From NCBI GenBank assembly GCA_016200965.1, contig JACQDT010000026.1, positions 1 to 61,683 of the forward strand: DNA of 61,683 nucleotides, given 5' to 3'. Both the position numbers and the translations under genes were made by a program. Positions 1 to 61,683 of the stretch are shown one piece after another (positions within the stretch are counted from its first letter, which is position 1; each line of letters starts with the position of its first letter). The notes under the pieces are model-generated. The model saw only the letters and a program-made list of their open reading frames with translations, had not been told where the DNA came from and made no database searches. Source of the DNA: Candidatus Azambacteria bacterium (GTDB taxonomy: Bacteria; Patescibacteriota; Minisyncoccia; GWC2-36-17; WO2-46-25).

Positions 1-749
1 AAAGGCCCTACCATCGGCACAATTTCAAATACAGCAGCGATCACGCCCAACAATAAGGCATACGGGACACCTATTATGGAAAGCCCTACAAATACGGTGA
101 GACCCACAATGCATCCGAGCAACAGCTGTCCCTGAAACCATCGTCCAAGTTTGTGTTCCACCCTTTTCCACAGATCCAGCACATAGCTTTCTTCCTCCTT
201 GGGCGTCACCAATCGTAAAAAATCATCCACTCCTTTTTGCTGGACGGCCAAATAAAAAGAAATAACCACCACGGCGCCAAACGCCACTACGCCTCCGAAC
301 AAACCGGAAATCGCGCGCACTACTCCGGAAGTATAACTCTTGATTTGCTCGCCCGCCGCGATAAGAAATCCCTGCGCATCTTTCGCCCAATCGGGAGAAA
401 TGCCGCGGGTCGTCCGGAATATCTGTTTGGAAACCGTATCGTAATAATCAGGAAGCACCACCGCGAACTGTTTTATTTCATCAATGATGGGCGGAATGAT
501 GGAATAAAAAACGGTTGCCAGCGCGCCGAAAATGACAAGATATACCAAAAAAACCCCTACCAGCCGAGGGACGTAATATTTCTCAAAAAAACCCACCCAC
601 GGATCCACCGCCGAAGCAATGATGATCGCCAGAAACAAAATGGCAAGCACTTCCTTGATGAGATATAAAAACACGAAACCAAGCAGTACCAACACCACCT
701 TTATAATGACGGAAAGCCGGATATCAAACGATTGTTTCTGCCCAAGCAT
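1..749 (-). CDS. AI-2E family transporter (PerM/UPF0118-like), partial; C-terminus lies beyond the window start
   Basis: Absent from the ORF track because it has no stop inside the window. My reverse-strand translation from the ATG at 747-749 reads MLGQKQSFDIRLSVIIKVVLVLLGFVFLYLIKEVLAILFLAIIIASAVDPWV...LLLGVIAAVFEIVPMVGP. It is a multi-helix membrane protein with an AI-2E-type EIVPxxGP region. Confidence 0.75.
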   Translation of the reverse strand, partial: MLGQKQSFDIRLSVIIKVVLVLLGFVFLYLIKEVLAILFLAIIIASAVDPWVGFFEKYYVPRLVGVFLVYLVIFGALATVFYSIIPPIIDEIKQFAVVLPDYYDTVSKQIFRTTRGISPDWAKDAQGFLIAAGEQIKSYTSGVVRAISGLFGGVVAFGAVVVISFYLAVQQKGVDDFLRLVTPKEEESYVLDLWKRVEHKLGRWFQGQLLLGCIVGLTVFVGLSIIGVPYALLLGVIAAVFEIVPMVGP

Positions 750-765
750 GCATCTATGGTATCAC

Positions 766-2148
766 TTACTTTTTATGGAGTAAATGAACCTCTTTGACGA
801 ACTGCACCCCACGGTCAAATTCGTTTTTGAAAATTCCGAAGCTCGCGGCGCCGGGAGACAACAGCACGATGTCGCCTTTTTTTATATGCGGTCTCGCCAT
901 GCGCATCGCTTCTTTCATGCTCTGTACAACGCCGAGGATATGCGAATAGTTCTTCAGTTCTTTGCGTATTTTGTCCGCCGCCGTCCCCGCAAAAAGCACG
1001 AGAAACGGCCGGCGCTTTTTCACTTCTTTGGCATACGCGCGATAGTCAAGTTTTTTATCCGTTCCGCCTGCAAGCAATATCATTCGTTTTGACTTAAGCG
1101 CGCGAAGCGCCGCGATGGCGGCGTCGGGCGTGGTTGCGGTCGTATCGTTGTAATATTTCACGCCGCCGATTTCGCGGACCAGCTCCAGCCGGCTGGAAAC
1201 GCCGGTGAACGCCCGCAGGACTTTTTTGATATGCACAGGCGACACATGCGTGATCATAGCGGCGCACACGGCGGCGCAGATGTTCTCCAGATTATGCGAT
1301 CCTTTAAGCCGAACATCGGAAACGTTCGCGGCAACCGCTTCCTTTCCATCGGCGCGAAACACAATGTTTCCGCCGCGCACGAACACGCCATCCCCCGCAA
1401 ACGGCTTTTGGGAAAACCAGAACACGCGCGAGCGCGCTTTCTTTACTCTCTTTCGTAATTGAGCGTCATCCCTGTTCACCACAAGAAAATCCCCATGGGT
1501 CTGATATTTAAATATGTTTTCTTTGTCTTTATAATACTCGTTCAAATTTTTATATTTGTTGAGGTGGTCAACCAGCAAATTAGTGATGACCGCGATATGC
1601 GGGCCCTTTTTCACCGCCGGAAGCTGTTGCAGATTCCAGCTTGAAAGTTCCGCGACGACCACGTTTCCCGGCTTCACCTTCTCAATCACCGCAAGCGGCG
1701 ATACGCCCACATTGCCGCATAAAAAGGTCTCGTAATGTTCTTTTAAAAATTCGTTCAAAAGAGTGGCAGTGGTCGTTTTGCCGCGCGTGCCCGTCACGCC
1801 GACAAGCGGATTATTGTTCAGCGACAAAAAAATACTCCAGTCGTTATGAACCGGGATATTCCGCTTTCTCGCGGCGGCAAGATACGGCGAACCGACCGGC
1901 ACATCCGGATTTTTCACGATAATATCCGCCATCTGAAAATCAATTTTTCTGTGTTTCCCGAATATATATTTAATAGTGCGGTATCCGGCAAGTTTTTTAA
2001 GCTGACGGACAAAGACCTCCTTTGGTTTTAAATCGGTAACGAGCACCTTCGCTCCCGCGCGCGCGAAAAAACGAGCCGCGGCGATGCCCGACCCCTGATC
2101 ATAACTCCCTAGTCCCATAATGACGACTTTTTTCCCTTTGAAATCCAT
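766..2148 (-). CDS. murD: UDP-N-acetylmuramoylalanine--D-glutamate ligase
   Basis: 460 aa. N-terminal Rossmann-like VVIMGLGSYDQGSG and Mur-ligase P-loop GVTGTRGKTTT. Length and domain order match MurD. Confidence 0.9.
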   Translation of the reverse strand: MDFKGKKVVIMGLGSYDQGSGIAAARFFARAGAKVLVTDLKPKEVFVRQLKKLAGYRTIKYIFGKHRKIDFQMADIIVKNPDVPVGSPYLAAARKRNIPVHNDWSIFLSLNNNPLVGVTGTRGKTTTATLLNEFLKEHYETFLCGNVGVSPLAVIEKVKPGNVVVAELSSWNLQQLPAVKKGPHIAVITNLLVDHLNKYKNLNEYYKDKENIFKYQTHGDFLVVNRDDAQLRKRVKKARSRVFWFSQKPFAGDGVFVRGGNIVFRADGKEAVAANVSDVRLKGSHNLENICAAVCAAMITHVSPVHIKKVLRAFTGVSSRLELVREIGGVKYYNDTTATTPDAAIAALRALKSKRMILLAGGTDKKLDYRAYAKEVKKRRPFLVLFAGTAADKIRKELKNYSHILGVVQSMKEAMRMARPHIKKGDIVLLSPGAASFGIFKNEFDRGVQFVKEVHLLHKK

Positions 2149-2151
2149 CTT

Positions 2152-3318
2152 TTAGAAAGTAAATTGCATCGTTTCCGTTTTTTCAATCGCTTCGCTTATC
2201 AACGCCTCCGCATCCAGTTTGCTTTCCAACCGCTTGACCACCAAAAGGTTCGCTTTCGTTTCCGGATGTTCCGGCACGAACAAGCTGCAACAGTCCTCAT
2301 ACGGCTGTGAGGACGCATCGTTCGTGCCTATTTCCTTCGCGCGGGCGATGATATTTTCTTTGTTCTCTCCGATAAGCGGGCGGAACACAGGCATGCTTAC
2401 CGCGGCGGAAATCACCGCGATATTTTCAAGCGTCTGCGAGGCGACTTGCCCGAGCGAGTCCCCGGTGACCAGCGCGCCGTATTTTGCTTTCTCCGCGACG
2501 CGCTCCGCGATGCGCATCATGAAGCGGCGATATAAAATGACGCGATTTTTGGTATCTGCTATCGCGGCAAGCATTGCCTTCTGCACCGGCAAAAACGGCA
2601 CGAGATATAACGTTGAGTGATACTGATACTGCGTCAGAATCTTCGCGATCTCTTTCACGTTCTCCTGCGACGCCTGCGAAGTGGAGGGATAGCTGTGAAA
2701 ATGGACGAACGCCACCTCGCACCCCCTGCGCATCATGGACCACGCCGCGACGGGCGAATCAAAGCCGGATGAAAGAAGGGAGAGGACCCTACCGGACGTT
2801 CCCACAGGCAGGCCGCCATACCCCTTCTCTTTTTCAAAATACAAGAATACTTCTTTGCCCGCGATTTCGAGGAAACAGGTGAGATCAGGATAATCTAAAT
2901 CGACTTTTTTGCCGAGCTGTTCTTTGATCCGCAAACCAAGCCGTTCGTTTATCTCCTGCGACGTCACGGGGAACGATTTATCGGAGCGACGCGCGGCGAT
3001 CCGGAACGTGCCAAACTCCTTGCGCGCGACCTCATCAAACGCCTCCTGCGAAAATGTTTCAAAATCGGAAGAGAGTTTTTGCGTGAACGCAAAATTCGCG
3101 ATGCCGAATACCCGCCTAAGTCGTTCTTTCACCGCGTCCTCATCCGCATCGGGGCCGAGCGCAATTGCAATTCTACCGGAAAATATTTTTCCTTTTTCAT
3201 ACCACCCGCCAAGCGCTGTTTTGATGTTCGCCAAAAGCGCCTTTTCAAACAGAGGCCTGTTCCCCCCTTTTAGAGAGATTTCATGGTAATGGATAAGAGC
3301 GATTTTTTCAGAACCCAT
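2152..3318 (-). CDS. thiI: tRNA 4-thiouridine synthase ThiI
   Basis: 388 aa. THUMP-type N-terminal half and PP-loop LLSSGFDSPVAAW. Confidence 0.85.
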   Translation of the reverse strand: MGSEKIALIHYHEISLKGGNRPLFEKALLANIKTALGGWYEKGKIFSGRIAIALGPDADEDAVKERLRRVFGIANFAFTQKLSSDFETFSQEAFDEVARKEFGTFRIAARRSDKSFPVTSQEINERLGLRIKEQLGKKVDLDYPDLTCFLEIAGKEVFLYFEKEKGYGGLPVGTSGRVLSLLSSGFDSPVAAWSMMRRGCEVAFVHFHSYPSTSQASQENVKEIAKILTQYQYHSTLYLVPFLPVQKAMLAAIADTKNRVILYRRFMMRIAERVAEKAKYGALVTGDSLGQVASQTLENIAVISAAVSMPVFRPLIGENKENIIARAKEIGTNDASSQPYEDCCSLFVPEHPETKANLLVVKRLESKLDAEALISEAIEKTETMQFTF

Positions 3319-3319
3319 G

Positions 3320-4063
3320 TCATTTCTTATCCAGTTTTCTTTCTATCCGTTCAAGGCGACTCACGATGTCATCAACGCCAAGCTGGTCCTTGATTCCTTC
3401 AAGCAGATCGTCATCCTTGGTCTGGCGGGAATATTCTCTCATGAAAAATGAAACCAGCGACGCGATGAGAATGGAAAAGACCGCAAACCCGAGCGTCATG
3501 AGCGTCGCGCCCACCATTCTTCCTCCGAATGTCGTCACGTCATACATCGCATGCCCAGAACTGGTCACATAATTCATCGCCCACCACACCGCCTGAGGGA
3601 ACGTATGAATGGCGGCCTGCGGATTTTGCTGTTCAAAAAAGAGCGCGAGATCAGCGCCAGCGAGCACCACCACCGTCACAAAAATAAGATAATACAGGAA
3701 ATTAAGACCGAACGAGCCGAGCGCGGCGAGCACCTTGTCGGAAAGCAAAAGCACGGGAAGCCGCATGAAACGAAGCACTTTAAATATCCGGAACACGGGC
3801 GTAAACACGACCAGTACATCAAACCAATTTTCCTTCAAATGTTCTGTCTTATCTTTGGCAAGCGTCACGCGGAGCACGAACTCGCCCGTGAACACCATCC
3901 ACAAAGTGAAATAATACGCTTTGAAATATATCTCCGTCTCGGACGAAAATGAAGTAAAAAACTCCGCGAGAATCATCGGGAGAAGCGGTATTGAAAACAC
4001 CCACAATAATATGTCTATTTTTTTCGCGGCGTCCGAAAGGACGCGTTCAGTGGCTTCGTTCAT
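3320..4063 (-). CDS. Ion transport family protein (voltage-gated-channel-like) with a divergent pore sequence
   Basis: 247 aa. Multiple TM helices, an S4-like basic helix [12 protein letters not shown] and a pore region [23 protein letters not shown] in place of a TVGYGD-type filter. Confidence 0.6.
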
Positions 4064-4641
4064 TGCAAATATATTCTTTTTATCGTGTCACCCCTTTGAA
4101 TTAAGCGCACTACATCAAGCCCTTCGGTCACATACCCGAACACGGCATAGTTCCCGTCCAAAAACGATTGCGCGCCGATGGTGATATAAAATTGTGAGCT
4201 TGCCGAGTTTGGGTCCATCGAGCGCGCCATCGCAAGCGCGCCGTCTGTATGCGCAAGCGCGACCGGACAGGATACCGTCTTTCCTTCATTCATCGTGCCG
4301 TCTTGGCATTTGATTTCAAGCGGAATGTTCGCGCCCGACCCCCCCGTGCCGTCGCCTTTTGGGTCGCCTCCTTGTATCACGAAATTATTCTCCACGCGAT
4401 GAAACGTCAGCCCGTCATAGAATTTGCGCGACACCAGATCGGTAAAATTCTTCACCGTCTTGGGCGCGTCTTTCTCCCTGAGTTCCGCCTTGATGACTCC
4501 CTTGCTCGTTTCAATCACCACCATTTGTTTTTTCCCTTTCGCGGTCCCTTCCGGCGCGCGCTCACCCGACATGAAAAAATACGCGCCCGCCAGCACGAGA
4601 AGCACCAAAGGAACGGTAAATACTATTGCGTTGCGATTCAT
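4060..4641 (-). CDS. Peptidyl-prolyl cis-trans isomerase, cyclophilin type, membrane-anchored or secreted
   Basis: 193 aa. N-terminal hydrophobic helix, then the cyclophilin signature [22 protein letters not shown]. Confidence 0.9.
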
Positions 4642-4646
4642 ATTGA

Positions 4647-5177
4647 TTAATGTTGTGATATGCGTACTGTGTCGCCCTTACGAATGCCGTGCGCCTTCAC
4701 GAACCCCGCATTCACCTCAAGCACCACATCTCCCGGCGCCTGGGGCGTAAGCGTCACAGGCGCGCCCGAGAACATCGGCAGATTTTCATATATATCGACT
4801 ATGATATCACCGTCTATCCATATGAGGTCAAGCGGGAACCGCATGTCCTTGTTCCAGAACATGTATATTCCTTTGCGGTCAAAAGCAAACAGCATCCCCT
4901 CCCCATCCGCCAATGATTCTCTGTCTGAAAGCCCCTGTTCTTTCTTTTCTTTTGATATCGCTGTCTCCGCGCGCACTCGAATGTTCCCTATCTCTACCTG
5001 CACCCGCATATCATCCCGCAGATCCGCGACAGAGATTGACTTTTTTTCCTGAAGACGCTGCATCGGCAACGCAATATTCTTGCGCGCCGCATAAAAAAAT
5101 ACGGGAATCATAAGCGCGAACAAAAACACGACGATAACCAGCGCACGCACCGCTTCTCTGTGATTATTTCCGATCAT
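4647..5177 (-). CDS. DUF192 domain protein
   Basis: 176 aa. N-terminal TM helix. GMLFAF...[17 protein letters not shown] resembles the DUF192 (COG1430) core. Confidence 0.7.
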
Positions 5178-6507
5178 AAAGCATATTTCTTATTTCTTCA
5201 ATGACGATGCCTTCCTCGTTCCAAGGGAGCGGCCCTTCTTTAGTCACCATCGTCTGCTCCGTTCCCTTGCCCAGAAAAATAACAATGTCGTTCCATCGCG
5301 CCTTATCCACGGCCGTCCGAATCGCCTTTCTTCTATCCTGAATTGTTTCAAGCACACCATGAAATCCCGCTGCACTGATTCCCTCTGCGATAGCCGCGCA
5401 AATCGCGTCGGGGTCTTCGTCATACGAATCTTCGTTGGTTAAAATGATATAGTCGCAATACCGCGCCGCGATCTTGCCGAGTTCAGGCCGTTTCCATTTA
5501 TCCCTTCCTCCGCCGGCCGATCCGAAGACCGCGATAATCCGCCCGTGCGGCTGTTTAAGCGTTGCCAGCATCCCGAACGCCCCTTCAAACGACGAAGGCG
5601 TGTGGGCAAGATCAATGATCGCCGTAAACTTCTGTCCTTCGCGCACAAATTTCATCCGTCCCGGAATTTCTTCTATTTTTTTGAGAGCCGCGCTTGCCGC
5701 ATTGAAATCTACGCCTAAACTTTTTGCAATCACCGCGGCGGCAAACGCATTATATATATTAAACTCACCCAACACATGCAAAGAAAATGAAACGTCGTCT
5801 GCCGTAAACGCAATTCCCGATGCGTCCACCTTCACCGCCGAAGCGAAAACACACACGGTATCGCCGCCCCCTGCCCCTTTACACGCGCCTTTTATGCTGA
5901 ACCCGTATTTTTTATCCGCCTTGAAACCGCTAAAATACGCGGCGTGTTCGTCGTCCATATTCACCACCGAAATTTTTTCCGCTTGCTTTCCTGAAAGCGT
6001 CTTGCGGCGCGCCTGTTCAAGCGCCGCAAAGAGCTTGCCCTTGGCTTGTTTATAGTTTTCAAACCCGCCATGCGCTTCAATGTGCTCCGGCGAAAGATTG
6101 GTAAACGCCGCAACATCGAAATTAATAAAGCGATGGCGATATTGCTTGATGCCCTCGGACGTAGTCTCAATAAGCGCATGCGTGCACCCCGCTGTTTTTG
6201 CCTGATACAAGAATTCCTGGAGCTTGAATCTTCCCGCCATGGTCATGTGGTACGGATTCAGCCACTCATTCTCTTTGATCTTAAACATGAGCGAAGAAGA
6301 TACCGCCACTTTCATGCCCGCCTCTTCCAATATTTTGGCGCACATGAAAATGGTGCTTGATTTGCCTTTCGTGCCCGTCACCCCGATCACGATCATTGAC
6401 CCCGACGGAAAACCGTACCATAGCGCGGCCATAAACGCGAGAGAAAAATGATACGCGGAAATTAAAAACGAAGGGATAAGTTGTTTCACGGAACTTTTTA
6501 GCGCCAT
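5164..6507 (-). CDS. Mur ligase family protein, MurE-like (UDP-MurNAc-L-Ala-D-Glu:diamino acid ligase)
   Basis: P-loop VIGVTGTKGKSST and C-terminal GSAGGGRDKWKRPELG. The ORF is annotated from 6636, but ATG at 6507 (MALKSSVKQ) sits 6 nt after the upstream FemAB stop. LTNEDSYDEDP replaces the DNPR motif of DAP-adding MurE. Confidence 0.8.
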   Translation of the reverse strand: MALKSSVKQLIPSFLISAYHFSLAFMAALWYGFPSGSMIVIGVTGTKGKSSTIFMCAKILEEAGMKVAVSSSLMFKIKENEWLNPYHMTMAGRFKLQEFLYQAKTAGCTHALIETTSEGIKQYRHRFINFDVAAFTNLSPEHIEAHGGFENYKQAKGKLFAALEQARRKTLSGKQAEKISVVNMDDEHAAYFSGFKADKKYGFSIKGACKGAGGGDTVCVFASAVKVDASGIAFTADDVSFSLHVLGEFNIYNAFAAAVIAKSLGVDFNAASAALKKIEEIPGRMKFVREGQKFTAIIDLAHTPSSFEGAFGMLATLKQPHGRIIAVFGSAGGGRDKWKRPELGKIAARYCDYIILTNEDSYDEDPDAICAAIAEGISAAGFHGVLETIQDRRKAIRTAVDKARWNDIVIFLGKGTEQTMVTKEGPLPWNEEGIVIEEIRNMLYDRK

Positions 6508-7547
6508 AATGTCCTCATCTTTCTTACTGCTCCGTACGCAGTATACCATAACCGATTCAGGGGAAAATCGTATGCTCCCGGATATTCCGTCACCCCACCC
6601 GCAAACCCTATTTTGAAACGTGAAAAACCGTCCCATTTCTTGCGGTTTTGTTCCTTCGTGCGCTCGGTAGTGATTCCCCAGAAATCATATTCCGAAAATC
6701 CGCGGGATTTCGCGAACCGCATGATCTCCCAATGCAAAAGATACGGGGCCATGGCGGCGCGGTGTTTTTCCGACGACGCGCCATGCAGATACGTCGCGCG
6801 GGCTCCGAAAAATCCGACGAGCGCGACGGCAACGATCTGGTCGCCGTATTGCGCGAAAAAAAGGCGCTGGGCATACTGCGGGGCTCTCGCCTTGATCTCT
6901 TTTCCAAGGAATAATTCCATCATATCCGTATAATACTTGTTCGGGTGTAGGCGAAATCGGTTCCGCTTTGCAGTATCGGAAAGCAACGATAGAAAAATAT
7001 CGGGGTCAAGCTTTCCCTGTTTGTCGGGACTTATTATTTTTATCTCATGCCGCAGGGCCACTTTAATGTTGTACCGGGTCTTTTGTTTCATCTTTGAAAG
7101 CAGTTCGTCTTCCGTCTGCGAAAGATCCATGATCATCGTCTCGGTCGCCTGTATATCTTTATCGGATTTTGCAAGCGCGTCGGAAAGCAACGACACGTCA
7201 AAGCCGGCGTCGGGTTCTATTTTTATGAAAATCACATTCTCGGGCGCAGCGCTTTGGAGTTGCCGTACAAAAAAATCAACGGTTTCTTTTTGCGACTGAT
7301 CCTGCGCGCCGACCACGGGGCCGTACGGAACGTACCAATACCACTTGTTGAACGGGAGACGATAATGAATAATGTTCGCGCATAAAAGCACCGTCCCGTT
7401 TTTTTTTACTATCGCGCGCGAAACGCCGCGTCCAAATTTCTTCTGAAACTCTCCCCACTCATACGACTGCAAAAAACTCCCGCCGTTGGCGATCACAGAA
7501 CGGTTCCAATCTTGGGCAAAAAGTGAAGGGTGAAGCGAAAATTCCAT
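6498..7547 (-). CDS. FemAB family peptidoglycan interpeptide-bridge aminoacyltransferase
   Basis: 349 aa. FLQSYEWGEFQKKFGR at the N-terminus and a two-lobed GNAT-like length typical of FemX/FemAB. Confidence 0.8.
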   Translation of the reverse strand: MEFSLHPSLFAQDWNRSVIANGGSFLQSYEWGEFQKKFGRGVSRAIVKKNGTVLLCANIIHYRLPFNKWYWYVPYGPVVGAQDQSQKETVDFFVRQLQSAAPENVIFIKIEPDAGFDVSLLSDALAKSDKDIQATETMIMDLSQTEDELLSKMKQKTRYNIKVALRHEIKIISPDKQGKLDPDIFLSLLSDTAKRNRFRLHPNKYYTDMMELFLGKEIKARAPQYAQRLFFAQYGDQIVAVALVGFFGARATYLHGASSEKHRAAMAPYLLHWEIMRFAKSRGFSEYDFWGITTERTKEQNRKKWDGFSRFKIGFAGGVTEYPGAYDFPLNRLWYTAYGAVRKMRTLWR

Positions 7548-7549
7548 CT

Positions 7550-8125
7550 TTATATGCCGAGCTTCTTGAGCGCTTCTTTAATGCGCAACTCTGTCTTCGT
7601 GATTTCTTTCGGCACTTTTTTGAGCGCCTCTCTCGCGTCTTTCATGTGCCACCCCAGCGCCACCAGCGCGTCAATCGCGTCCGCGTCAAGCGACGCATCG
7701 CCTTTTTGGATGTCAAAGCTCAACGAACTTACTTTGTCCTTGAGATCCACAATCACCTTCTGGGCTATCTTTTTTCCAACGCCTGAAATTTTCGTCAAAA
7801 AGGTCGTATCTTCGGCCGCGATCGCCCCCGCAAGCACGCTTGGCTTGTCTGTTGCAATAATAACGAGTGCCACTTTGGGACCAACCCCTGATACCGTAAT
7901 AAGCATTTCAAAAAGCTCGAGTTCCGCGGGATCAAAAAAGCCATATAACTCCATCGTGTCTTCTCGCAGGTACAGCCGCGTATACATTTTGACGGTGTGT
8001 GCCGCCTGTGGTATTTTGAGTGGTGCTCCGGAAGGCATGAATACCTTGTACCCCACGCCGCCTGCGGCGATCACGATGTATTTTTCGCTCCGCGATATAA
8101 TGGTCCCTTCAAGATAAGAAATCAT
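7550..8125 (-). CDS. ruvA: Holliday junction branch migration complex subunit RuvA
   Basis: MISYLEGTIISRSEKYIVIAAGGVGYKVFMP plus HhH repeats (LITVSGVGPKVAL, LTKISGVGKKIAQKV). Start chosen at the 6th codon of the ORF. Confidence 0.85.
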   Translation of the reverse strand: MISYLEGTIISRSEKYIVIAAGGVGYKVFMPSGAPLKIPQAAHTVKMYTRLYLREDTMELYGFFDPAELELFEMLITVSGVGPKVALVIIATDKPSVLAGAIAAEDTTFLTKISGVGKKIAQKVIVDLKDKVSSLSFDIQKGDASLDADAIDALVALGWHMKDAREALKKVPKEITKTELRIKEALKKLGI

Positions 8126-8173
8126 GGTGGTTGTTCTCATAATACCCTAACAATCCCTCTTTACTCAAATCAA

Positions 8174-10162
8174 ATGGCCCAATTTAAACTCAAGTCCCCT
8201 TTTGCGCCGGCGGGCGATCAGCCAGAAGCGATTAAAAAACTCACTGGCGGCGTGCGCGCGGGAGTGATGCATCAGGCGCTTGAAGGCGTTACCGGCTCGG
8301 GCAAAACATTCACCGTCGCCAACGTCATCGCGAACACGGGCAAACCGACACTCGTCATCTCGCACAACAAAACGCTCGCGCATCAGCTGTATCAGGAATT
8401 CAAAGAATTTTTCCCGGAGAACTCCGTGCACTATTTCGTATCCTACTACGACTACTACCAGCCCGAGGCGTATCTCCCCCGCACCGACACTTACATAGAC
8501 AAGGACGTGAAAATAAATGAAACGCTCGACCAACTGCGGCATGAAGCGGCGCAGTCAATCTTGTCGCGTGGCGACGTCGTGGTCGTCGCCTCGGTTTCCT
8601 GCATTTACAACATCGGCTCGCCGGCAAGCTATGAGCGCCTGAGCTTATATGTGTCCGCGGGTCAGTCCATGAAACAGAGAGAGTTTCTGAAACATCTGGT
8701 GTCCCTGCAATATCAGCGCAATGACATAGAAAAATTGCCGGGGACGTTTCAAGCAAAAGGAGAGTCCGTATTCGTATGCCCCCCGACGGGAAACGACACC
8801 ATAAAAATCGTATTTGAAAAAGCCGCGATTGCGGAGATGTTCACCGCCGATGATTATCTTTCCCCTTCATGGGAAAAAACGGAGCGGGTGCGGATCTTTC
8901 CCGCGAAATTCTGGATTTCAGAACAAAAAACCACGCCCATTGCGGTCGCCAATATCAAAAACGAACTGACACAGCGGCTGAAAGAATTGGAAACGCAGGG
9001 CAAACTGGTTGAAGCCCAGCGGCTGAAACAGCGCACCGAGTTTGACCTGGAAATGCTTCAAAGCACCGGATATTGCCGCGGCATTGAGAATTACTCAAGC
9101 CATATGGAATTCCGGGAGCCGGGGTCGCCGCCCTCTACGCTCATTGATTATTTCATCCGCGCATACGGCGCCGATTTTCTTGTGGTCGTTGACGAATCGC
9201 ACATGACCATCCCGCAGATCAAGGGCATGTATCACGGCGACCGCGCGCGCAAAGACACCCTTATCGATTACGGCTTCCGCCTGCCGTCGGCGCGCGACAA
9301 CCGCCCGCTGAAAATGCATGAATTCGAGGGAATGATGCCGCAGGCGCTGTATCTTTCAGCCACACCTTCTGAATACGAATTGAAAAAATCAGAGCATCAT
9401 GTGACAGAGCAGATCGCACGCCCCACCGGCCTCCTTGATCCGGAGATTTTCGTGCGGCCTACCCATAATCAAACAACAGATGCCATCGAAGAAATCAAAG
9501 TACGGGTCAAAAAACACCAGCGTGTGCTCATTACCGTGCTCACCAAGCGCATGGCCGAGGACTTCGCCGACTTTCTGAAAGAACAGGGCGTGAAAGCGGA
9601 GTACATGCACTCGGAGGTCAAAACGCTCCAGCGCGCGGACACGCTCGAGCGATTGCGCGCGGGCGAGCACGATGTGATAGTCGGCGTGAATCTTCTGCGC
9701 GAAGGGCTGGATCTGCCGGAAGTGTCGCTGGTCATCATCATGGACGCGGACAAGGAAGGATTTTTAAGGAACAAAACCACGCTCATTCAGACCATGGGTC
9801 GCGCGGCGCGCCACCACGAAGGAAGGGTAATCATGTACGCCGACACCGTCACCCAGTCGATGAAAGGAGCGATGGATGAAACAAACCGCAGGAGGAACAT
9901 ACAGGAACGCTATAACACCGCGCACGGCATCACGCCGCGCCAGATCGAAAAGCCGATACGCGAAAGGATCGCCGCGCAAAAGTCGCAAGAAAATGTTCGG
10001 GAAACGGAATTTCTGTCTCCCGGGCTCCTCACCGAAACGAAAAATGTGAAAAAGCTCATTGCCGACTATACCAAAGAAATGAAACAAGCGGCGCGCGAAC
10101 TTGATTTCACCGAAGCGGAACGACTAAAGCGTCTCATCCAAAAACTAAAAAGGTTCGCATAA
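8174..10162 (+). CDS. uvrB: Excinuclease ABC subunit B
   Basis: ATG at 8174 (MAQFKLKSPFAPAGDQPEAIKKL), Walker A GVTGSGKT, helicase motifs and a C-terminal UVR domain (DFTEAERLKRLIQKL). The first 59 codons of the tracked ORF overlap ruvA and are not UvrB-like. Confidence 0.95.
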   Translation: MAQFKLKSPFAPAGDQPEAIKKLTGGVRAGVMHQALEGVTGSGKTFTVANVIANTGKPTLVISHNKTLAHQLYQEFKEFFPENSVHYFVSYYDYYQPEAYLPRTDTYIDKDVKINETLDQLRHEAAQSILSRGDVVVVASVSCIYNIGSPASYERLSLYVSAGQSMKQREFLKHLVSLQYQRNDIEKLPGTFQAKGESVFVCPPTGNDTIKIVFEKAAIAEMFTADDYLSPSWEKTERVRIFPAKFWISEQKTTPIAVANIKNELTQRLKELETQGKLVEAQRLKQRTEFDLEMLQSTGYCRGIENYSSHMEFREPGSPPSTLIDYFIRAYGADFLVVVDESHMTIPQIKGMYHGDRARKDTLIDYGFRLPSARDNRPLKMHEFEGMMPQALYLSATPSEYELKKSEHHVTEQIARPTGLLDPEIFVRPTHNQTTDAIEEIKVRVKKHQRVLITVLTKRMAEDFADFLKEQGVKAEYMHSEVKTLQRADTLERLRAGEHDVIVGVNLLREGLDLPEVSLVIIMDADKEGFLRNKTTLIQTMGRAARHHEGRVIMYADTVTQSMKGAMDETNRRRNIQERYNTAHGITPRQIEKPIRERIAAQKSQENVRETEFLSPGLLTETKNVKKLIADYTKEMKQAARELDFTEAERLKRLIQKLKRFA

Positions 10163-10234
10163 AAAAAGCTCCGCAGTTCTCTTTCTTGAAGGACGAACTC
10201 TGGGGGGAGCGCCAAAAGAAAGAGAACGCGGAGC
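10160..10234 (-). terminator. Long hairpin with a U-tract on the minus strand (intrinsic terminator candidate)
   Basis: 10168-10187 gctccgcagttctctttctt pairs with 10216-10234 aagaaagagaacgcggagc (19 bp, one bulged A). The A7 run at 10161-10167 is a U-run after the hairpin only when read on the minus strand. Confidence 0.55.
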
Positions 10235-10280
10235 CGGCAAACTTATTGGGGAATGGAGCTGGTAAAATTGTTGTGTGCGT

Positions 10281-10553
10281 TTACACCGGTTGCTTTGGTC
10301 CTGCAGCATTGTACTGAATAGCGAAACGAGAATGGATGGTGTGTATGCTTCCATCATCATCCATCCTCACTTTGAGAATTAAAACCTTTTCGTCGGTCAC
10401 CCCATCACGAATATACCTCCTCTCTAGGATGGAAGCCGACCGGCCTGAAATCTGTTTCGCTTGCCATGCGAACAGGCGATCTTTCGCGTGCCGAGTGATT
10501 TCTCGGCTCACTATTATCCGATCTTCGCCTTCTCTTTCCATAGCGCCCCCCAT
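10281..10553 (-). CDS. Hypothetical small protein (90 aa)
   Basis: It is the only ORF in the 480-nt uvrB-udg gap and a minus-strand hairpin plus U-tract follows it. EITRHAKDRL weakly recalls DUF4258-type small toxins. No clear SD. Confidence 0.35.
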   Translation of the reverse strand: MGGAMEREGEDRIIVSREITRHAKDRLFAWQAKQISGRSASILERRYIRDGVTDEKVLILKVRMDDDGSIHTIHSRFAIQYNAAGPKQPV

Positions 10554-10645
10554 TATTTCAGCCCCTATTCCCCAAACTTATGTAAAAGGACTCGTCTGTG
10601 AAGATAACACAATCCTTTATTAAAATCAATTGCTGTTATCCCCTG

Positions 10646-11263
10646 TCAAAAAAGTGCCGCTTGCGCGGGTTGCTTGGTTTCTTTTTCCGGTTTTTTATCC
10701 GACACAACGGAAAAATCGGCAAGGAGTCGGGGGAGTTTGCGAAAGTCGTTTTCAAGCTCTTTCATCATCGCGCCCGAACGCAAAGCAGCCGCAGGATGGT
10801 ACACCGGCACGACGACATACCCGTCGATGTTAACCGCTCTGCCTTTGTCGCGCGAGATCTTGGCAAGCGGCAAAAAATAATTCATGGAAAAGCGCCCGAG
10901 CGTGACGATCATTTTGGGGTTGATGAGTTTGATTTGGCGCGTGAGATACGGTGTATACGCATCAAGCTCTTCGGGGAGCGGGTCGCGGTTCTCCGGCGGG
11001 CGGCGCTTTACGATGTTAGTGATGTACACGCGTTCGCGCGGCCAGCCAACCATAATAAGTAGCTTATCCAGCAACTTCCCCGCCTGCCCTACGAACGGCC
11101 GTACTAGTTTGTCTTCATGAAACCCCGGTGCTTCTCCAATGAACATCACGTCGGCGTCCATGCTCCCTTCCCCAAATACCAAATTCGCTTCGCCTTTAAG
11201 CGGCAGATGATCTGCCTCCATTTCCTGTTTTAATTTTTCCAGCGCTTCGGCCTTGCTACTCAT
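10646..11263 (-). CDS. Uracil-DNA glycosylase, family 4
   Basis: 205 aa. Motif A MFIGEAPGFHED, then RPFVGQAGKLLDKLL, and motif B HPAAALR. Confidence 0.9.
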   Translation of the reverse strand: MSSKAEALEKLKQEMEADHLPLKGEANLVFGEGSMDADVMFIGEAPGFHEDKLVRPFVGQAGKLLDKLLIMVGWPRERVYITNIVKRRPPENRDPLPEELDAYTPYLTRQIKLINPKMIVTLGRFSMNYFLPLAKISRDKGRAVNIDGYVVVPVYHPAAALRSGAMMKELENDFRKLPRLLADFSVVSDKKPEKETKQPAQAALF

Positions 11264-11341
11264 ATATTTTTAGCTGTAAAAATGGTTAGAGAATGTAAAA
11301 CTTAGCGAGTAGAAATACCCCTGCTACCTACCCGCTACATT

Positions 11342-12958
11342 CTATGTTCTGTTAGCAAGCGCCGCTTTGATGAATTCGCGGAAAAGCGGGTGCGGGCGCA
11401 AAGGGCGGGAGGTAAATTCCGGGTGAAATTGCACGCCGACAAACCACGGATGATCCTTATTTTCCAAAATCTCGCACAAACCGCTTTCCGGATTGACGCC
11501 CGCGATTGTCATACCCTGTTCTTCAAACCGCGCTGTATATGCGCCGTTGAATTCATAGCGATGGCGATGGCGTTCCGTTATGTTCTCCTCGCCGTAGGCC
11601 GTGAAACTCTTCGAGTTTTTTTGCACGATGCATGCGTAATTGCCCAGGCGCATCGTGCCGCCTTTTTTATAGATAGTGCGCTGTCCTTCCATAAGGTAAA
11701 TGACCGGATTTTTCGTCTGCTCGTCAAACTCCGCCGAATGCGCATCGGCGATGCCCAGCACATTGCGCGCAAACTCGATCGCCGCGATCTGCATACCAAG
11801 ACACAATCCCAAATAGGGCACCTTGTGTTCCCGCGCGTATTTCGCCACCGCGATTTTCCCTTCCACTCCCCGCTTGCCGAAACCGCCCATCACCACAATG
11901 CCTTTTGCCTGCCTCACCTTTTCCCATTCCTCTTCCGCTTCTTTCCCGCCATTTTCCAATTTCTCTGAATCAATCCATATCAGCTCGGCTTTCCTGCCAT
12001 TTTCATATCCCGCCGATTTCACTGCTTCAATGACGCTCAGGTACGCATCTTTGAGCTCCGTGTATTTTCCGACAAGCGCGATGAATAAGGGAGGCAAATC
12101 CGATTTTATCTTTTCTACGAATGTTTCCCATGCGGCAAGCTTGGGCGCTTTGTGTTCCATGCGAAAATGATCCGAAACCAATTTCGTAATGGCGTATTTT
12201 TCAAAATTCAGCGGCACTTCGTAAATAGTGCCCACTGTCGGCGCAGGTATTACCGCCTCCTTGGGCACATCGCAAAACAGCGCGATTTTTTCAAGATGCT
12301 CTTTCTGCACATGATCATCATAGCGGCACAAAATAATATCGGCGTTGATACCCATGCGCCGCAGTTCGCGCACCGACGCCTGCGCCGGCTTTGTCTTTAC
12401 CTCGCCAGAACTCTTTAAATGCGGCAGAAGCACCAAATGGACGAACATGACGTTGTGATGCCCCTCTTCGTGATGCAGTTGACGTATCGCTTCAAGATAC
12501 GGCTCCGCCTCGATGTCGCCCACGGTGCCGCCGATCTCGCATATGAATATGTCCGCAGCGGAACTCTCCGCGCATTTTTTTATGTACTCTTTGATCGTGT
12601 TGGTCACGTGCGGGATCACCTGTATCGTTTTTCCCAAAAAGGCGCCCTCGCGCTCTTTATCCAGCACCCTCTGATACACCTGCCCGGTGGACACGCTTGA
12701 AAGGGATGAGAATTCTTCGTCAATAAATCGCTCGTAATGCCCCACATCCAGGTCGGTTTCGGCGCCGTCTTTAGTCACAAACACCTCGCCGTGCTGATAC
12801 GGATTCATTGTCCCCGGGTCCACGTTCAAATAAGGGTCCAGTTTCTGCAAAGCCACCTTGTGCCCCGCCGCTTTCAAAAGCATGCCAATGGACGCGCATG
12901 AAATTCCTTTCCCGAGCCCCGAACACACCCCTCCTGTGATAAAAATATATCGCGGCAT
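11342..12958 (-). CDS. pyrG: CTP synthase
   Basis: 538 aa. MPRYIFITGGVCSGLGKG and the glutamine amidotransferase motif GLCLGMQ. Confidence 0.95.
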   Translation of the reverse strand: MPRYIFITGGVCSGLGKGISCASIGMLLKAAGHKVALQKLDPYLNVDPGTMNPYQHGEVFVTKDGAETDLDVGHYERFIDEEFSSLSSVSTGQVYQRVLDKEREGAFLGKTIQVIPHVTNTIKEYIKKCAESSAADIFICEIGGTVGDIEAEPYLEAIRQLHHEEGHHNVMFVHLVLLPHLKSSGEVKTKPAQASVRELRRMGINADIILCRYDDHVQKEHLEKIALFCDVPKEAVIPAPTVGTIYEVPLNFEKYAITKLVSDHFRMEHKAPKLAAWETFVEKIKSDLPPLFIALVGKYTELKDAYLSVIEAVKSAGYENGRKAELIWIDSEKLENGGKEAEEEWEKVRQAKGIVVMGGFGKRGVEGKIAVAKYAREHKVPYLGLCLGMQIAAIEFARNVLGIADAHSAEFDEQTKNPVIYLMEGQRTIYKKGGTMRLGNYACIVQKNSKSFTAYGEENITERHRHRYEFNGAYTARFEEQGMTIAGVNPESGLCEILENKDHPWFVGVQFHPEFTSRPLRPHPLFREFIKAALANRT

Positions 12959-13002
12959 AATGATGAAATTATATACGAAACAGTTCGTACGCGAAAGCCC
13001 TT

Positions 13003-13123
13003 GCCCCGAACCAGAACTGCTGTTCGGTACGGGACTGCGCCCGTGGTCTCGCCTGCAATGCGCGTTTTGTTTCCATCTGAAACGTCGGTGCCGTCAATTC
13101 TTGGTTTGGGGCTTGCTTTTTTT
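13003..13123 (+). promoter_or_regulatory. Structured ~120-nt element closed by a long-range stem and ending in a U-tract, upstream of rpsT (leader, attenuator or sRNA candidate)
   Basis: 13003-13016 gccccgaaccagaa pairs with 13098-13112 ttcttggtttggggc (14 bp, one G:U, one bulge). Internal hairpins are acggg/cccgu and guuuc/gaaac. T7 run at 13117-13123. The rpsT ATG is at 13175. Confidence 0.35.
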
Positions 13124-13174
13124 CTGCCGTTGGGTTAGAGTGAGGAAAGTTTTTATTTCGTTATTCCATCCTTT

Positions 13175-13441
13175 ATGCCGATTACCTCATCAGCAAAAAA
13201 AGCATTGCGACAGAGCGCGCGCAAAAGAGTGCAGAATGTGCGTTATTTGAATAAGATACGGATACTCGCAAAAGAGATAAAGAAGCTCGCTGGGCAAGCC
13301 AAAACACAGGATGCAAAAGCGCTTCTGCCCAAGCTGTACCAAGCACTCGACAAGGCGGCAAAAGAGAACACCATCAAGAAAAATACCGCCTCGCGCCAGA
13401 AATCCCGGATCACCAAGCTTCTGAACAAAGTTTCAAAGTAA
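13175..13441 (+). CDS. rpsT: 30S ribosomal protein S20
   Basis: 88 aa, basic. MPITSSAKKALRQSARKRVQN is typical of the S20 N-terminus. Confidence 0.9.
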   Translation: MPITSSAKKALRQSARKRVQNVRYLNKIRILAKEIKKLAGQAKTQDAKALLPKLYQALDKAAKENTIKKNTASRQKSRITKLLNKVSK

Positions 13442-13457
13442 ATCCAAGCGCTTACAA

Positions 13458-13509
13458 AGATTGTACGTTTCAGTTGCGATCGCTAGTAAGGCGTACAATC
13501 TGTATTACA
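13458..13509 (+). repeat. Copy 1 of a ~52-nt hairpin repeat (ATTGTACGT-N24-GTACAATCTGTATTACA)
   Basis: The arms agattgtacg (13458-13467) and cgtacaatct (13492-13501) pair. The 17-mer gtacaatctgtattaca (13493-13509), the 9-mer attgtacgt and the core ttgcgatcgct recur in reverse orientation at 50992-51042. Confidence 0.7.
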
Positions 13510-14446
13510 GCCCCAGTATGAGATTTTCCGCAGCGGTGGCAAAAGAGGTCTTTCCTGTTTTGAGCGAGAGATCGAGTTCCAAAAGCTTCCGATAGATGCC
13601 CTTTAACTGCTCGGTGGTATATCTTTGCGCATGGGGAATAGTTTTACGGATGGCGAACGGATGTATGCCGGTCGCTTTTTTTATTTTTTCGCTATCATAA
13701 CCACGATCAAGCAAGCTTCTTATTTTCAATATGCTCCTGAATTGAAACACAATCATGGCGAATATCCGCGTCCAGTCCTCGCCCTGTTTCAATAACGCGT
13801 GAAAATGCCTCGCCGCCGCGCTTGCATTTCCGCCGGACAGCGCCGAAATCGCCTCAAAGATCTCGCCCTCCGATTCCTGCGCGACCAACAGCGCAACATT
13901 CTTTTTTGTGACATGCGCGTCATACGAGACAAGCTTTGCTATTTCGTTCCAAAGACGCCATGCATCCCCTTCGCAGGCAGAAACAAGAAGCTCGAGCGCG
14001 TCCGAATCAATCGTGCCGCCCGCGTTAGATATTTCCCCCTTCGCCCACGCCGCGCGTTGTGCCGGCGCCAAATTTTTTGACTCTTGGACCACCGACGGTT
14101 TTTCTAAAAGCCATCGTATCTGTTTATTTTTAGATGCGGAAAGCGAAATATGCTCCGAAAATACCACTACCGTATTGTTGTCTTCTTTTATATTCTTTGT
14201 GCGCAAGAAAACAAACAGCGCATCGTTTTCCTTCGCGGATGCAAGCGCATTTTTGCATACCATGAGTTTTTTTTGGTCAAACAGCGAAGCGGTTTCCGCC
14301 GCCGCCTTGAAATCCTCAAAATCAAAGTCATCGGCGGACACAAAAAAACTCAGGCCATGAGAATGCTTTGCCCAATACTCTGCGATTATTTCATCGCGCT
14401 TGCGCTTCGTGAAAAAACTGTTCTCGCCGTGAAGTACGATTATCAT
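13505..14446 (-). CDS. holA: DNA polymerase III subunit delta
   Basis: 313 aa. MIIVLHGENSFFTKRKRDEII and overall length and helical C-terminus as in HolA. Confidence 0.8.
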   Translation of the reverse strand: MIIVLHGENSFFTKRKRDEIIAEYWAKHSHGLSFFVSADDFDFEDFKAAAETASLFDQKKLMVCKNALASAKENDALFVFLRTKNIKEDNNTVVVFSEHISLSASKNKQIRWLLEKPSVVQESKNLAPAQRAAWAKGEISNAGGTIDSDALELLVSACEGDAWRLWNEIAKLVSYDAHVTKKNVALLVAQESEGEIFEAISALSGGNASAAARHFHALLKQGEDWTRIFAMIVFQFRSILKIRSLLDRGYDSEKIKKATGIHPFAIRKTIPHAQRYTTEQLKGIYRKLLELDLSLKTGKTSFATAAENLILGL

Positions 14447-15525
14447 TTGAGCGTCAATTCCACTTTTTGGTTGGGCTGGACGATGGAAACCCAGATTTTG
14501 CCCTCCACCAATCCGATTTCTTTTCCGGAGACGTCCAAAAAGTAATATTTGTTATCGCTCTGCTCGGTTTCCCCGCCATACATCTCTTTTGCCCGTTTCC
14601 ATCTGCCCTTTATCACTTCGCCGTTGCGATATAAGGTAAGATTTCCTTCGCCTTCCACATCAACTTCGTTGTAATCGGCATTCACCTGCTGTGACGCGGC
14701 AACCATGACAAGCACGTTTTTCACTTCTACCTGCCCTCCCGTCGCCCCATCCATTTCTTTCTCGCCGCCCCGCCACCTGCGATACGAGTTGGCCGCATGG
14801 TCATATACAAAATCAACTTGATACGGCCGCGGATAGCCGAGAAAAATATTCTGATCCACGTCCAGCGCCGACTCGCCCTTGATATGCACATATCCTTTCG
14901 TTGTGGTGCCCGCGGTGCGATAATTGAGTTTTTCTGCGGCATTCAATAACCCCGCAAAAGAAGTAAAACCGTTATGAGGTGCGAGCCGGTCGTTTTTGCG
15001 CCAGAACGCATCAAAGGGATTTTTGATAGAATCGATATTATCAATAACGCCGGTTTTTAAAATATCCAGCGCGAGATACGATCCTCCCCAATGCGCAAAA
15101 ATCGCATCAAAGCTTTTCGCAAACGGCAAAAAATCATGGCGCGCCGAACGGACAGAACCGATCTCCTCTGGCTGTTCGCACCCAAACAGCGCCATATAGC
15201 GCGTAATGCCGTTGGTAAGCGCCGGCATCTCCACAACGACGTCCGCTTGCGAAATTCCGAAAAGCGGCCGTGCCACATGATCCGCCGCAAGCATCACCGC
15301 AAGAGGACGCCGGTCTCCTTCACCACACGATTCCCCTGTGAGAGGGTTTATCGCAAAACGTTTTGGCGTTGCTTCTTTTTTATCCTGCATCTCCGTTTGT
15401 CGTTCCTGTACCATCGTTTCCCGCCCCACGCTCACCGTCTTTCCCAAATCAAGAAAATATAAAATAAGGCCGCCGCCCGCGAGGGCAACCGCCAAAAGAA
15501 CGCCAACAACGATTCGATGACTCAT
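14443..15525 (-). CDS. DUF3048 domain protein (YerB-like), membrane-anchored
   Basis: 360 aa. N-terminal TM helix. RPLAVMLAADHVARPLFGISQADVVVEMPALTNGITRYMALF matches the DUF3048 core. Confidence 0.75.
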   Translation of the reverse strand: MSHRIVVGVLLAVALAGGGLILYFLDLGKTVSVGRETMVQERQTEMQDKKEATPKRFAINPLTGESCGEGDRRPLAVMLAADHVARPLFGISQADVVVEMPALTNGITRYMALFGCEQPEEIGSVRSARHDFLPFAKSFDAIFAHWGGSYLALDILKTGVIDNIDSIKNPFDAFWRKNDRLAPHNGFTSFAGLLNAAEKLNYRTAGTTTKGYVHIKGESALDVDQNIFLGYPRPYQVDFVYDHAANSYRRWRGGEKEMDGATGGQVEVKNVLVMVAASQQVNADYNEVDVEGEGNLTLYRNGEVIKGRWKRAKEMYGGETEQSDNKYYFLDVSGKEIGLVEGKIWVSIVQPNQKVELTLK

Positions 15526-15531
15526 GGTAAT

Positions 15532-16281
15532 TTAATATGCCTTCGCGAGCACCGCCTTGACCTTGTCTATTATTTCTCCGGGAGTATTATGCGCCTTCAC
15601 CAAATAATCGGTGGCACCCAAGCGCAATCCTTTTTCAATATCGTCTTTTTGCCCTAAATTGGAAAGAATGATAATCGGCGTGGTTTTAGTCGCTTCATTG
15701 GAACGTATTTTCTGAAGCACTTCAAATCCATCAAATCCGGGCAAGATAAGATCCAGAAGTACGATGTGCGGTTTTTCCTGAAAGATTTTTCGCAACCCGT
15801 CCTCCCCGTCAAACGCCTGCGTCACGCGGAATTCTTCTTTCATGAGTTTTTGAGAAATAAGATCACGCAGGAAACTGTCGTCTTCCACCAACAACACGCG
15901 AAACGCTTTCGGATCAATGGTTTTTCCATTCGTGGAAATTTCATCTTTCTTCAAAGAAACAGGTCTTACGTTTTTGCCCAGTAACTTCAGCTGAACACTA
16001 ATCTTATCAAGTACCTCCTGCGGGTCGAATTCCGCTTTCACAAGATAATCCTTCACCCCCATCGCCACCGCCTTTTCAATTTCCACCGGCTGGCCCGAGT
16101 TGGAAATAATGATTACCGGAATTTTCGTGAGCTCCTTGTCCTCGCGCAACCCGGCAAGCACTTCAAATCCGTCCATCTTCGGCATCACGATGAAGACCCG
16201 CTTCCCCGTCTTTTGCAGAAAACACTTCGTACCCTTCTTTTTTGAGCTTCTTTCCGAGCACGTCAAGAAGCACCTCTTCAT
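15532..16281 (-). CDS. Response regulator with one intact receiver domain preceded by a disrupted N-terminal receiver domain
   Basis: The C-terminal REC is intact (RVLLVEDD...VLLDLILPGFDGFEVL...ATDYLVKA). The N-terminal REC is split: its beginning (MDEPEKIKVALIEDEEVLLD...AKDGEAGL) is in another frame from ATG 16321 and stops at 16163. Confidence 0.7.
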   Translation of the reverse strand: MKRCFLTCSERSSKKKGTKCFLQKTGKRVFIVMPKMDGFEVLAGLREDKELTKIPVIIISNSGQPVEIEKAVAMGVKDYLVKAEFDPQEVLDKISVQLKLLGKNVRPVSLKKDEISTNGKTIDPKAFRVLLVEDDSFLRDLISQKLMKEEFRVTQAFDGEDGLRKIFQEKPHIVLLDLILPGFDGFEVLQKIRSNEATKTTPIIILSNLGQKDDIEKGLRLGATDYLVKAHNTPGEIIDKVKAVLAKAY

Positions 16282-16341
16282 CTTCTATCAACGCAACTTT
16301 TATTTTTTCTGGTTCATCCATTAAAATGTATTTAAAACATG

Positions 16342-17481
16342 CTAGATAGTGCCGTCAAACAATGTGATATACGCGATTCCCGCCGCGAATATGCACATAA
16401 GCGCATACAATGCCATGTTGGAGATGCAAAGCGTGTATTCTGGCTGACGATTGCCCTGCTTGCGCGCGCGGCGGTAAATCATGATGAGAAAAATGCCGTC
16501 GATGCCGCCCAGCAATGCGCCTAAAAAACCGATGATTTCAATAAAACTGCGCCACTGAAAGAATAATAACACGAAAGGAACCAAAAGCGCGCACGCAAGA
16601 GCCATTTTGTCAGATATGCCCATATCATATCGCAGAGTATCTCTCAAGTAAAGGCCGAACACGAGATACGACGTAGCGACCAGCGCCACGCCAAGGACCG
16701 CGCCTAAAAATACCGCGGACTCGCCAAGCGCGCCATGCAAACCGGAAAGCGCGTTTTCCGATGTAGCCGCGCCGCTCACCCCCAGGATGGCAATCGTGAA
16801 CAGCGCATACAAACACACGGGAATAAGCGTGCCGGTAATGATTGCGCGCTTCATCGCGTGTTCTTTTCCTTCAAGCATATCGCGCATAGCAGGAATAGCC
16901 GCTCCGCCCGCGAGCGCAAACAACACCACGCCATAGGGCAGAAAGATCTTGCTTGGGTCAAATCCCGCCAGATTATGCGCGTCCAGATGGGGCACACTCA
17001 TAAAAAAGAGAAAAACGATGATACCGATCATCAGCGCGAACATGGCAAGCTCCAATTCTTTCACCATCCTCAAGCCGAGCGCAAGCACCGCGCTCATGAT
17101 CGCCCAGAATATAAACTGATTCGCATACACCGACCCGAATATGCCGTACGTCGCTTCCTGAAAAAACGCGCCGCCCACTAAAATATATACCAGCATGCCG
17201 CCGGACAATCCCACCAGAGCCGTCAGCGCAAAGAACCGCTTTGCCCCTGCGCCAAGATATATCCCCGCGTATCCCGTCATTCGATGACGCTCTTTCGTGC
17301 GCAATATGATCTCTCCGAACATTAAATGCAACGCGACAAATATTGCGGCAAACACGGCAAGATAAGCGCACAAAATAAAAAATCCCGCCCGCGAAGCCAC
17401 GAACGGCAAACCGAACATTCCCACACCGATGATGGTCCCCGTCAACGTCGCGACCGCGTACCAGAAATTATTTGAGATCAT
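16342..17481 (-). CDS. Amino acid permease (aromatic amino acid/Trp-Tyr permease-like family)
   Basis: About 11 TM helices. MISNNFWYAVATLTGTIIGVGMFGLPFV is an N-terminus typical of this transporter family. Start set at the ATG at 17481. Confidence 0.7.
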   Translation of the reverse strand: MISNNFWYAVATLTGTIIGVGMFGLPFVASRAGFFILCAYLAVFAAIFVALHLMFGEIILRTKERHRMTGYAGIYLGAGAKRFFALTALVGLSGGMLVYILVGGAFFQEATYGIFGSVYANQFIFWAIMSAVLALGLRMVKELELAMFALMIGIIVFLFFMSVPHLDAHNLAGFDPSKIFLPYGVVLFALAGGAAIPAMRDMLEGKEHAMKRAIITGTLIPVCLYALFTIAILGVSGAATSENALSGLHGALGESAVFLGAVLGVALVATSYLVFGLYLRDTLRYDMGISDKMALACALLVPFVLLFFQWRSFIEIIGFLGALLGGIDGIFLIMIYRRARKQGNRQPEYTLCISNMALYALMCIFAAGIAYITLFDGTI

Positions 17482-17914
17482 CTTTGACTCCGGCAAATTT
17501 ATGAATGCGCTCTTCAAGGTGCAGCTTCCTGAGCCCCGCGAGAACACAAAGCACCAGCACAGTCCCCGCAACCGCGAGAGTGGTATATCTCATTCCGGCC
17601 GCGACCCCTACTCCCGCCATCGCCCACAATCCCGCCGCCGTCGTCAGGCCGTGCACTTTGTTTTCATGCACGATAATAAGCCCGCCGCCCAAAAAACCGA
17701 TGCCGATGACAATTTGTGAAATAATACGCGATGGATCGGAAAAATTCGGATCAAAAGATAACAGGGCAAACAGTGCGGCGCCGAACGTCACCAGCGAATA
17801 GGTCTTCATCCCCGCTTCTTTGCCCACGAATTCCCGCTCCATGCCCACCACAAGCCCGAGCCCGAGGGCGAGCAGAAGATAAGGGATCATTGCAAGTTGT
17901 TCCGGATCAATCAT
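17468..17914 (-). CDS. MgtC/SapB family membrane protein
   Basis: 148 aa. LALGLGLVVGMEREFVGKEAGMKTYSLV matches the MgtC-family N-terminal motif. Confidence 0.85.
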   Translation of the reverse strand: MIDPEQLAMIPYLLLALGLGLVVGMEREFVGKEAGMKTYSLVTFGAALFALLSFDPNFSDPSRIISQIVIGIGFLGGGLIIVHENKVHGLTTAAGLWAMAGVGVAAGMRYTTLAVAGTVLVLCVLAGLRKLHLEERIHKFAGVKDDLK

Positions 17915-17917
17915 GTG

Positions 17918-18511
17918 TTATAAGCGTGAAACAAGTCCGCCGTATTTTCGCGTCTTAATTTTATGTTCCTTCTCAATCGCCTGAATTACTTTGCGGACCA
18001 AATCTTTTGGTTTACTTTCATATACTATATTCCCGGGTCCGCGGTGCATTTTCCCCACGATTTCAGCGATACTGTCCGCCGCGCCCCCTGACCCCGTCAA
18101 CACTCCCTGCGGCTTTCTGTCTTCAAACGCGATGGTAAATTCATTTAAACTTCCCATGCGGCCGCAAATAGTAATCACCGCGTCAGCCGCGCGGGTGAGT
18201 AATAAATTTCTCCCCGCGTAATCAAAACCGGTGTAAATGATGAGGTCAAAATAGTCCGTTGGGAGCCGGTAGGTTTTCACATGCGCGAATTCCGAGACCG
18301 CCGGTGAAAGCCCGATGGAAATGCCGCCCGCCTCTTTCGCTCCTTTTGCGGCCCAAAACGGTATGCCCGAAGTCGCTCCTGTCACGATCACCGCTCCCTG
18401 GCGCGCGATTTCGCGCCCCACTTCTTCGGCCAATTCCAGCGCGTTGGGCACGCAATGCCCGGACTCCGCCGCCCCCGACACGCAAATTTTAAACTTCGGC
18501 GTTGAACTCAT
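17918..18511 (-). CDS. LOG/TIGR00725-like Rossmann-fold protein
   Basis: 197 aa. KICVSGAAESG...IVTGATSGIPFWAAKGAKEAGGISIGLSP and ...ICGRMGSLNE are typical of the SLOG/LOG superfamily. Confidence 0.7.
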   Translation of the reverse strand: MSSTPKFKICVSGAAESGHCVPNALELAEEVGREIARQGAVIVTGATSGIPFWAAKGAKEAGGISIGLSPAVSEFAHVKTYRLPTDYFDLIIYTGFDYAGRNLLLTRAADAVITICGRMGSLNEFTIAFEDRKPQGVLTGSGGAADSIAEIVGKMHRGPGNIVYESKPKDLVRKVIQAIEKEHKIKTRKYGGLVSRL

Positions 18512-18542
18512 GCACTATATGATAACAGATAACTATGATGTT

Positions 18543-19904
18543 TCACAACTCAAACGAATCGTTCGCGCGCGGGACTACGGCGTCCACGGCAAATTCGTCT
18601 TTCACTTTCTGCGCGAGCACCTGGGCGGATTCTTCTTCGCCTTGCACCACGAATAATTTTTTCAGCGAGAGCCGCATCGGCTCTATCCATTCCATCAATT
18701 TCTTTTGGTCCGCGTGCGCCGAGTAGCCGGAAATCTGGATCACGCGCGCCCTCACCTGCACCTGGGCCCCCGCGATCTTGACCGTCTGCTCGCCGTCAAG
18801 CAAGCGCCGCCCGAGCGACCCTTTTACCTGATAGCCGATGATAAGCAATGTGTTTTTCGGGTCGGACAAATACAGTTTTTCATGATACACAATTCTCCCG
18901 CCCTGCGACATGCCGGATCCGGCAAGAATGATTTTTGGCGGCGGCACCGCGTTAATCGCTTTTGAGTCCTCCACCGTCGGCGTAAATTTCAAGCCGGGGA
19001 AATTGAAAATCTCGTCGCCCGATTTCACCAGTGTGGCCGCCTCGCTGTCGTAAAACGAAACGTGTTTTTTATACAACTGGGTGATTTTGATGGCAAGCGG
19101 CGAGTCAATGAACACCGGCACGCGCGGAATCCTGCCGTGTTCCACCAGTTCGTTGAGTTCGTATAAAAGTTCCTGCGTGCGCTCGGCGGCAAAAGACGGG
19201 ATCATCAAGGTCCCGCCTTTGGCAATCGTTTCTTCAATGATGTCTTCCAATGTGTCCTTGCGCGCGCGCGTCACCTCGTGCAGTTTGTTCCCATACGTTG
19301 ATTCAATCACCGCGAAATCCGCTTCTTTTTCTTTATGCATGTCCCGCAACAAAGGCGCGGGAGAATTGCCAAGGTCCCCTGAAAACACTATTTTCGTCGT
19401 GGCTCCGTTTTGCTTCACGAACAGTTCAACCATGGCGGACCCAAGTATATGCTCCGCCTCATACAGCCGATACGACACGTCTTGCGACAGTTCCGTCATC
19501 ACGCCATAGGGCGTCGGCTTGGTCAGCGAAAACACATGCGCCACGTCTTGGGCAGAGTAAAACGGCTCTATCCCCTCCCACCTGGCTTCGTGTTTGATGA
19601 CGCGCTCGGAGTCAAACAGCATTTCCCTTGCAAAATCGATCGTCGGCTCCGTCGCGTAAATGACTCCGCGAAATCCGTCGCGGTACAGTTTCGGCAAACG
19701 CCCGACATGGTCAATATGCGCGTGCGTGATAAACACCGCCTGGACGGTCTTTGGGTCAAAAGGAAACGGGTCGTAGTTGAGCGACTCGGCAAAGCGGGAC
19801 CCCTGGAACATCCCGCAGTCAACCAACAGTTTCGTATGTTCGGTTTCAAGCAGATAGCACGCGCCGGTAACGGACTGCGCGCCGCCGCAAAAAGTAAGTT
19901 TCAT
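18543..19904 (-). CDS. MBL-fold beta-CASP ribonuclease (CPSF/RNase J-like)
   Basis: 453 aa. GGAQSVTGACYLLE, the metallo-beta-lactamase motif ITHAHIDHVGRLP, and a beta-CASP-length insert. Confidence 0.85.
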   Translation of the reverse strand: MKLTFCGGAQSVTGACYLLETEHTKLLVDCGMFQGSRFAESLNYDPFPFDPKTVQAVFITHAHIDHVGRLPKLYRDGFRGVIYATEPTIDFAREMLFDSERVIKHEARWEGIEPFYSAQDVAHVFSLTKPTPYGVMTELSQDVSYRLYEAEHILGSAMVELFVKQNGATTKIVFSGDLGNSPAPLLRDMHKEKEADFAVIESTYGNKLHEVTRARKDTLEDIIEETIAKGGTLMIPSFAAERTQELLYELNELVEHGRIPRVPVFIDSPLAIKITQLYKKHVSFYDSEAATLVKSGDEIFNFPGLKFTPTVEDSKAINAVPPPKIILAGSGMSQGGRIVYHEKLYLSDPKNTLLIIGYQVKGSLGRRLLDGEQTVKIAGAQVQVRARVIQISGYSAHADQKKLMEWIEPMRLSLKKLFVVQGEEESAQVLAQKVKDEFAVDAVVPRANDSFEL

Positions 19905-21178
19905 ACAATAAGCAATTTCTCAAACGGCTTCGCGTCTGTAAACGGTCCGATGACGGCAAGGTTAAGTTTTTCTGTTTTAAATATTTCTTTGGCAACCCGC
20001 TGAATATCCGCCGCAGTCACTTTTTTGATGTGCGCGATGTATTGTTCGGGCGTCTCTATCTTTCCGCGCGATATTTCCGAAGCGCCCGCTCCCATTGCTA
20101 TGGAATCCGATGATTCAAGATGCAAACTCAACGAACCCTCAATGTGGCTTTTCGCATCATTGATTTCTTTTTGAGGGATACGCCCCGTTGTCGTTTTTTT
20201 GAATTCTTTTAAAATAGTAGTAAGCCCCAGTGCGACATTTTTCAAGCTCAAGCCCGCGTGCGCCGCGAAATATCCCGTGTCTTCGTGATGCCCCGTGTCG
20301 GAGCCGACATAATACGCGAGCCCGAGGCGGTCTCTGACGGACACGACCAAGCGGGAGCTGAAATAACCCCCCAGTATCGCCGAAAGCACCTCAAGCGCGT
20401 ATCTTTTTTTATCGTAGAGCGAATATGCTTTGACGCCCATGACGATGTGCGCCTGATCTATTTTTTTGTACGCCACGCGCACTCCCGCCTTCTGTTGGGT
20501 ATCAACAAACGGCGCGTATGCCGATGGATTTCCCTTTCCAACTCCCGCGAAATATTTCTTTATTTTCGCTTCTGTTTTTGTGCCGTCAATGTCTCCGGCG
20601 ATCACCACCACCGTGTTGGGCGCCACATAAAACTGCTCGCGATATTTCAAAAAGTTGTCCCGCTTCAAAGACAATACGGTCTTGATCGGCCCCGCGATGG
20701 GCCACCCCAAAGAACTCTCCGGATACAACAGTCCGTAAAAATCGTCCGACACCTGCCTCTGGGGAGCGTCTTTGTACATATTGATTTCCTCCACCACCAC
20801 GCGCCGCTCTTTTTCGATGTCGCCCGGCCGGAACAGAGCATTCAGATACATGTCGGAAAGAATGTCCAGAGACAAATCGAGATATTTTGAATCCGTCTTG
20901 ACGTAGTACGCCGTGTGATCGTGGGAAGTGAACGCGTTGCTCGCCGCGCCGATGCGGTCAAGTTCGCGCTTGGCGGAAACATACTCGGGGCGCTTTTTCG
21001 TCCCCTGGAAAAACAAATGCTCCAGCACGTGCGAAATGCCGTTTTCCTCTTTGCGTTCATAGCGCGACCCCGTTTTGACGAACACGATGGAAGTAACCGT
21101 GGACGTATTTTTCATCGGCACGGTGATAACCCGAAGACCGTTGGGCAATACTGTTTTTCTGTAATGGAGTTTGGTCAT
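19901..21178 (-). CDS. M16 family (insulinase-like) zinc peptidase
   Basis: Inverted zinc motif HVLEHLFFQGT. Start set at ATG 21178 (MTKLHYRKTVLPNGLRVITVP). The upstream 43 codons of the tracked ORF cover a terminator hairpin. Confidence 0.85.
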   Translation of the reverse strand: MTKLHYRKTVLPNGLRVITVPMKNTSTVTSIVFVKTGSRYERKEENGISHVLEHLFFQGTKKRPEYVSAKRELDRIGAASNAFTSHDHTAYYVKTDSKYLDLSLDILSDMYLNALFRPGDIEKERRVVVEEINMYKDAPQRQVSDDFYGLLYPESSLGWPIAGPIKTVLSLKRDNFLKYREQFYVAPNTVVVIAGDIDGTKTEAKIKKYFAGVGKGNPSAYAPFVDTQQKAGVRVAYKKIDQAHIVMGVKAYSLYDKKRYALEVLSAILGGYFSSRLVVSVRDRLGLAYYVGSDTGHHEDTGYFAAHAGLSLKNVALGLTTILKEFKKTTTGRIPQKEINDAKSHIEGSLSLHLESSDSIAMGAGASEISRGKIETPEQYIAHIKKVTAADIQRVAKEIFKTEKLNLAVIGPFTDAKPFEKLLIV

Positions 21179-21217
21179 AAAAGATAAAGACAGTGTATCG
21201 TAAAAATAAAGATTGTT

Positions 21218-21261
21218 CAAACAAAAAGAAGTGCCCTGCGCATCAGAGATGCACAGGGCAC
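21218..21261 (-). terminator. Intrinsic terminator of the 194-aa orphan gene
   Basis: 21231-21244 gtgccctgcgcatc pairs with 21248-21261 gatgcacagggcac (14 positions, one mismatch, 3-nt loop). On the minus strand it is followed by uucuuuuugu. Confidence 0.7.
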
Positions 21262-21303
21262 AATTTGAGGGTTCAAGATCCCAAGGGTCAATTTCCCAAG
21301 GGT

Positions 21304-21888
21304 TCAAGAACCAGAGGACTTGCGAACGGCAAGGAAACGGCAGTGGGCATGCCAGTCATGGTCCCACCAACCGAGGTCGAGGTCCCGCCGCGACCCGTAC
21401 CTGAGGAGGTACAGCACACTGCGGAAGCCGTGGACCTTCGCAAAAGAACCAAGAGCAACAACTGTGTCTTTCCCGTTCCATCCATCCCACAACAGAAGCT
21501 CGTGTGAGTTGGCGGGCTCGTAGCCCTCCGCTCTCATGCGCTTTACTGCTTCTTTGGAAGAGACGCTCTCTTCGAAGGGGAACTCCTTGTAGTCGTTCCA
21601 CAGGCGATCGGGGGCGGGAAACCGATTGTCGGTGATGTCTGGGTTAACCCAGTCAAAGTTGCGGGCTTTGATGAGCTCAGAGAGCGAGGCGCGCGCGGAT
21701 TTCACTATATTGACGATAACGCGCCCGCCGTTTTTGAGAAAGGCGGTAAACCGATCACCGAATTCCTCCGGCGTCAGATTGATGACTTCTTTCTGGAGAT
21801 GGTCTCCGTCCAGATCATCCCAGTTGACCTGCGTCCCTACGCGGGCCGCGACTTGCAGAGCTTGACCGCGAGATACGGCTTTACTCAT
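21304..21888 (-). CDS. Hypothetical protein (194 aa), stand-alone transcription unit
   Basis: GGGAGG lies 7 nt upstream of the ATG. It has its own promoter-like boxes and terminator. I recognise no motif (C-terminus ...[23 protein letters not shown]). Confidence 0.65.
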
Positions 21889-21983
21889 TGTCGTTCCTCC
21901 CTGTTGTGGCTTGACCCTTTTTCTTACCCTATGTAAGATGCGGGGCTTTTGCCGTTGTTTGCAAAGATCAGTTTAACTTATAT

Positions 21984-22012
21984 ACAGTATCACAAATAAC
22001 TTTAAGTGTCAA
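21984..22012 (-). promoter_or_regulatory. Sigma70-like promoter candidate for the orphan gene
   Basis: Minus strand reads TTGACA (22012-22007), a 17-nt spacer ending in TGA, then TACTGT (21989-21984), i.e. an extended -10 form. Confidence 0.45.
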
Positions 22013-22047
22013 TAGCTAAAAATAGCTCAACAGAGCTACTAATATAT

Positions 22048-22419
22048 CTATCTGCGATTTTCAAGAAGCGCAACCCGCCGTTCCAACGCAGCAAACTCTT
22101 CAATGTCAACCTTCTTTTTAAACGAGTGCTTGATAAATTCAATGTCGGTTTTGACGATTTCCATATCGGCCTTCGTCGCTTGAATATCGGTCTTCATGAT
22201 TTCCATGTTTTCTCTTATGGATCCTATCATTTCTGTATGCGACACGAGAGTTTCTTTCATGTTCTGAATATCCCCTTTCATACCGTGGATATCCTTTTTA
22301 ACGTCACCGTACTGCTCCGCGACAAGTTTCACGTTATCGTTGACCTGCTCAATCACAACGCCTAAATGCCTGACATCCTGCTGAATGGTTGCGTTCTTCT
22401 TTTTTGGTTTCGTTTTCAT
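22048..22419 (-). CDS. Hypothetical coiled-coil protein with internal MKxDIQ-type repeats
   Basis: 123 aa. Repeated DIHGMKGDIQNMKE / MEIMKTDIQATKADMEIVKTDIEFIK. Basic N-terminus. Confidence 0.6.
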   Translation of the reverse strand: MKTKPKKKNATIQQDVRHLGVVIEQVNDNVKLVAEQYGDVKKDIHGMKGDIQNMKETLVSHTEMIGSIRENMEIMKTDIQATKADMEIVKTDIEFIKHSFKKKVDIEEFAALERRVALLENRR

Positions 22420-22429
22420 AATGCCTATA

Positions 22430-23734
22430 TTACACCTCCCCTAATTTTCCTGCAATATGCGATGCCAGCTCGGTAGCTTTGATGCGCTCTTGCTTGAGCG
22501 TATCGCGGTCACGCACGGTGACGGTGTTGTCTTCAAGCGTTTGAAAATCCACCGTCACGCACCACGGCGTGCCGATTTCATCCTGCGCAAAATAACGCTT
22601 GCCGATATTGCCCCGGTGATCCCATGCGACGGCAAAATGCATTTTGAGCGCGGAATGGATCTCTTTCGCTTTCGCGACCAGTTCGGGTTTGTTGGCAAGG
22701 AGCGGGAACACCGCAGCCTTGTACGGCGCCAGATGCGGCCTGAGCTTCAGGACGACTCTTCCCTCTTCTTCGGCATAGGCGTCGCACAACACCGCAAGCA
22801 CGGAACGATCCACGCCCCACGTCGGTTCAATGACGTGCGGATAAAACAACTCGTTCGTTTCCGCGTCGCGATACGGCGGTGCTTCTTTGAAATGATTTTT
22901 CAAGTCAAAATCGCCGCGGTACGCCAAACCGTACAATTCTTTTGTGCCGAACGGATAATCGTATTCAAAATCAATCGTGCGCTTGGAGTAATGCGCGCGT
23001 TTCCCATCGGGCACCTCAAGCTCGTGGATATGTTCCTTTTTTAGCCCCAGCGTGTCGGTCATCCACGACCACATTTGACTCCGCCACTCTTCAAACGACT
23101 CTTTCCAGTCAGCTTCTCTGACGAAATACTCTATTTCCATCTGTTCAAATTCGCGCGTGCGAAAAATAAAATTGCCTGGCGTGATCTCGTTGCGAAACGC
23201 CTTGCCTATCTGCGCGATGCCGAACGGCAATTTCTTGCGAGTGGTATCAAGCACCTGTTTGAAATCCACGAACATCGCCTGCGCCGTCTCGGGGCGGAAA
23301 TACGCGACATTGGCCTGTTCCTCTGCGGAACCCAGAAACGTCTTAAGCATCAGGTTAAACTGTTTTGGATTGGTCCACCTCCCCTTTTTTCCGCACGTAG
23401 GACAAACAACATCCTCACTCATATGGGCAAAACGAAAACGGTCATGGCAATTTTTACACTCTATAAGCGGATCACTGAAATTTTCCAAATGCCTACTTGC
23501 CTCCCACACTTTCGGATTCATGATAAGTGCGGCGTCAATACCTGTCATATCATCTCTCTGATGCACGAAACGCTTCCACCACAATTGTTTGATGTTATTT
23601 TTCAGCTCCGTGCCAAGCGGTCCGTAGTCCCACGAGTTGGCGAGGCCGCCGTAGATCTCGGACCCGGGATACACGAACCCCCGGCGCTTGGCCAAAGACA
23701 CGATATCTTCCATTGTTGGTTTTTGAGTATTCAT
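22430..23734 (-). CDS. glyQS: Glycine--tRNA ligase (dimeric class II type)
   Basis: 434 aa. MEDIVSLAKRRGFVYPGSEIYGGLANSWDYGPLG and class II motifs. Confidence 0.95.
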   Translation of the reverse strand: MNTQKPTMEDIVSLAKRRGFVYPGSEIYGGLANSWDYGPLGTELKNNIKQLWWKRFVHQRDDMTGIDAALIMNPKVWEASRHLENFSDPLIECKNCHDRFRFAHMSEDVVCPTCGKKGRWTNPKQFNLMLKTFLGSAEEQANVAYFRPETAQAMFVDFKQVLDTTRKKLPFGIAQIGKAFRNEITPGNFIFRTREFEQMEIEYFVREADWKESFEEWRSQMWSWMTDTLGLKKEHIHELEVPDGKRAHYSKRTIDFEYDYPFGTKELYGLAYRGDFDLKNHFKEAPPYRDAETNELFYPHVIEPTWGVDRSVLAVLCDAYAEEEGRVVLKLRPHLAPYKAAVFPLLANKPELVAKAKEIHSALKMHFAVAWDHRGNIGKRYFAQDEIGTPWCVTVDFQTLEDNTVTVRDRDTLKQERIKATELASHIAGKLGEV

Positions 23735-23751
23735 GGATTAATATTGCGTGC

Positions 23752-24074
23752 ATCTGCCGTAAACCATTCGCATGAAAAGACGCTCGTCGGTTCCCCCGGC
23801 GAGGAAACCGCGCTTGACCTCGGCCTCGCTCGTCCGCCCCATGCGTCGGTCAGGAAATCTTCGGAGCAGGCGAGCTGGGTGGTTTTGGTACAATGTGCGC
23901 GAAGCGACCAAAACCTCGCCGTCAGCGGAGAAAAGCCCGGTCGCCGCTGGAGCGGCCGGGCGGATTGACGGACCGACGCATGGGGCGGACACCCTGCCCG
24001 CCAGTTCGGCCCTGAGCTCACTGCCGAAGGGTCGGCCTCCGCACACTTTTCTTAACGAATGGTTTACGGCAGAT
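23752..24074. ncRNA. GC-rich, highly structured 323-nt non-coding element of unknown class (structured RNA or MITE-like insertion)
   Basis: A perfect 19-bp terminal stem (23752-23770 with 24056-24074) and a perfect 20-bp internal stem (23832-23851 with 23971-23990). Further helices: gaaaag/cuuuuc, 9-bp gguuuuggu/accaaaacc, 9-bp cccggucgc/gcggccggg, cgucgg/ccggcg. The overlapping ORFs look non-protein-like. Confidence 0.55.
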
Positions 24075-24102
24075 ATAATGTATAACATGCGTAATCTATT
24101 AT

Positions 24103-25983
24103 TTATTGCGAAATCCTTCCCTCGTCCCCTTTGAGCGAATTAAGAAGGTCGGTGTTCACGAGCGGAACCTGCCGCTCTATTTTAAGCCCGGTGAACGTAT
24201 CGGTTCCTTTCAACGCGGCTCCCGACGCTAAATTCACCACCTGCCCCACATGCACGAGCGCAGGAACAAACGCGACCTGAAAATCAACCCGCGCGGCGGG
24301 GGTAAGCAGTCCCGTTCCCGCAAATACCGTTCCCGGCTTCCACGTCACGACGCCCGAAGTCGCGTCATAGGTAATAGGGGCGCCTTCCGGATAGACCGCT
24401 CCGGTCCATTCGACGTTGGGGGGAATGACCGCGCTCACTTCAACGTCGCCGACGTCGTTGACCGTGTTGGACAACTGCCAGGACACCGCGAATGTTGTCC
24501 GCTCCCCCACTTTGGGCGGAAGCGGCCCGGTGTTTTGCAAAAGGCCGTCGCGCCAATACGCTTTCTCATTGAACGAGAACTGCGTGTTGATCTTCACTTC
24601 GAGCTTGTCTTCGCTTTCAATGGGAAGCCCGCTTAATCCTTCGGGGGGGATCGAGGAAGTGATTTTCACCACGGACGCCACAGTAAGATTTTTATCGGAA
24701 AAGTTTTTGGGAAGAAACGCCGGCTTCAGATTCACGGAAAAAGAAACCTGCCCTTCTTCCTTGGGATCCAAAATGGAAAGGTCGTGCACCCCCACCGCGT
24801 TCCAAATGACAGAATTAGTTCTTCCGTCAAATGATCCCCACTGCACGTTCAGCGTACGCACATCAATATACGTTTCATCTATTTTTGCGATTATGACGAC
24901 GTTGGGAATTTGCACGTTGGTGGTGTTTTTGTATCTTATTTTATACTGCAGAGCGGCGCCGGGATTGGCCGAAAAATCGCGTGAGTCATTCACCGTCTGG
25001 AACACGAACAAAGCGGAAGACGCGATTGCCACGTCGCTTGACGCGCTCGCGTATTGCACGAATTCTTCTCCGGCATCGGGCGCTCCTATTTCAAAAAAGA
25101 GCGATTTGCTTTCCCCCTGCACGCCGGAGAAACTTCCTTTGATCGCGATGGTCCCGCTTTCTCTTCCTTTTACGGCGTTGAGCTCCCACACATTATTTTC
25201 TGAGCCGGATGGCGCGGGAACTGCGGAAACGAAATGAAAGCCGGACGGATAGGTCGCCTTCAGCGTGATATAGCTGAACTCGGCGTCCGATTGGTTCACA
25301 TACTCAAGCGCAATGTCCAGATCCTTTTCCGACACCACTTGGGCGGGCACGTTCAAATTGAGCGCGAAAGGCGTGGACACTATCGTGAAAGAAAATGTTT
25401 TCTTGTCTTCAAACGGCGAAGAAAATCCCTCCGGCACGTAACGAAACACGGACTCGACGCTTTTGACCGAATCGCGCGACCCGAACACCCTGCCGCGGAA
25501 TGTCGCGCTTTTTTCCTGGCTCGGAAGCACGGTGCCGATGTCTGCTTTCATTTTCCTTCCCCCTTCAAGCACCACGCCCGCATCCGAAGAAAGAGTTCCC
25601 TCCGGCCACGTGAACAAGATTTGCGCGTCGCGGAGCGACGCCTTGGTATTATTGCGATACGTGACTGAAAATGAAATTTCCTCGCCCGCACCGATGCGCT
25701 CGGAACCGGTGATCCCTCCTTGTACGTCTTTGGTGCGGAACGGTTCCGCGGAGAAATACAAAAAATATCCCCACGTCACCACGCCCGCAACGCACAACAG
25801 CAAAAACGGAATCTTCAGATTCCTCGTTGCGGTGCGCGAAGCGGATGCCTTCAGCGTCTCTTCATCCCATCCTTCCTTTACGATTTTGGCGTCTTCCTCT
25901 TTGTATACTTCGTATCCTTTTTGCTTTTTTGCCTCCTCGCCGCGTTTATACAGTTTTTTCTCAAAATCTTCGAGTTTGTTCAT
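24103..25983 (-). CDS. Hypothetical membrane-anchored surface protein with repeated beta-sandwich-like (DUF11/CARDB-like) segments
   Basis: 626 aa. Charged N-terminus and one TM helix (IPFLLLCVAGVVTWGYFLYF), then a long Ser/Thr/Val/Asn-rich extracellular region with recurring ...F.V.Y.N... blocks. Confidence 0.55.
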   Translation of the reverse strand: MNKLEDFEKKLYKRGEEAKKQKGYEVYKEEDAKIVKEGWDEETLKASASRTATRNLKIPFLLLCVAGVVTWGYFLYFSAEPFRTKDVQGGITGSERIGAGEEISFSVTYRNNTKASLRDAQILFTWPEGTLSSDAGVVLEGGRKMKADIGTVLPSQEKSATFRGRVFGSRDSVKSVESVFRYVPEGFSSPFEDKKTFSFTIVSTPFALNLNVPAQVVSEKDLDIALEYVNQSDAEFSYITLKATYPSGFHFVSAVPAPSGSENNVWELNAVKGRESGTIAIKGSFSGVQGESKSLFFEIGAPDAGEEFVQYASASSDVAIASSALFVFQTVNDSRDFSANPGAALQYKIRYKNTTNVQIPNVVIIAKIDETYIDVRTLNVQWGSFDGRTNSVIWNAVGVHDLSILDPKEEGQVSFSVNLKPAFLPKNFSDKNLTVASVVKITSSIPPEGLSGLPIESEDKLEVKINTQFSFNEKAYWRDGLLQNTGPLPPKVGERTTFAVSWQLSNTVNDVGDVEVSAVIPPNVEWTGAVYPEGAPITYDATSGVVTWKPGTVFAGTGLLTPAARVDFQVAFVPALVHVGQVVNLASGAALKGTDTFTGLKIERQVPLVNTDLLNSLKGDEGRISQ

Positions 25984-26552
25984 TACACCTTACTGTAAAT
26001 ATTCGCGAAATGCCGCTCAAACGCATCCGCCATTTTATCAAGATCGCCTTCCGAAAGCACCACGCGCTGGCTGTCGAATGTCCGCACGATCGTTTTGTCC
26101 TCCGGCTCATACCCCAGCGCGCTTAAGAACTTAAATTCGAAATAGCGCAAAAAAAACTTCAGCTCCAGCGGCTTGAGTTCTTTTCGATTGAGATAATCGA
26201 ACGCTCCCACGACCAGATGGAATATGTCCTCGTCTTTTTCTTCAAACAGCGTGAACACGTCGATGAGCCGCGCCACATGCCGCGCCGCCTGCATCTTCTC
26301 CGTATCTTTCTTGAGCGTTGAAAAATGCTCTATCTCGCGGGCGGAAGTAAGCACCTTGTGCCGCACGCCAAGCACGAAAGCCACCTCGGAAAGATAAAAA
26401 AGCCCCGTATGTCCGGCGAGCTTCGCATCGGACCTGCGTATCCCGCGGGCGACCAATTCTATCTTGCCGTATTTCTTCGTATACAGCGTCAAAAACTGAT
26501 CGTGTTCCCCTTTGTTTTGCCGCTTGATAATGAGGCCTGTGGAAGCGCGCAT
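25983..26552 (-). CDS. recO: DNA repair protein RecO
   Basis: 189 aa. GLIIKRQNKGEHDQFLTLYTKKYGKIELVARGIRRSDAKLAGH is an OB-fold N-terminus typical of RecO. Confidence 0.8.
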   Translation of the reverse strand: MRASTGLIIKRQNKGEHDQFLTLYTKKYGKIELVARGIRRSDAKLAGHTGLFYLSEVAFVLGVRHKVLTSAREIEHFSTLKKDTEKMQAARHVARLIDVFTLFEEKDEDIFHLVVGAFDYLNRKELKPLELKFFLRYFEFKFLSALGYEPEDKTIVRTFDSQRVVLSEGDLDKMADAFERHFANIYSKV

Positions 26553-29500
26553 TAGCGTAATTTTTTAATTTCAAACGCGAGCGATTCGCCTTCAAGCATG
26601 ACTTCATGCGGGATGCGCATTGCGCTTTTTGATCCGCGCGCCATCCGTTTCGCGCCGATGCGGGACTGTATGTGCGCGTTCCATTGCTCGATCGCGCGCA
26701 TGACTTTTCCTTGAGCGTCGTAGGACAATGCAATCTTATCTTTGGGCATCAGTCCCGCCTCTTTGCGCGCCATCTGCACATTCCGGATGATCTCGCGCGC
26801 CATCCCCTCTTCAAGAAGCGCCGGCGAAAGGGTCGTATCAAGCCGGGCATCCTCGCCAAGCGACGGATCTGTTTTCACCTCCTTCACGTTCACCTCGTCT
26901 TGTATCAACTCGCAAAGCTCGCTCCCCAGCTTTTCTTTTATGATAAGGGTCTGCAATGGCTGGCGCACCCTGACGCCTGCCTGGGAACGGCGGGCAAGCG
27001 CAATGCTTACTATGTTTCTTGCCTTCATCATATCATATTCAAGCTGTTTATCAATTCGTTTTGCATCCGCGATCGGATATGTTTCCCCGTGCACGCTTTT
27101 TGTTTTTTTGAGCGCCTGCCATATATGCTCCGTGACAAACGGCATAAACGGCGCGGCCAGTTTGACCGTGGTTTCATAGGCATAGCGCAAAACCGCCGCG
27201 GCGGCGCGATAATCGGCTTTATGCTCCCGCAACTGGAACCGCTCGCGCGAACGGCGCACGTACCAATTGGTCAGATCGTCCAGAAACCCCGCGATGGTCC
27301 GCGACGCTTCAAGCATGTCGTAGCGATCAAGCGCCCCGCCTGCCGCAGCAATCGTCTGGTGCAAGCGCGAGATCACCCAGCGATCAAGTACGTTGGTTGG
27401 GTGGGGCGGGGCGTCGCCGGCGGACCGCTTCATGTCGGTATAGGAATGTAAAAACTGAAGCACATTCAAAAGTACCATTACCGATTTGCGCTGGGCATCC
27501 GTCACGTCTTTTTCGTCAAACCGTTTCGGCTCCCCCGCAGAGTTCACCGTGAAAAAATACCAGCGCAGGGCGTCAATGCCCAAGCGGTCGGCGATATCCA
27601 TCGGATCGGCGTAGTTTTTCTTTGACTTGGACATCTTTTTTCCTGCCTTGTCCAAAATATGCCCGAAGGAAATCACGTTGCGATACGGCGCTTCAACTTC
27701 AAGCAGCGCCGAAACCGCAAGCAGGGTATAAAACCATCCTCTGGTCTGATCCACGCCTTCGGAAATGAAATCAGCCGGAAACGCGATTTGTTTCAACTGT
27801 TTTTTATACGGCGCATCGTTCTGTTCGAACGGAAAATGCTCCTGTGCGAACGGCATTGCGCCCGAATCAAACCACACGTCGGTGACTTCGGGGACGCGCT
27901 TCATTGCGCTCCCGCATTCGGTACACGCCAGCGTAATTTCATCAATGTAGGGCTTATGCATATCAAGATTGCCGTTCTCGTCCAATGGAAGCCGCCCGGG
28001 CGGCAATTCACGTATTTCCCCTTTCTTTATATAACGCGCCCTCTCTCCCCTACGAAGCGTTTCCTTTTTATCGCAACCGGAAACAGCGGCCTCAAGCATC
28101 CAGAGCGGATCGCCGTGGCTGACAATGAAAATAGTTTTGCCTTTATATTTTAGCTCCGTACTTTTTATAAATCCGGTCATCCGCTTTTTCACGTCACCCC
28201 AATTCTCCCCACCTTCCGGTGCGGCGGTGAATCTGTCCGTTTTCCCAAGAAAGAATTTTTCAAATTCTTTCACCTTTCTCCCGTTAAAAACACCGAAATT
28301 AATTTCTCTGAGTAGTGCATCATTCACTATACCGTCTTGCGGCGCGCCAAGAATTGAAGCAACAATCTCCGCGCTCTCGCGAGCCCGCACAAGCGGAGAA
28401 GTGAAGATTAAATCTATTCGTACATCTGAAAATTTCTTTTTGAACTTTGCAAGTGAAATTTCAATTTCCTTCCTCCCCTTTGAAGTAACATGATTTTTCG
28501 GATCTCCTCCGGAATCGGCAATCCGTTTCATGTTGAACACCGCTTCCCCGTGCCGCATGATAAAATAGCGATTTTTTAATGTACTCCGCTCGCCAAGCCC
28601 GGCGATGCTCTCTATCGCCTCCGTATGGCCGCACCCTTCGCACCGCCATATCGGCATCGGCGTGCCCCAATACCGTTCGCGTGAAAACGCCCAGTCCTTT
28701 ACGTCTTTAAGCCACTTGCCGAATCTGCCTTCCTTTATATGGGACGGTATCCAGTTGATCGTCGCGTTACGCGAAAGCAATTCTTTTTTAAGAAGCGACA
28801 TTTTCACAAACCAGCTCTTGCGCGCGAAATACAAAAGCGGCGTGTCGCACCGCCAGCAAAACGGATACTCGTGTTCGTACAGCTCTTCGTTCAACAACAG
28901 CCCTCTTTTTTGCAATGCTTCGGTAATCAGCGGATCAGCGCGCTTCACGAACATTCCCTGCCACGGAAGCTCAGCGGAAAATTCCCCATTTTCTTTTACC
29001 GGATACAAGACAGGCAAGCCGTGCCGTTTCGCCGCCGCCATGTCATCCTCGCCGTATGCGGGCGCCAAATGCACGATGCCGGAACCGTCATCTGCGGACA
29101 CGAAATTCTCCTCCACCACAAAAAACGCCTTTTTATCCGGCTTCATGTATGAAAAAAGCTGTTCGTACTCAAGTCCGGCAAATTCCTTTCCTTTGAGCGT
29201 CTGCAAAACCGTCCATCCTTCCCCAAGCATCTGCATGCGGGCTTTGGCGATCACTAATACCTCGTCCCCTTTTTTTGCCCGCACATATTCAAGGTCGGAA
29301 TGCACGGCAAGCGCGACATTTCCGGAAAGCGTCCAGGGCGTCGTGGTCCACACCACAAAATACTCCTTTGCATCCGTGGCGCGATGATCGTCAAACACCG
29401 CCTTATGTAACGCTTTTTCTTTGAAAGCGTCGTCTTTTAACTCTGTGCGCTTGATGCGAAACTTCACATACACCGATTTTTCTTTGACTGTTTTGTATCC

Positions 29501-30094
29501 TTGCGCGATCTCGTGCGAAGAAAGCCCCGTGCCGCACCGCGTGCAATAGGGCGTTACTTTATAATCTTCCACCAAAAGCCCTTTCTCAAAAATGCGCGCG
29601 ATGACCCACCACAGCGTTTCCATGTACTCATTCTCGTAGGTAATATAAGGATGCTCCATGTCCAGCCAGAAACCGATGCGCTTGGTCACGCGCTCCCATT
29701 CATCTTTGTATTTCCATACCGATTCTTTGCACAAACGATTGAACTCGGCGACGCCCAATTTTTCAATGTCGGACTTCGCGCGGAAACCGAGCTGTTTTTC
29801 CACTTCAATTTCCACCGGAAGCCCATGCGTATCCCACCCCGCGCGCCGCGGCGCCCAGTACCCTTGCATCGTCTTATACCGTAAAAAAAGATCCTTAAAG
29901 CACCGCCCCATCACGTGCCCCGGATGCGGCATGCCGTTTGCCGTCGGCGGACCCTCATAAAACACAAATCGCTTCTTAGACGCGCGGCGGCTTTTCAGCG
30001 TTTTTTCAAACACTTTGTGTTTCTCCCACCACGCAAGAACTTCCTCTTCCATCAGCGCGATTTTTGATTTTTCTTTCTTATCGTTCGCTTCCAT
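26552..30094 (-). CDS. ileS: Isoleucine--tRNA ligase with an inserted histidine-phosphatase (PGAM-like) domain
   Basis: HIGH-type PHPGH, KMSKS, GTPMPIW, and CxxC knuckles (CEGCG, CTECG). About 190 extra residues between the knuckles carry RHGE, SPLVRARESA and VSHGD. Start set at ATG 30094 (MEANDKK). Confidence 0.9.
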   Translation of the reverse strand: MEANDKKEKSKIALMEEEVLAWWEKHKVFEKTLKSRRASKKRFVFYEGPPTANGMPHPGHVMGRCFKDLFLRYKTMQGYWAPRRAGWDTHGLPVEIEVEKQLGFRAKSDIEKLGVAEFNRLCKESVWKYKDEWERVTKRIGFWLDMEHPYITYENEYMETLWWVIARIFEKGLLVEDYKVTPYCTRCGTGLSSHEIAQGYKTVKEKSVYVKFRIKRTELKDDAFKEKALHKAVFDDHRATDAKEYFVVWTTTPWTLSGNVALAVHSDLEYVRAKKGDEVLVIAKARMQMLGEGWTVLQTLKGKEFAGLEYEQLFSYMKPDKKAFFVVEENFVSADDGSGIVHLAPAYGEDDMAAAKRHGLPVLYPVKENGEFSAELPWQGMFVKRADPLITEALQKRGLLLNEELYEHEYPFCWRCDTPLLYFARKSWFVKMSLLKKELLSRNATINWIPSHIKEGRFGKWLKDVKDWAFSRERYWGTPMPIWRCEGCGHTEAIESIAGLGERSTLKNRYFIMRHGEAVFNMKRIADSGGDPKNHVTSKGRKEIEISLAKFKKKFSDVRIDLIFTSPLVRARESAEIVASILGAPQDGIVNDALLREINFGVFNGRKVKEFEKFFLGKTDRFTAAPEGGENWGDVKKRMTGFIKSTELKYKGKTIFIVSHGDPLWMLEAAVSGCDKKETLRRGERARYIKKGEIRELPPGRLPLDENGNLDMHKPYIDEITLACTECGSAMKRVPEVTDVWFDSGAMPFAQEHFPFEQNDAPYKKQLKQIAFPADFISEGVDQTRGWFYTLLAVSALLEVEAPYRNVISFGHILDKAGKKMSKSKKNYADPMDIADRLGIDALRWYFFTVNSAGEPKRFDEKDVTDAQRKSVMVLLNVLQFLHSYTDMKRSAGDAPPHPTNVLDRWVISRLHQTIAAAGGALDRYDMLEASRTIAGFLDDLTNWYVRRSRERFQLREHKADYRAAAAVLRYAYETTVKLAAPFMPFVTEHIWQALKKTKSVHGETYPIADAKRIDKQLEYDMMKARNIVSIALARRSQAGVRVRQPLQTLIIKEKLGSELCELIQDEVNVKEVKTDPSLGEDARLDTTLSPALLEEGMAREIIRNVQMARKEAGLMPKDKIALSYDAQGKVMRAIEQWNAHIQSRIGAKRMARGSKSAMRIPHEVMLEGESLAFEIKKLR

Positions 30095-30127
30095 AATGCC
30101 GTATTGTATCGTGAAAGCGCGCAGACA

Positions 30128-30164
30128 GTCAAAAACCCCCGCCAAGCATGGCGGGGTTTTTGAC
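30128..30164 (-). terminator. Hairpin flanked by A5 and T5 runs (bidirectional-type intrinsic terminator) upstream of ileS
   Basis: gtcaaaaacccccgcc (30128-30143), loop aagcat, then ggcggggtttttgac (30150-30164). Confidence 0.65.
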
Positions 30165-30201
30165 TTAGTTCTCAACTTTTTGACTTTTCTAAGGTCAAGT
30201 A

Positions 30202-30810
30202 CTAGATAACGAAATCCTTACTACCCGCTGCCCTTAAAACATTAACTAGACATACTGGGCAGTTCAGAAAATTTTCTTTTCCCTCAACTACATATTCTAG
30301 AATATCTTTTCGTTCATTTTTCTTTGCTTCCTCAATAATTTTTGGATATAACTCCTTCATAAAATTTCTCCACTCTTTTGGGTATTCATCCTTAGGAAGA
30401 GAACCCAAACCTACATAACCTATACCATCAACATAAAATTCTATAAGAGGCAAAGGACTCTTCCGAAAAAACCCCTCAATGTCTTCTAACACATATATAG
30501 CCGCATCTCTCTGGCTTATTTCAGCTTCTTGGTGAATCCTTTCACCAAATTCTCTTGAACGAATTTCACGAATCTTTTCATCGCTTTCTAGCTCTAACCT
30601 CTTCTTTCCCCTCTCATCCACAACATACTCCGCGCCGTCTTTCAAAAGTTCGGCATCGGAAATCCTGCGCGACTTTTCCATTGCCGCCATCTCCTCCGGC
30701 GTATATTGTTTTGGTTCTTCGATGCCCATAAACGTAAGTTTAATTATCTTACTTATAGTGTACCCCCCAGCCATGCCTGTAAAGCCATATTGCCCATAGC
30801 ACAAGCCCAT
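30202..30810 (-). CDS. Hypothetical protein (start uncertain: 30810, 30774 or 30729)
   Basis: 202-codon ORF in an AT-richer segment. Glu/Lys-rich with no motif I recognise. C-terminal CPVC. Confidence 0.5.
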   Translation of the reverse strand: MGLCYGQYGFTGMAGGYTISKIIKLTFMGIEEPKQYTPEEMAAMEKSRRISDAELLKDGAEYVVDERGKKRLELESDEKIREIRSREFGERIHQEAEISQRDAAIYVLEDIEGFFRKSPLPLIEFYVDGIGYVGLGSLPKDEYPKEWRNFMKELYPKIIEEAKKNERKDILEYVVEGKENFLNCPVCLVNVLRAAGSKDFVI

Positions 30811-30843
30811 TGACAGTATATCTATCTGATATATAATGTATAT

Positions 30844-31167
30844 ATGACTACGCAGGTACTTTTTAGGATAGATAAAAAACTAAAAGATCGGGCGATGGAA
30901 AAGGCGCGGCATGAAGGCGTGGCGCTTTCTTCCGTGTTAAAACTCGCGACAAAGGCGTTCGTGGATGGGAACTTGGACATTCAACTCGTCGATAAAGAAA
31001 ATATGAAAGCTCAAGCGCCCGTTGTGCATCTCAAAGGAAAAAGCGCGAAACGGCTTGATAGGCGCGTGGGAGAAGGAATGCGCGAATACAAAAAAGGCAA
31101 CATTGAATCTATGGAAGCATTTCTCAAAAGAGAATACCCCGATCTCCATAAAGCATATGGAGATTAA
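30844..31167 (+). CDS. Type II antitoxin, ribbon-helix-helix (RelB/DinJ-like)
   Basis: 107 aa. N-terminal QVLFRIDKKLKDRAMEKARHEG is an RHH-like strand-helix. It overlaps the downstream RelE-like gene by 11 nt. Confidence 0.6.
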   Translation: MTTQVLFRIDKKLKDRAMEKARHEGVALSSVLKLATKAFVDGNLDIQLVDKENMKAQAPVVHLKGKSAKRLDRRVGEGMREYKKGNIESMEAFLKREYPDLHKAYGD

Positions 31168-31414
31168 ACTCTCGCCTCGTTTTAAGAAATCTTTTGCAAA
31201 ACTACATCCCCGCATTCAAAGAAAAGCCGTTGAAAAAATGGCGGTGTTTCGCAAAAACCAGTTTGACCCCCGCCTCAACACGCATAAACTGCGCGGAGAA
31301 AGAAAAGACGAATGGGCTTACTCGGTGGATTATTCTTACCGAATCGTTTTTGTTTTCCTTAAAGATGACGTCATGCTTTGCCTTGATATAGGAACGCACG
31401 ACGAATTGTACTAA
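31157..31414 (+). CDS. Type II toxin, RelE/ParE superfamily mRNA interferase
   Basis: 85 aa from ATG 31157: MEIKLSPRFKKSFAKL...FDPRLNTHKLRGERKDEWAYSVDYSYRIVF...DIGTHDELY. This is the typical RelE/YafQ-like layout. Confidence 0.75.
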   Translation: MEIKLSPRFKKSFAKLHPRIQRKAVEKMAVFRKNQFDPRLNTHKLRGERKDEWAYSVDYSYRIVFVFLKDDVMLCLDIGTHDELY

Positions 31415-31423
31415 TATGCACCT

Positions 31424-31867
31424 ATGGCGAACCTGGCGGACAACAGAAAAGCGCGGTTTGATTATGAGATCCTTGAAACGTACAAAGCGGGGGTTGTCCT
31501 TTTCGGTTTTGAAGCCAAAGCGGCGCGTCAAGGCAAAGCGCAGCTTACCGGATCATTTGTGCTCATGCGCGGCGGCGAAGCGTTCTGGGTGAACGGCATC
31601 ATCGCTCCCTACCAGCAAAAAAACACGCCTGATTTCTACCAGCAGGACCGCACGCGCAAGCTTCTTTTAACCAAAAAGGAAATCGCCGAACTTGAGGGAA
31701 TCACAAGCAAAAAGGGCTTGACACTCATTCCGCTTGGGTTGTATACTGAAGGGCGAAAAATCAAGCTGGAATTCGGGGTCGCGCGGGCTAAAAGAAAGTA
31801 CGAAAAGCGCGAGAAAACGCGGACACGGGAGTTCCAGCGCGAGAAGCAGAGAATGATGAGAGCGTAA
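31424..31867 (+). CDS. smpB: SsrA-binding protein
   Basis: 147 aa. NRKARFDYEILETYKAGVVLFGFEAK and a basic C-terminal tail. Confidence 0.95.
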   Translation: MANLADNRKARFDYEILETYKAGVVLFGFEAKAARQGKAQLTGSFVLMRGGEAFWVNGIIAPYQQKNTPDFYQQDRTRKLLLTKKEIAELEGITSKKGLTLIPLGLYTEGRKIKLEFGVARAKRKYEKREKTRTREFQREKQRMMRA

Positions 31868-31868
31868 C

Positions 31869-32250
31869 GGGGATGCCGGGCTTTGACAAAAGGAATATCC
31901 TTTGCACTGCGCACGCCGAGATGCCGTTTCTCGTTAAACAGCGGCACACGAATAAGTGCAAACTTATTTACACGGATAAAGAGCGCAATTGCTATGGCAT
32001 TTGCTCCCTCTTTGTCTTTCGCACGAGTTTAACTTGTGCCATCGAACCTTCTGACGTCCGATAAGAAATGTTCGGTGTCATATCATCGGGCTGCGCCCGG
32101 CGGCACTGCATCGCCGGAGTAAGCAAAAGCAGATAGACGCATGCGTATCTTGGCTGTTTTAAGCTCATGCGCGACAAAATAGAACTGCCTATGTGTGTAG
32201 AAGCGGCGTAAAGGACTTTTTGGATGTGGGTTCGACTCCCACCATCTCCA
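31869..32250 (+). ncRNA. ssrA: tmRNA (transfer-messenger RNA)
   Basis: 5' GGGGAUGCCGGGCUUUGAC and 3' GGAUGUGGGUUCGACUCCCACCAUCUCCA. The 7-bp acceptor stem includes G3:U, with a T-arm. It starts 2 nt after the smpB stop. Candidate tag frame runs from GCA 31958 to UAA 32030-32032. CCA is not encoded. Confidence 0.9.
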
Positions 32251-32273
32251 CAAAAACAAGGAGCGCGGTAACT

Positions 32274-32798
32274 ATTAACCATTTCAAGACAATCCTTAAA
32301 CGACCACGGCTGAACAATCAAATACGCGCGCTGAAAGTACGGTTGATAGACGATGCAGGAGAAAATCTTGGCGTCGTGGACATTCAGGCGGCGCTTGAGA
32401 TGGCGCACAATAAAAAGCTTGATCTGGTGGAAATCGCGCCGACCGCCCAGCCGCCCGTGGTCAAGATAACCGACTACGGGAAATATCTGTACCAAGCGGA
32501 AAAACAGGAACGCAAGCAGAAGGCGCGGCAGAAAGTGACCGGAATGAAATCGGTCAAAATAGGCCTCTCCACTTCCGCACACGACTCGCTCACCAAGATC
32601 AAACAGCTGGAAGGATTCCTTGAAGAGGGACACAAGGTGAAAATTGAGATATTTTTAAGAGGAAGAGAGCGGGCGAACCCCGGGTTCGCGCAAGGCAGGT
32701 TCAAAAAGTTTCTTTCTTTAATTCAGGCGCCGCACAAAATAGAACAACCGATTAAAAAAATTCCAAGCGGATTTCTGGTGGTAATTTCAAAACAATAA
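32274..32798 (+). CDS. infC: Translation initiation factor IF-3, probable ATT start
   Basis: INHFKTILKRPRLNNQIRALKVRLIDDAGENLGVV...LDLVEI. There is no ATG/GTG/TTG between the tmRNA 3' end and the conserved N-terminus. AAGGAG (32258-32263) lies 10 nt before the in-frame ATT at 32274. Confidence 0.8.
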   Translation: MNHFKTILKRPRLNNQIRALKVRLIDDAGENLGVVDIQAALEMAHNKKLDLVEIAPTAQPPVVKITDYGKYLYQAEKQERKQKARQKVTGMKSVKIGLSTSAHDSLTKIKQLEGFLEEGHKVKIEIFLRGRERANPGFAQGRFKKFLSLIQAPHKIEQPIKKIPSGFLVVISKQ

Positions 32799-32799
32799 T

Positions 32800-32991
32800 A
32801 TGCACAAGACCAATAAAGCGCTCGCAAAAAGAATAAAGGTGACCGGTACCGGAAAATTATTCCGGCGCATACCGGGACAGAATCATTTCAACGCGAAAAA
32901 CTCCGGAGGAGTGGGGAGAAAAAAGCGCCACGCAGAGGAGTTTTCAGGCATTCCATTTAAAAAAATGATGCGACGGATGCCGTCAGCGTAA
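32800..32991 (+). CDS. rpmI: 50S ribosomal protein L35
   Basis: 63 aa. MHKTNKALAKRIKVTGTGKLFRR. Confidence 0.9.
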   Translation: MHKTNKALAKRIKVTGTGKLFRRIPGQNHFNAKNSGGVGRKKRHAEEFSGIPFKKMMRRMPSA

Positions 32992-33019
32992 TATACGTTT
33001 TATAATCTAATTACACGAT

Positions 33020-33364
33020 ATGCCAAGAGTCAAACGAGGGGTCATGGCGGCAAAAAGAAAGAGGAAGATGCGCTCCTACACCAAGGGGTTCAAGTTCGGC
33101 AGGAACTCAAAGATAACGCGGATGACGGAAGCGACGTTGCATGCGTTCACCAACATGTTCATCCATCGGCGCAAAAAGAAAGGCGACTTCCGCACGCTAT
33201 GGAATGTAAAAATCAACGCAGGCGCGCGCGCAAACGGCCTCCCCTACAACAAGCTCATACACGGCCTTAAAAAGCGCAACATTCTTCTTGACCGCAAAAT
33301 ACTCGCCGACCTCGCGGCGACGCATCCACAGATATTCACAAAGCTCGTGGAAGCGGTGAAATAG
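33020..33364 (+). CDS. rplT: 50S ribosomal protein L20
   Basis: 114 aa. MPRVKRGVMAAKRKRKMRSYTKGFKFGRN. Confidence 0.95.
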   Translation: MPRVKRGVMAAKRKRKMRSYTKGFKFGRNSKITRMTEATLHAFTNMFIHRRKKKGDFRTLWNVKINAGARANGLPYNKLIHGLKKRNILLDRKILADLAATHPQIFTKLVEAVK

Positions 33365-33369
33365 TGATT

Positions 33370-34251
33370 TCAGCGTTCTATCTCAGATAAAATCAAGCTC
33401 TCTATCATCTCCTTTGGTACAATCTCGTCATATTCAAATATGGTTTCCCCGTCTTTCTCTTTCTTAAATGAAATGCGAACTTTTTGGTTTTCCCCTGTAC
33501 TTGTTTGTATCTCCACATCAAACCCTTCGGCAAAATCAAATCCTTGATTATTAAGCGCGGACACAAAAGCGTCCCGTTCTGCTTTTCCTTTCGTTTCTTC
33601 AATCACTTTCGCTAAAAATGACTCGCCAATACCTTGATGCGTACCAAGAAAACGCTTGAGAGTATCTTCGTGTTTTTTGCTTTCGTCTTGCGCTAATTTG
33701 TCCCAACGCGGAGCGACTGTTAGATATTTTTTCACTATTTCAGCCACTCGCCCAGCCATACCGCTGTATGTTTCTGTGGCACTATCTTTAAACGATTCAG
33801 CAAGCGCGTCGCTTTCTTCAACTAAAAATTTCAAGTACTCTCCATTTTTTACCGATTCAAGCGCTTTCTTCCCGAAATCGGTTGAAAAGTCTATATTAAA
33901 ATCCAATCGTTTATCAACACCGATCTTGCTCCCAACTTTGAGTTCTTTATTTAATTTCTCTTTTAGCTCATCGATATTTTCGTTTCCGGTTATTTCATCC
34001 AATTGCCCACCCATAACCAATCCTGCTGTCTGCTGAGTTCTTTTTCTTGGACTGCCAAATGCCACTGATTGAGAAATATCTCTATCTTCAGATTTTTCAA
34101 CTGTTTGCTTTCTTCCGGTTTCAGTGAGTTCTATTTCCTCGTCCGATTTGCTTTTATCCGATTCTTTTTCTGCATGGCGAAAAAACCGCAAATCGATTGC
34201 TGAGGTTATCTGTTCTCTTTTCTCTTTTGTTTCTGGGTTAAATCGTTCCAT
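33370..34251 (-). CDS. Histidine phosphatase superfamily-like protein (paralog of the N-terminal half of 38688-40610)
   Basis: IDLRFFRHAEKE...VAFGSPRKRTQQTAG...FLGTHQG. It parallels FFRHGEKE...VAFGSPRTRAQETAG...FFGTHQG in the larger paralog. ATG at 34251 (the tracked ORF starts at TTG 34257). Confidence 0.5.
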   Translation of the reverse strand: MERFNPETKEKREQITSAIDLRFFRHAEKESDKSKSDEEIELTETGRKQTVEKSEDRDISQSVAFGSPRKRTQQTAGLVMGGQLDEITGNENIDELKEKLNKELKVGSKIGVDKRLDFNIDFSTDFGKKALESVKNGEYLKFLVEESDALAESFKDSATETYSGMAGRVAEIVKKYLTVAPRWDKLAQDESKKHEDTLKRFLGTHQGIGESFLAKVIEETKGKAERDAFVSALNNQGFDFAEGFDVEIQTSTGENQKVRISFKKEKDGETIFEYDEIVPKEMIESLILSEIER

Positions 34252-34258
34252 ATCCAAA

Positions 34259-34382
34259 TTATTTAGATCTTTCTAGGATTTTTACTACGCCATTATTGGC
34301 GTCCACTTCGACAAGATCATTATCCTTAAGTTTGCGTGTGGCGATTTTGGTACCAATTATGCAAGGGAATTTTTAATTCACG
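34259..34382 (-). pseudogene. C-terminal remnant of a third PEP-utilizing (swivel His-domain) paralog, truncated and frameshifted
   Basis: The minus strand right after the abiEii stop reads R-ELKIP, then a 1-nt shift, then CIIGTKIATRKLKDNDLVEVDANNGVVKILERSK*. Compare RELKIPCIIGTKIATKVLKDGDLVEVNADKGVVRILER at the end of 36359-37003. Confidence 0.7.
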
Positions 34383-35648
34383 TTATTTCAGTAAGTCATC
34401 AAGCTCGCATGAAAGCAGAGCTGATTTATTGAGCACGATCTGCTCTTTCTGGTTAAGATTATCGGCCGTCGTCCGAATGACCTTGGTCGTAATAGCGTCG
34501 CCAAGCATAATACTATTCACTTTTTTAAAATAGGATGCGTTTTTCCCAAAAAACAACGCTATAAACTGCTTGATTTGATCATTTAGTTCCGTGCCTGATT
34601 CGACTCTCACCAACCCCATTAAATCTTTCCTTGCATCCACTCCCAAGGGCTTCTGAAATTTTATCCATTCATAGGTCACTGTATAGACAACCCTTACAAT
34701 ATCTTTTTCCATCGTGTCATACGTATAAGTAAAGGAAAAATTGTCTGTGTTGAAATCTTCCTTTACGAGTATCCCCCGCAATGCAGTCACTGTATGGATT
34801 TTATATTCATCCAGAAGTCGCAAATAACTCTCTCGCCAATTCTTGAGCCAATTTCGAATGTAGTTTTTGTCTAAGAATAACGGCTCGAGATCCTGTTCGA
34901 GATTTTTGTCGCTTACTTTGTTGGTCTGAAGTGTAAGCTTATCGAAAAGCGCGCGAGGGTCTTTGATATCGATATTTTTCGCGCTTATGTAATCGAAATC
35001 CGGCACCACTTTCTTATTCATATACCAAAGGAGATCGTAAATATCACGACCTTTTTCTTCATAGATCGCATCGCCGATGCCACGAGTCCCTCGTAGAAAA
35101 ATGGCGGCAATCTTGCTCGCCATGAGTGCGGACATATTATAGGTGATAATGACGAGCGATAACTGGTCGCGATTTATCGGCCGACGTTCAGTAACGGTTT
35201 TCGGCGCGACAAAGTGATTGAGATCGATTTTTATGTGTATCTGTTTCGACGGATGGCCAAAACTAATCTCCTCGCCGACATTAAATTTTAGAAGCAACCC
35301 GCGGCCCTTGGTGGTTTTAACCGCCAGAAAATTGGCATTCGTACCATAGGTATTCTCGAAATGTTCATCAACTTCCTTTTTCAGCTCTTCAAGAAACTTT
35401 TCGGTCACCGCGTGGGACACTTCGAAATCGAGATCAACCGACATGCGATCCAATCCATGAATGATGCGCAGAGCCGAACCGCCATACATGATCCAGTCGT
35501 TGTATTCCGGATGGTGATAGATGAAATTGAGAACGTAATACTGCAACTCCTCTTTGAGCGCGTTACGCCGTGTCTCGGCATTGAGACCACCGTAATTAGC
35601 GAGGTCTTCCAATTTTCTTTTTAAGATTGAGGTTAGTCGTTCACTCAT
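34383..35648 (-). CDS. AbiEii/AbiGii family nucleotidyltransferase toxin (type IV TA)
   Basis: 421 aa. ...IMYGGSALRIIHGLDRMSVDLDFEV is a DUF1814-type NTase motif. It overlaps the upstream AbiEi-like gene by 8 nt. Confidence 0.8.
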   Translation of the reverse strand: MSERLTSILKRKLEDLANYGGLNAETRRNALKEELQYYVLNFIYHHPEYNDWIMYGGSALRIIHGLDRMSVDLDFEVSHAVTEKFLEELKKEVDEHFENTYGTNANFLAVKTTKGRGLLLKFNVGEEISFGHPSKQIHIKIDLNHFVAPKTVTERRPINRDQLSLVIITYNMSALMASKIAAIFLRGTRGIGDAIYEEKGRDIYDLLWYMNKKVVPDFDYISAKNIDIKDPRALFDKLTLQTNKVSDKNLEQDLEPLFLDKNYIRNWLKNWRESYLRLLDEYKIHTVTALRGILVKEDFNTDNFSFTYTYDTMEKDIVRVVYTVTYEWIKFQKPLGVDARKDLMGLVRVESGTELNDQIKQFIALFFGKNASYFKKVNSIMLGDAITTKVIRTTADNLNQKEQIVLNKSALLSCELDDLLK

Positions 35649-36258
35649 GGGAGTATTTTTTAATCATCGTATAAAACTTTTCCTGTTCTATCCTATCCAT
35701 TTCGTCAATGTCGATCCGCAATTCTTCGACCAACGCCTTGATGTTCTCCGATTTAGTGCCGCGGAACTGATGCGTTCTGAAATACAGCAAATCGAACAAT
35801 GCTTTCGAAGGCGAGGCAATATAAAAATCGAACTTGCCTTTTGTAAGAGAAAAATCCAAGAACAAATCCTTTTTGATCGACTGGTATGAGAAATTACCGG
35901 CCTTGGTCTCGAAATCTCGCGTGGCTTTGGGAGAGACCGAAGTAACGGAATGGACCGCTTCCGTAGCGAGATTGTAATACTGGAGAGCCGCCCATGAGCT
36001 CACGTAGGAAGGCGTGCGTATGACATTGGCAAGATAGAACGAATATGAAATGTCGTTCTTATTTTTTTCAAAGAAGTCGGTGGACACATATAAACCCTTA
36101 TTGAGCCAGATGATTTCTTTATACTTCAAAAACCGGCTGATGTAAGTGTCAACCGTACCGTCCTTAAGCCCCAGCTGTTTGCCAAGCTGATAAACAGTAT
36201 TTTTACCAAAATGGGACAAGGATTTAAGCTGTTCTAATAGGTTCTTTCTGCTTTTCAT
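35641..36258 (-). CDS. AbiEi-like antitoxin/transcriptional regulator
   Basis: 205 aa. N-terminal wHTH-like SHFGKNTVYQLGKQLGLKDGTVDTYISRFLKYKEIIWLNKGLY. The position upstream of AbiEii fits. The 10-bp palindrome ACACTAGTGT (36266-36275) lies just upstream. Confidence 0.7.
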   Translation of the reverse strand: MKSRKNLLEQLKSLSHFGKNTVYQLGKQLGLKDGTVDTYISRFLKYKEIIWLNKGLYVSTDFFEKNKNDISYSFYLANVIRTPSYVSSWAALQYYNLATEAVHSVTSVSPKATRDFETKAGNFSYQSIKKDLFLDFSLTKGKFDFYIASPSKALFDLLYFRTHQFRGTKSENIKALVEELRIDIDEMDRIEQEKFYTMIKKYSHE

Positions 36259-36358
36259 GATTATGACACTAGTGTACCATACACGAAATGCGTTGTAAAC
36301 CAGAACCTATTCACCTATTACTAAGCAGCAAAATGTCCCCCTTTGTCCAGTTATATCA

Positions 36359-37003
36359 CTAGTTCTTCTCCCCCACCCGCTCCAAAATCCTTACCACCCC
36401 CTTATCCGCATTCACTTCAACAAGATCGCCGTCTTTCAAAACCTTAGTAGCGATCTTTGTCCCAATAATACAGGGAATTTTCAGTTCTCTTGAAACAATA
36501 GCGGCATGGCATGTTATACCTCCTTCATCCGTTACAATCGCAGAAGCTCTTTTCATAAGCGGAACAAACTCTGGGCGGGTCATGCCAGTTACTAATACAT
36601 CCCCGTCATTAAAATGACCTACTTTGTTTGCATCAGGAACAATACGGACAATTCCAGTCGTTTTTCCACGAGAACCGACCGATCCTTTTATCTCTGCCAT
36701 ACCAAGTCCGGATTCCTGCTCCAAATGTTTTTGCTTGAGATATTCTAATATCTCAGCAACATCACGCGTCTCCGAATACACTTGTCCGTCTTCATCCAAA
36801 TAAGCAACAAAGCCATTTGGCCGATTTTCAATCTCACTCTTTTTTGAAATAAGCGTCTTTATTCCTTCCTTAAAATCGCCATCCACCATGTAGGTCGCGA
36901 GAGAAGCATCAATCCCTACACGACGAAACAACTCTTGTCCCGCAATAGCCCAGGCTGTCTGCAACTGAGCAAAAGGATCTTTACGCCAATCTCGAATCTC
37001 CAT
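36359..37003 (-). CDS. PEP-utilizing enzyme mobile (swivel phospho-His) domain protein; C-terminal piece of a frameshifted paralog
   Basis: GDVLVTGMTRPEFVPLMKRASAIVTDEGGITCHAAIVSRELKIPCIIGT. The frame stays open 29 codons upstream of the ATG (to the stop at 37091-37093) and reads protein-like (AKKEYAEYKKWLLSITDEERKIAEFTQKA). Confidence 0.7.
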   Translation of the reverse strand: MEIRDWRKDPFAQLQTAWAIAGQELFRRVGIDASLATYMVDGDFKEGIKTLISKKSEIENRPNGFVAYLDEDGQVYSETRDVAEILEYLKQKHLEQESGLGMAEIKGSVGSRGKTTGIVRIVPDANKVGHFNDGDVLVTGMTRPEFVPLMKRASAIVTDEGGITCHAAIVSRELKIPCIIGTKIATKVLKDGDLVEVNADKGVVRILERVGEKN

Positions 37004-37809
37004 AGCTTTTTGCGTGAATTCCGCGATTTTTCTTTCCTCATCTGTGATGGATAATAACCATTTTTTGTATTCCGCGTATTCTTTCTTTGCTTATTCTCTT
37101 GTTTATTCAAATCTGCCTTTTTTTCTACTAAATTCTTTTCAATATCCAACAAAGCTTCTTGTATCTCTGCCAAGGGCTTCGGAGAAAAATAGTCTGTTCC
37201 TGTGTACCAAAATAGTTTCTCTTTATTTTTAATATTTTTCTCAATAAGCGAGATTGCATGGCGAAGGCGCCTTGTTTCAAAGGACTCAAAATAGGGATGG
37301 GTTGCTTTTTCCCATATACTGTCGATTGCCTTCTTTTTTTGATTTCCTATGACTGAAAGAGTAATTTTTTCATCAAATGTTTCAACATATATGGTATGGA
37401 CAAGAAGAGCTCCAAAAAAATTTCTTCCCTCGGTGATTATGTTTTTAATATCCGTCTCTAACATATTCTCAGGATCAAATCGGATAATCTCATCATACCA
37501 CTGCTGAATTTCTTTTCTCAACACCTGCGCCTTTTTCTCAAATTGATCTTCTTTTTCGCCGCCATTCCAATAATCTTGAAAGATTTCTCGCGCGTATCCT
37601 TCATAGCGTGTCTCGCTAAAGAGTATATGGGAATTTCTACCCACAATAACCAAGAGGCCGACAAGCGGAAGCGTGCTATATGCTAAAGAATGAATCTTCT
37701 TCGCATTCCAGTTAAACATAAAATTCGCCGGCGAATACGGACCTTCCCAGAAATAAATCCTTTCGCCGTTTGAGGACTCGAAAAATTTTTTAACTAATGA
37801 TGATTGCAT
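36916..37809 (-). CDS. Middle (substrate-domain-like) piece of the same PEP-utilizing paralog; lacks the ATP-grasp domain
   Basis: 297 aa. Alignable by eye to the region after the ATP-grasp domain of 41579-43084 (FWEGPYSPANF.../FRSRYIPAMLP...; EKLFWYTGTDYF/EEYFWFPYEYV). The last ~30 codons (KNTRNTKNGYYPSQMRKEKSRNSRKK) look out of frame. Confidence 0.6.
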   Translation of the reverse strand: MQSSLVKKFFESSNGERIYFWEGPYSPANFMFNWNAKKIHSLAYSTLPLVGLLVIVGRNSHILFSETRYEGYAREIFQDYWNGGEKEDQFEKKAQVLRKEIQQWYDEIIRFDPENMLETDIKNIITEGRNFFGALLVHTIYVETFDEKITLSVIGNQKKKAIDSIWEKATHPYFESFETRRLRHAISLIEKNIKNKEKLFWYTGTDYFSPKPLAEIQEALLDIEKNLVEKKADLNKQENKQRKNTRNTKNGYYPSQMRKEKSRNSRKKLWRFEIGVKILLLSCRQPGLLRDKSCFVV

Positions 37810-37818
37810 GGAATTCCG

Positions 37819-38679
37819 TCAGGACTTTTGGCGTTTTTTGTTAATAAAAGCTACCAACCATTTAATGTGGAAATCAAAATCTTTCTCATTTCTGCTGTTA
37901 TCCTCAAAGAAATGCGAAAGGCCAAAAAGTGTGCCCGTGATCACTTTCCCTCCGCAAAGCAATAATGTTCTGAATATGTAATTACCAACCATTCCGTTTA
38001 CGGGGATAAGAATGTTATATCCAGCTTTTACCGCAAGATCTAAGTCTATCGCCCAATTTTTTGCGTCTATATTCTCTTTTTTCAGTTCATTGATTATCCA
38101 CTCGGCATCTTCGTATGTTCCATTCAACAAACCAACCACTCCATCCCTATTCTCCTTTTTCCTTTGGTATGTCTCATGACGAACTCCGGTGAAAATAGCT
38201 ACTTTGTAAACAATTTTCCACTCCTTCGCAAAATTCACTAATCCTCTTGCAATACGCAATCGATACTCTTTGTCCCAACCTTGAGGATTGCTCACGGGAC
38301 TCAAGAAAAATCGATTCCCGGAAACATCCTCCATAATAAATGGTGAGTCCTCACTATAACTTTCTCCCGTCAATTTTCCATACGCTTCGATGGTTTTAAA
38401 ATCATCAATTGTCCCCCTAACAATGCCGTCCACTTCGCCATCAACCAGCATTTTGGTGATTTTTTCTTCTGGTTTCTCATTGATAACAATCTGGAATCCT
38501 TCTATATTTTTTATTCTGTCCGTCCCCACCAGTATGATGTCCGCATACTCGCTACTCCTCCGCAGGCTTTCTAAAATCTCCGGATCTTCTGCGCTTAAAC
38601 CAAAAGCGATTTTTGGTTTCCCAATCGTGAGTAACTCACTAACACGCTTATTGAATTGTTCAAATGCATTATTTGTCAT
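37819..38679 (-). CDS. Phosphate acetyl/butyryltransferase (PTA_PTB)-like protein
   Basis: 286 aa. VDGEVDGIVRGT and PVNGMVGNYIFRTLLLCGG resemble the PTA/PTB family G-x-aDG-x-v-G and GN-x-x-yK motifs. This is a weak call. Confidence 0.4.
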   Translation of the reverse strand: MTNNAFEQFNKRVSELLTIGKPKIAFGLSAEDPEILESLRRSSEYADIILVGTDRIKNIEGFQIVINEKPEEKITKMLVDGEVDGIVRGTIDDFKTIEAYGKLTGESYSEDSPFIMEDVSGNRFFLSPVSNPQGWDKEYRLRIARGLVNFAKEWKIVYKVAIFTGVRHETYQRKKENRDGVVGLLNGTYEDAEWIINELKKENIDAKNWAIDLDLAVKAGYNILIPVNGMVGNYIFRTLLLCGGKVITGTLFGLSHFFEDNSRNEKDFDFHIKWLVAFINKKRQKS

Positions 38680-38687
38680 AAAACTTA

Positions 38688-40610
38688 CTACCCATTATTT
38701 TTCAAAAGATGGTCTATATTCTTACATGTTTTTTCAATGAGTTTCTGAATTATCAGAATATTTTCTTCGTTATATGCTCCGGTATTATAATTATTATCCA
38801 CCTCATCCATATAAGCCGCCTCGTTACATTCTAACTGAAAAGTATTTACGCCTTTTTGACGCTCACCATAAAATTCTACATTATGCGCTCCCTTAAAAGG
38901 ATGATTAACGCCAACAAGTCCACCCTTAATGTGCTTGGTCAATCGCTTTTTAATGCTGTCGTCCAACGCATTAAAATTCTTTTCCAAAGCATGAGTAAAG
39001 GCATCTCTGATATCTTGATCACAGGATGTCCCATCCGCGTCCCCGATAATAAACATCGGTAATTCTTCGGGGTTTTCTACGCCATAGAGTTTGAAATAGT
39101 CGTGAACCACAGAGCTTATCGGGAAAGAATGCCCATCAATGACAAGAATTCGTTCGTTATCACCTCTTCTGTCGGCTAAACTGCCGATAACTCCCATCAT
39201 CTTATTGTAATAAGATACATAGAAATCCTCTGCCAGATTCCGCACTTCTTCCCCTGTTGGTTCCTGTCCCGCTTTGTACATGGTCCCACCGCGTATCCCC
39301 TTGTACCACAAAACCTTTCCGGGTACTTTTGAGTTTTGCTCAAGGAGTGGAGCTCTGTTTGGGTCAACGATAAAGCGGGATAATTTCGTCCCCACACTCG
39401 GAATATCCTTGGAACGAAAAATTTCGCTTGTCCCTCTATCAACAAAAATAAAAGTATCTTTACCCTCTTCTGTTGCGCGCTCCCAAAGATCGCTCGGAAT
39501 ATATTCCCCAGCGTGAGGCCTGCCAAAACAAACAGATACGCATTCGCGCTCTCTTAACGCTCTATCGTCTACATCAACGGCATTCTCTGGCGTTATTTCA
39601 TCGCTCTCTATACTCTGACGCGTCGGCAATCCTCTCGCTTCCAGAGCATTAAGCACTTTCACAGGGCGCTCCCTTTTCTCCATATCCATAACAAAAGGGA
39701 ATTGCGAAATTTTTTCAATCTTTTCGTCAGTAATTATTATATCTTTTATCACTTCGTGGGGGATTTCCTCATTGAATTCAAATACCAACCTTTTTCCATC
39801 ACCATCTTCAACTTCCTTCTTGTAGCGTATGCGGATGGCAAACTCATCCGAATTTTTATTTAAAATATCAACTTCAAACCCTTCCGTATAATCAAACCCT
39901 TGATTACTGAGAGCTTGGACAAACTTATCTCGTTCTTCTGCGCCTTTGGTCTTTTCTATCACCTTGGCAAGAAATGATTCGTTCACGCCTTGGTGCGTCC
40001 CGAAAAATCGCTCCAATGTATCTGAGTATTCTTTTTGCTCGTCTTGCACTAATTTATCCCACCTTTTTGCAATCCCTATGTACTTGTCTATAATACTTGC
40101 GATATTTGAAGCTCCTCTTGAATAGGTAAAACTTGTTTCGTCTCCCGATTCCTTTGCTAATCTGTCGCTTTGTTCAACTAAAAACTTCAGGTAGTCGCCT
40201 CGCTTAAAATGATCGAGTGCGCTTACTCCGAATTCAGAACTAAAATCTATACCGAAGTCCAATCTTCTATCTACCCCTATTTTGGATCCTTTAGCCAGTC
40301 CTTTGTCTACTTTTTCTCTCAACTCTTCCAACGACTCATCTCCCGTTATCCCTTCTTGATTTCCAGACATCACGAACCCGGCGGTTTCCTGCGCTCGTGT
40401 TCTCGGGCTTCCGAAAGCGACTGACTGTTTCATATTTTTTGTATCACTTTTTTCTTTGGCTTGTTTTTTCCCAACAGGAGTTAATTCAATATCAAGATCC
40501 GATTTTGACTTGTTGTTTTCTTTTTCTCCGTGCCGAAAAAACGAGAGTTCAATCTTAGATGTGTACTCTTCGTGACTTTCAGATTTTTGAATATCCTCGA
40601 GTCTTTCCAT
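38688..40610 (-). CDS. Fusion protein: histidine-phosphatase-like N-terminal domain plus N-formylglutamate amidohydrolase (FGase)-like C-terminal domain
   Basis: N-half: FFRHGEKE, GSPRTRAQETAG, GTHQG. C-half: FGRPHAGEYIP, SRFIVDPNR, LVIDGHSFP, GVNHPFKG, resembling FGase family motifs. ATG at 40610 (MERLEDIQ). Confidence 0.55.
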   Translation of the reverse strand: MERLEDIQKSESHEEYTSKIELSFFRHGEKENNKSKSDLDIELTPVGKKQAKEKSDTKNMKQSVAFGSPRTRAQETAGFVMSGNQEGITGDESLEELREKVDKGLAKGSKIGVDRRLDFGIDFSSEFGVSALDHFKRGDYLKFLVEQSDRLAKESGDETSFTYSRGASNIASIIDKYIGIAKRWDKLVQDEQKEYSDTLERFFGTHQGVNESFLAKVIEKTKGAEERDKFVQALSNQGFDYTEGFEVDILNKNSDEFAIRIRYKKEVEDGDGKRLVFEFNEEIPHEVIKDIIITDEKIEKISQFPFVMDMEKRERPVKVLNALEARGLPTRQSIESDEITPENAVDVDDRALRERECVSVCFGRPHAGEYIPSDLWERATEEGKDTFIFVDRGTSEIFRSKDIPSVGTKLSRFIVDPNRAPLLEQNSKVPGKVLWYKGIRGGTMYKAGQEPTGEEVRNLAEDFYVSYYNKMMGVIGSLADRRGDNERILVIDGHSFPISSVVHDYFKLYGVENPEELPMFIIGDADGTSCDQDIRDAFTHALEKNFNALDDSIKKRLTKHIKGGLVGVNHPFKGAHNVEFYGERQKGVNTFQLECNEAAYMDEVDNNYNTGAYNEENILIIQKLIEKTCKNIDHLLKNNG

Positions 40611-40702
40611 AGACAAAGATTGTTTTAGACATAAATAATATTGGCGGGCATTGAACAAAATCCATTGTCAGTAAAGCACTTAATCGCCTTGAAGTAAATG
40701 CC

Positions 40703-41467
40703 TTAAAGGATAATCTTCACCACCCCCTTATCCGCATTCACTTCAACAAGATCGCCGTCTTTCAAAACGCGAGTTGCTGACTTTGTGCCAATTACGCAAG
40801 GAATTTTGAGCTCTCTAGAAATAATCGCCGCATGAGAAGTAATTCCTCTTTCATCTGTAATAATTGCTGATGCTTTTTTAATAATCGGTACAAAGTCAGG
40901 TGTTGTCATTCCTGTAACTAAAATGTCTCCTTCAGGAAAATTTTGTCCCTCGCTAGACGAATGTAAAATTTTAACACGGCCAGTCACTTTTCCCTTGTAT
41001 GCCGATTGGCCGTGCAGTGCCTCGCCTGTCGTGTAGACTTCCTCCTGAATACCTAGCTCTTTTAGCTTTTCTTTGGCGGCTTGATCACTGTAAACTTCGT
41101 ATTTTTCTGCGTCTTGAATAACGACACAAAAAACTGAACGATTTTTTAATTCCTCTCTCACTGCTGTTTTGTCAAAACTCTCATTTGCAAGTAGATCGAG
41201 GAGATTGGACTCAAGATAACGCATATCTTCCAGCGCGATATCAAGCCTTTTCGCTAAAGCCCCCAGAATAACATTATTTAGGTAATAGCAAATTTGAGCA
41301 TTAAGCATTTTACGATCATCTTGCATTAAAGCCACGGCGCGTAAAACAGCAAAGAATTTTTCTGCCTTCTCCGTAATTTTAATATCTACCTCGTGTTGCA
41401 ATTCGGTTGCGTGTTCAACTGCATCAAATGATAGGGCGTCAATAACACGTTTTCTCACTGTGGGCAC
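40703..41467 (-). CDS. C-terminal part (swivel phospho-His domain) of a PpsA/rifampin-phosphotransferase-like dikinase, downstream of an in-frame TGA
   Basis: GDILVTGMTTPDFVPIIKKASAIITDERGITSHAAIISRELKIPCVIGT. The same frame is open for 37 further codons up to the TGA at 41579-41581 that ends the upstream ORF. Confidence 0.75.
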   Translation of the reverse strand: MPTVRKRVIDALSFDAVEHATELQHEVDIKITEKAEKFFAVLRAVALMQDDRKMLNAQICYYLNNVILGALAKRLDIALEDMRYLESNLLDLLANESFDKTAVREELKNRSVFCVVIQDAEKYEVYSDQAAKEKLKELGIQEEVYTTGEALHGQSAYKGKVTGRVKILHSSSEGQNFPEGDILVTGMTTPDFVPIIKKASAIITDERGITSHAAIISRELKIPCVIGTKSATRVLKDGDLVEVNADKGVVKIIL

Positions 41468-41578
41468 ATCCCATACTCTTGGACCAACATATTCGTAGGG
41501 AAACCAAAAGTATTCTTCAGAGAATTTTTTTATTGCCTTTCCAACAATCGAACTATCTATACCCTGATTTCTTGCTAA

Positions 41579-43084
41579 TCACACAATCTTCCAAAATTTT
41601 TCTTCCTCCTCTTGGCTGTATAACTTCTCGTTAGGAATAGACATCGCAGAAAAAATTTTATTCTGTTCCTCGTCGCTTATTTCTGGCAGTTCCTTCTTAA
41701 TTTCTGCTTGAATAGCTTCTCCTGAAAACAACCAAAGAAGCATACTTTGCCTTGTAAATTCGTTGTAAGTTTTATCCAAAAAACCTAAAAAGGTTGCAAA
41801 ATCGGCTATGGTAACTGAATCAACTTTGATCGCAAATTCTTTGCAGGCATCAACAACCTTCTGTCCAGCTTTTATTCCTTGTTTTCGAATATCTCGCAAA
41901 CTTCTAACATGGGAGAGTAAGAAATTGAGCGAGTAATCTCTTACCGCCTGGTATCCTTTTTCTTCCCAAATTGCTTGATAGTATCCCTTATCCCAAACAT
42001 TAACAACCAAGCCAACCTCTTTACCCACAACATCTTTCACGGGCCATGACCAGTAGGAAAGGATCGGCAACATTGCAGGTATGTAACGACTTCGAAAAAC
42101 TTGCCATTTCCTATGGACATTAAAATCATCCTGCGCCGAAGTCGAGAGCGTTGTTATCGGCCTGCTTTGCAGGATATAAAATTTTCCTTTTTCAAATGCC
42201 CACTCGATATCGCAGGAAAAACCGTAGTGATTTTCGATAATGAGAACAATTTGTGATAATTCTAAAATTTGAGTTTCGTTTAATACCTGGGAAGATGCTT
42301 TTGGTTCGAGGATAGTGATCCATTCGTTCCCTCCCTTCACGGAACGATGGAGTGCCTTGGCTTGAGTATTAACATTTATATCAATAATCCTTCTCGGCTC
42401 TTTTTCTACAACATAGCTATCAGGCGTAATCTGCCCTGACACAATCGCTTCGCCAAGACCAAATCCCGCCTCAATGATGAGTTGGTTTCTGTCTTGCGTG
42501 ACGGGATGAACGGAGAAGGCGATGCCCGATACATCGCTTTCAACCATTTTCTGCACTACCACCGCTACGGATATTTTCTGCCTGTGCAGATCTTTTTCAA
42601 ATCGATAGAAAATGGCGCGTGGCGTGAAGAGGGACGCCCAGCACTTTTTTACGTTTTCTAACAGATTTTCTTCTTCTGTATTCAAGAAGCTGTCAAGCTG
42701 TCCCGCCCATGCCGCGCTTGCGGAGTCCTCGGCGGTCGCTGATGATCTCACGGCGACATAGTCGGCGCCGAGTTTTTTGAACGATATTTTTATTTCTTCT
42801 GCAATGTCATGGGGCATTTTTGCTTCAAGTATGAGTTTCTGTATTTTTTCAGAAGCATGCTCTACGGTATGCATTTCTCTGTGGTTGACGGAATGAAGCG
42901 CCGCATCAATTTCAACGTTCAAATCGGTCTCTTTCAGAAATTGTTCAAAGGCGTTTGCAAGAATAACAAAACCAGAAGGCACAGGAATTCCCGCCTGCGT
43001 CATCTCGCCGAGCGATGCGCCTTTGCCTCCGGCAAGAGCGGCATCATTTTTCCCTAGTTTTCCGAAGTCACGTATGAACTCCAT
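41579..43084 (-). CDS. N-terminal part (PPDK_N ATP-grasp plus middle domain) of the same dikinase-like gene
   Basis: 501 aa. MEFIRDFGKLGKNDAALAGGKGASLGEM...VAVRSSATAEDS...AFSVHPVTQD is typical of the PEP synthase/PPDK N-terminal nucleotide-binding domain. Confidence 0.8.
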   Translation of the reverse strand: MEFIRDFGKLGKNDAALAGGKGASLGEMTQAGIPVPSGFVILANAFEQFLKETDLNVEIDAALHSVNHREMHTVEHASEKIQKLILEAKMPHDIAEEIKISFKKLGADYVAVRSSATAEDSASAAWAGQLDSFLNTEEENLLENVKKCWASLFTPRAIFYRFEKDLHRQKISVAVVVQKMVESDVSGIAFSVHPVTQDRNQLIIEAGFGLGEAIVSGQITPDSYVVEKEPRRIIDINVNTQAKALHRSVKGGNEWITILEPKASSQVLNETQILELSQIVLIIENHYGFSCDIEWAFEKGKFYILQSRPITTLSTSAQDDFNVHRKWQVFRSRYIPAMLPILSYWSWPVKDVVGKEVGLVVNVWDKGYYQAIWEEKGYQAVRDYSLNFLLSHVRSLRDIRKQGIKAGQKVVDACKEFAIKVDSVTIADFATFLGFLDKTYNEFTRQSMLLWLFSGEAIQAEIKKELPEISDEEQNKIFSAMSIPNEKLYSQEEEEKFWKIV

Positions 43085-43182
43085 TATTGGCTTGTTTCTT
43101 CAGTATGGTATCATACCATTTTTCATACATAAAGCCGCGGTGAATGCGTTGCCGTCATACGACGACTGCTCCGCTATGCGGG

Positions 43183-43211
43183 TTGCGCAACGCGATAATT
43201 TTTGATATACT
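43183..43211 (+). promoter_or_regulatory. Sigma70-like promoter with extended -10, 8 nt upstream of the ATG at 43220
   Basis: TTGCGC (43183-43188), a 17-nt spacer ending in TGA, then TATACT (43206-43211). No SD before the ATG. Confidence 0.45.
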
Positions 43212-43219
43212 ATAGCGGT

Positions 43220-43507
43220 ATGCGCCCAATAAAAAGCTCAAATATAAAAAAGAAAAGTCGGGCGGTTTCTCGCGGGATAACATTCAGACAAGCCCTCTTT
43301 TGGGATACCAATCCAAAAAATATAGACGCCAAAAAACACGCTCGCTATATCATTGAGCGGATTTTAGAGTTTGGACATGATGATGAGGTGCGTTGGATAT
43401 TCAAACAGTATCCGGAGCATATTATAAAAAAAGTCATAAATCTTCCTCGCGTTCAATTAAGTCCTAGATCAAAAACCCTATGGACACTTCTTCTCAAAAC
43501 CAAATAA
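43220..43507 (+). CDS. Small protein upstream of an AbiEii-like NTase (putative antitoxin partner)
   Basis: 95 aa from ATG 43220 (MRPIKSS...). It overlaps the downstream NTase gene by 28 nt. I recognise no motif. Confidence 0.5.
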   Translation: MRPIKSSNIKKKSRAVSRGITFRQALFWDTNPKNIDAKKHARYIIERILEFGHDDEVRWIFKQYPEHIIKKVINLPRVQLSPRSKTLWTLLLKTK

Positions 43508-44160
43508 ACTGGCATTATGAAACATTGCCGCGTCGGACGAAAAAGGCATTTGATTTTTTATCGCAACAAGAGTGGCTAAAGGAATCAAAGTGGTATCTCG
43601 CCGGCGGAACGGCTTTGGCCCTTCAGGCGGGCAATCGCAAGTCCCTCGATTTGGATTTCTTCACGGAAGAAAAAAATTTTGATGAAAAAGAGTTAGCTGC
43701 TCATTTTATTGATAATAAAGATTGGATTACTGAGGTGGAAAGAAAAAATACTATCTACGGAAAGCTCTTGGGAGCTAAAGTAAGTTTTATCGCATATCCA
43801 TTTTTTATGCCAAAACAAAAACCGCTTTGGCATGGGTCGATCCGCGTGCTGAATCAAATTGATATTGCCGTAATGAAAATAACCGCTATTTCGCAACGGG
43901 GTCGAAAAAGAGATTTTTTTGATCTCTATTGGTGCGCGAAAAACATAGAGCCGCTGGAACATATTATCAAACGGCTCAAAGTCCAATATCCGTCCGTAGC
44001 CCATGACTATCATCATATTTTAAAAAGCATGGTGTACTTTGAAGACGCCGAAAGCGATCCGCCGCCAGAAATATTTTTCAAAGCAAGCTGGAACGACGTC
44101 AAAAATTATTTTAAAAAAGAAATCGTGGATATTACCAACGCCATGCTTATAAAAAAATAA
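43480..44160 (+). CDS. Nucleotidyltransferase, AbiEii/DUF1814-like (short form)
   Basis: 226 aa. WYLAGGTALALQAGNRKSLDLDFF and ...RGRKRDFFDLYW are the NTase motifs shared with AbiEii toxins. Confidence 0.7.
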   Translation: MDTSSQNQINWHYETLPRRTKKAFDFLSQQEWLKESKWYLAGGTALALQAGNRKSLDLDFFTEEKNFDEKELAAHFIDNKDWITEVERKNTIYGKLLGAKVSFIAYPFFMPKQKPLWHGSIRVLNQIDIAVMKITAISQRGRKRDFFDLYWCAKNIEPLEHIIKRLKVQYPSVAHDYHHILKSMVYFEDAESDPPPEIFFKASWNDVKNYFKKEIVDITNAMLIKK

Positions 44161-44173
44161 GGTAAAACGGCTA

Positions 44174-44941
44174 TCAGCGGATCCTGAACGCTTTTAAAAC
44201 CAAAGACAACGCAAACAATACCCCGCCGACAAGGATGACTGCGGCGCCGGGAACCACGTCAAATGCGTTCGCAAGCGACACGCCCCCGAGAAATACGACG
44301 ACCCCGAGCATGACCGAGAAAAAGGTCATGCTTTTTAAACTCCATGCGATATTTTTCGCCGTGACCGCCGGCACAATAATCAATGCGCCCATAAGGAGAG
44401 TGCCGACCACTTTAATGCCAAGCGCAATGGCAAGCGCCACCGCCGTGAGAAACATGAACTCCGTCTTTCCTTGCGGCACACCGCTTCCCTTCGCCAATTC
44501 CTGAGAAAATGTCGCCCGCGCGAATTTCGTGAAAAAAATAACGGTCAGCGCGATGAGCGCGGAACCGATTATCGCGGTAAAAAGAGCTTCATGCGGCCCA
44601 ATATTGGATATGTTCCCAAAAAGCGATTCAATCAAGCTCTCTTCGGGAATAAGCACGATACCGATGCCCATCGCGGCCGTAAATATGATGCCAACGAGCG
44701 TTTCGATGGAAAACGCGAATTTCCGCTCCATGAAAAAAATACCTGCAATGGCGATAAAGAGTGCTGTAAATGCGCCCACAAACGGCTGTATTCCCCATAA
44801 AAGCGCAAGCGCCATGCCCGGAAGGGCCACGTGAGACAACACGTCCGACACAAGCGCGAGCCGGCGCAAAATAATAAATACGCCGAGCAAGGCCGCCGCC
44901 GCCGAAACAACAATGCTTACGATAAATAAATTGAAATCCAT
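44174..44941 (-). CDS. Metal (Zn/Mn-type) ABC transporter permease, ABC-3 family
   Basis: 255 aa with about 8 TM helices. Layout is typical of ZnuB/MntB-like permeases and it is adjacent to the ATPase gene. Confidence 0.8.
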   Translation of the reverse strand: MDFNLFIVSIVVSAAAALLGVFIILRRLALVSDVLSHVALPGMALALLWGIQPFVGAFTALFIAIAGIFFMERKFAFSIETLVGIIFTAAMGIGIVLIPEESLIESLFGNISNIGPHEALFTAIIGSALIALTVIFFTKFARATFSQELAKGSGVPQGKTEFMFLTAVALAIALGIKVVGTLLMGALIIVPAVTAKNIAWSLKSMTFFSVMLGVVVFLGGVSLANAFDVVPGAAVILVGGVLFALSLVLKAFRIR

Positions 44942-44947
44942 ATCGTA

Positions 44948-45667
44948 TTATTTCTTTTTATGCTCATGCCGGTACAGCGTCGTGCCGGTGCCGTAGAGCG
45001 CGCCAAGCTGTGCTGAACCAAGCACCGTTTCCGGCGAACCCTCGCACACCATTTTTTTGTTCAGGCACACCACCTTGTCCGCGAAATCATACACCACGCT
45101 CAAATCATGCGAGATAATAATCGAGGTGAGCGACGCCTCCCGTATCACGCTTTTCAACAACGGATAAATGGTTTTTTCTCCTTCAATGTCTATGTTCGCC
45201 GTCGGCTCGTCGAGAAAAAGGATGTTCGGACGCCCCGACATCGCCTGCGCGATGATGACGCGCTGGAGTTCTCCGTGCGATATTTCTCCGATACTTTTAT
45301 GGATAAGGTGCTCCGCTTTCACTCCTTTTAAAAATCCTCTGATTTCCCGATCAGCCGCCGCGCTGTGGCGCCAAAACGGCCGCGGTTCCTTGCCGTATAC
45401 CAGAAAAAATTCCTCCACCGTCAGCGGCGTGGTTTTATCAAAATCAAACTTCTGCGGCACGTATCCGATTTTTTTTTTTTTATGCCACACGATTTCCCCT
45501 TCATACGGCACATCGCCGAGCAAGGCGCGCAAAAGAGTGGTCTTCCCGGCGCCATTGGGCCCGATGAGCGCGACGCTTTCCCCTTCCTGCACGGAAAAAG
45601 ACACGTGCTCCAGCGCGCGCTCGCCGTCGCGCGTCACAGAAAGATTTTTTACTTCAAAAAATGTCAT
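44948..45667 (-). CDS. Metal ABC transporter ATP-binding protein (ZnuC-like)
   Basis: Walker A GPNGAGKTT, signature ISHGELQRV, Walker B ILFLDEP. Confidence 0.9.
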   Translation of the reverse strand: MTFFEVKNLSVTRDGERALEHVSFSVQEGESVALIGPNGAGKTTLLRALLGDVPYEGEIVWHKKKKIGYVPQKFDFDKTTPLTVEEFFLVYGKEPRPFWRHSAAADREIRGFLKGVKAEHLIHKSIGEISHGELQRVIIAQAMSGRPNILFLDEPTANIDIEGEKTIYPLLKSVIREASLTSIIISHDLSVVYDFADKVVCLNKKMVCEGSPETVLGSAQLGALYGTGTTLYRHEHKKK

Positions 45668-46383
45668 ATGATGCGGGCCTGATCAACGTAATATACGTTC
45701 TTTTTCCGTCGTAATCGCACCCCTTCTTTCCGCAACAGAGCTATTTTCCGAGAGATCCCTCTATTATACCCGCCCATGCGCCCGTCGGAAAACACCACGC
45801 GATGACACGGCACATTATGGTTGTAATGTAAGGCAAGCATGGAACCTGCCATGCGCGGTGAAATGCCAAGCGCGCGGGCAATTGCTCTATAGGTTGTTAC
45901 TTTTCCTTTCGGGACGCGCGCAAGCGCACGATAAAACTTTTTTTGTTTTATGAGCGCGGGTTTGGCGTGCGCAAGATAAAAATGCAATCGCCGAAGTGCT
46001 GTCCTCGCATTCTCGAATGTCAGTTTCTGCAATGTTTCTCTGTATGGCAACCAACAAGAAGCAACGTGCTCCTGCGAAAGCGTTACGCGTGTTATGCCGG
46101 TCCGTGCGGCAAAAAGCGTCACCGTCTCTTGAACTAAATGATGGTTTCTCAAAAACGAATACTTGTAATGAACAATAAATCCTGGAACGATAAAAAAATT
46201 CTCAATGTGTGTTTCTTCTTTCGCCTCGCGCACCGCGGCCTGAATTTTTTGTTCGGAGGGTTCTCTTTCTCCTTTGGAAAACCCCCAATCTCCATATCTT
46301 GATTTCAGAAGCAAAAAAAGCATTTTCCCTTTCTCTTGTCTGAAAAATATGATCCCTGCGGATCGCTCCTTTTGCGTTTCCAT
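45664..46383 (-). CDS. Fusion protein: NUDIX hydrolase domain plus MGMT-type (methylated-DNA--protein-cysteine methyltransferase) DNA-binding/active-site domain
   Basis: Nudix box GEREPSEQKIQAAVREAKEETHI. The C-terminal VTTYRAIARALG...NVPCHRVVFSDGRMGGY carries the PCHRV active-site motif. Confidence 0.75.
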   Translation of the reverse strand: METQKERSAGIIFFRQEKGKMLFLLLKSRYGDWGFSKGEREPSEQKIQAAVREAKEETHIENFFIVPGFIVHYKYSFLRNHHLVQETVTLFAARTGITRVTLSQEHVASCWLPYRETLQKLTFENARTALRRLHFYLAHAKPALIKQKKFYRALARVPKGKVTTYRAIARALGISPRMAGSMLALHYNHNVPCHRVVFSDGRMGGYNRGISRKIALLRKEGVRLRRKKNVYYVDQARII

Positions 46384-46386
46384 ATC

Positions 46387-48411
46387 CTATATCCCTTCCA
46401 CAAATTTCTCAAACGCTTCGGCCTTGTTCTCCTCCGGTTTTTCTTCTTCGGTAGAAAGTCCCCTAATGAATTCTTCCGCTTTCTCTTCTTGCTTTGGGAT
46501 TTTGTCTTCTTCAATGGGAATGGTGAAAGAAAATGTGGACCCTTTCCCTTCCTCCGTCTCCGCGAAAACCGCGCCGCCGTGGCGCTCCACGATGTTTTTA
46601 ATGATGAAAAGCCCCAGCCCGCTTCCTTCGGTCTGGAATTTCACCGCGTTCGTTCCTCTGAAAAACTTACTAAACAGCTTCGGCAGTTGTTCCTTGGGAA
46701 TACCGATGCCGGTGTCGGCAACGCTGACCTTAATATACCCCAGCGCCGCTTCCGCGGTCACGGTTATGGCGCCTCCCAAGGGAGTGTATTTGAGCGCGTT
46801 GTCAATAAGGTTTTGCAACACCAGTTCAATGCGCGCGGGATCCATTTTTATCGGGGAAGGAATCGTCCCGCGCTTTTCGAAGGTAAGCGCAATGCTCTTT
46901 TCCTTCGCTTTCATGGTAAAGGCCTCAATGGACTTGATAATCAATGCGGCGGTGTCCGCATAGCGAAAATCAAAACCGAACCTCCCCTCTTCAATGCGCG
47001 CGACATCAAGCATGTCGGTAACCAGCTCAATCATGCGCTCGTTGGACTCGTACCCCTTTTTCAAAAGATCCTTCTGTTCCTGACTTATGGGACCCGCGTC
47101 TTCGTCAAGCATCAAACGAAACACCCACTTAATGGCGGAAAGCGGCGTACGTAACTGATGCGCCGCGACCGAAATGAATTCCGATTTTGATTTCGCGATC
47201 GCCTTTTCTCTGGATACGTCGCGGACCACCTTCAAATAGCGCGCAATGACTCCTTTTTTATCCTTGATGGGGATGGTCACCGTCTGCACGTCCAGTTCAA
47301 GGGGTTTCCCCAGTTTCATTTCAATAATATCGGGCGTTCCATCCTTGATATGAATTTTCTTTACTTCCTCGGCAAGAATCGGATACAGCACCTGCACGAA
47401 AGGAGTGAGGTCCTGCCGACTCACCATCATGTCGGAAGTGACGATGGTATCGACAACCTGCTCTTTTTTCACGCCGAGCATTTCTTCCGCTTTCTGGTTC
47501 ATCAGCAAAATCCGGAATTCGTGATCATACTCAATAATGCCGGTTTCCAGATTGGCGATGATGGCGTCGAGCCGGTCGCGTTCCTGCTCCAGCCGCGCAT
47601 ACGTTTCCTGGAGCGCGGCCGCCATTTCGTTGAATGCGTGCGCAAGCTCGCCCACCTCATCGCGCGAGCGCACGAACACCCGTTTGTTCAAATTTCCTTC
47701 CGTAATGGCGCGGGCGGCGTCGCGCACCTTCACGATGCCGCTTGAAAGCACGTTTGAAAGCACGATGCCGATGACAAACGCGATCAATACCGCTCCCCCG
47801 ACGATGAAAATATTGAATCTGATCGTATTTGCAACGGTAGCCGTTGCGGCCGTGTTTTGCTTGTCAAGCTCATTGAGTTCGTACGCAATTGCCTCCGCAA
47901 TAAATTCTTTCAGATTCTCTTGCCCGCGTCTCAGTTCTTCTTTTTTTGCAAATTGCTCCTCATCGGAAATTTTTTGTTCTTTCAACTGTAACAATTCAAA
48001 AGCAAGTCGTACCACATCCTCTTTCGCGTTGCCTATCTTTCGCGCAAATGCCACTTCTTGTGCCCTTTTCCGATCAATAAGGCGCTGGAACCGTTCTATC
48101 CATTTATTTATTTTTTCAACGCCCGCAAGCAAATCATTCTTATGCGCCGCGACCGCAGGATTATTTGCCTGCATTTCCCCCCCAATGAGCTCAAATCCAA
48201 GCGTGTGCGCTTCAAGCTCATTAGCGGTGCTTTTTATCTCAAGCAAGGCCTGAAGCTGCGGCGTGATCACGTTTACGATCTCATTGAACGACTGGTTGAT
48301 TTGGCGCGCGCCGTGATCCACGCTTAAATAACTCACCATGCCGACGAACCACACAACGAGCGTGAACGCCAAAAGAAGCTTCGCTCTTATATTGAGGCCT
48401 CTTGATTTCAT
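46387..48411 (-). CDS. Sensor histidine kinase (TM-HAMP-PAS-HisKA-HATPase_c)
   Basis: 674 aa. H-box SVAAHQLRTPL, G1 DTGIGI, G2 GSGLGL. Acidic C-terminal tail ends AEAFEKFVEGI. Confidence 0.85.
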   Translation of the reverse strand: MKSRGLNIRAKLLLAFTLVVWFVGMVSYLSVDHGARQINQSFNEIVNVITPQLQALLEIKSTANELEAHTLGFELIGGEMQANNPAVAAHKNDLLAGVEKINKWIERFQRLIDRKRAQEVAFARKIGNAKEDVVRLAFELLQLKEQKISDEEQFAKKEELRRGQENLKEFIAEAIAYELNELDKQNTAATATVANTIRFNIFIVGGAVLIAFVIGIVLSNVLSSGIVKVRDAARAITEGNLNKRVFVRSRDEVGELAHAFNEMAAALQETYARLEQERDRLDAIIANLETGIIEYDHEFRILLMNQKAEEMLGVKKEQVVDTIVTSDMMVSRQDLTPFVQVLYPILAEEVKKIHIKDGTPDIIEMKLGKPLELDVQTVTIPIKDKKGVIARYLKVVRDVSREKAIAKSKSEFISVAAHQLRTPLSAIKWVFRLMLDEDAGPISQEQKDLLKKGYESNERMIELVTDMLDVARIEEGRFGFDFRYADTAALIIKSIEAFTMKAKEKSIALTFEKRGTIPSPIKMDPARIELVLQNLIDNALKYTPLGGAITVTAEAALGYIKVSVADTGIGIPKEQLPKLFSKFFRGTNAVKFQTEGSGLGLFIIKNIVERHGGAVFAETEEGKGSTFSFTIPIEEDKIPKQEEKAEEFIRGLSTEEEKPEENKAEAFEKFVEGI

Positions 48412-50975
48412 AATTCAAGAAAATGCATCTCGCCAAGATGTTCGCCTGTTTTTACTCTTACTACTATAGGAACCTTGAGTTCAAACGCCCCTTCCATGAT
48501 GCGCCGTATTTTTTGCGCAATTTCCTTTATTATAGCATTCTTCACTTCAAACACCAGTTCATCGTGGATCTGGAGCAAAAGCCGCACCCCGTCTCGGAAA
48601 GGGAGTATTTCACGGGCGATGCGGACCATCGCGATCTTGACGATGTCCGCTTGCAAGCCCTGAATTGGCATGTTCTGCGCCATGCGCTCGGCGGAAGATC
48701 TGAGCATCGGATTTCTGGAGTGAATATCGGGGAGCCAGCGCTTGCGCCCAAGGAGCGTTTGGGCGAATCCGTAACGCTCGGCGTTCTTTTTTGCCGTCTC
48801 AATAAACCGCGCGACGTCGGAGAAGTCCCTGAAGTATTCTTCAATGAACCGTCGCGCCGTTTCTACGTCGATTCCCGCGGCAGCCGCAAAACTCCGCTCT
48901 CCCATACCGTATAAGATGCCGAAATTAAGCGCTTTGGCCGCCGAACGCATTTCCTGCGTCACTTTCTCTGGCGGCATATGGTTGATCTCCGCCGCGGTCG
49001 CGCGATGGATGTCTCCCCCCTCGCGGAAAATGCGGATCATCTTCTCGTCTCCCGACAGCGACGCGACAATGCGCAGTTCTATCTGGGAAAAATCAAACGA
49101 AAGAAATGTAAATCCCTCATCGGCTATAAACACCGAACGGATCGCTTGTGCGTGTTCTCCTTTCTGCGGAATATTTTGTAAATTCGGCTCGGAAGAAGAA
49201 AGCCGTCCGGTTGCGGTCGCGGTCTGGCTGAATATGGTATGCACTCTCTGGTCTTTGCCCGTCTCTTTGATAAGGGCGTCCACATACGTGCTTTTGAGCT
49301 TCGCAAGCTCGCGCCAATGCAGGACCTCCGGGATGATGGGGTGGGCACCGCGCAGTTTTTCAAGCTCGTCCGCCTTGGTGCTCACCATGCCTGTTTTTGT
49401 CTTCTTCGCTCTCCCTTCTTTTTTTATGCCAAGCTTTTCAAAAAGAATCTGCGACATCTGCAAAGGAGAATCAATATTGAACTCGCCTCCCGCCAAACGC
49501 CATATGGTTTTTTGTATCGCCTTTTTTTCTTGTTCAAAATTCTCGGAAAGTTTTTTCAATTTCGTCCCGTCTACTCTGATACCAAGAAGCTCCATGCGGG
49601 CAAGCACGCCGGCAAGCGGCATTTCTATTTCAGAGAACAATTTCCAAAGCCCTTCTTTCTTTAATTTTTCTCCGAGTTTTTCTTTCAACGCGAACAACAC
49701 ATGGGGCGCCACCGCGGAAATTTCTTCTTCAAGCAACACGCGGTGCAAAGGATATGCGCGCTCGCCCGGCGAAAGAAGGTACGCCGCGATATGCGCGTCA
49801 AAATCAAATCCTGCGGGCGCAATACCCTGGGCAACGCATGCTTTGACAAGTTGTTTCATGTCATACCCGATTTTCACCGTGCGGGCGCTCTCCAAAAACG
49901 GCCTTGCCTGAGCAAGGGGAAACCGATATGTCGCGCCGTCTTTTTTGGCGACATCGCAATGCGCGCCATCCCACGTCAGGGCGAGTTCATTTTCTTTGGC
50001 AAGTTTTTGCGCGGCCGTCGCCGATGCTTCTTTCACGGATGCCCTTTCCTCTGTGCCGGCCGATGCGCCGTGTGCGGGATTTGCTCCGGCGGAGGAAGCA
50101 TGATGATGCGTCTGCATGCGCGACACTAACGTAAAAAACCCGAGTTTTTTAAACAACGCCTCAACCCTATCTTTGTCGTATCTGCCGAAACGCGCCCGCG
50201 AAAGATCAAGTTCAAGCGGCACGTCGCGGCGTATCGTGGCAAGCCCTTTGGAAAACAGCGCTTCGTCTTTGCGCCCTTCAAGTTTTTTCTTCATCTTTTC
50301 AGGCAACTCATCCAGATGCGCAAAAAGATTTTCCACGCTCCCCCAGCGGGAAAGCAGATCGGTCGCCGTTTTGTCGCCCACGCCCGGCACGCCGGGAATA
50401 TTGTCGGAGGGGTCGCCTTTGAGCCCTTTGAAATCAGCCATCTGCGAGGGCTCAAGTCCGAACCGATCCCTGACCGCTTTTTCGTCGTAGATCACCGTAT
50501 CCGAAATTCCTTTTTTCAGCGTGTACACCTGGGTGTTTTTATCCACCAACTGCAGGGCATCAAGATCGCCCGTGATGATGATGCATGTGATCTTCGTTTT
50601 TTGTTCTTTTATTTTTTCAGCGATGGTGCCGACGACATCATCGGCTTCAAATCCCTCCTTTTCAAATACGGGAATGGAAAAAGCGCGGACCACCTCTTTG
50701 ACCTTTTCAAATTGCACTATTAAATCATCCGGGGTCTTGGGACGGTGCGCTTTGTAGTCGGCAAATTCTTCGTGGCGGAAGGTCGGCGCGGCCAGGTCAA
50801 ACGTCGCGATGACATAGTCCGGCTTCAGCTCGCGGATCATTTTCAACAGCACGCTCGCAAAGCCGTATACGGCGTTGGTCGGCTGGCCGTTGTGCGACAG
50901 CGGCGGGAGCGCGTGATACGAGCGGTGCACCAGCGCGTTGCCGTCAATTAAAACTAATTTTTCGGGTTGTTTCAT
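48408..50975 (-). CDS. polA: DNA polymerase I
   Basis: 855 aa. 5'-3' exonuclease N-terminus (LIDGNALVHRSYHA) and polymerase motifs FDFSQIELRIVA and LLQIHDELVFEV. The central exonuclease-like region looks degenerate. Confidence 0.95.
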   Translation of the reverse strand: MKQPEKLVLIDGNALVHRSYHALPPLSHNGQPTNAVYGFASVLLKMIRELKPDYVIATFDLAAPTFRHEEFADYKAHRPKTPDDLIVQFEKVKEVVRAFSIPVFEKEGFEADDVVGTIAEKIKEQKTKITCIIITGDLDALQLVDKNTQVYTLKKGISDTVIYDEKAVRDRFGLEPSQMADFKGLKGDPSDNIPGVPGVGDKTATDLLSRWGSVENLFAHLDELPEKMKKKLEGRKDEALFSKGLATIRRDVPLELDLSRARFGRYDKDRVEALFKKLGFFTLVSRMQTHHHASSAGANPAHGASAGTEERASVKEASATAAQKLAKENELALTWDGAHCDVAKKDGATYRFPLAQARPFLESARTVKIGYDMKQLVKACVAQGIAPAGFDFDAHIAAYLLSPGERAYPLHRVLLEEEISAVAPHVLFALKEKLGEKLKKEGLWKLFSEIEMPLAGVLARMELLGIRVDGTKLKKLSENFEQEKKAIQKTIWRLAGGEFNIDSPLQMSQILFEKLGIKKEGRAKKTKTGMVSTKADELEKLRGAHPIIPEVLHWRELAKLKSTYVDALIKETGKDQRVHTIFSQTATATGRLSSSEPNLQNIPQKGEHAQAIRSVFIADEGFTFLSFDFSQIELRIVASLSGDEKMIRIFREGGDIHRATAAEINHMPPEKVTQEMRSAAKALNFGILYGMGERSFAAAAGIDVETARRFIEEYFRDFSDVARFIETAKKNAERYGFAQTLLGRKRWLPDIHSRNPMLRSSAERMAQNMPIQGLQADIVKIAMVRIAREILPFRDGVRLLLQIHDELVFEVKNAIIKEIAQKIRRIMEGAFELKVPIVVRVKTGEHLGEMHFLEL

Positions 50976-50991
50976 TGGATATCCTTTTCTG

Positions 50992-51042
50992 TGTAATACA
51001 GATTGTACATGAAAACAGCGATAGCAAATTTCACGTACAATT
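50992..51042 (-). repeat. Copy 2 (inverted orientation) of the ~52-nt hairpin repeat
   Basis: The reverse complement of 50992-51008 is gtacaatctgtattaca (identical 17-mer to 13493-13509). The reverse complement of 51033-51041 is attgtacgt. The core is ttgctatcgct. Arms attgtac (51002-51008) and gtacaat (51035-51041) pair. Confidence 0.7.
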
Positions 51043-51079
51043 CATTTTTTCTGCTTTCTGAATACCTTTGCACGCATGC

Positions 51080-51526
51080 TCAACTGAAACTAATTTTTCG
51101 GGAGTGTTCGCCGACATGGAAAAATTTCACGATGATTTTTTTGTGTGGAAGCGCGCCTTTTATTTTTTCCGCCCACTCGATCAACACCAGATTTTCCGGA
51201 TGCGCCAACACTTCTAAAAGCCCAATGGCCGCCGCTTCTTTTGATCTTTCCAGCCGATAACAATCCAAATGATAAAACCGCGTAAAATGCCTTCTTTCAA
51301 TGCGGTGCTCGCGCATGAGTATGAACGTAGGGCTTTTCACTTTCTCTTTCACGCCAAGTCCCTCGGCAAACCCTTGCGCAAACGTCGTTTTGCCCGCGCC
51401 AAGCGGCCCCGAAAGCGCAATCACCGTGGCCGCTTTCCCTTTGGGAAATTCGCTTGCAATCGCACGGGCAAACTCCCGCGCCACCGCTTTTGTTTCCTCT
51501 GCGCTTTTGGTTACGAGAACGGACAT
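51080..51526 (-). CDS. tsaE: tRNA t6A37 biosynthesis ATPase TsaE
   Basis: 148 aa. P-loop LSGPLGAGKTTFAQG and SPTFILMREH...HLDCYRL. Confidence 0.85.
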   Translation of the reverse strand: MSVLVTKSAEETKAVAREFARAIASEFPKGKAATVIALSGPLGAGKTTFAQGFAEGLGVKEKVKSPTFILMREHRIERRHFTRFYHLDCYRLERSKEAAAIGLLEVLAHPENLVLIEWAEKIKGALPHKKIIVKFFHVGEHSRKISFS

Positions 51527-51549
51527 GTGTGCGAAATACTCATGGTGTT

Positions 51550-52200
51550 CTAGATATCAACTTGGATATTTTTTTGCAATTTATGCATCTCATTTTTAAT
51601 CTCGTCAATAACCTCGGAGTTGTGAATTCTTTTTTTATCGCCCTCTTTGATTGAAATAACATAGAAAACTTTACCGCCGTATTTTTCTGTGAATTTTTTG
51701 TGTGTTTTTTCTTGCAATTGTCTTTCTTTAAATATTTGCGAAATATGGGAAACGCCGCTTGCGGGTTTAATCTGGAGACCGATACACTTCCCATTTAATT
51801 TTATAAAGAAATCAACATTATACCCTCTATCCCATTCATCGGGGGCTGGTTCGATTTTTACGCCCAACATTTCCTGCAATTGTCCGTAAATAGTCGCTTT
51901 TTCCGTCATATACCCATCAAACGTTCTCTTGATAACCAAGTCAAAGATATAAGCGATACAATCTCCTTCTGTGATAGTTTCAACTTCCGAGGCAATAACC
52001 TCCGTTATTTTTACATAGAGCTTTTTGCCTAAATCAACAATGTGTTCTTTGGGTTTAACATTTTTGAAATAATAACCTTCCCAATCTTTAATTGTTTTGG
52101 GCGAGCATTTTCTTATTTCTTCGGAAACAGCCCCAACATTTCTTTTGAAATTCAATTGAAACCTGTTTGTCGCCGAATTTAAAATCCATTCTTTCGCCAT
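51550..52200 (-). CDS. Putative type II restriction endonuclease (PD-(D/E)xK-like)
   Basis: 216 aa and AT-rich. It lies immediately downstream of, and co-oriented with, a DNA methyltransferase. A candidate catalytic stretch is YNVDFFIKLNGKCIGLQIKP. Confidence 0.5.
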   Translation of the reverse strand: MAKEWILNSATNRFQLNFKRNVGAVSEEIRKCSPKTIKDWEGYYFKNVKPKEHIVDLGKKLYVKITEVIASEVETITEGDCIAYIFDLVIKRTFDGYMTEKATIYGQLQEMLGVKIEPAPDEWDRGYNVDFFIKLNGKCIGLQIKPASGVSHISQIFKERQLQEKTHKKFTEKYGGKVFYVISIKEGDKKRIHNSEVIDEIKNEMHKLQKNIQVDI

Positions 52201-52201
52201 A

Positions 52202-53488
52202 TTATTGTTGTAGTAGATTTAAAAATTTTAATTTATATTTATAATCAAATTTATCATCAACATTCACGAAGCCGGTTTTTATCAAATGTGCATTGACAAA
52301 AGTTTTATTTTGCAAATATAAATAGCAGAGCAAATTATTTTCGCTATCGTATTTTGAGTTATCAAACCTCATAAAAACTCTTTGATTTTTCAATTTTGCT
52401 TGTAAAAATTCCGTTGCCTTATGAAGCGTTTCCCTTTTCGCCTTCACACCGATTAATCTAATCGCCAAATCATTATTTAATAAAATCTTTTCCGGGTTAA
52501 TAATTTGTTTCACAGAATATAAATCAACCTTTTCGTTATCTACGGAATCGATTTTTGAGCCAAATTTCAATTTTTTAGGGTCAATCTTTCTGCTAAATTT
52601 TATTGCATCCTTAAAAATATATGGTAGCTTTGAAATTTCTTTTTTAAAATCTGTGGTTTTATTTTTCTGTTCTATAACCTCAAAGTGTACGCTCTTAAAT
52701 AAATCTGCCTTATCTGTTCCGATTTTTTCTTTTATTATCTGTAGGAATTCCTTATTTATTTCAAAACCAACGGAGTTGCGCTCTAAATTTTTTGCCACAA
52801 GGGTGGTTGTGCCGCTTCCCAAAAACGGGTCCAAAACCGTATCACCCGCAAAGCTAAACATTTTAATGAGCCGTTTGGGCAATTCTTCGGGAAACATTGC
52901 CAAATGCTTGTCTTGTTTTGCGCCATTAAAATTCCAATGTCCGGTAAAATACTGGTTCCATTCTTCTTTGGACATCTTGGATTTTTCTTTTACTTCTTTT
53001 GATGCCGTAGGCGCTTCTCCTGTTTTTTTAAAAATTAAAATAAACTCGTAATCTAGTTTAATAATTCCATTTCTCGGATAGGGAAAACTGCCCATTATGG
53101 TTGCTCCGCCGGTAGTATTCATCGTGGTAGCTTTCTGCCAAATGACGGCCCCCATATAATCAAATCCTATGGTTTCACAAAATTTTATTATTTCCGTTCT
53201 GATTGGGATAACTTTGTATCTTCCATAATAAACCGATCTCGCAAATTGATCGCCGATATTTATACAAAGACGGCACCCGTCATGTAAAACCCTCTCACAT
53301 TCTTTCCAGACCAAATTAAGATTATTGATATACTCTTCATAGCTATCATTAAAACCAATCTGATTCAGAGAACCATAATCTTTTAACTGCCAATAGGGCG
53401 GTGAAGTAATCACAAGATGAACGGATTTGTTTTGCAATTCCGCCATATCGCGGGAATCACCAATTATAATTTTGTGATTGGTTTTCAT
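52202..53488 (-). CDS. DNA methyltransferase (beta class, SPPY motif IV; N4-cytosine or N6-adenine) with an SNase-like C-terminal extension
   Basis: Motif IV VITSPPYW precedes motif I VLDPFLGSGTT. The C-terminal IRLIGVKAKRETLHKATEFLQAKLKNQRVFMRFD...LLCYLYLQNKTFVNAHLIKTGF resembles a thermonuclease fold with altered catalytic positions. Confidence 0.8.
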   Translation of the reverse strand: MKTNHKIIIGDSRDMAELQNKSVHLVITSPPYWQLKDYGSLNQIGFNDSYEEYINNLNLVWKECERVLHDGCRLCINIGDQFARSVYYGRYKVIPIRTEIIKFCETIGFDYMGAVIWQKATTMNTTGGATIMGSFPYPRNGIIKLDYEFILIFKKTGEAPTASKEVKEKSKMSKEEWNQYFTGHWNFNGAKQDKHLAMFPEELPKRLIKMFSFAGDTVLDPFLGSGTTTLVAKNLERNSVGFEINKEFLQIIKEKIGTDKADLFKSVHFEVIEQKNKTTDFKKEISKLPYIFKDAIKFSRKIDPKKLKFGSKIDSVDNEKVDLYSVKQIINPEKILLNNDLAIRLIGVKAKRETLHKATEFLQAKLKNQRVFMRFDNSKYDSENNLLCYLYLQNKTFVNAHLIKTGFVNVDDKFDYKYKLKFLNLLQQ

Positions 53489-53506
53489 ATCGCTTATATA
53501 ATTATA

Positions 53507-55369
53507 TCACATCCTCTCAAGCGTTTTGATGCCAAGCAGATGAAGCCCATTTTTGATGACGTGCGCAGTCGAACTCACCAGCAACAGCCGCGTGGTTTTA
53601 GTATCACCTTCTGCATTCAGCACGGAATCCTCGTTGTAAAAACGGTTGAAATCCTGCGCGAGCGCGTTTAGATATGTCGCCAGAATATGCGGGTGATCGC
53701 CTGCCGTGCATTCACGTATCGTTTCCGGAAACCGCGCAATGCGCCGTATGAGTTTTGCTTCCCACTGCGTGGTAATGCTTGTGTGCGCCGCATCTGCTTC
53801 AGAAATGGTTTTTTCCGCTTTCCGTAAAATGCTCATCGCCCGCGCGTACACATATTGAAGATAGGGCGCGCTTGCTCCCTCCAAACTCAACGCCTTTTCC
53901 CACGTGAATATAATGTCTTTTTCTCTTGACTGCGAAAGGTCGCTGTAGATGACCGCGCCGATGCCGACGGCGCGGGCAATGTCCTTTTTCTCCGCTTCCG
54001 AAAGTTCGGGATTCTTTTGTGATACAATGTCATACGCACGCCGTTTCGCTTCCTCGATCAGATCCTCCAAAAAGACCGCTCTCCCCTCGCGCGTGGACAT
54101 TTTTCCTTCGGGAAGCGATATGAGCCCGAACGGGTCGTGCCGAAAAAGTTTTTTGTCGTGCCCCAAACGTTCAAGCGTCGCGAACACCTGCTTGAAATGC
54201 AACGTTTGCTCCCCGCCCACCACGTAGATTATCTTTTCCGGGGCGAATTCTTTGAGCCGGAACTCCGCCGCGGCGATATCGCGCGTGGCGTACAGCGACG
54301 AACCGTCCTTTTTCTGCAGAAGATACGAAGGAAGCTTCTCTTCTTCAAAATTCACCGCCACGGAACCATCATCGTTTTTAACCGCCGCTTTTTCTTTCAG
54401 TGACCTCTCAATCACGGCCGCAAGTTTTCTCTGATAAAAACTCTCGCCGAGCACCAGATCAATATCCACCCCCAACGCACGATAGATGCCGTCAAATTCG
54501 GAGACGCTCATAATACAAAACTCAAGCCACATGGACACAAGCTCCGGATCACCTTCCTCCAGCTTCTTGAACGCTTCGCGCGCTCTTTCCTCAAGTGCAA
54601 GGTCTTTTTCCGCCTCCTCATGAAACTTTACATACAAGCGGAGCATTTCCTTTATAGGGTCTTTCTTGAACGCCGCATCATCACGCCATCGCTCGTATGC
54701 CACAAGCAATTTCCCGAACTGCGTGCCAAAATCACCGAGGTGATTGATGCCAATAACGGCATACCCCTGAAACTCATACAGCCGTTTGAGCGATGCGCCG
54801 ATAATGGTAGAACGCAGATGCCCCACGCTCATCGGCTTTGCAACGTTTGGGTGGGAATAATCAAGTAGGATAATTTTTCTTTTTCCCTCTTGTGATGCTC
54901 CGTATACGTCTCCAAGTTCAGCGACTGCTTTGAGGGTTTCTTGCGCGAGCGCATCGTCGCGAAGTTTCACATTGGCGTATCCGCCCACAGCCGCAACGCT
55001 CAACACAAAAGGAAATTCCGCGCGCTTCACGGCCGCGGCAACTTCTTGCGCCGCGGCGTGCGGATTTTTCTTTTTCTCTTTGGCAAGAAAAAAGCAGGGA
55101 ATCGCAAAATCAGCGTCCGCCTCCTCCGGCGGCGTTTCAACCCTCGCCCCTTTTCCCACGTCATGCGCTATGCGTCGTTCAATCTGCCGCTGAAACGCGA
55201 CGTAAGGATACGTTTCGCGATGCGGGTTGCGTGCGGCACGAAGCATGTTTTTTTGCATGCTGCTTTTCACCCGCCCGACCTCTTCCATCCCCAGCTTTTC
55301 TTCAACCGCAAACGCATCCGCACGAGGATTTTTCTTGAGCTCCCGGGCTATTTTCTCGTAGATGTTCAT
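53507..55369 (-). CDS. argS: Arginine--tRNA ligase
   Basis: 620 aa. HIGH-region SHPNVAKPMSVGHLRS and a C-terminal DALR-type anticodon-binding domain ending ...GIKTLERM. Confidence 0.95.
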   Translation of the reverse strand: MNIYEKIARELKKNPRADAFAVEEKLGMEEVGRVKSSMQKNMLRAARNPHRETYPYVAFQRQIERRIAHDVGKGARVETPPEEADADFAIPCFFLAKEKKKNPHAAAQEVAAAVKRAEFPFVLSVAAVGGYANVKLRDDALAQETLKAVAELGDVYGASQEGKRKIILLDYSHPNVAKPMSVGHLRSTIIGASLKRLYEFQGYAVIGINHLGDFGTQFGKLLVAYERWRDDAAFKKDPIKEMLRLYVKFHEEAEKDLALEERAREAFKKLEEGDPELVSMWLEFCIMSVSEFDGIYRALGVDIDLVLGESFYQRKLAAVIERSLKEKAAVKNDDGSVAVNFEEEKLPSYLLQKKDGSSLYATRDIAAAEFRLKEFAPEKIIYVVGGEQTLHFKQVFATLERLGHDKKLFRHDPFGLISLPEGKMSTREGRAVFLEDLIEEAKRRAYDIVSQKNPELSEAEKKDIARAVGIGAVIYSDLSQSREKDIIFTWEKALSLEGASAPYLQYVYARAMSILRKAEKTISEADAAHTSITTQWEAKLIRRIARFPETIRECTAGDHPHILATYLNALAQDFNRFYNEDSVLNAEGDTKTTRLLLVSSTAHVIKNGLHLLGIKTLERM

Positions 55370-55487
55370 ATACCATATCGTATCGCATTTTCCGCATCAA
55401 ATAAAGCTGATTGACATGGGTACTGAAATAATGTACCATCGCGACATCTGGACAGAAGGATTGCACACTACAACAGGAGGGAACGCC

Positions 55488-56063
55488 ATGATGCAACGAT
55501 ACGTGATGCTCGCGTCCGTGATCTTTTCTTTGTTTTTGTGTTTCGCGCCCAATGCGTTCGCGCTGGAAATTCATCTGACCGAACTTGCCCCAACGAGTGT
55601 TCCTTCGGATAAAAACAGCGAAGGTGCGGCGTTTTGGTTCCAGCTTGGGGACATTCTGGAAAATCCAGCCGAGATTGTGCTCGCCGTCCAGATCACAAAT
55701 GCAGAAAATATGTACCGGGGAGGATTTGATCTGGTGTTTGACCCGAACATTCTTGCGTTTGTTGAAGCAGAACCGGGAGAATTTCTCGGCAATGCCGATT
55801 TTCACGCCCGGGAATCTCTTGCCAGCGATAAACAGTATCCGGGGCAACGCCTCATTACTGTCGGTTATAAACAAATCGGGAAGAAAAGTGTCATGAATGG
55901 GTCCGGCACCATCGCATTACTGCGATTTCGTATATTGCAGAATGGGGATACCGCTCTTCGGCTGGTGCGCCGTGGAATATACACTCCCCAAATTGACCCC
56001 CACACCGAGAGACCGACGTATGTCCCTTCCAAAGCGATAAACGTTCTTCTTAAAGTGGAATAA
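55488..56063 (+). CDS. Secreted cohesin-domain-like protein
   Basis: GGAGGG lies before ATG 55488. Signal peptide MMQRYVMLASVIFSLFLCFAPNAFA. GGFDLVFDPNILAFV...GSGTIALLRFRI resembles cohesin-type beta-sandwich motifs. Confidence 0.55.
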   Translation: MMQRYVMLASVIFSLFLCFAPNAFALEIHLTELAPTSVPSDKNSEGAAFWFQLGDILENPAEIVLAVQITNAENMYRGGFDLVFDPNILAFVEAEPGEFLGNADFHARESLASDKQYPGQRLITVGYKQIGKKSVMNGSGTIALLRFRILQNGDTALRLVRRGIYTPQIDPHTERPTYVPSKAINVLLKVE

Positions 56064-56081
56064 ATAAAGCGCAAAAGAAAT

Positions 56082-56113
56082 GCCCCCGTAACATCGGGGG
56101 CGTTTTTTGTTTT
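56082..56113 (+). terminator. Intrinsic terminator after the cohesin-like gene
   Basis: gcccccg (56082-56088), loop taacat, cgggggc (56095-56101), then gttttttgtttt. Confidence 0.8.
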
Positions 56114-56221
56114 AAGCACACACATTACCATGGCCTATTGACATCATGAAACAGGACGTTACGGTGTAGGCATGGATTGCACATTCCAAAGTTATAAACC
56201 TATGACAAAAGGAGGAACCCT

Positions 56222-57385
56222 GTGGGGAAAAGTCTGAAGGTAATTGCTAGAATCACGGATAAATGTAACCAGGATTGCACCTATTGCTATGTTGACCGGG
56301 AAACCCGACGCACATCAAGAACCAAGTTGAGTTTAGAGTCGCTCTCGCGATTCTATAAGGAAACACTTTCCGGGCAACACTTTGACCACGTCCACATTGT
56401 CTGGCATGGCGGCGAACCGACGCTTGTTGGGCACGAGTATCTGGATCGGGTCATTTCACTTCAGGAACAATACCGGGGAAACGGCGTGACCGTTGAGAAT
56501 TCGATCCAAACCAATGCCACCGCCCTCGACAAACAAATGCTTGAGGTGTTTAAAAAACATCAGGTGGGAGTTGGTGTATCGTTAGATGCTCCCCCTGACG
56601 TACACGCCAGCATGAGAGTTTCGTGGGCTGGTCGCTCCGCGTTCGAGCAAACACTTTCCAAAATCGAGTTGATGCGCGCGCACAACATACGGTTTGGCGC
56701 CATCTGTGTCCTGCATCGACTCAACTACACGCGCTGCGATGAGATTTACGACTTTTTCAAGTCTGTTAATCTCAGCTACCAATTCAACCCGTTCTACAAG
56801 GACGAGGCCACGCAAGACCGTCCTGTGGAGGAGCTTTCCATAACCCCTGAACAGTACGCAGAGGCGCTTATCCAAACCTTCGACCGGTACATTGGTGACC
56901 CAGAGCATACCATTGATGTAACCGACCTGAAAGAAATCGTTCTCAGCATGTTCATGGGATGCAGCCGGAGCTGTCTCTTCGCCGGAAAATGTGAAGAGTT
57001 TATCGGGATTCTTCCGACCGGCGAAATTTACCTGTGCGACCTGTTTTACCGCGAGAACTTTCGCATTGGGCACATTGATTCAATCACTGCCGAGTCAATA
57101 CTCAATGCGGCCCCGGTCAACCTGATACGGTCAAGGCCCGAGCTCCTTCAGCAAACTTACTGCAGGGGGTGTGAGTGGTGGGACATTTGTCGCGGGGGAT
57201 GCAGCTCAAAATCGGCAGCCGTATACGGCAACGCTATGCGCGAAGATCCTTTTTGTCTCACACGTAAAGAGTTGTTCGCGCACATCAAGGATACTCTGTT
57301 AACATTCAAAAACCGAGAGGAGGTGATGGCCCTTGCAACGAACCAAGGAAGCTCATTCAGAATCAGTCCCTGTGGATCAGTTTAA
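56222..57385 (+). CDS. Radical SAM/SPASM domain peptide- or protein-modifying enzyme
   Basis: GTG start 5 nt after GGAGGA. CNQDCTYC (CX3CX2C) at residues 15-22, then WHGGEPTL and QTNATAL. The C-terminal Cys cluster is CSRSC...GKC...LCD...CRGCEWWDICRGGC...DPFC (SPASM-type). Confidence 0.9.
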   Translation: MGKSLKVIARITDKCNQDCTYCYVDRETRRTSRTKLSLESLSRFYKETLSGQHFDHVHIVWHGGEPTLVGHEYLDRVISLQEQYRGNGVTVENSIQTNATALDKQMLEVFKKHQVGVGVSLDAPPDVHASMRVSWAGRSAFEQTLSKIELMRAHNIRFGAICVLHRLNYTRCDEIYDFFKSVNLSYQFNPFYKDEATQDRPVEELSITPEQYAEALIQTFDRYIGDPEHTIDVTDLKEIVLSMFMGCSRSCLFAGKCEEFIGILPTGEIYLCDLFYRENFRIGHIDSITAESILNAAPVNLIRSRPELLQQTYCRGCEWWDICRGGCSSKSAAVYGNAMREDPFCLTRKELFAHIKDTLLTFKNREEVMALATNQGSSFRISPCGSV

Positions 57386-57518
57386 CCCGGCTGATTTTAG
57401 GTCTTGCGATTCCCCTGCTTTGGCTACTATCGCAAAGCAGGCAACCGAAGCGAAAACCGGGGCGGTCGCATGGTCTACAAAAGACTGGAACGCCAACTGG
57501 CAAAACCGGCGAAGTTAA
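57333..57518 (+). CDS. Candidate RiPP precursor peptide (61 codons, TTG start)
   Basis: GGAGG (57319-57323) lies 9 nt before the TTG. It overlaps the maturase 3' end in another frame. The stop is 8 nt before a strong terminator. C-terminus AVAWSTKDWNANWQNRRS. Confidence 0.4.
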   Translation: MQRTKEAHSESVPVDQFNPADFRSCDSPALATIAKQATEAKTGAVAWSTKDWNANWQNRRS

Positions 57519-57526
57519 TCGCCTGA

Positions 57527-57560
57527 CGGGGCTGGAGAAATCCAGCCCCGTTCTTTTTTT
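57527..57560 (+). terminator. Intrinsic terminator of the rSAM operon
   Basis: cggggctgga (57527-57536), loop gaaa, tccagccccg (57541-57550), then ttcttttttt. Confidence 0.85.
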
Positions 57561-57585
57561 CCAACCTACTGATATACTACGTTGT

Positions 57586-58311
57586 ATGAAGCTTCACTTT
57601 TCTGTAGCCAGCAAAAAAGCAACTGCATTTTACTTGTTAGGGCTCGCCTTAAACCACGGGTCTTTTCCGTCTACCACCGCAAAAGAGCGCAAAATGTTTT
57701 CCAAAACCAGTAAAAATAAACGGCTTCCACCTTACATCGTGCCTTCCAGTTATCAGTTGTATGGATCACTGAAAGCATCTATTCTGAGTGGTAAGTCCAC
57801 GCTCCTTGATAGCATTTTTAAAAAAACCTTCAAACAGTTAAACGGTGTTGAAATTCGCGGCGTTACGCGGCACAAAGCAAATGTGCTACAAAAGAGCCTT
57901 CGCATTCTCTACGATACATACAGAGAAAAAATCTCTTTGTTTTTCAAGTGCCAAAAGGTACGGCAAGATATCGAATTTCATGTGTATGTGTTACCCGATT
58001 TTGGTGAAAGAGCAGAATCTCTCCCCAATGCCATCGTCATTGGGGACGCCTTTCACAAAAAAATTGCCTTTGCGGTGGTTATGGAGGAATTTCTTCACGC
58101 GTTATACGGGCGCGGTTTTATAAAAATGGCGGTCTCGCCAAAAACGAAGGATAAAAATCTCTGGGAAGAAGCGGTTGTGGGAACAATTCTCTTCCAACTT
58201 CTTGCGTCTATTGGATATGACAAAAACGTGTCGAAATCAATTGTTTTCGGCTGGCAGAGTGGGAAAAGAGAAAAGTTGGTTGAAAAACTCTTAAAAATCC
58301 TCAGCGAATAA
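57586..58311 (+). CDS. Hypothetical protein (241 aa)
   Basis: The ORF starts 26 nt after the terminator. I recognise no motif with confidence (VVMEEFLHALYG is not a canonical HExxH). Confidence 0.5.
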   Translation: MKLHFSVASKKATAFYLLGLALNHGSFPSTTAKERKMFSKTSKNKRLPPYIVPSSYQLYGSLKASILSGKSTLLDSIFKKTFKQLNGVEIRGVTRHKANVLQKSLRILYDTYREKISLFFKCQKVRQDIEFHVYVLPDFGERAESLPNAIVIGDAFHKKIAFAVVMEEFLHALYGRGFIKMAVSPKTKDKNLWEEAVVGTILFQLLASIGYDKNVSKSIVFGWQSGKREKLVEKLLKILSE

Positions 58312-58325
58312 ATACTATTATCCCT

Positions 58326-59978
58326 TCACATCCCTTCCACGAACTGCTGGACGGCTTCGGCGCTGGGGTTGTGAAGCGGAAGCGACACGTAAAACTGCGA
58401 ACCCTTGCCCTCGCCTTGCGATTCTACCCACACCTCGCCGCCGTGGGCTTTCACTATTTCTCTGACAATGTAGAGTCCCAAACCGGAACCGTCGGCGCGG
58501 AACTTCGTCACCCCCCGCGCGCGGCTGAATTTCTGAAACAGTTTTTGTATCGTATCTTCCGACAATCCGATGCCGGAGTCCCTCACCGCAACCACCACGT
58601 TGTCCTTTTTGCGCTCAAGCGAGATTTTTATGAAACCCTCGGGCGTATATTTGAGCGCGTTGTCAATAAGATTGATGAACACCTGCCGGATTTTTCCGTA
58701 ATCGGCTTTTATCTTCGTTTCTGCGTCGTCAACCGACACCTTAAATTCAATCGCCACATTTTTCCTGTCCGCGGTGAATTTCAGCTCGTCGGCCGCGTCT
58801 TTCAGCGCGTTGAATACCTTCACTTCTTCAAACATAAGCTGCATGCGCCCCTGCTCAATGCGCGAGACGTCCAGCAGATCGTTCACGATGAAAATGAGTC
58901 GCTGGGCCGACTGGAAAATCTTATCCACCACTCCGCGCACCGTTACCGGCGTCTCGCCGTACGTTCCTTCCAAGATCATGGACGAATACCCCTTAATCGC
59001 CGTCAGCGGCGTGCGCAACTGATGCGACGCGATGGAAATGAAATCCGTTTTCAAGTCGTCCAGCTCCTTGAGCCGCGCGTTCGCGATTTGCAGGTCCTTC
59101 GTGAGAAGCTCCAGCTGTTCCCTCTGCTTCACCTCTTTGCGCACGCTCCGGATAAGCAGAATCCCGAGCACGATCAAAAACGCCAGCAACCCGCCGTCAA
59201 TAATCCGCTCCTGCAATGACTGAGCCAACAGCGTTCGTGCAAGCAAGAAAATCCATATCGCAAACGTTAAAAACTCGGTTGCGACAACTCTTACGTCAAA
59301 AAGCTGGTACCGGACAATGGCAATGGCAAGAACGGGGACCAAGATAAATGTTGAGTAGGGACCGAGCCAGAAATAATTAAAGTTACCGAATGTGGGAAGA
59401 ATGAGGTTCGTAGTAGTATTGAAGATCGCAGTAACCGCGGAGGCGAGAAGGATATAACGAAGGCGCACCTCTTCAATCCCGGCTGATACGCGATATTTTT
59501 TAAGCAACATCAGAAATGCCGTGATAAGGGTTAAGATAAAATGAGCCCAGTAAAGAAAGTAGAGCGGACCAAACTCAAAACTGCGGCTTCCGATCGCTGG
59601 ATCAAAAAGCACGTCTTTTATAAGCGTGTTAGTGAAAAAAAGGAGGTAGAAAAAAAGGAGGTTGGGCGAGAGAATAAGCGCAAGAAGCGAAAAACGGATT
59701 GTTGCGCGTTCATTGGGAAACACGATTGCGAACATGAAGAATGAGGTGACAATAAAGCTCCCCGTGAAATAAACGAAGTTGCTCCAGAAACGCATTTGGG
59801 AAAGATCGTATATAAAAAACATGAATATCCCCAAACTCCATAAACCGATATTGAGTACTGCCAAACCATAAAACAAGTTGATTAAACTTTTTCTATTGCG
59901 TGAATAGATAAAAATACCGAAAAGAAGCGAGAGAAAAGAGAGGAGCGGGAGAAAAATCAAACGGAGATCAAGGATCAT
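58326..59978 (-). CDS. Sensor histidine kinase with a multi-pass (about 7 TM) N-terminal domain
   Basis: 550 aa. H-box ISIASHQLRTPL, DSGIGL, GSGLGLYIV. The tail ends AEAVQQFVEGM. Confidence 0.85.
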   Translation of the reverse strand: MILDLRLIFLPLLSFLSLLFGIFIYSRNRKSLINLFYGLAVLNIGLWSLGIFMFFIYDLSQMRFWSNFVYFTGSFIVTSFFMFAIVFPNERATIRFSLLALILSPNLLFFYLLFFTNTLIKDVLFDPAIGSRSFEFGPLYFLYWAHFILTLITAFLMLLKKYRVSAGIEEVRLRYILLASAVTAIFNTTTNLILPTFGNFNYFWLGPYSTFILVPVLAIAIVRYQLFDVRVVATEFLTFAIWIFLLARTLLAQSLQERIIDGGLLAFLIVLGILLIRSVRKEVKQREQLELLTKDLQIANARLKELDDLKTDFISIASHQLRTPLTAIKGYSSMILEGTYGETPVTVRGVVDKIFQSAQRLIFIVNDLLDVSRIEQGRMQLMFEEVKVFNALKDAADELKFTADRKNVAIEFKVSVDDAETKIKADYGKIRQVFINLIDNALKYTPEGFIKISLERKKDNVVVAVRDSGIGLSEDTIQKLFQKFSRARGVTKFRADGSGLGLYIVREIVKAHGGEVWVESQGEGKGSQFYVSLPLHNPSAEAVQQFVEGM

Positions 59979-61129
59979 AATTCGTAATAAGAAGGGTGAA
60001 ATCCGATGGTGCGCGAATGCGCCTTGATGAGATCCGCGTATGTATCGTCACCGTATGTTATTTTTTCCATCGGAATTTCCGCCGCCGCTATCGTTATGGT
60101 TTCCGCAAGGCACGCAAACACGTTCCCTTGCTTCAGGGGAAACTTAAAATGGTAATCAATTGCTGGCGGCGAAACCACCATTCCGCCTTCATAAAACCGG
60201 CAATCGCGGCGGGCAGAAATGACACTCTTGGTAATGTTTTTGGGTTGCGATATGTCGTATACAATTGCTCCCTTTTTCAGGTGTTCCGTCTGAATGAGCG
60301 CAGCGGGAGAATTTGTGGCAAGTACGACAAAATCCGCGGAAACGAGGGATGCGGGATCGGTTGAAATATCGATTGCGCGGCCTGGAAATTGTTTTGCGAG
60401 GGTGGATTTGAGTGCTTCGAGATTTATGAGCGTACGCGACACGAGAAGCAACTCTTGCGCGCCTGCGCGAAGAAGAATCCTGCTCAGGATGCCTCCCACC
60501 GAACCAGTGGCGCCGAGTATCGCGATGCGCATACGCCCGAGTTCTTTTCCTGCGCCACTTACGATGCGCGAAATGTTTTCAGCGCTTGCGATGGCGGTAA
60601 ACGTATTGCCATTCGTTACGGCGGCGTCGGTGATTTCCTCAACATCACCGCCGTTATCGGTAAGCGAAGATGTGTAGGCGCCCAGACCGATTACGACAGC
60701 CCCGAGTTTTTCTGCAAAACGCGCCGCCCGAAAAATTTTTTTCTTTGCGCGTGATTTTTGTTCAATCATCTGCGCCGCGGTCATCGGAATCGCGATAATG
60801 GCGCCACGGATTTGTTTTCCGTCGCGAATCGTCCGGACGCCGGTAATCATGGAGAGGCGGATCGGCCACGCGAATCCGAGAAACATCCGTGTTATTTTTT
60901 CCGGAAATGGCCGCAAAAAAGGAAACGTTGCGATTGCGTCGGATGTATAGCGCGCATGCAAAAGAAAAGCAAAATCAATCTCCGGCTTCTTGCGCGCGGA
61001 AAAATACTGAACGAACAAATCATTGAATATTCTGGTGATTGCTTTCATTAAAAATGCGGCTTCGTCGCTGACTCTCCCAGCATACCAAAAACAGGCGCGG
61101 GGTACAATGAAAAGGTGTTTTATCCTCAT
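59975..61129 (-). CDS. NAD(P)-binding oxidoreductase, acyl-ACP reductase (AAR)-like/shikimate-DH-like fold
   Basis: VTNGNTFTA, ILGATGSVGG and FACLAETI parallel the TTGNTHTA, VVGATGDIGS and FACFAEAM blocks of cyanobacterial acyl-ACP reductases as I recall them. The start may be the ATG at 61048. Confidence 0.5.
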   Translation of the reverse strand: MRIKHLFIVPRACFWYAGRVSDEAAFLMKAITRIFNDLFVQYFSARKKPEIDFAFLLHARYTSDAIATFPFLRPFPEKITRMFLGFAWPIRLSMITGVRTIRDGKQIRGAIIAIPMTAAQMIEQKSRAKKKIFRAARFAEKLGAVVIGLGAYTSSLTDNGGDVEEITDAAVTNGNTFTAIASAENISRIVSGAGKELGRMRIAILGATGSVGGILSRILLRAGAQELLLVSRTLINLEALKSTLAKQFPGRAIDISTDPASLVSADFVVLATNSPAALIQTEHLKKGAIVYDISQPKNITKSVISARRDCRFYEGGMVVSPPAIDYHFKFPLKQGNVFACLAETITIAAAEIPMEKITYGDDTYADLIKAHSRTIGFHPSYYEL

Positions 61130-61228
61130 TGATTATTTCGGAAGTCATTACTTGACAAAAGTTGAAGATACAATACCATACGAATGCTTTGTTTTTTGAC
61201 AACCAAAACCTTGAAAGGAGGTGTGGCA

Positions 61229-61683
61229 ATGCATGAAAGAATCCTGTTCTCACGCCAAAGCGATGGATTGTTTATACTACGGAGAAAACTCGGGACGAAT
61301 GGGTATCTCTTCTCCCCGGAATTCAACAAAAACAATTTATTGCCCCTTCTCTCCCAATTTGGAAAACATCGCCCACAAGAAGACGGGCAACCCTTTTATG
61401 TAGTGAGGGCGGGAGAAAAACTCCAACCGGTTGACGGAGGGTCGCTCATGCCTCATACAGATGACTTTAACTCACCGAGTCGCCCACCAAGACTTGTTGC
61501 GCTCCATTGTATCAACCCCAGCACAGGAACAGGTGGTAAAACCCTCATCGCGGACGGCTACACATGGCTTAGGGAGCTTACACCTAAAAAGATTGAACTT
61601 CTCAAAAGGTTGTGGCGGTATAAGCGTGGAGATGGGTTTGTTGAACGACCGTTTCTTTCAACCACGCGAATACTTCGTGTAAG
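61229..61683 (+). CDS. TauD/TfdA-family Fe(II)/2-oxoglutarate dioxygenase-like protein, partial (runs off the window end)
   Basis: Absent from the ORF track (no stop). GGAGG lies 7 nt before ATG 61229. My translation reads MHERILFSRQSDG...SLMPHTDDFNSPSRPPRLVALHCINPSTGTGGKTLIADG, with an HxD facial-triad motif and a GG-x-T region as in TauD-like enzymes. Confidence 0.65.
   Translation, partial: MHERILFSRQSDGLFILRRKLGTNGYLFSPEFNKNNLLPLLSQFGKHRPQEDGQPFYVVRAGEKLQPVDGGSLMPHTDDFNSPSRPPRLVALHCINPSTGTGGKTLIADGYTWLRELTPKKIELLKRLWRYKRGDGFVERPFLSTTRILRV

Follow-up and report, generated by a model that had tools for sequence, protein, structure and literature searches.

The spacer between glyQS and the gene upstream of it in an Azambacteria-like Patescibacterium (NCBI label, Candidatus Azambacteria) holds a 323-nt composite insertion made up of an outer palindromic shell and an inner core. 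The core belongs, as one copy, to a small and hitherto undescribed family of intergenic repeats that fold strongly and measure about 150-175 nt. This family keeps one predicted three-way-junction fold at 40-69% sequence identity, and folding is strand-specific. Our preferred reading, held with moderate confidence, is that the core is a non-autonomous dispersed repeat of the ERIC/bcr1/REPIN type that acts as a folded single strand and was inserted between the DUF11 gene and glyQS. Its strongest competitor is a small-RNA gene present in several copies. Coordinates in the window (the whole stretch of DNA analysed, 61.7 kb) and of the copies in a relative are collected in Table 1.

Table 1. Features of the insertion, its neighbouring genes and the homologous core copies
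Feature	Position	Strand	Remarks
glyQS, class II glycyl-tRNA synthetase, downstream of the insertion	22430-23734 (public call starts at 23713)	-	Pfam tRNA-synt_2b and HGTP_anticodon
Whole composite insertion, 323 nt, outer palindromic shell plus inner core	23752-24074	+	absent from relatives' DUF11-glyQS spacer
Outer terminal arm, left, 19 nt	23752-23770	.	perfect inverted repeat with 24056-24074
Outer shell, left half	23771-23831	.	GAAAAG (23774-23779); local hairpin CTCGTCGG-TTCCC-CCGGCGAG (23783-23803)
Inner core, member of the dispersed structured-repeat family	23832-23990	+	three-way junction on the plus strand
P1, 5' arm	23832-23859	+	partner 23963-23990; 20 perfect bp followed by G23853-C23969 and AATC/GATT
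P3-P4-P5 arm	23869-23920	+	P3 23869-23874/23915-23920; P4 23882-23889/23907-23914; P5 mini-hairpin GCGCGAAGCG 23897-23906
Unpaired bulge CTGGGTG	23875-23881	+	family consensus GCUKGGUG; CU.GGUG invariant in 4/4 copies
P2 hairpin	23935-23961	+	23935-23944/23952-23961; loop CGCTGGA 23945-23951, CGCUGGA invariant in 4/4 copies
P1, 3' arm	23963-23990	+	
Outer shell, right half	23991-24055	.	CTTTTC (24046-24051); local palindrome 23998-24035
Outer terminal arm, right	24056-24074	.	perfect complement of the left arm
626-aa DUF11/DUF7619 protein gene, upstream of the insertion	24103-25983	-	stop codon 28 nt from the element
RecO	25983-26552	-	
IleRS	26552-30175	-	
Copy A	L023:135-309 (= L010 copy)	-	4 nt downstream of glyQS in a relative
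Copy B	L023:19939-20095	+	fills the spacer between a potassium-channel gene and thiI
Copy C	L023:11619-11770	-	spacer between pyrG and the uracil-DNA glycosylase (UDG) gene

An earlier reading made from the sequence only had described two long perfect inverted repeats, and their exact complementarity was verified: ATCTGCCGTAAACCATTCG, the left outer arm, is the exact complement of the right one, and GTCCGCCCCATGCGTCGGTC (23832-23851) is the exact complement of 23971-23990, a match that extends to 28 nt at 89%. The 19-bp and 20-bp repeats are the two strongest inverted repeats across the window, and each arm occurs only at its two places there with up to 3 mismatches allowed (0.01 expected by shuffles). 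The smaller helices listed in that reading were all found as well, namely GAAAAG/CTTTTC at the table positions, GGTTTTGGT/ACCAAAACC at 23881-23889/23907-23915, CCCGGTCGC/GCGGCCGGG at 23936-23944/23952-23960 with one T:G on the plus strand, and CGTCGG/CCGGCG within the hairpin of the left half-shell. The element is also richer in GC than its surroundings, as had been noted, with a peak of 0.60-0.67 versus about 0.42-0.55 in the flanks. The minimum free energy (MFE) of the whole element was -176.4 kcal/mol on the plus strand (z = -8.6 against shuffles) and -171.8 on the minus strand (z = -6.2), and both strands fold far beyond shuffled sequence. The overlapping ORFs, previously dismissed as nonsense, have no Pfam match; none of the four was present in a collection of 15 billion proteins, and the 116-aa translation across the element retrieved only two unrelated repeat proteins from 1.84 billion representative proteins. 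These ORFs are not genes, and the element has no coding capacity.

On the minus strand the genes run in the order IleRS, RecO, DUF11/DUF7619, element, GlyRS, and the surrounding genes are nearly all on that strand. The GlyRS homologues, 72-81% identical, are named glycine--tRNA ligase. The element had been placed 17 nt upstream of glyQS; this spacing holds for the ATG at 23734, whereas for the public call of a 427-aa gene, which starts at 23713, it is 38 nt. The reported lack of a Shine-Dalgarno sequence before glyQS was borne out, and it is not caused by the element, because relatives that lack the element also have no Shine-Dalgarno sequence there. The stretch separating the element from glyQS showed no promoter-like site for this gene.

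Ten glyQS locus types from relatives, with GlyRS 76-81% identical, formed the comparison set. In seven of them the DUF11 gene lies immediately upstream of glyQS, with RecO and IleRS beyond it where the contig reaches. The gap before glyQS in relatives is 1-116 nt, and at this site the element was found in none of the ten. Since all ten locus types are without it and their gaps are this short, the 323-nt element is an insertion specific to this lineage rather than a leader conserved at glyQS; the insertion at the glyQS site is recent. A second assembly of the organism (GCA_016178885.1, L004), 99.93% identical over 5.6 kb, carries the element, and the copy is identical across the 320 nt covered. 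The contig of this older assembly ends 3 nt inside the outer arm; the break was considered as a sign of repetition and this was rejected, as the 5.6-kb contig is likewise broken at its opposite end, within a gene. Direct repeats were absent next to the outer ends (CATTAT on one side and GCACGC on the other, glyQS-sense strand), the inner ends and copies A to C, and no transposase, reverse transcriptase or integrase domain was found among the window genes scanned.

When the element was compared by blast with the relatives' loci, a cluster of short matches appeared just downstream of glyQS in L010 (Logan assembly of SRR22388172), where a 171-nt hairpin has loops that match those of the window core and stems that differ. 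A covariance model of the window core alone with a hand-set structure (R1) found this stretch at full length (L010:5065-5239, minus strand) with 59.5 bits and E = 3.5e-10, and a model of the window and L010 copies (R2) found two further copies on the same 29-kb contig, copy B with 82.8 bits and copy C with 60.6 bits; the known members are thus four copies from two genomes, three of them on one contig, and the covariance-model E-values are rough. The window core itself scored 211.8 (R1) and 181.6 bits (R2), and the homologues 59.5-185 bits. By sequence only, nhmmer recovered all copies with E between 1e-28 and 6e-38. Pairwise identity among the four is 40-69%, with 55-69% within one genome, and their GC content of 0.56-0.66 is well over that of the genome.

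The four copies lie in four different spacers of two related genomes, and the window has no copy at the sites occupied in the relative: thiI overlaps the upstream gene as ATGA (about 3318-3321), the 78 nt between pyrG and UDG (11264-11341) are unrelated in sequence, and the spacer past the glyQS stop is 10 nt. With the covariance-model filters off, no second core copy was found in the 61.7-kb window, so that this genome may have a single copy. The search for other copies in the same genome and in relatives, which the sequence-only reading had proposed, thus gave none more in the window and three core homologues in one relative, a density of 3 in 29 kb of that relative versus 1 in the window.

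Similarity among the copies ends at P1, and thus no promoter or terminator is carried. P1 is followed by no U-tract, and the sequence ahead of the window copy has no plus-strand promoter-like site. Variation is greatest in the distal part of P1, and the terminal stems are the least conserved; the four 5' or 3' junctions show no obvious common tetranucleotide, with ends that are not defined to the base. The flanks of the window and L010 copies seemed alike on visual inspection, but their similarity was no better than that of shuffles, and shared flanks, either as a remnant of the glyQS 3'-end or as outer-shell homology, were rejected on the shuffle-level alignment. A 12-nt sequence, CGCATGGGGCGG, that recurs in a hairpin ahead of the following gene in L005 and L010 was absent from the orthologous leader of the window and was judged to be chance.

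These positions bear on the reading of the element as a cis-regulatory leader or antisense regulator of glyQS, a divergent T-box included. It lies directly upstream of glyQS, the first homologue lies 4 nt downstream of glyQS in a relative, and the window bulge GGGUGGU presumably resembles part of the T-box sequence. However, the association with glyQS suggested by these first two copies was rejected, as the other nine glyQS locus types have no copy and the next two copies flank pyrG/UDG and the potassium-channel gene/thiI. The folded strand is antisense to glyQS, GGGUGG is lost in copies B and C, which read UUGGUG, and no Rfam T-box match was obtained even at E <= 10. A leader or T-box of glyQS is therefore essentially excluded. 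As to known RNAs in general, the gathering scan of the window with Rfam 15 gave only the tmRNA at 31869-32253; the permissive scan (E <= 10) of 23500-24350 gave only a match to a plant miRNA-model hairpin, at 16.9 bits versus a cut-off of 197, and the three copies in L010/L023 had no Rfam match. The failure of the sequence-only reading to match the element to known RNA signatures accordingly agrees with the scans at both thresholds.

In the predicted fold, a closing stem P1 of 24-28 bp across the family leads to a junction with just 3-4 unpaired bases between P1 and the arms on the 5' side. One arm is built from P3a, P3 and P4, the last two separated by a 7-nt bulge; a small P5 hairpin, GCGCGRAGCG, ends this arm in two copies, and copies B and C have a shorter P4/P5 tip. 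The other arm is the P2 hairpin, in which T23941:G23955 is a wobble on the plus strand only. Standard pairs were present in 90.7% of the pair cells. Changes on both sides were observed at 40 of the 56 pairs (P4, 8/8; P3, 5/6; P2, 8/10; P1, 18/25), counts that come from four sequences, three of them from one contig, in alignments fitted by the covariance model, which lean towards structure. The covariation values were matched by none of 500 shuffles, and controls with slid partners were about 40% paired. Between the window and L010 copies, 13 of the 25 P1 pairs carry two-sided changes, and unpaired columns are 63% identical versus 42% for paired ones. Invariant or nearly invariant unpaired motifs are the GCUKGGUG bulge, the P2 loop YCGCUGGAR, GAA at the base of P1, and CG.C-G.GG...AA between P3 and P2. 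Taken together, the model-based alignment indicates that the family keeps a single three-way-junction fold.

Folding favours one strand. The core has an MFE of -101.5 on the plus strand versus -85.6 on the minus strand, and in all four copies folding of the model strand is favoured over that of its complement, with a margin of 11-20 kcal/mol under RNA parameters and 4-6 under DNA parameters. Across the four copies the model strand contains 16 G:U versus 3 A.C (binomial p = 0.004). The folded strand is the plus strand in the window, that is, antisense to glyQS; relative to the flanking genes it runs antisense for the window copy and for copies A and C, but sense for copy B. A mutation bias linked to replication or transcription was rejected as the source of the asymmetry, because the bias persists in copy B, whose orientation is opposite to that of A and C on the same contig.

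This asymmetry also bears on the third option of the sequence-only reading, a cruciform or recombination site, which it disfavours. A double-strand DNA site, be it a cruciform, a recombination or a replication signal, would agree with the perfect arms, the foldability of both strands, and the older assembly that ends 3 nt inside the outer arm. Against it are the excess of G:U (16) over A.C (3) and the greater stability of one strand in four of four copies; the conserved loops are non-palindromic, the copies lie in ordinary operon spacers, and the assembly break says little, since the same 5.6-kb contig breaks in a gene at its other end. We consider such a site very improbable.

The strand-specific, covarying fold with its conserved unpaired motifs also fits a stand-alone gene for a trans-acting small RNA with several paralogues, in which P1 would protect the RNA or be processed (e.g. 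by RNase III) and the loops would bind protein or RNA. This reading is favoured by a structure that persists despite such low identity where spacers are hardly tolerated: the fold is kept at 40-69% identity, also between copies of one compact genome, which suggests selection on each copy. A GC content of 0.56-0.66, above that of the genome, is common for structured RNAs, and a closed rod of 150-175 nt recalls 6S and Y RNAs. Several observations oppose it: the copies carry no promoter or terminator and none is conserved in the flanks, similarity stops at P1 with no U-tract, no plus-strand promoter-like site precedes the window copy, orientation relative to the operons is mixed, and presence and position vary among close genomes with otherwise identical gene order. 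In addition, the P4/P5 tip is deleted in two copies and the features of 6S RNA are missing, with no large central bubble. On balance a small-RNA gene is a possibility to which we attach tentative weight. Thus, of the earlier proposal of a novel structured RNA, the part that holds is that no Rfam family matches and that a covarying core fold is shared with three homologues, whereas the role of a glyQS leader falls with the antisense strand, the absence from ten locus types and the location of other copies near unrelated genes.

The outer shell comprises 80 nt to the left and 84 nt to the right of the core (23752-23831 and 23991-24074; 164 nt in total). On the plus strand it prolongs the rod past P1 through GCTC/GAGC, TCGGC/GCCGA, TTGACC/GGTCGG (two G:U), GCG/CGC, GAAAAG/CTTTTC and the 19-bp arms; with the core removed, the shell folds better on the minus strand (-86.4 versus -73.7). 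The core is placed nearly centrally, with 61 and 65 nt on either side. No shell homologue was found by blast in the relatives' loci, and the shell as a diverged or inverted member of the core family was rejected, as nhmmer gave no similarity. Neither layer is present at this site in relatives. Either the shell is an earlier palindromic insertion that was hit mid-way by the core, or shell and core moved together as a longer variant of the element.

Searches with the arms themselves, which are the least conserved parts of the element, gave little. In 596 Gb of reference genomes the outer arm had 3 exact single-arm matches in unrelated phyla, which is chance level, and no paired copy; the inner arm had one chance single-arm match, inside a coding region, in metagenome contigs, and in viral contigs neither arm was matched. 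Matches to conserved-motif patterns in viral contigs were not upheld by the covariance model, and blastn of phage and plasmid collections returned only 40-nt GC-rich chance matches in Streptomyces plasmids.

A construction from two nested classical MITEs was weighed against these data, namely a 164-nt element with 19-bp terminal inverted repeats (TIRs) that was later hit mid-way by a 159-nt element with 20-28-bp TIRs, both served by DDE transposases encoded elsewhere. The TIRs are perfect in both layers, each layer has the size of a MITE, the whole unit is missing in relatives, and the opposite folding strands favoured by shell and core fit two independent units. Nevertheless, neither the outer nor the inner boundaries show a target-site duplication, conservation among the family copies is lowest at the termini although a transposase would need them conserved, and the covariation of the internal stems P2, P3 and P4 is not explained by a transposase that binds at the ends. 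The excess of G:U points to a single-stranded form, the outer arm has no paired copy in the reference genomes or viral contigs and the inner arm only the chance match in metagenome contigs, and the central position of the core would be a coincidence for a random second insertion. We regard nested MITEs as improbable. For the MITE-like option of the sequence-only reading, the lineage-specific insertion and the membership of the core in a dispersed family agree with it, whereas the missing target-site duplication, the 40-69% identity of the copies, the poorly conserved termini and the outer arms that have no other paired copy do not.

In the preferred reading, a dispersed repeat that acts as a folded single strand, the core family would be non-autonomous and would spread or be recognised via a single-stranded intermediate, RNA or ssDNA. 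The target of recognition would be the stem shape together with the conserved unpaired motifs in that intermediate, and not the terminal sequences. Structured repeats of the REPIN/RAYT, ERIC and bcr1 types are thought to be recognised by shape, unlike the classical MITE, which is defined by its TIRs. Mobility is suggested by presence and absence at orthologous sites in the sequences compared; neither a conserved terminus nor a target-site duplication, an empty-versus-filled junction inside a single population or a mobilising enzyme was observed. At the glyQS site the main effect would be a very stable hairpin in the DUF11-glyQS intercistronic RNA or DNA, which may terminate, process or stabilise the transcript; a stem of at least 20 bp is long enough as a substrate of RNase III. 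The identity of 55-69% within one genome points to a family older than a typical MITE burst; alternatively, each copy could be kept for a host function. Against a mobile repeat stand the orientation of three of the four copies, antisense to the operon, and the lack of a carried promoter, which leave the folding strand with no obvious source as RNA. It is conceivable, with a rather low probability, that the core represents a new class of structured single-stranded element of Patescibacteria that persists under selection in genomes with hardly any other intergenic DNA, being either a multi-copy small RNA freed from any transcript via its 24-28-bp stem, with two conserved GCUGG-type loops that bind a partner, or a substrate of a novel, structure-guided mobilisation in which a three-way junction is recognised in place of terminal sequences.

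In Patescibacteria (CPR) the genome measures about 1 Mb and genes are only a few bases apart, and to our knowledge few non-coding RNAs or repeat families have been described for them. Here, elements of about 160 nt are wedged between housekeeping genes that otherwise overlap, with a fold that appears to be kept at 40-69% identity and on one strand only. The core family would be either a selfish element with an unusual, shape-based mode of persistence or a lineage-specific RNA with a host function, and either outcome lengthens a very short list of non-coding elements in this uncultivated radiation. For annotation, the element should not be labelled a glyQS riboswitch or T-box, and such elements can mislead gene callers. 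In L023 the start of the UDG gene was called inside copy C; the true ATG is at 11777.

Among known systems, several share features with the family, and no description of such a family was found in Rfam or in the literature searched. Closed-rod small RNAs (6S, Y/YrlA) are likewise 150-200 nt long, with 5' and 3' ends that form a long closing stem and with conserved internal loops, which in their case bind protein. The core differs from 6S RNA in having a three-way junction instead of a large central bubble and no match to RF00013, and from YrlA in that no tRNA-like module and no Ro partner were seen here; unlike both, the family is multi-copy, with variable locations, no promoter or terminator and no Rfam match. 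Integron attC sites are hairpins of 57-141 nt with R''/L''...L'/R' boxes (RYYYAAC...GTTRRRY) that belong to an integrase and a cassette array. An attC site was rejected, as the ends do not fit the R-box consensus, the lengths are 159-323 nt, the neighbours are housekeeping genes in conserved order, and the scanned genes of the window include no integrase domain. Classical MITEs, such as the Correia elements of Neisseria, resemble the insertion in being small and non-coding, in having TIRs (perfect in the window copy) and in intergenic insertion that is missing in relatives. The present family differs from them in its non-conserved termini, the absence of a target-site duplication, covarying internal stems and strand-specific folding; conserved terminal repeats and a target-site duplication, which mark the classical MITE, were thus both lacking.

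REP/REPIN-RAYT systems (IS200-like Y1/HUH) and the IS200/IS605-derived PATEs are closer. They share the non-autonomous state, the lack of a target-site duplication, strand-specific hairpins that tolerate G:T pairs and, as we infer here, recognition of the shape of a folded single strand. Here the hairpin is strand-specific (G:U 16 versus A.C 3; four of four copies) and no target-site duplication is present, as in REPINs and IS200/IS605 elements, and recognition as a single strand would follow the same model. REPINs differ in being simple hairpins of about 70-110 nt made of two short REP units, in tens to hundreds of near-identical copies, and PATEs in having a separate subterminal hairpin at each end with no closing stem to link the two. 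The sequence covered, 61.7 kb and 29 kb of the two genomes, revealed neither a RAYT nor a TnpA gene.

The ERIC/IRU sequences of enterobacteria and bcr1 of the Bacillus cereus group are likewise non-coding, 100-170 nt long and located in intergenic spacers of operons in either orientation; they form a long imperfect hairpin with stems kept by compensatory changes, and their presence varies among close genomes. In bcr1, about 155 nt long, the repeat is transcribed and shows compensatory changes. The core family has no sequence similarity to either, forms a three-way junction with conserved loop motifs in place of a simple hairpin, and lacks the target-site duplication of bcr1. Its copy number is very low so far, its copies are more diverged (40-69%), and its host is a reduced-genome Patescibacterium. 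If it is recognised as a folded single strand by stem shape and loop motifs, its nearest counterparts are probably the ERIC/bcr1 and REPIN/RAYT types. With four members so far, the family adds to the known structured interspersed repeats an unusual host group and an unusual three-way-junction architecture.

In the relative's 29-kb contig L023, the publicly annotated uracil-DNA glycosylase call begins within copy C, the member of the repeat family located between pyrG and this gene; the stretch concerned is nt 11,708–11,776. Comparison with the orthologue in the window indicates that the real start of the glycosylase gene is at nt 11,777. In L005, a locus from another relative, an unannotated ORF at nt 5330–5620 (MAIVRVKEKFQITVPAHLR...), AbrB/SpoVT-like and of antitoxin type as judged by eye only, was located in the 700-nt "intergenic" stretch 3′ of glyQS. 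In the window, a 213-aa ORF overlapping the tmRNA gene on the opposite strand is spurious; the tmRNA gene itself follows that of SmpB with one base between them.

Features of the window and of the 323-nt element (positions in the window)
Feature	Position	Strand	Remark
Unpaired conserved motifs	23875-23883 and 23946-23953		same motifs in the L023 copies
Promoter-like site	24052-24079	+	TTAACG-16-TATAAT; consensus match only
Isoleucyl-tRNA synthetase	26552-30175	-	1207 aa
SmpB	31424-31867	+	
tmRNA	31869-32253	+	tag peptide ANLFTRIKSAIAMAFAPSLSFARV
AbiEii-type toxins and restriction-modification pair	34383-35648, 43480-44160, 51550-53488	-, +, - respectively	
Split phosphoenolpyruvate-utilising enzyme pieces, clustered	36359-43084	-	

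The isoleucyl-tRNA synthetase encoded in the window carries a His_Phos_1 (histidine-phosphatase) domain at residues 538–706, which splits the class I catalytic domain into two halves, and the fusion arrangement is identical in the 1170-aa enzyme of L005. In L018, His_Phos_1 is unfused and encoded by a 190-aa gene of its own immediately upstream of ileS, the product of which, 938 aa in length, is common to L017 and L018. Another fusion, of 656 aa, joining His_Phos_1 with N-formylglutamate-amidohydrolase, was observed in the middle of the phosphoenolpyruvate-utilising enzyme cluster, which also contains two separate PEP-utilizers mobile-domain proteins and one PPDK_N protein. The window also has two genes for AbiEii-type nucleotidyltransferase toxins and a restriction-modification pair consisting of an MjaI-like endonuclease and an N6/N4 DNA methylase, the latter fused to a staphylococcal-nuclease domain.

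The promoter-like site straddles the right end of the element: the -35 hexamer falls inside the outer arm on that side, and the -10 hexamer extends from the final base of the element (nt 24,074) into the flank. The site is directed into the DUF11 gene antisense.

At the DNA level, GCTGGGTGG/GCTTGGTG and GCTGGAG, the two unpaired motifs that the family conserves, appear to resemble E. coli Chi, GCTGGTGG, and GCGAAGC at the tip of P5, the mini-hairpin at the end of the arm, presumably corresponds to the classic extra-stable DNA mini-hairpin.

Follow-up and report, generated by a model that had tools for sequence, protein, structure and literature searches.

A candidate three-gene RiPP cassette with a Trp-rich precursor and a radical SAM/SPASM enzyme related to DynA and anSME in Candidatus Azambacteria

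Dynobactin A (WNSNVHSYRF), from Photorhabdus australis, contains a bond between C6 of Trp(i) and the C-beta of Asn(i+3) that is made by a radical SAM (rSAM) enzyme (PMC11002830). The products of DynA contain only one Trp-Asn(i+3) ring and one His-Tyr C-N ring. Triceptide enzymes (XncB/XyeB, OscB/GrrM, MscB/FxsB, YhhB, HaaB, HtkB and ChlB) are SPASM rSAM proteins that form aromatic-to-C-beta crosslinks with an i/i+2 spacing. They act on repeated short motifs with Asn, Asp, Lys or Arg acceptors, and an HExxH-type metal protein accompanies these systems. Such HExxH-type proteins beside cyclophane rSAM enzymes (ChlBH, PflC, PosC) are alpha-ketoglutarate-dependent hydroxylases. Among the triceptide synthases, ChlB was crystallized bound to the leader of its precursor. 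Darobactin (WNWSKSF), the product of DarE, includes a Trp-to-Lys C-beta bond, has fused i/i+2 rings with one ether link and is formed on a W-x-W-x-K motif. WprA carries three WPR motifs, and WprB, in which one of two auxiliary Fe-S clusters (Aux I) is absent, links Trp C5 to Arg C-gamma in an i/i+2 manner.

The locus described here resembles dynobactin in several respects. Its enzyme has no leader-binding RiPP recognition element (RRE), falls within the 360-390 aa range and aligns with the DynA model from end to end, and its precursor has a C-terminal core whose central motif, W-N-[SAG]-N, is that of ring 1. In contrast to dynobactin, the 12 cores compared contain no H-x-Y motif for a second ring, and the DynA score of the enzyme lies far under the cut-off. 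Three tandem W-x-x-acceptor motifs are present (two in some cores), with Lys, Arg and Asp acceptors besides Asn. The precursor gene lies 3' of the enzyme gene, with which it overlaps, a different partner gene is present, and the host belongs to the candidate phyla radiation (CPR) rather than to the gammaproteobacteria. The triceptide systems share the enzyme type, the repeated motifs, the acceptor residues and, in a general sense, a neighbouring candidate metal protein; unlike in triceptides, the +2 position is variable and the conserved acceptor is located at +3. The Trp-rich C-terminal core and the SPASM rSAM enzyme are also found in the darobactin system, but W-x-W-x-K is absent from all 12 cores and the N-terminal extension of DarE is missing. 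Enzymes of the WprB/WgkB/StrB type likewise crosslink repeated Trp motifs to Arg or Lys side chains, but they depend on an RRE or on a chaperone encoded separately (WprC). The closest solved structure is that of anSMEcpe (PDB 4K36-4K39), which has the same size, the same SPASM Cys pattern and no RRE. The enzyme studied here differs from anSME in that it scores below the cut-off, that no sulfatase substrate was found nearby, and that its gene is closely coupled to those of a conserved Trp-rich peptide and a partner of its own.

Organization of the cassette

The window, which is the whole stretch of 61,683 nucleotides that was analysed, comes from a groundwater Candidatus Azambacteria, a CPR lineage. 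A Candidatus Azambacteria MAG holds a contig that is 99.86% identical to that of the window. CPR/Patescibacteria are uncultivated and host-dependent and have tiny genomes. To our knowledge, the natural products attributed to these bacteria are few. A first, sequence-only reading of this DNA had spoken of a lineage in which such chemistry is little explored; that lineage is identified here as Candidatus Azambacteria. A literature search on rSAM RiPP precursors of Patescibacteria returned nothing on this family, and searches on four-residue cyclophanes and on SjiH (a weak Foldseek match) returned nothing relevant.

Three genes, which encode the rSAM enzyme, a Trp-rich precursor and a partner protein, are observed in a conserved order (Table 1). 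The sequence-only reading had described a two-gene unit of enzyme and small ORF; this was too narrow, because a conserved gene of ~240 aa follows the hairpin. The promoter proposed upstream of the enzyme gene is weak: the TTGACA element is present, whereas TACGGT matches the -10 consensus at 3 of 6 positions only, which explains why the site was not reported by a sigma-70 scan. The hairpin and T-run proposed 3' of the precursor gene are both present. The stem (57525-57552) contains 12 pairs, of which 8 are G-C (terminator scan), and begins 6 nt past the precursor stop, compared with the 10 bp and 8 nt originally given; the difference is immaterial. An RNAfold energy of -24.7 kcal/mol was obtained for this hairpin, and 10 of the 12 loci have a comparable hairpin 3' of the stop codon of the precursor gene.

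Table 1. Positions of the features of the cassette in the window.
Feature	Position	Strand	Remarks
Terminator-like hairpin and T-run	56082-56101		Closes the upstream gene
Promoter-like site	56138..56165	+	TTGACA (56138-56143), 16-nt spacer, TACGGT; weak, putative
SD of the enzyme gene	56211-56215		GGAGG; 6 nt to GTG
Predicted rSAM/SPASM peptide maturase, 387 aa	56222..57385	+	GTG start; from ORF list, HMMs, orthologue alignment and AF2 model
SD of the precursor gene	57319..57323	+	GGAGG; inside the enzyme coding sequence; 9 nt to TTG
Precursor ORF, 61 codons	57333-57518	+	TTG start; frame other than that of the enzyme; overlaps the last 53 nt of the enzyme gene
Precursor leader, residues 1-46	57333..57470	+	12 precursors aligned
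Precursor core WSTKDWNANWQNRRS and stop codon	57471..57518	+	Kept in 12 loci, with synonymous codon use
GC-rich hairpin and T-run	57525..57561	+	Candidate intrinsic terminator or attenuator between precursor and third gene
Partner protein, 241 aa	57586..58311	+	New family; 3' of the hairpin; conserved across related loci

The radical SAM/SPASM enzyme

The earlier description of a 387-aa enzyme with a GTG start, an SD sequence, a CX3CX2C motif and a SPASM-type Cys cluster was confirmed by the ORF, the alignment and Pfam. The cofactor motifs are directly visible in the protein. C15, C19 and C22 form the CX3CX2C motif of the SAM cluster and are invariant in the 16 aligned orthologues. The SPASM Cys set is complete (C251, C257-x9-G267-x4-C272, C314-x2-C317-x5-C323-x3-C327 and C345) and is invariant or nearly invariant in the same 16 orthologues; it contains the seven-Cys SPASM pattern (CX9-15GX4C, gap, CX2CX5CX3C, gap, C) with C251 as an extra Cys. 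Scores of 66.7 bits to Pfam Radical_SAM (PF04055; cut-off 29.5) and 23.6 bits to Pfam SPASM (PF13186; cut-off 21.5) identify the enzyme, at the level of sequence, as a member of the radical SAM superfamily with a SPASM domain. No RRE-like extension is present, as had already been noted. Residues 367-387 are predicted to form a disordered tail, and the coding sequence of this tail overlaps the precursor gene. The clade is narrow: ~16 tight orthologues share 48-73% identity, followed by an abrupt fall to ~30%. No close orthologue was found in the GTDB species-representative genomes scanned, where the best match is 30% identical, and a metagenome scan added a single locus, L031.

A grouping with anSME-type maturases had been named among the outcomes that would refute the RiPP assignment. 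The top NCBIfam match of the enzyme is indeed an anSME model, TIGR03942, at 246.6 bits, which is below its cut-off of 349.45; six further orthologues reach 212-248 bits, all below this cut-off. The other anSME models also score below their cut-offs (PRK13758, 160.2 vs 441; PRK13745, 131.6 vs 484). The DynA model NF041298 follows closely with 234.5 bits (cut-off 450) and is matched end to end, over model positions 6-353 of 356; the orthologues score 205-234 bits. For the next-nearest relatives, P0018 and P0020, the DynA scores (304 and 299 bits) exceed the anSME scores (271 and 234 bits). The enzyme thus appears about equally close to the anSME and DynA models and lies below both cut-offs, and the anSME grouping is not decisive. 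Further NCBIfam matches comprise the cyclophane synthases DarW, DarE, YhhB, AmcB, GrrM/OscB, FxsB and XyeB, as well as anSME models and further families of rSAM enzymes that modify peptides. The triceptide-type models score far below their cut-offs (XyeB 94 vs 450, YhhB 147 vs 445, GrrM/OscB 121 vs 310, FxsB 111 vs 370). The match to DarE (NF038005) reaches 150.4 bits against a cut-off of 650 and begins at model position 73, the N-terminal part being absent. Models of the WprB/WgkB/StrB type are not among the NCBIfam matches listed.

The structural comparison is similarly balanced. The AF2 model of the enzyme (mean pLDDT 89.1) is matched best by anSMEcpe and ChlB, at TM-scores of 0.73-0.81; the triceptide synthase ChlB alone gives 0.77-0.81, a match as good as anSME. 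The best PDB match is anSMEcpe both by sequence (136 bits to 4k36) and by Foldseek E-value. C272-D273 of the enzyme is aligned with C276-D277 of anSMEcpe, the Asp of which we take to be the catalytic base in the 4K36 structure. No sulfatase Pfam domain was found in the scanned large ORFs of the window, no C/S-x-P/A-x-R sulfatase signature in its six-frame translation, and no sulfatase gene in the neighbourhoods listed for related loci.

The Trp-rich precursor

The 61-codon ORF was confirmed with its separate frame and its own GGAGG 9 nt ahead of the TTG. The segment AAGGAGGTG at this SD also encodes a conserved K/R-E-V of the enzyme tail, and KEV is visible in the orthologue alignment. In nearly all related loci, an SD of the AAGGAGGTGA type lies 6-9 nt ahead of the precursor start. 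On its own, an alternative-frame ORF of 61 codons would be unremarkable, as 9.7 kb contain 74 listed ORFs of 40 aa or more; the small ORF rises above chance because it is conserved across loci. The sequence-only reading had called for a search of orthologous loci, and the small ORF was found in the same position, adjoining or overlapping the 3' end of the enzyme gene, in 11 of the 11 related loci with DNA. Searching the protein database with the 61-aa peptide gave no homologue, because there was no candidate with common 5-residue words, and conservation was therefore demonstrated from the DNA of the loci. Gene callers annotated the small ORF in L001, L003, L004, L112, L113, L119 and L120 and left it uncalled on the contigs of the window itself. 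Across loci of 39 to 63% GC, the open frame is retained together with its SD and the C-terminal motif. All six Arg codons are used across loci at two conserved Arg positions, and Ser, Lys, Asn and Asp codons likewise vary synonymously. Outside the overlap with the enzyme gene, the ORF differs from that of the closest relative by 18 substitutions, 11 of which affect third codon positions (binomial P = 0.014). Judged by this conservation, the small ORF is a genuine gene. The conserved small ORF, its core and the synonymous codons also support the central claim of the sequence-only reading, that a SPASM rSAM maturase modifies a short precursor encoded next to it.

Twelve precursors, from the window and the 11 related loci with DNA, were compared. 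Their leaders share a conserved segment, [ND]-P-x-x-[FL] ... [AVI]-[AV]-x-x-[IA]-A. The translated core of the window reads WSTK-D-WNAN-WQNR-RS and contains three tandem W-x-x-(K/N/R) motifs. Across loci the cores end in W[SA]xK[DN]W[ND]xNWxx[RN][RK][ST] or in a two-motif variant, WGPNxSWSGRRT. By our count, each of the 33 core Trp residues in the 12 cores has Lys, Arg, Asn or Asp at +3. Where the +3 residue is replaced, the new residue belongs to this set as well: L118 has R in place of K, L120 has K and L119 has D in place of N, and L111 has N in place of R. Eight of the 12 cores contain W-N-[ASG]-N, with an exact WNSN in L001 and L003. The +2 position is variable and occupied by Gly in many cores, which consequently offer no C-beta there for an i/i+2 link, and the triceptide pattern (aromatic1-X2-X3, with a conserved C-beta-bearing X3) is not found in the cores. 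The three-residue W/F/Y-x-N/K/R pattern that had been considered earlier is replaced by the i/i+3 spacing of dynobactin ring 1. The Trp-to-Trp spacing is 5 and 4 in one core type and 6 in the other. The two-motif cores of L112 and L113 differ from the remaining cores in their inter-motif spacing. One exception occurs in L114, in which the first Trp is missing and F-A-K, with an i/i+2 spacing, stands in its place. Besides the Trp/+3 pairs, the core residues S2, D5 and N7 are conserved. Two models were rejected: formylglycine formation on a Ser or Cys of the peptide, as the core has no C/S-x-P/A-x-R motif, and a Trp-Trp link model, as the Trp-to-Trp spacing is not kept between core types.

The partner protein and the proposed chemistry

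The partner gene is found in every related locus that reaches far enough downstream, except L111. Its family comprises 25 representatives among 1.84 billion proteins and is about as rare as the enzyme clade. E167-E168-x-x-H171 is invariant in 23 family members and is never HExxH; K63 and R228 are invariant, and E195 is invariant or nearly so. The AF2 model of the partner, built from 4 sequences only, has a pLDDT of 71.9 and a pTM of 0.71. Nearly all of its top 50 Foldseek matches in the PDB are zincins or zincin-like proteins (M1, M61, M4, EryP, minigluzincins, IrrE), and these matches are weak (E >= 0.14, TMq <= 0.35). By sequence, the partner itself matches nothing in Pfam, NCBIfam or the PDB, and the partner and 22 relatives gave no consistent family among these profiles. 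An Ald_deCOase match over the EExxH helix (E = 0.01-0.04) occurred in one member only and was treated as motif-level noise. The EExxH motif differs from the HExxH active-site helix of zincins, which is complemented by a third metal ligand further downstream. It also differs from that of the alpha-ketoglutarate-dependent HExxH hydroxylases (IPR026337, ChlH/PflC type), a family to which no NCBIfam or Pfam match was obtained in the 23 members; a functional analogy to these hydroxylases is possible. The invariant EExxH motif and the weakly zincin-like predicted fold suggest that the partner may be a leader peptidase or a metal-dependent tailoring enzyme. The earlier caveat that the operon contains no protease has to be revised, since this conserved gene with a zincin-like predicted fold adjoins the precursor gene directly downstream.

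Taken with the sequence conservation above, the cassette appears to be a genuine new RiPP family of a general kind that is already known. It probably represents a variant of dynobactin-type cyclophane chemistry that yields a multi-ring, Trp-crosslinked peptide. We infer the crosslink chemistry, including which residues are joined and where, from the motif spacing and the analogy with dynobactin; what the third protein does and how the product acts biologically are likewise proposals. The RRE-less enzyme, carrying a SAM-binding cluster plus two auxiliary [4Fe-4S] clusters, would recognize the leader of the 61-aa precursor. It would then take a hydrogen from an sp3 side-chain carbon, most likely C-beta, of the Lys, Asn or Arg at i+3, and the activated carbon would be joined to the indole of Trp(i), as in dynobactin ring 1. 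In the core of the window, three four-residue cyclophane rings would thereby follow one another, each with a change of -2 Da (-6 Da in total). The EExxH partner might remove the leader or tailor the rings further, and the hairpin 3' of the precursor might restrict read-through into the partner gene. Lys or Arg acceptors at i+3, or three tandem i/i+3 rings, have no precedent in the cyclophane-rSAM literature compared.

A real RiPP pair with some other chemistry is a possible though clearly less probable reading. Candidates include a streptide-like Lys-to-Trp link at K-D-W, a darobactin-like Trp-Trp ether or C-C bond, a WprB-like bond from Trp C5 to a gamma-carbon and some i/i+2 triceptide rings, and hydroxylation by the partner could also be involved. 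Cyclophane rSAM synthases are chemically diverse, the F-A-K of L114 has the i/i+2 spacing, the conserved S2, D5 and N7 could be modified, and ChlBH, PflC and PosC provide a precedent for hydroxylase neighbours. However, Trp with Lys, Arg, Asn or Asp at +3 is the sole feature common to all motifs in 12 of 12 cores, whereas the Trp-Trp spacing varies with the core type, +2 is often Gly, and K-[DN]-W is missing from the two-motif cores.

It is very unlikely that the enzyme is an anaerobic sulfatase-maturating or other anSME-like protein-modifying enzyme with the small ORF as a non-substrate. The top NCBIfam match, the best PDB matches by sequence and Foldseek E-value and the alignment of C272-D273 with the anSMEcpe pair would fit such an enzyme; yet the scores are below the cut-off in the enzyme and in all six further orthologues tested, no sulfatase domain, signature or gene was found in the window or the listed neighbourhoods, and this reading would not account for the strict association with a conserved Trp-rich peptide and a partner family of its own. 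That the small ORF is a chance frame, the conserved DNA being an RNA element such as the terminator region, is extremely improbable: its TTG start, its absence from the gene calls on the window's contigs and the lack of a word-sharing database homologue agree with this idea, but the ORF was called in seven loci, the frame, SD and motif persist over the full GC range, and conserved residues, including the Arg positions, are encoded by synonymous codons.

Within the dynobactin-type reading, a far more specific and rather doubtful proposal, made by analogy, is that an episymbiotic CPR bacterium (Candidatus Azambacteria and relatives) produces a rigid peptide of three consecutive four-residue Trp cyclophanes, a scaffold as yet undescribed, through an RRE-less DynA/anSME-like rSAM enzyme and a new EExxH metalloenzyme. 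Such a peptide might imitate a beta-strand, in the manner of dynobactin and darobactin, and thereby hit BamA or another outer-membrane target in the host of the symbiont or in competitors. If the i/i+3 links are true, the four-residue Trp ring of dynobactin would be a repeatable module that takes Lys, Asn, Asp and Arg, and the cyclophane RiPPs, among which are antibiotics directed at BamA, would gain an extra scaffold. The cassette would also assign a function to a very rare new EExxH protein family, and best-hit labels of 'anaerobic sulfatase maturase' in CPR genomes may cover peptide maturases. The cassette is compact, which suits synthesis and testing in E. coli. In one related locus, L118, only fragments of the enzyme gene remain beside intact precursor and partner genes, which could reflect decay, an assembly artefact or an enzyme-independent role of the peptide.

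A small ORF beside the radical SAM enzyme gene

The window very probably holds a genuine RiPP precursor-maturase cassette, in which a small ORF overlaps the final 53 nt of the radical SAM (rSAM)/SPASM enzyme gene in a different frame. The ORF alone is unremarkable (9.7 kb contains 74 ORFs of 40 aa or longer), and a database search with it gave no match. In every related locus with fetched DNA (L001, L003, L004, L031, L111-L114, L119 and L120, together with L118, which was reached via the third gene), a small ORF follows the enzyme gene immediately or overlaps it. The GC content of the precursor loci ranges from 39 to 63%. Across loci, all six Arg codons occur at the precursor's two conserved Arg positions, and synonymous variation is also seen among the codons for Ser, Lys, Asn and Asp. 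Where the ORF lies clear of the enzyme gene, 18 substitutions separate the window from its closest relative, L118 (82% nucleotide identity), and 11 of them are at third codon positions (P = 0.014). A AAGGAGGTGA-type Shine-Dalgarno site precedes the precursor start in nearly all loci and doubles, in the enzyme frame, as the conserved K/R-E-V tail residues. The leader contains a conserved segment, [ND]-P-x-x-[FL] ... [AVI][AV]-x-x-[IA]-A, and in 10 of 12 loci the precursor stop is followed by a GC hairpin and T-run. The conserved position, core, synonymous codons, Shine-Dalgarno site, hairpin and leader segment indicate that the ORF encodes a translated, selected precursor peptide.

The sequence-only reading is thereby borne out on the frame and GGAGG-TTG start of the small ORF, and on its conservation, which extends to position, C-terminal core and synonymous variation in 11 loci. 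Its hairpin with U-tract is present, but with 12 pairs at 6 nt from the stop codon rather than 10 bp at 8 nt. Its promoter stands in part: TTGACA is present at 56138, but the -10 candidate TACGGT agrees at only 3 of 6 positions, and the promoter scan reported no sigma-70-type site at this TTGACA. With the hairpin upstream, the cassette lies between two terminator-like sites.

Features of the cassette on the forward strand
Feature	Position	Strand	Details
Upstream hairpin with T-run	56082-56101		closes the preceding gene
rSAM/SPASM enzyme gene	56222-57385	+	387 aa; GTG start; GGAGG 6 nt before start
Precursor small ORF	57333-57518	+	61 codons; TTG start; GGAGG upstream, 9 nt between
Hairpin with T-run after precursor	57525-57552	+	12 pairs; -24.7 kcal/mol; 6 nt past stop codon
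Third gene	57586-58311	+	241 aa; just beyond the hairpin

Placement of the enzyme

The enzyme clears the Pfam gathering scores for Radical_SAM (66.7 bits) and SPASM (23.6 bits). The CX3CX2C motif and SPASM-type Cys cluster read from the sequence are confirmed as C15/C19/C22 and a full set (C251, C257, G267, C272, C314, C317, C323, C327 and C345) that shows no or almost no variation among 16 orthologues. The tail past K/R-E-V is variable and predicted to be disordered (AF2 pLDDT <50 at residues 367-371 and 376-387). The orthologue clade is tight, with ~16 proteins at 48-73% identity and then a steep fall to ~30%.

Grouping with anaerobic sulfatase maturases (anSMEs), which the sequence-only reading had set against a RiPP role, receives mixed evidence. 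The anSME model TIGR03942 gives the top NCBIfam score, but at 246.6 bits it falls under its cut-off of 349, and the dynobactin maturase model DynA is nearly equal (234.5 bits, cut-off 450). DarW, a second anSME model, DarE, YhhB, AmcB, GrrM/OscB, FxsB and XyeB follow in that order, and none of the ranked models reaches its cut-off. The enzyme therefore lies outside the DynA, DarE, anSME and triceptide equivalog families. Six more orthologues score similarly (anSME 212-248 bits, DynA 205-234 bits), and P0018 and P0020, the next relatives beyond the clade, favour DynA (304 and 299 bits versus 271 and 234 for anSME). The nearest solved structures by sequence are anSMEcpe (136 bits) and then the triceptide synthase ChlB (72.8 bits), and the predicted fold (AF2, pLDDT 89.1) is equally near both (TM-scores 0.73-0.81). 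No sulfatase domain or signature was found in the 61.7-kb window or in the neighbourhoods listed for related loci. These scores, the tie in fold and the lack of a nearby sulfatase place the enzyme in the anSME/DynA border zone, and its role is decided by genomic partners, not HMM scores. ChlB was solved with its precursor's leader bound, so the absence of a RiPP recognition element from the enzyme is no obstacle.

Core motifs and predicted crosslinks

Precursor cores by locus
Locus	Core
Window	AWSTKDWNANWQNRRS
L118	AWSTRDWNANWQNRRS
L003	GWSNKDWNSNWDGRRT
L001	PWSSKDWNSNWQNRRT
L119	SWNTKDWNADWNNRRH
L004	GWSGKDWNGNWGGRRSVSPF
L120	GWSNKDWNGKWGGRRTIDPF
L031	RWAGKDWNGNWSNRRT
L111	NWSAKNWDHNWNANKT
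L114	SFAKDWNGNWKNRRT
L112	RWGPNQSWSGRRT
L113	LWGPNDSWSGRRT

K, R, N or D occupies position +3 of every core Trp (33 of 33 in 12 cores, by our own count). Natural substitutions there draw on the same four residues: K is replaced by R in L118, N by K in L120 and by D in L119, and R by N in L111. The residue at +2 varies and in many cases is Gly, without a C-beta, which excludes an obligatory i/i+2 link of the triceptide or darobactin type. In dynobactin A (WNSNVHSYRF), the rSAM enzyme bonds Trp(i) C6 to Asn(i+3) C-beta (PMC11002830). By motif spacing the cassette is most like this ring-1 formation, and the exact WNSN occurs in the cores of L001 and L003. The +3 pattern, the Gly at +2 and the dynobactin precedent make tandem four-residue Trp cyclophanes the best-supported model, and we consider i/i+3 chemistry somewhat favoured. 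Counted against it are F-A-K in L114 where W-x-x-K is expected, K or R at i+3 without precedent in the literature cited, and the sub-threshold DynA score. The cores would carry three tandem cyclophanes (those of the WGPN...WSGR type, two), and the enzyme would abstract hydrogen at the +3 side chain, which would then add to the indole. We infer the bond positions, order of ring formation, leader cleavage site and export route of the product; an ABC transporter lies nearby in L112 only.

All cores end in RR[ST] other than those of L004 and L120, which continue with VSPF and IDPF, four-residue extensions with a Pro-Phe end (L004:5274-5285, L120:4962-4973). The terminal Phe recalls that at the C-terminus of darobactin and dynobactin. 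In L118 (2325-2768, Logan SRR22388016), only fragments of the rSAM gene occur, in two frames (~residues 90-150 with the final ~25 attached), beside an intact precursor and 238-aa partner gene; upstream, on the opposite strand, is a gene for indoleamine 2,3-dioxygenase. The fragments could reflect gene decay or an assembly artefact. An unrelated metagenome locus, L048 (2075-4134, Ga0066637_10006079), encodes a 25% identical rSAM/SPASM protein with two small ORFs upstream, which have MELCV... starts and repeated W-x-x-D ends (WQGDKWDNHSWSSDWSCDY, WTGDYWNNDWSCDYN). It is a candidate separate RiPP family with the same spacing, and gives a hint that i/i+3 Trp motifs are more widespread with such enzymes.

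The partner protein and genomic surroundings

Homologues of the third gene (27-39% identity) hold the same position in L001, L031, L112, L113 and L114. One is present in L120, and the beginning of one in L004, where the contig then ends; L111 lacks the gene. The family is tiny: clustering of 1.84 billion proteins at 50% leaves 25 representatives of it, and a word-indexed search returned 4 matches only. No member has a Pfam, NCBIfam or PDB sequence match. K63, L105, E167, E168, H171, G199 and R228 are invariant, and E141, E195 and W223 nearly so, in 23 members. The AF2 model, built from four sequences only (pLDDT 71.9, pTM 0.71), is well predicted at residues 93-241 and shows three strands, then a helix bearing EExxH. 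Of the 50 best Foldseek matches in the PDB, almost every one is a metalloprotein of the zincin or zincin-like kind (M1 aminopeptidases, M61, M4, the lanthipeptide peptidase EryP, minigluzincins and IrrE); the matches are all weak (E at least 0.14, TMq at most 0.35). The protein could plausibly act either as a leader peptidase whose metal site is a variant one or, by analogy with the HExxH proteins beside cyclophane rSAMs (ChlH, PflC, PosC), which proved to be alpha-ketoglutarate-dependent hydroxylases, as a tailoring oxygenase.

NCBIfam and Pfam contain neither the precursor family nor that of the partner, and the literature search found no paper describing either. The cassette is a solid, directly testable genome-mining lead from an uncultivated lineage, with chemistry within an established class.

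Contig JACOSM010000044.1 of GCA_016178885.1 encodes the identical enzyme and matches window 56128-60385 at 99.86% identity; that MAG is listed in a supplementary table (PMC7906910) and belongs to Candidatus Azambacteria. The gene content of the window (Mur ligases, FemAB, aminoacyl-tRNA synthetases, PolA, tmRNA, toxin-antitoxin and restriction-modification genes) fits a small-genome bacterium. Three loci have a histidine kinase gene next to the cassette (window 58326-59978, minus strand; L004:1-1222; L120:627-2300), with an N-terminal HisKA_7TM domain in the window and L004. Its presence there may be coincidental, or may reflect a link to regulation or sensing. The gene before the cassette (55362-56063, plus strand; 233 aa) has a marginal cohesin-domain match (23.9 bits, cut-off 24.1) and is not conserved beside the cassette in other loci. 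Stretches at 30000-44000 and 51550-53488, probable mobile or defence islands, have a GC of 0.38-0.44 versus ~0.50 elsewhere. They encode two AbiEii-type toxins, an MjaI-type restriction endonuclease accompanied by an N4/N6 DNA methyltransferase, and PEP-utilising/PPDK-like proteins whose genes are split. A 1207-aa isoleucyl-tRNA-synthetase-like protein (26552-30175, minus strand) has a histidine-phosphatase domain (His_Phos_1) inserted at residues 538-706, and two further His_Phos_1 proteins lie nearby (33370-34257; 38688-40658, the latter fused to an FGase domain). The tmRNA gene (31869-32253, plus strand; RF00023, 126.8 bits) is the sole Rfam family at gathering threshold in the window.

Follow-up and report, generated by a model that had tools for sequence, protein, structure and literature searches.

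Peptides whose tryptophans are cross-linked by radical SAM (rSAM) enzymes (darobactin, dynobactin, xenorceptides) are among the most promising new scaffolds for antibiotics against Gram-negative bacteria, and to our knowledge all that have been described come from Proteobacteria. In darobactin, which has the DarA core WNWSKSF, a single rSAM/SPASM enzyme of the anSME-like clade (DarE) makes the aromatic cross-links, joining residue i to i+2; precursor and enzyme suffice as a minimal cluster. Triceptides and xenorceptides (XyeB/XncB, GrrM, FxsB, YhhB, AmcB, ChlB) have several aromatics per core, each cross-linked by one rSAM/SPASM enzyme, usually to the C-beta of Asn, Lys or Arg. The dynobactin core is WNSNVHSYRF according to PMC10125368, and ring 1 is described in PMC11002830 as a bond between C6 of Trp i and the C-beta of Asn i+3. 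The maturase of dynobactin, from Photorhabdus australis, is named DynA in NCBIfam (NF041298) and DynB or DynE in papers. Cyclophane synthases resemble anSME above anything else (PMC10288494).

We analyzed a 61,683-nt stretch of DNA from a Candidatus Azambacteria bacterium, a member of the Patescibacteria (the window). A small open reading frame in it may, with a probability of about 0.6, be the precursor of a three-gene Patescibacteria RiPP cassette, in which i to i+3 Trp cyclophanes would be formed and the leader would be removed by the product of the third gene.

The small gene and its tryptophan-rich core

The features of the locus are as follows.

56222..57385, + strand, radical SAM/SPASM enzyme, putative maturase, 387 aa (Pfam PF04055, PF13186)
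57319..57326, + strand, Shine-Dalgarno sequence GGAGGTGA of the peptide gene, 6 nt 5′ of the TTG start
57333..57518, + strand, putative precursor ORF, 61 aa, TTG start
57333..57470, + strand, putative leader, residues 1-46 (peptide alignments)
57471..57515, + strand, putative core WSTKDWNANWQNRRS (codon alignment of 13 loci, Trp-offset composition, profile search)
57516..57518, + strand, precursor stop codon TAA (sequence)
57525..57562, + strand, intrinsic terminator (12-bp stem, 4-nt loop, T run)
57586..58311, + strand, third gene, 241 aa, putative atypical gluzincin-like leader peptidase (alignment, AF2, Foldseek)

Re-translation of 57333..57518 gave (M/L)QRTKEAHSESVPVDQFNPADFRSCDSPALATIAKQATEAKTGAVAWSTKDWNANWQNRRS followed by the stop codon. 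This agreed with the first-pass annotation, which had listed three Trp, three Asn and one Lys among the last 15 residues, a single Cys in RSCDSP and a 53-nt overlap with the enzyme ORF; all were seen again. The significance that it had attached to the overlap was not upheld: across loci the overlap of the two genes ranges from -8 to +71 nt and is incidental because its length varies in this way, and the C-terminal tail of the enzyme past approximately residue 362 is not conserved and is unconstrained. The Shine-Dalgarno sequence, a strong one that belongs to the peptide gene itself, lies within the 3′ end of the enzyme gene, where it reads KEV/EEV in the enzyme frame, an apparently conserved column of the enzyme alignment. 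Among the 12 other loci compared, 11 have AGGAGGTGA 4-8 nt 5′ of the start codon of the peptide; no sequence of this type precedes the peptide gene in L006. The hairpin of the strong terminator (57525..57552, 8 of 12 pairs G-C) starts 7 nt past the peptide stop, and in most other loci, too, a similar hairpin rich in G+C and with a T run comes after the peptide gene.

A small ORF was found at the equivalent position in all 13 examined loci with a close homologue of the enzyme (48-73% identity; this set leaves out P0005, P0008 and P0014). Conservation of the frame had been set beforehand as the test that could refute the gene: the frame is open in all 13 loci, and the two alternative frames contain stops. 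Residues that are kept are encoded by different synonymous codons (AAA/AAG, GAC/GAT, AAC/AAT, six Arg codons), and the relatives terminate at the aligned position with TAA, TAG or TGA, all three being in use. Pairs of peptide genes had pS of 0.45-0.95 against pN of 0.11-0.51, with dN/dS of 0.17 and 0.23 in the two pairs free of synonymous saturation; on this codon evidence the small-ORF frame is under purifying selection. Independent gene callers annotated the ORF in most loci, and the conserved partner peptides span 53-67 aa. At the P0003 locus a 249-nt gap separates the enzyme gene from a 228-aa gene. A word-index search with the single peptide sequence returned no match, and a profile of 13 peptides retrieved only seven proteins among 5.8 billion, all of them from cassettes of this enzyme-peptide type. 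No second copy of the core was found in a six-frame motif scan of the window, and none of six characteristic core strings occurred in the literature searched.

The small ORF is very likely a real translated gene and a partner of the rSAM enzyme, and it almost certainly encodes the substrate peptide of that enzyme. It has the generic attributes of a RiPP precursor: it is a short gene that adjoins the enzyme gene and is retained together with it in 13 of 13 loci, and in its product the leader varies while the core is conserved. A precursor with a leader of about 45 residues had been suggested from the window alone, and the alignments bear this out with a variable leader of about 46 residues ahead of a core rich in Trp, Asn, Lys and Arg; the W/N/K pattern, for which a check in homologous small ORFs had been proposed, is conserved over the 13 loci. 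Behind a variable N-terminus the aligned leaders share a conserved segment, [DN]P..[FL]......P.[VI]A.IA, which may be a recognition helix, and then continue as a variable linker.

The conserved C-terminal core comprises 12-15 residues with the consensus W-x-x-K-[DN]-W-[ND]-x-[NDK]-W-x-x-R-R-[ST]. It can be read as three W-x-x-(K/N/R) units, in the window W47-K50, W52-N55 and W56-R59, followed by the conserved RR[ST] C-terminus. Three Trp in 15 residues are expected by chance at roughly 1e-3 per ORF tail; the Trp-rich tail is more than chance because ORF, Shine-Dalgarno sequence, terminator and core are conserved over the 13 loci. The 14 homologous peptides contain 38 Trp, none of which lies outside the last 20 residues, and the leader in the window has no Trp. 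The residue at i+3 of Trp is Lys, Asn, Arg or Asp in 38 of 38 instances (R 13, K 12, N 12, D 1) against a background of 28%, where the 38 Trp are not independent cases, the rule being drawn from homologous columns. Position i+2 is variable, with Gly in 13 of the 38.

W-N-x-N occurs in 10 of 14 cores, in four of these peptides as WNSN, and W-x-x-N is found somewhere in the core in 12 of 14. The first two tryptophans are not strictly invariant: L118 lacks W1, its first core unit being replaced by F-A-K, and P0127 has R at W2. The tryptophans are 4 to 5 residues apart in the main type and 6 in L115 and L117. There is no W-x-W in the cores of the 13-locus codon alignment, and neither His-x-Tyr nor any Tyr in the cores aligned. 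A C-terminal aromatic residue is missing in 12 of 14 peptides; the exceptions are L007 and L114, in which an additional xxP precedes a final Phe. The cross-link sites proposed at first fared differently. W-N-A-N is now the best supported of them, W-N-x-N being the motif of dynobactin ring 1, whereas WQN and aromatic-x-N/K/R triads in general were not sustained, given the Gly at i+2 in 13 of 38 instances.

The radical SAM/SPASM enzyme and the third gene

The enzyme scored 66.7 bits on PF04055 (threshold 29.5) and 23.6 on PF13186 (threshold 21.5). Its CxxxCxxC motif (C15, C19, C22) is invariant in 16 of 16 family members, and the SPASM auxiliary-cluster set (C251, C257, C272, C314, C317, C323, C327, C345) is conserved and aligns with the cluster cysteines of anSME 4k36 (E = 9e-39 for the alignment). 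Matches in the PDB were to anSME (137 bits) and ChlB (73 bits). The enzyme has no RRE domain. On NCBIfam models it reached 246.6 bits for anSME (TIGR03942, cut-off 349.45), 234.5 for DynA (NF041298, an equivalog with a cut-off of 450, below which all 16 family members remained), 150.4 for DarE (NF038005, 650) and 167 for DarW. The scores for the remaining families were 94.4 for XyeB (TIGR04496, 450), 121.4 for GrrM (TIGR04261, 310), 111 for FxsB (TIGR04269, 370), 146.8 for YhhB (NF041707, 445) and 138 for AmcB (NF041718, 425).

The placement was made from HMM scores with anSME controls. Three bona fide anSMEs (P0082, P0107, P0087) scored 427-486 bits on the anSME model and 209-219 on the DynA model. 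Since true anSMEs come this near to the 234.5 bits obtained here, with the cut-off at 450, the similarity of the enzyme to DynA is largely generic. Its nearest outgroup relatives reach 299-306 bits with the DynA model and less, 234-271 bits, with the anSME model. By these scores the enzyme belongs to an anSME-like clade that holds DynA, DarE, DarW, YhhB and AmcB. Assignment to a defence system was discarded, the PADLOC match being a generic similarity of the radical SAM core to viperins (58 bits).

The enzyme subfamily has about 17 members, after which identity falls from 48% to 33%. With the enzyme profile, no close family member was found among GTDB species representatives (best match 30% identical), and JGI metagenomes yielded one only, L034. 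At 20 loci of distant homologues (22-30% identity) the small ORFs with Trp-rich tails were only high-GC-frame noise, and the peptide is therefore specific to the close enzyme subfamily.

Enzyme, precursor and an accessory protein of about 240 aa follow one another in this order and are likely to form a three-gene RiPP cassette. It is rare and patchy (about 14-24 lineages) and occurs in a few uncultured Patescibacteria. In L116 the three genes stand as a block between xseA and xseB; flanking genes otherwise vary among loci, and apart from the peptide and the third gene no neighbour of the enzyme is conserved. The latter is located 3′ of the peptide in 10 of the 12 loci with sufficient downstream sequence and is missing downstream in L005 and L006. 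Its family has 24 representatives among 1.84 billion proteins. E167-E168-x-x-H171 is invariant in 20 of 20 sequences, and E141, E144 and E195 are nearly so. The motif is EExxH and not the HExxH of gluzincins, so that the first zinc ligand would be Glu instead of His.

Searches with the third protein gave no sequence-profile match in Pfam, NCBIfam or the PDB. Its AF2 model had a pLDDT of 90.1 and a pTM of 0.89; a model from the single sequence had a pLDDT of 34.6. Nearly all of the top 50 PDB matches by Foldseek were M1/M61 gluzincins, including the lanthipeptide peptidase EryP (probability up to 0.99, best E 0.043, TM 0.26-0.38 over some 130 columns). The predicted fold is weakly gluzincin-like, gluzincin catalytic domains, such as those of the M1 leader peptidases of class III lanthipeptides (EryP/AplP), being matched most consistently. 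In the model, as in gluzincins, the motif helix precedes a Glu-bearing helix (E195, 24 residues past H171), and a G-E-x-x-E strand motif stands where M1 enzymes carry GxMEN. At 241 aa the protein is, however, much smaller than M1 peptidases (600-900 aa) and, unlike gluzincins, it has no match at the sequence level to any peptidase family or PDB chain. That it is a leader peptidase is suggested by model and motif with odds somewhat short of even. A relationship to di-iron aldehyde-deformylating oxygenases (E = 0.01-0.04 for one member, over the EExxH helix) was dropped, since there is just a single conserved His and the predicted structure contains a beta-sheet and has gluzincin-like matches. 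Comparison of the third-gene profile by hhalign gave no kinship to the neighbouring protein of L002 with a faint Peptidase_MA_2 assignment.

Possible product and competing explanations

According to our proposal the enzyme would bind the P-x-[VI]-A-x-I-A segment that is conserved in the leader and, with SAM and three [4Fe-4S] clusters, would abstract a C-beta hydrogen from the residue at i+3 of each Trp (K50, N55, R59). The carbon would then join the indole ring to give up to three consecutive four-residue Trp-(Lys/Asn/Arg) cyclophanes. The link would be the i to i+3 C-C bond with which DynA connects Trp1 to Asn4 in the W-N-S-N of dynobactin. Afterwards the leader would be removed by the EExxH, gluzincin-like product of the third gene, possibly by N-terminal trimming that halts at the first ring, an idea suggested by the lack of a conserved cleavage-site sequence before the core. 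The resulting macrocyclic peptide would be small, cationic and rich in Trp and Arg. Macrocyclisation through Trp side chains is fairly probable from this analysis; the i to i+3 topology at all three sites is put forward tentatively, its chances being judged slightly below one half. The conserved K/N/R of the core could equally serve target binding or solubility.

The same enzyme might act on the same precursor but form three-residue cyclophanes, darobactin-type Trp-O-Trp ethers or streptide-like bonds from Lys or Asn to a following Trp. It also matches the YhhB, AmcB, GrrM, FxsB, XyeB and DarE models (at about 94-150 bits), xenorceptide cores hold three aromatics at similar density, and K-D-W and N-W are present in the core, as is F-A-K in L118. 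These links are nevertheless unlikely, as the curated cut-offs of those families are all missed by wide margins. The residue at i+2 varies at each of the three sites, and a C-beta link is impossible wherever it is Gly, which has no C-beta. The spacing between tryptophans is not conserved, and streptide-like links would have no consistent partner (K at -2, N at -3 or -1). A thioether from the single leader Cys, of sactipeptide or ranthipeptide type, had been offered earlier as the alternative to Trp cross-links. PapB, CteB and SCIFF-type SPASM enzymes form such bonds and the enzyme has weak matches to these families, but seven of 14 peptides contain no Cys. The Cys of the RSCDSP column (SC.SPA) is present in only five of 14, and that of L117 and L118 sits in a different alignment column. 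This alternative was abandoned as extremely improbable.

Explanations in which the peptide is not the source of a secreted cross-linked product were also weighed. PQQ and mycofactocin are made by SPASM enzymes from small peptides, and by analogy with PqqA/PqqE, MftA/MftC or the quorum-sensing system of streptide the modified peptide might be the precursor of an intracellular cofactor or signal that is processed by the third gene product. Neither a dedicated exporter nor an immunity gene was found in the cassette (in the window and neighbourhoods examined), the host genomes are reduced, and HisKA_7TM sensor kinases adjoin the cassette in the window, L007 and L114. This reading is quite improbable on our analysis: the kinases are found in only 3 of 13 loci, the further enzymes that the PQQ and mycofactocin pathways require are absent, a core cofactor would not be expected to have so patchy a distribution, and the conserved cationic RR[ST] tail suggests a peptide that is retained and not an excised small molecule. 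It is very improbable that the gene is real but encodes no substrate, the enzyme being an anSME or other protein modifier and the peptide a co-transcribed unmodified cationic peptide or small regulator. In NCBIfam and in the PDB the enzyme does match anSME best, and linear Trp/Arg-rich peptides can be active without modification. The enzyme also keeps the Asp after the third Aux-I cysteine (CD), for which Goldman et al. in 2013 are said to have reported a catalytic role in anSME. However, its anSME score is well below that of bona fide anSMEs and the cut-off, no sulfatase domain was detected among the called neighbours of any locus or the scanned window proteins, the enzyme has no other conserved neighbours than the peptide and the third gene, and the peptide family is found solely beside this enzyme subfamily. 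Finally, overlap with the enzyme gene, a TTG start and the lack of a database family would fit an ORF that is open by chance, or a stretch without coding function in the 3′ UTR or terminator region of the enzyme gene. With ORF, Shine-Dalgarno sequence and core kept over the 13 loci, amino acids preserved at saturated synonymous sites, stops in the alternative frames and independent gene callers in agreement in most loci, this is hardly credible.

The reading as a precursor of Trp cyclophanes would make the cassette a putative new RiPP family of a known kind, whose chemistry we infer. It would carry Trp cross-link chemistry to bacteria of the candidate phyla radiation, whose genomes are tiny and from which few natural products are known, and would add a new family of putative leader peptidases that are very small and have an unusual EExxH site. 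The regular W-x-x-(K/N/R) repeat makes it possible to test cleanly whether such enzymes are generally able to form the unusual i to i+3 ring seen in dynobactin, and three genes with a 61-residue substrate lend themselves to direct testing by heterologous co-expression. It is doubtful whether all parts of the fullest version hold together, namely a Patescibacteria-specific family with three consecutive Trp-(Lys/Asn/Arg) rings on a 15-residue core, a miniature EExxH leader peptidase and a poly-macrocycle made by an episymbiont. If true, it would generalise a ring type so far known from one ring of dynobactin and would yield a compact cationic poly-macrocycle from a genome-reduced episymbiont, possibly directed against host or competitors. 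The cassette is one of very many uncharacterised rSAM-RiPP clusters, and its product and activity are putative.

Comparison with described systems

The anSMEs (TIGR03942; PDB 4K36-4K39) are the best match of the enzyme, with equal length, the three-cluster architecture, all cluster cysteines and the Asp following the third Aux-I cysteine. Unlike them, it scores 246.6 bits where the cut-off is 349 and real anSMEs reach 427-486, and it has no sulfatase partner; its 53-67-aa partner peptide has no conserved (C/S)-x-(P/A)-x-R motif, which marks the sulfatase substrates of anSMEs. Triceptides and xenorceptides resemble the present system in having several aromatics per core. Their links are aromatic-x-X (i to i+2), whereas here i+2 is often Gly and i+3 is always K/N/R/D. 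The HMM scores on their enzyme models (94-147 bits) are far below the cut-offs, and in the PDB the enzyme matches ChlB with only 73 bits and anSME with 137. XYE clusters, moreover, contain protease, HlyD and transporter genes.

Darobactin is similar in its Trp- and Lys/Asn-rich core, and DarE, like DynA and the enzyme described here, has no RRE domain. However, the enzyme reaches 150 bits on the DarE model, for which the cut-off is 650, DarE is extended by about 70 aa at its N-terminus, and the dar operon includes the ABC transporter genes darBCD. The cores here also contain no W-x-W unit for an ether bridge.

In the dynobactin system, too, the rSAM/SPASM enzyme is anSME-like, measures about 360-390 aa and has no RRE domain, and the core lies at or near the C-terminus of the precursor. 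The W-N-x-N unit matches the ring-1 pattern in sequence, and four peptides read WNSN; 5 of 10 positions are equal between WNSNWQNRRT from the present family and WNSNVHSYRF of dynobactin. On the other hand, the enzyme, with 234.5 bits against the DynA cut-off of 450, is barely above true anSMEs (209-219). There is no His-x-Tyr second ring, three W-x-x-(K/N/R) units stand in place of one, and the peptides end in RR[ST] and not in an aromatic residue. The accessory gene is another one, the order is enzyme and then precursor, and the hosts are Patescibacteria and not Enterobacterales. The product of the cassette is probably a tryptophan-cross-linked cyclic peptide that is related to dynobactin in design but not in family.

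The peptide gene and its conservation

Translation of the small ORF gave 61 residues ending in WSTKDWNANWQNRRS, as read in the first-pass annotation. The ORF starts with TTG and overlaps the upstream 387-aa ORF by 53 nt. The arrangement is as follows.

56222..57385, + strand: enzyme, radical SAM with SPASM domain, 387 aa (Pfam PF04055 and PF13186, both above threshold)
57319..57326, + strand: complete Shine-Dalgarno (SD) sequence of the peptide gene, GGAGGTGA, 6 nt upstream of the start
57333..57518, + strand: peptide ORF, 61 residues
57525..57552, + strand: strong intrinsic terminator, a stem of 12 pairs (8 G-C) followed by a T run; it begins 7 nt past the peptide stop
57586..58311, + strand: third gene, 241 aa

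The enzyme family comprises about 17 homologues at 48-73% identity, with the next relatives at about 33%. DNA was compared for 12 further loci (L001, L002, to which L003 is identical in sequence, L004-L007, L034 and L114-L118); family members P0005, P0008 and P0014 and the P0003 locus lay outside this comparison. A small ORF of 53-67 codons, starting where the enzyme gene ends or slightly earlier, was found in all 12 loci, and independent gene callers had previously annotated it in nine of them. Its ATG, GTG or TTG start is preceded at 4-8 nt by AGGAGGTGA or a near variant, a clear SD sequence missing in L006 only, and in most loci a G+C-rich hairpin with a T run follows the ORF. The peptides can be aligned over their full length: 15-20 variable N-terminal residues are followed by a conserved [DN]P..[FL]......P.[VI]A.IA segment, a variable linker and a core with the consensus W-[SNAG]-x-K-[DN]-W-[ND]-x-[NDK]-W-x-x-[RN]-[RK]-[TSH]-stop. 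Shorter cores were found in L115 and L117 (WGPN[DQ]SWSGRRT) and in L118 (SFAKDWNGNWKNRRT), and the L007 and L114 peptides carry a four-residue follower ending in PF.

Conservation of the frame had been set beforehand as the test that could refute the peptide gene. In most peptide pairs synonymous sites are saturated (pS 0.77-0.95), whereas pN is 0.31-0.51, and dN/dS is 0.17 and 0.23 for the two least diverged pairs. Codons for the conserved core Lys, Asp, Asn and Arg vary among loci, all three stop codons are represented at the aligned stop position, and the other two frames of the core region contain stops in several loci. These data demonstrate that the frame is kept and is under purifying selection. 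That the peptide gene is real and is the partner of the enzyme is well supported.

The 53-nt overlap, pointed out in the first-pass annotation, was confirmed in the window but is incidental, because among loci it varies between a gap of 8 nt (-8) and an overlap of 71 nt (+71), and because the enzyme tail beyond about residue 362 differs in both length and sequence across the family alignment. The sole apparently conserved element of the tail, 'KEV/EEV' (columns ~410-437 of family alignment A1; window 57319..57385), is the peptide's SD sequence in the enzyme reading frame. The position of this SD sequence inside the enzyme gene would allow coupled translation, as had been suggested. Several of these unconstrained tails have a Cys near the end.

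The enzyme and its genomic neighbours

The CxxxCxxC motif and eight further cysteines are kept in 16 out of 16 aligned enzyme members, and the eight fall at the two auxiliary-cluster sites when aligned to the anaerobic sulfatase-maturing enzyme (anSME) 4K36. All 16 members also match the anSME and DynA models, with best E-values near 1e-70.

Scores of the window enzyme against NCBIfam models, in bits (cut-off in brackets)
anSME, TIGR03942: 246.6 (349)
DynA, dynobactin maturase: 234.5 (450)
DarW: 167.5 (650)
DarE, darobactin maturase: 150.4 (650)
YhhB: 146.8 (445)
AmcB: 138 (425)
GrrM: 121 (310)
FxsB: 111 (370)
XyeB: 94 (450)

As a control, three proteins named anSME were scored with both models, giving 427-486 bits for anSME and 209-219 for DynA; the enzyme is therefore clearly no anSME, and with DynA it scores barely above any anSME-like protein. 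The nearest outgroup relatives (P0018, P0020 and P0033; ~32% identity) scored 299-306 bits with DynA against 234-271 with anSME, which points modestly towards dynobactin-type enzymes. Placement by HMM scores makes the enzyme a member of the anSME-like clade, outside all its curated families. Of the known enzymes, anSME is the one that DarE resembles most, yet DarE makes cyclophanes, and the same is true of the dynobactin enzyme (PMC10288494).

Flanking genes vary by locus (FtsA/FtsZ, ComEC, NDK, exonuclease VII, nitroreductase, kinases), and no sulfatase gene was found among them in the loci compared. The only other conserved neighbour is the third gene (~240 aa), immediately 3′ of the peptide gene. 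Of the 12 loci whose sequence extends far enough downstream, 10 have this gene and two, L005 and L006, lack it. A profile of 13 peptides matched only seven of 5.8 billion proteins, six of them from loci already compared; the new one, P0127, contains ...MGWSGKDRNGNWGGRRS. Searching GTDB species representatives and JGI metagenomes with a profile of the enzyme yielded one further close locus only, and among 1.84 billion proteins the third-gene family is limited to 24 representatives. Since only these neighbours are conserved and their families are rare, the functional unit consists of the enzyme, the peptide and usually the third gene. In L116 (179..3637) xseA (179..1318) and xseB (3428..3637) directly flank this block, which looks as though it had been inserted whole. 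No exporter is present in the cassette.

P0127 (JGI contig of 1561 bp) has Arg for the second core Trp, GWSGKDRNGNWGGRRS; this is either a natural two-unit variant or a sequencing error, TGG to CGG/AGG being a single change. Downstream of the cassette in L006, the most divergent locus, which is without the third gene, a 1512-aa protein with multicopper-oxidase and tyrosinase domains is encoded (L006 3391..4190 and beyond). Sensor histidine kinases of HisKA_7TM or HisKA type adjoin the cassette in 3 of 13 loci (window 58326..59978, - strand; L007 1..222; L114 1..1613), which may reflect shared synteny or hint at peptide sensing.

The window CTP synthase, DNA polymerase I and an MBL-fold hydrolase fall into 90%-identity clusters with 'Candidatus Azambacteria bacterium' proteins (Patescibacteria group, Parcubacteria group, Candidatus Azamiibacteriota). 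The remaining content is housekeeping genes, a tmRNA, a restriction-modification pair and AbiEii-like genes, including the following.

26552..30175, - strand: class I tRNA synthetase of 1207 aa with the domain content of the isoleucyl type; an inserted His_Phos_1 (histidine-phosphatase) domain, residues 538-706, separates the two catalytic-domain halves
31869..32253, + strand: tmRNA gene (Rfam, 126.8 bits), tag peptide ANLFTRIKSAIAMAFAPSLSFARV
34383..35648, - strand, and 43480..44160, + strand: AbiEii-like nucleotidyltransferase toxin genes (type IV toxin-antitoxin / abortive infection)
38688..40658, - strand: 656-aa fusion of an N-terminal His_Phos_1 segment and an N-formylglutamate amidohydrolase (FGase) domain
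51550..53488, - strand: restriction-modification pair; the restriction endonuclease (51550..52200) is of MjaI type, and the N6/N4 DNA methylase (52202..53488) has a staphylococcal-nuclease-like segment at its C-terminus
55362..56063, + strand: 233-aa protein whose gene immediately precedes that of the enzyme; it has a hydrophobic segment at the N-terminus, and its cohesin domain is borderline at 23.9 bits for a cut-off of 24.1; not conserved beside the cassette in other loci

Core residues, proposed cross-links and the third gene

The 14 peptides contain 38 Trp, all in the last 20 residues. The residue at i+3 is Arg in 13 cases, Lys in 12, Asn in 12 and Asp in one, against a background of 28% for these four in the peptides, the 38 cases being homologous columns and not independent trials. 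At i+2, Gly is present in 13 of 38 cases and the position is otherwise variable. Three-residue cyclophane enzymes, and DarE in its Trp3-Lys5 link, form the bond to C-beta of i+2; such a bond is thus not the conserved chemistry here, and the aromatic-x-(N/K/R/Q) triads put forward in the first-pass annotation were not borne out. Its alternative, a thioether from a single Cys, is rejected because seven of the 14 peptides contain no Cys and the alignment column differs among the rest. No consistent offset was found among residues N-terminal to Trp. Conserved Trp-Trp bridges were also considered; the distance from one Trp to the next is not the same in main and short core types, which speaks against them.

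The core of dynobactin A is WNSNVHSYRF (PMC10125368), and in its W-N-S-N unit a C-C bond connects C6 of Trp(i) to C-beta of Asn(i+3) (PMC11002830). W-N-x-N is present in 10 out of 14 cores, and WNSN in four. Based on the dynobactin ring and on the constant presence of R, K, N or D at i+3, we propose, as a hypothesis built on conservation and analogy, that the window core would carry three consecutive four-residue rings, W47-K50, W52-N55 and W56-R59.

The third-gene protein has no match in Pfam, NCBIfam, PADLOC or PDB sequences. In a 20-member alignment E167, E168 and H171 (EExxH), K63, L105, G199 and R228 are invariant, and E141 and E144 (in G-E-x-x-E-S) and E195 nearly so. The AlphaFold2 model built from this alignment (pLDDT 90.1, pTM 0.89) gave no Foldseek match in PDB at E <= 0.001. 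The top 50 matches, all at E > 0.001, are nearly all gluzincin aminopeptidase catalytic domains, with probabilities up to 0.99; they include tricorn factor F3, an M61 enzyme, aminopeptidase N, LTA4 hydrolase, ERAP1 and the lanthipeptide leader peptidase EryP. In the model a small sheet is followed by the EExxH helix and then by a helix with E195, 24 residues past H171. This is the HExxH...E order of gluzincins, although the motif itself is EExxH. These sub-threshold fold matches lead us to view the protein as a gluzincin-like metalloprotein that is atypical and very small. Its action as leader peptidase is a plausible hypothesis and the weakest step in the chain. The leader would be removed by N-terminal trimming that halts at the first ring, which is more plausible than a site-specific cut because no conserved residues precede the first core Trp in the peptide alignment.

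Comparison with known systems

In the literature searched we found no occurrence of the core strings and no account of a cluster of this kind from candidate phyla radiation bacteria. The precursor and the accessory protein are without a described family, and the enzyme falls outside DynA, DarE, the triceptide enzymes and anSME by their membership tests. The systems most alike in working are those of dynobactin and darobactin, in which a precursor is likewise combined with a single anSME-like radical SAM/SPASM enzyme.
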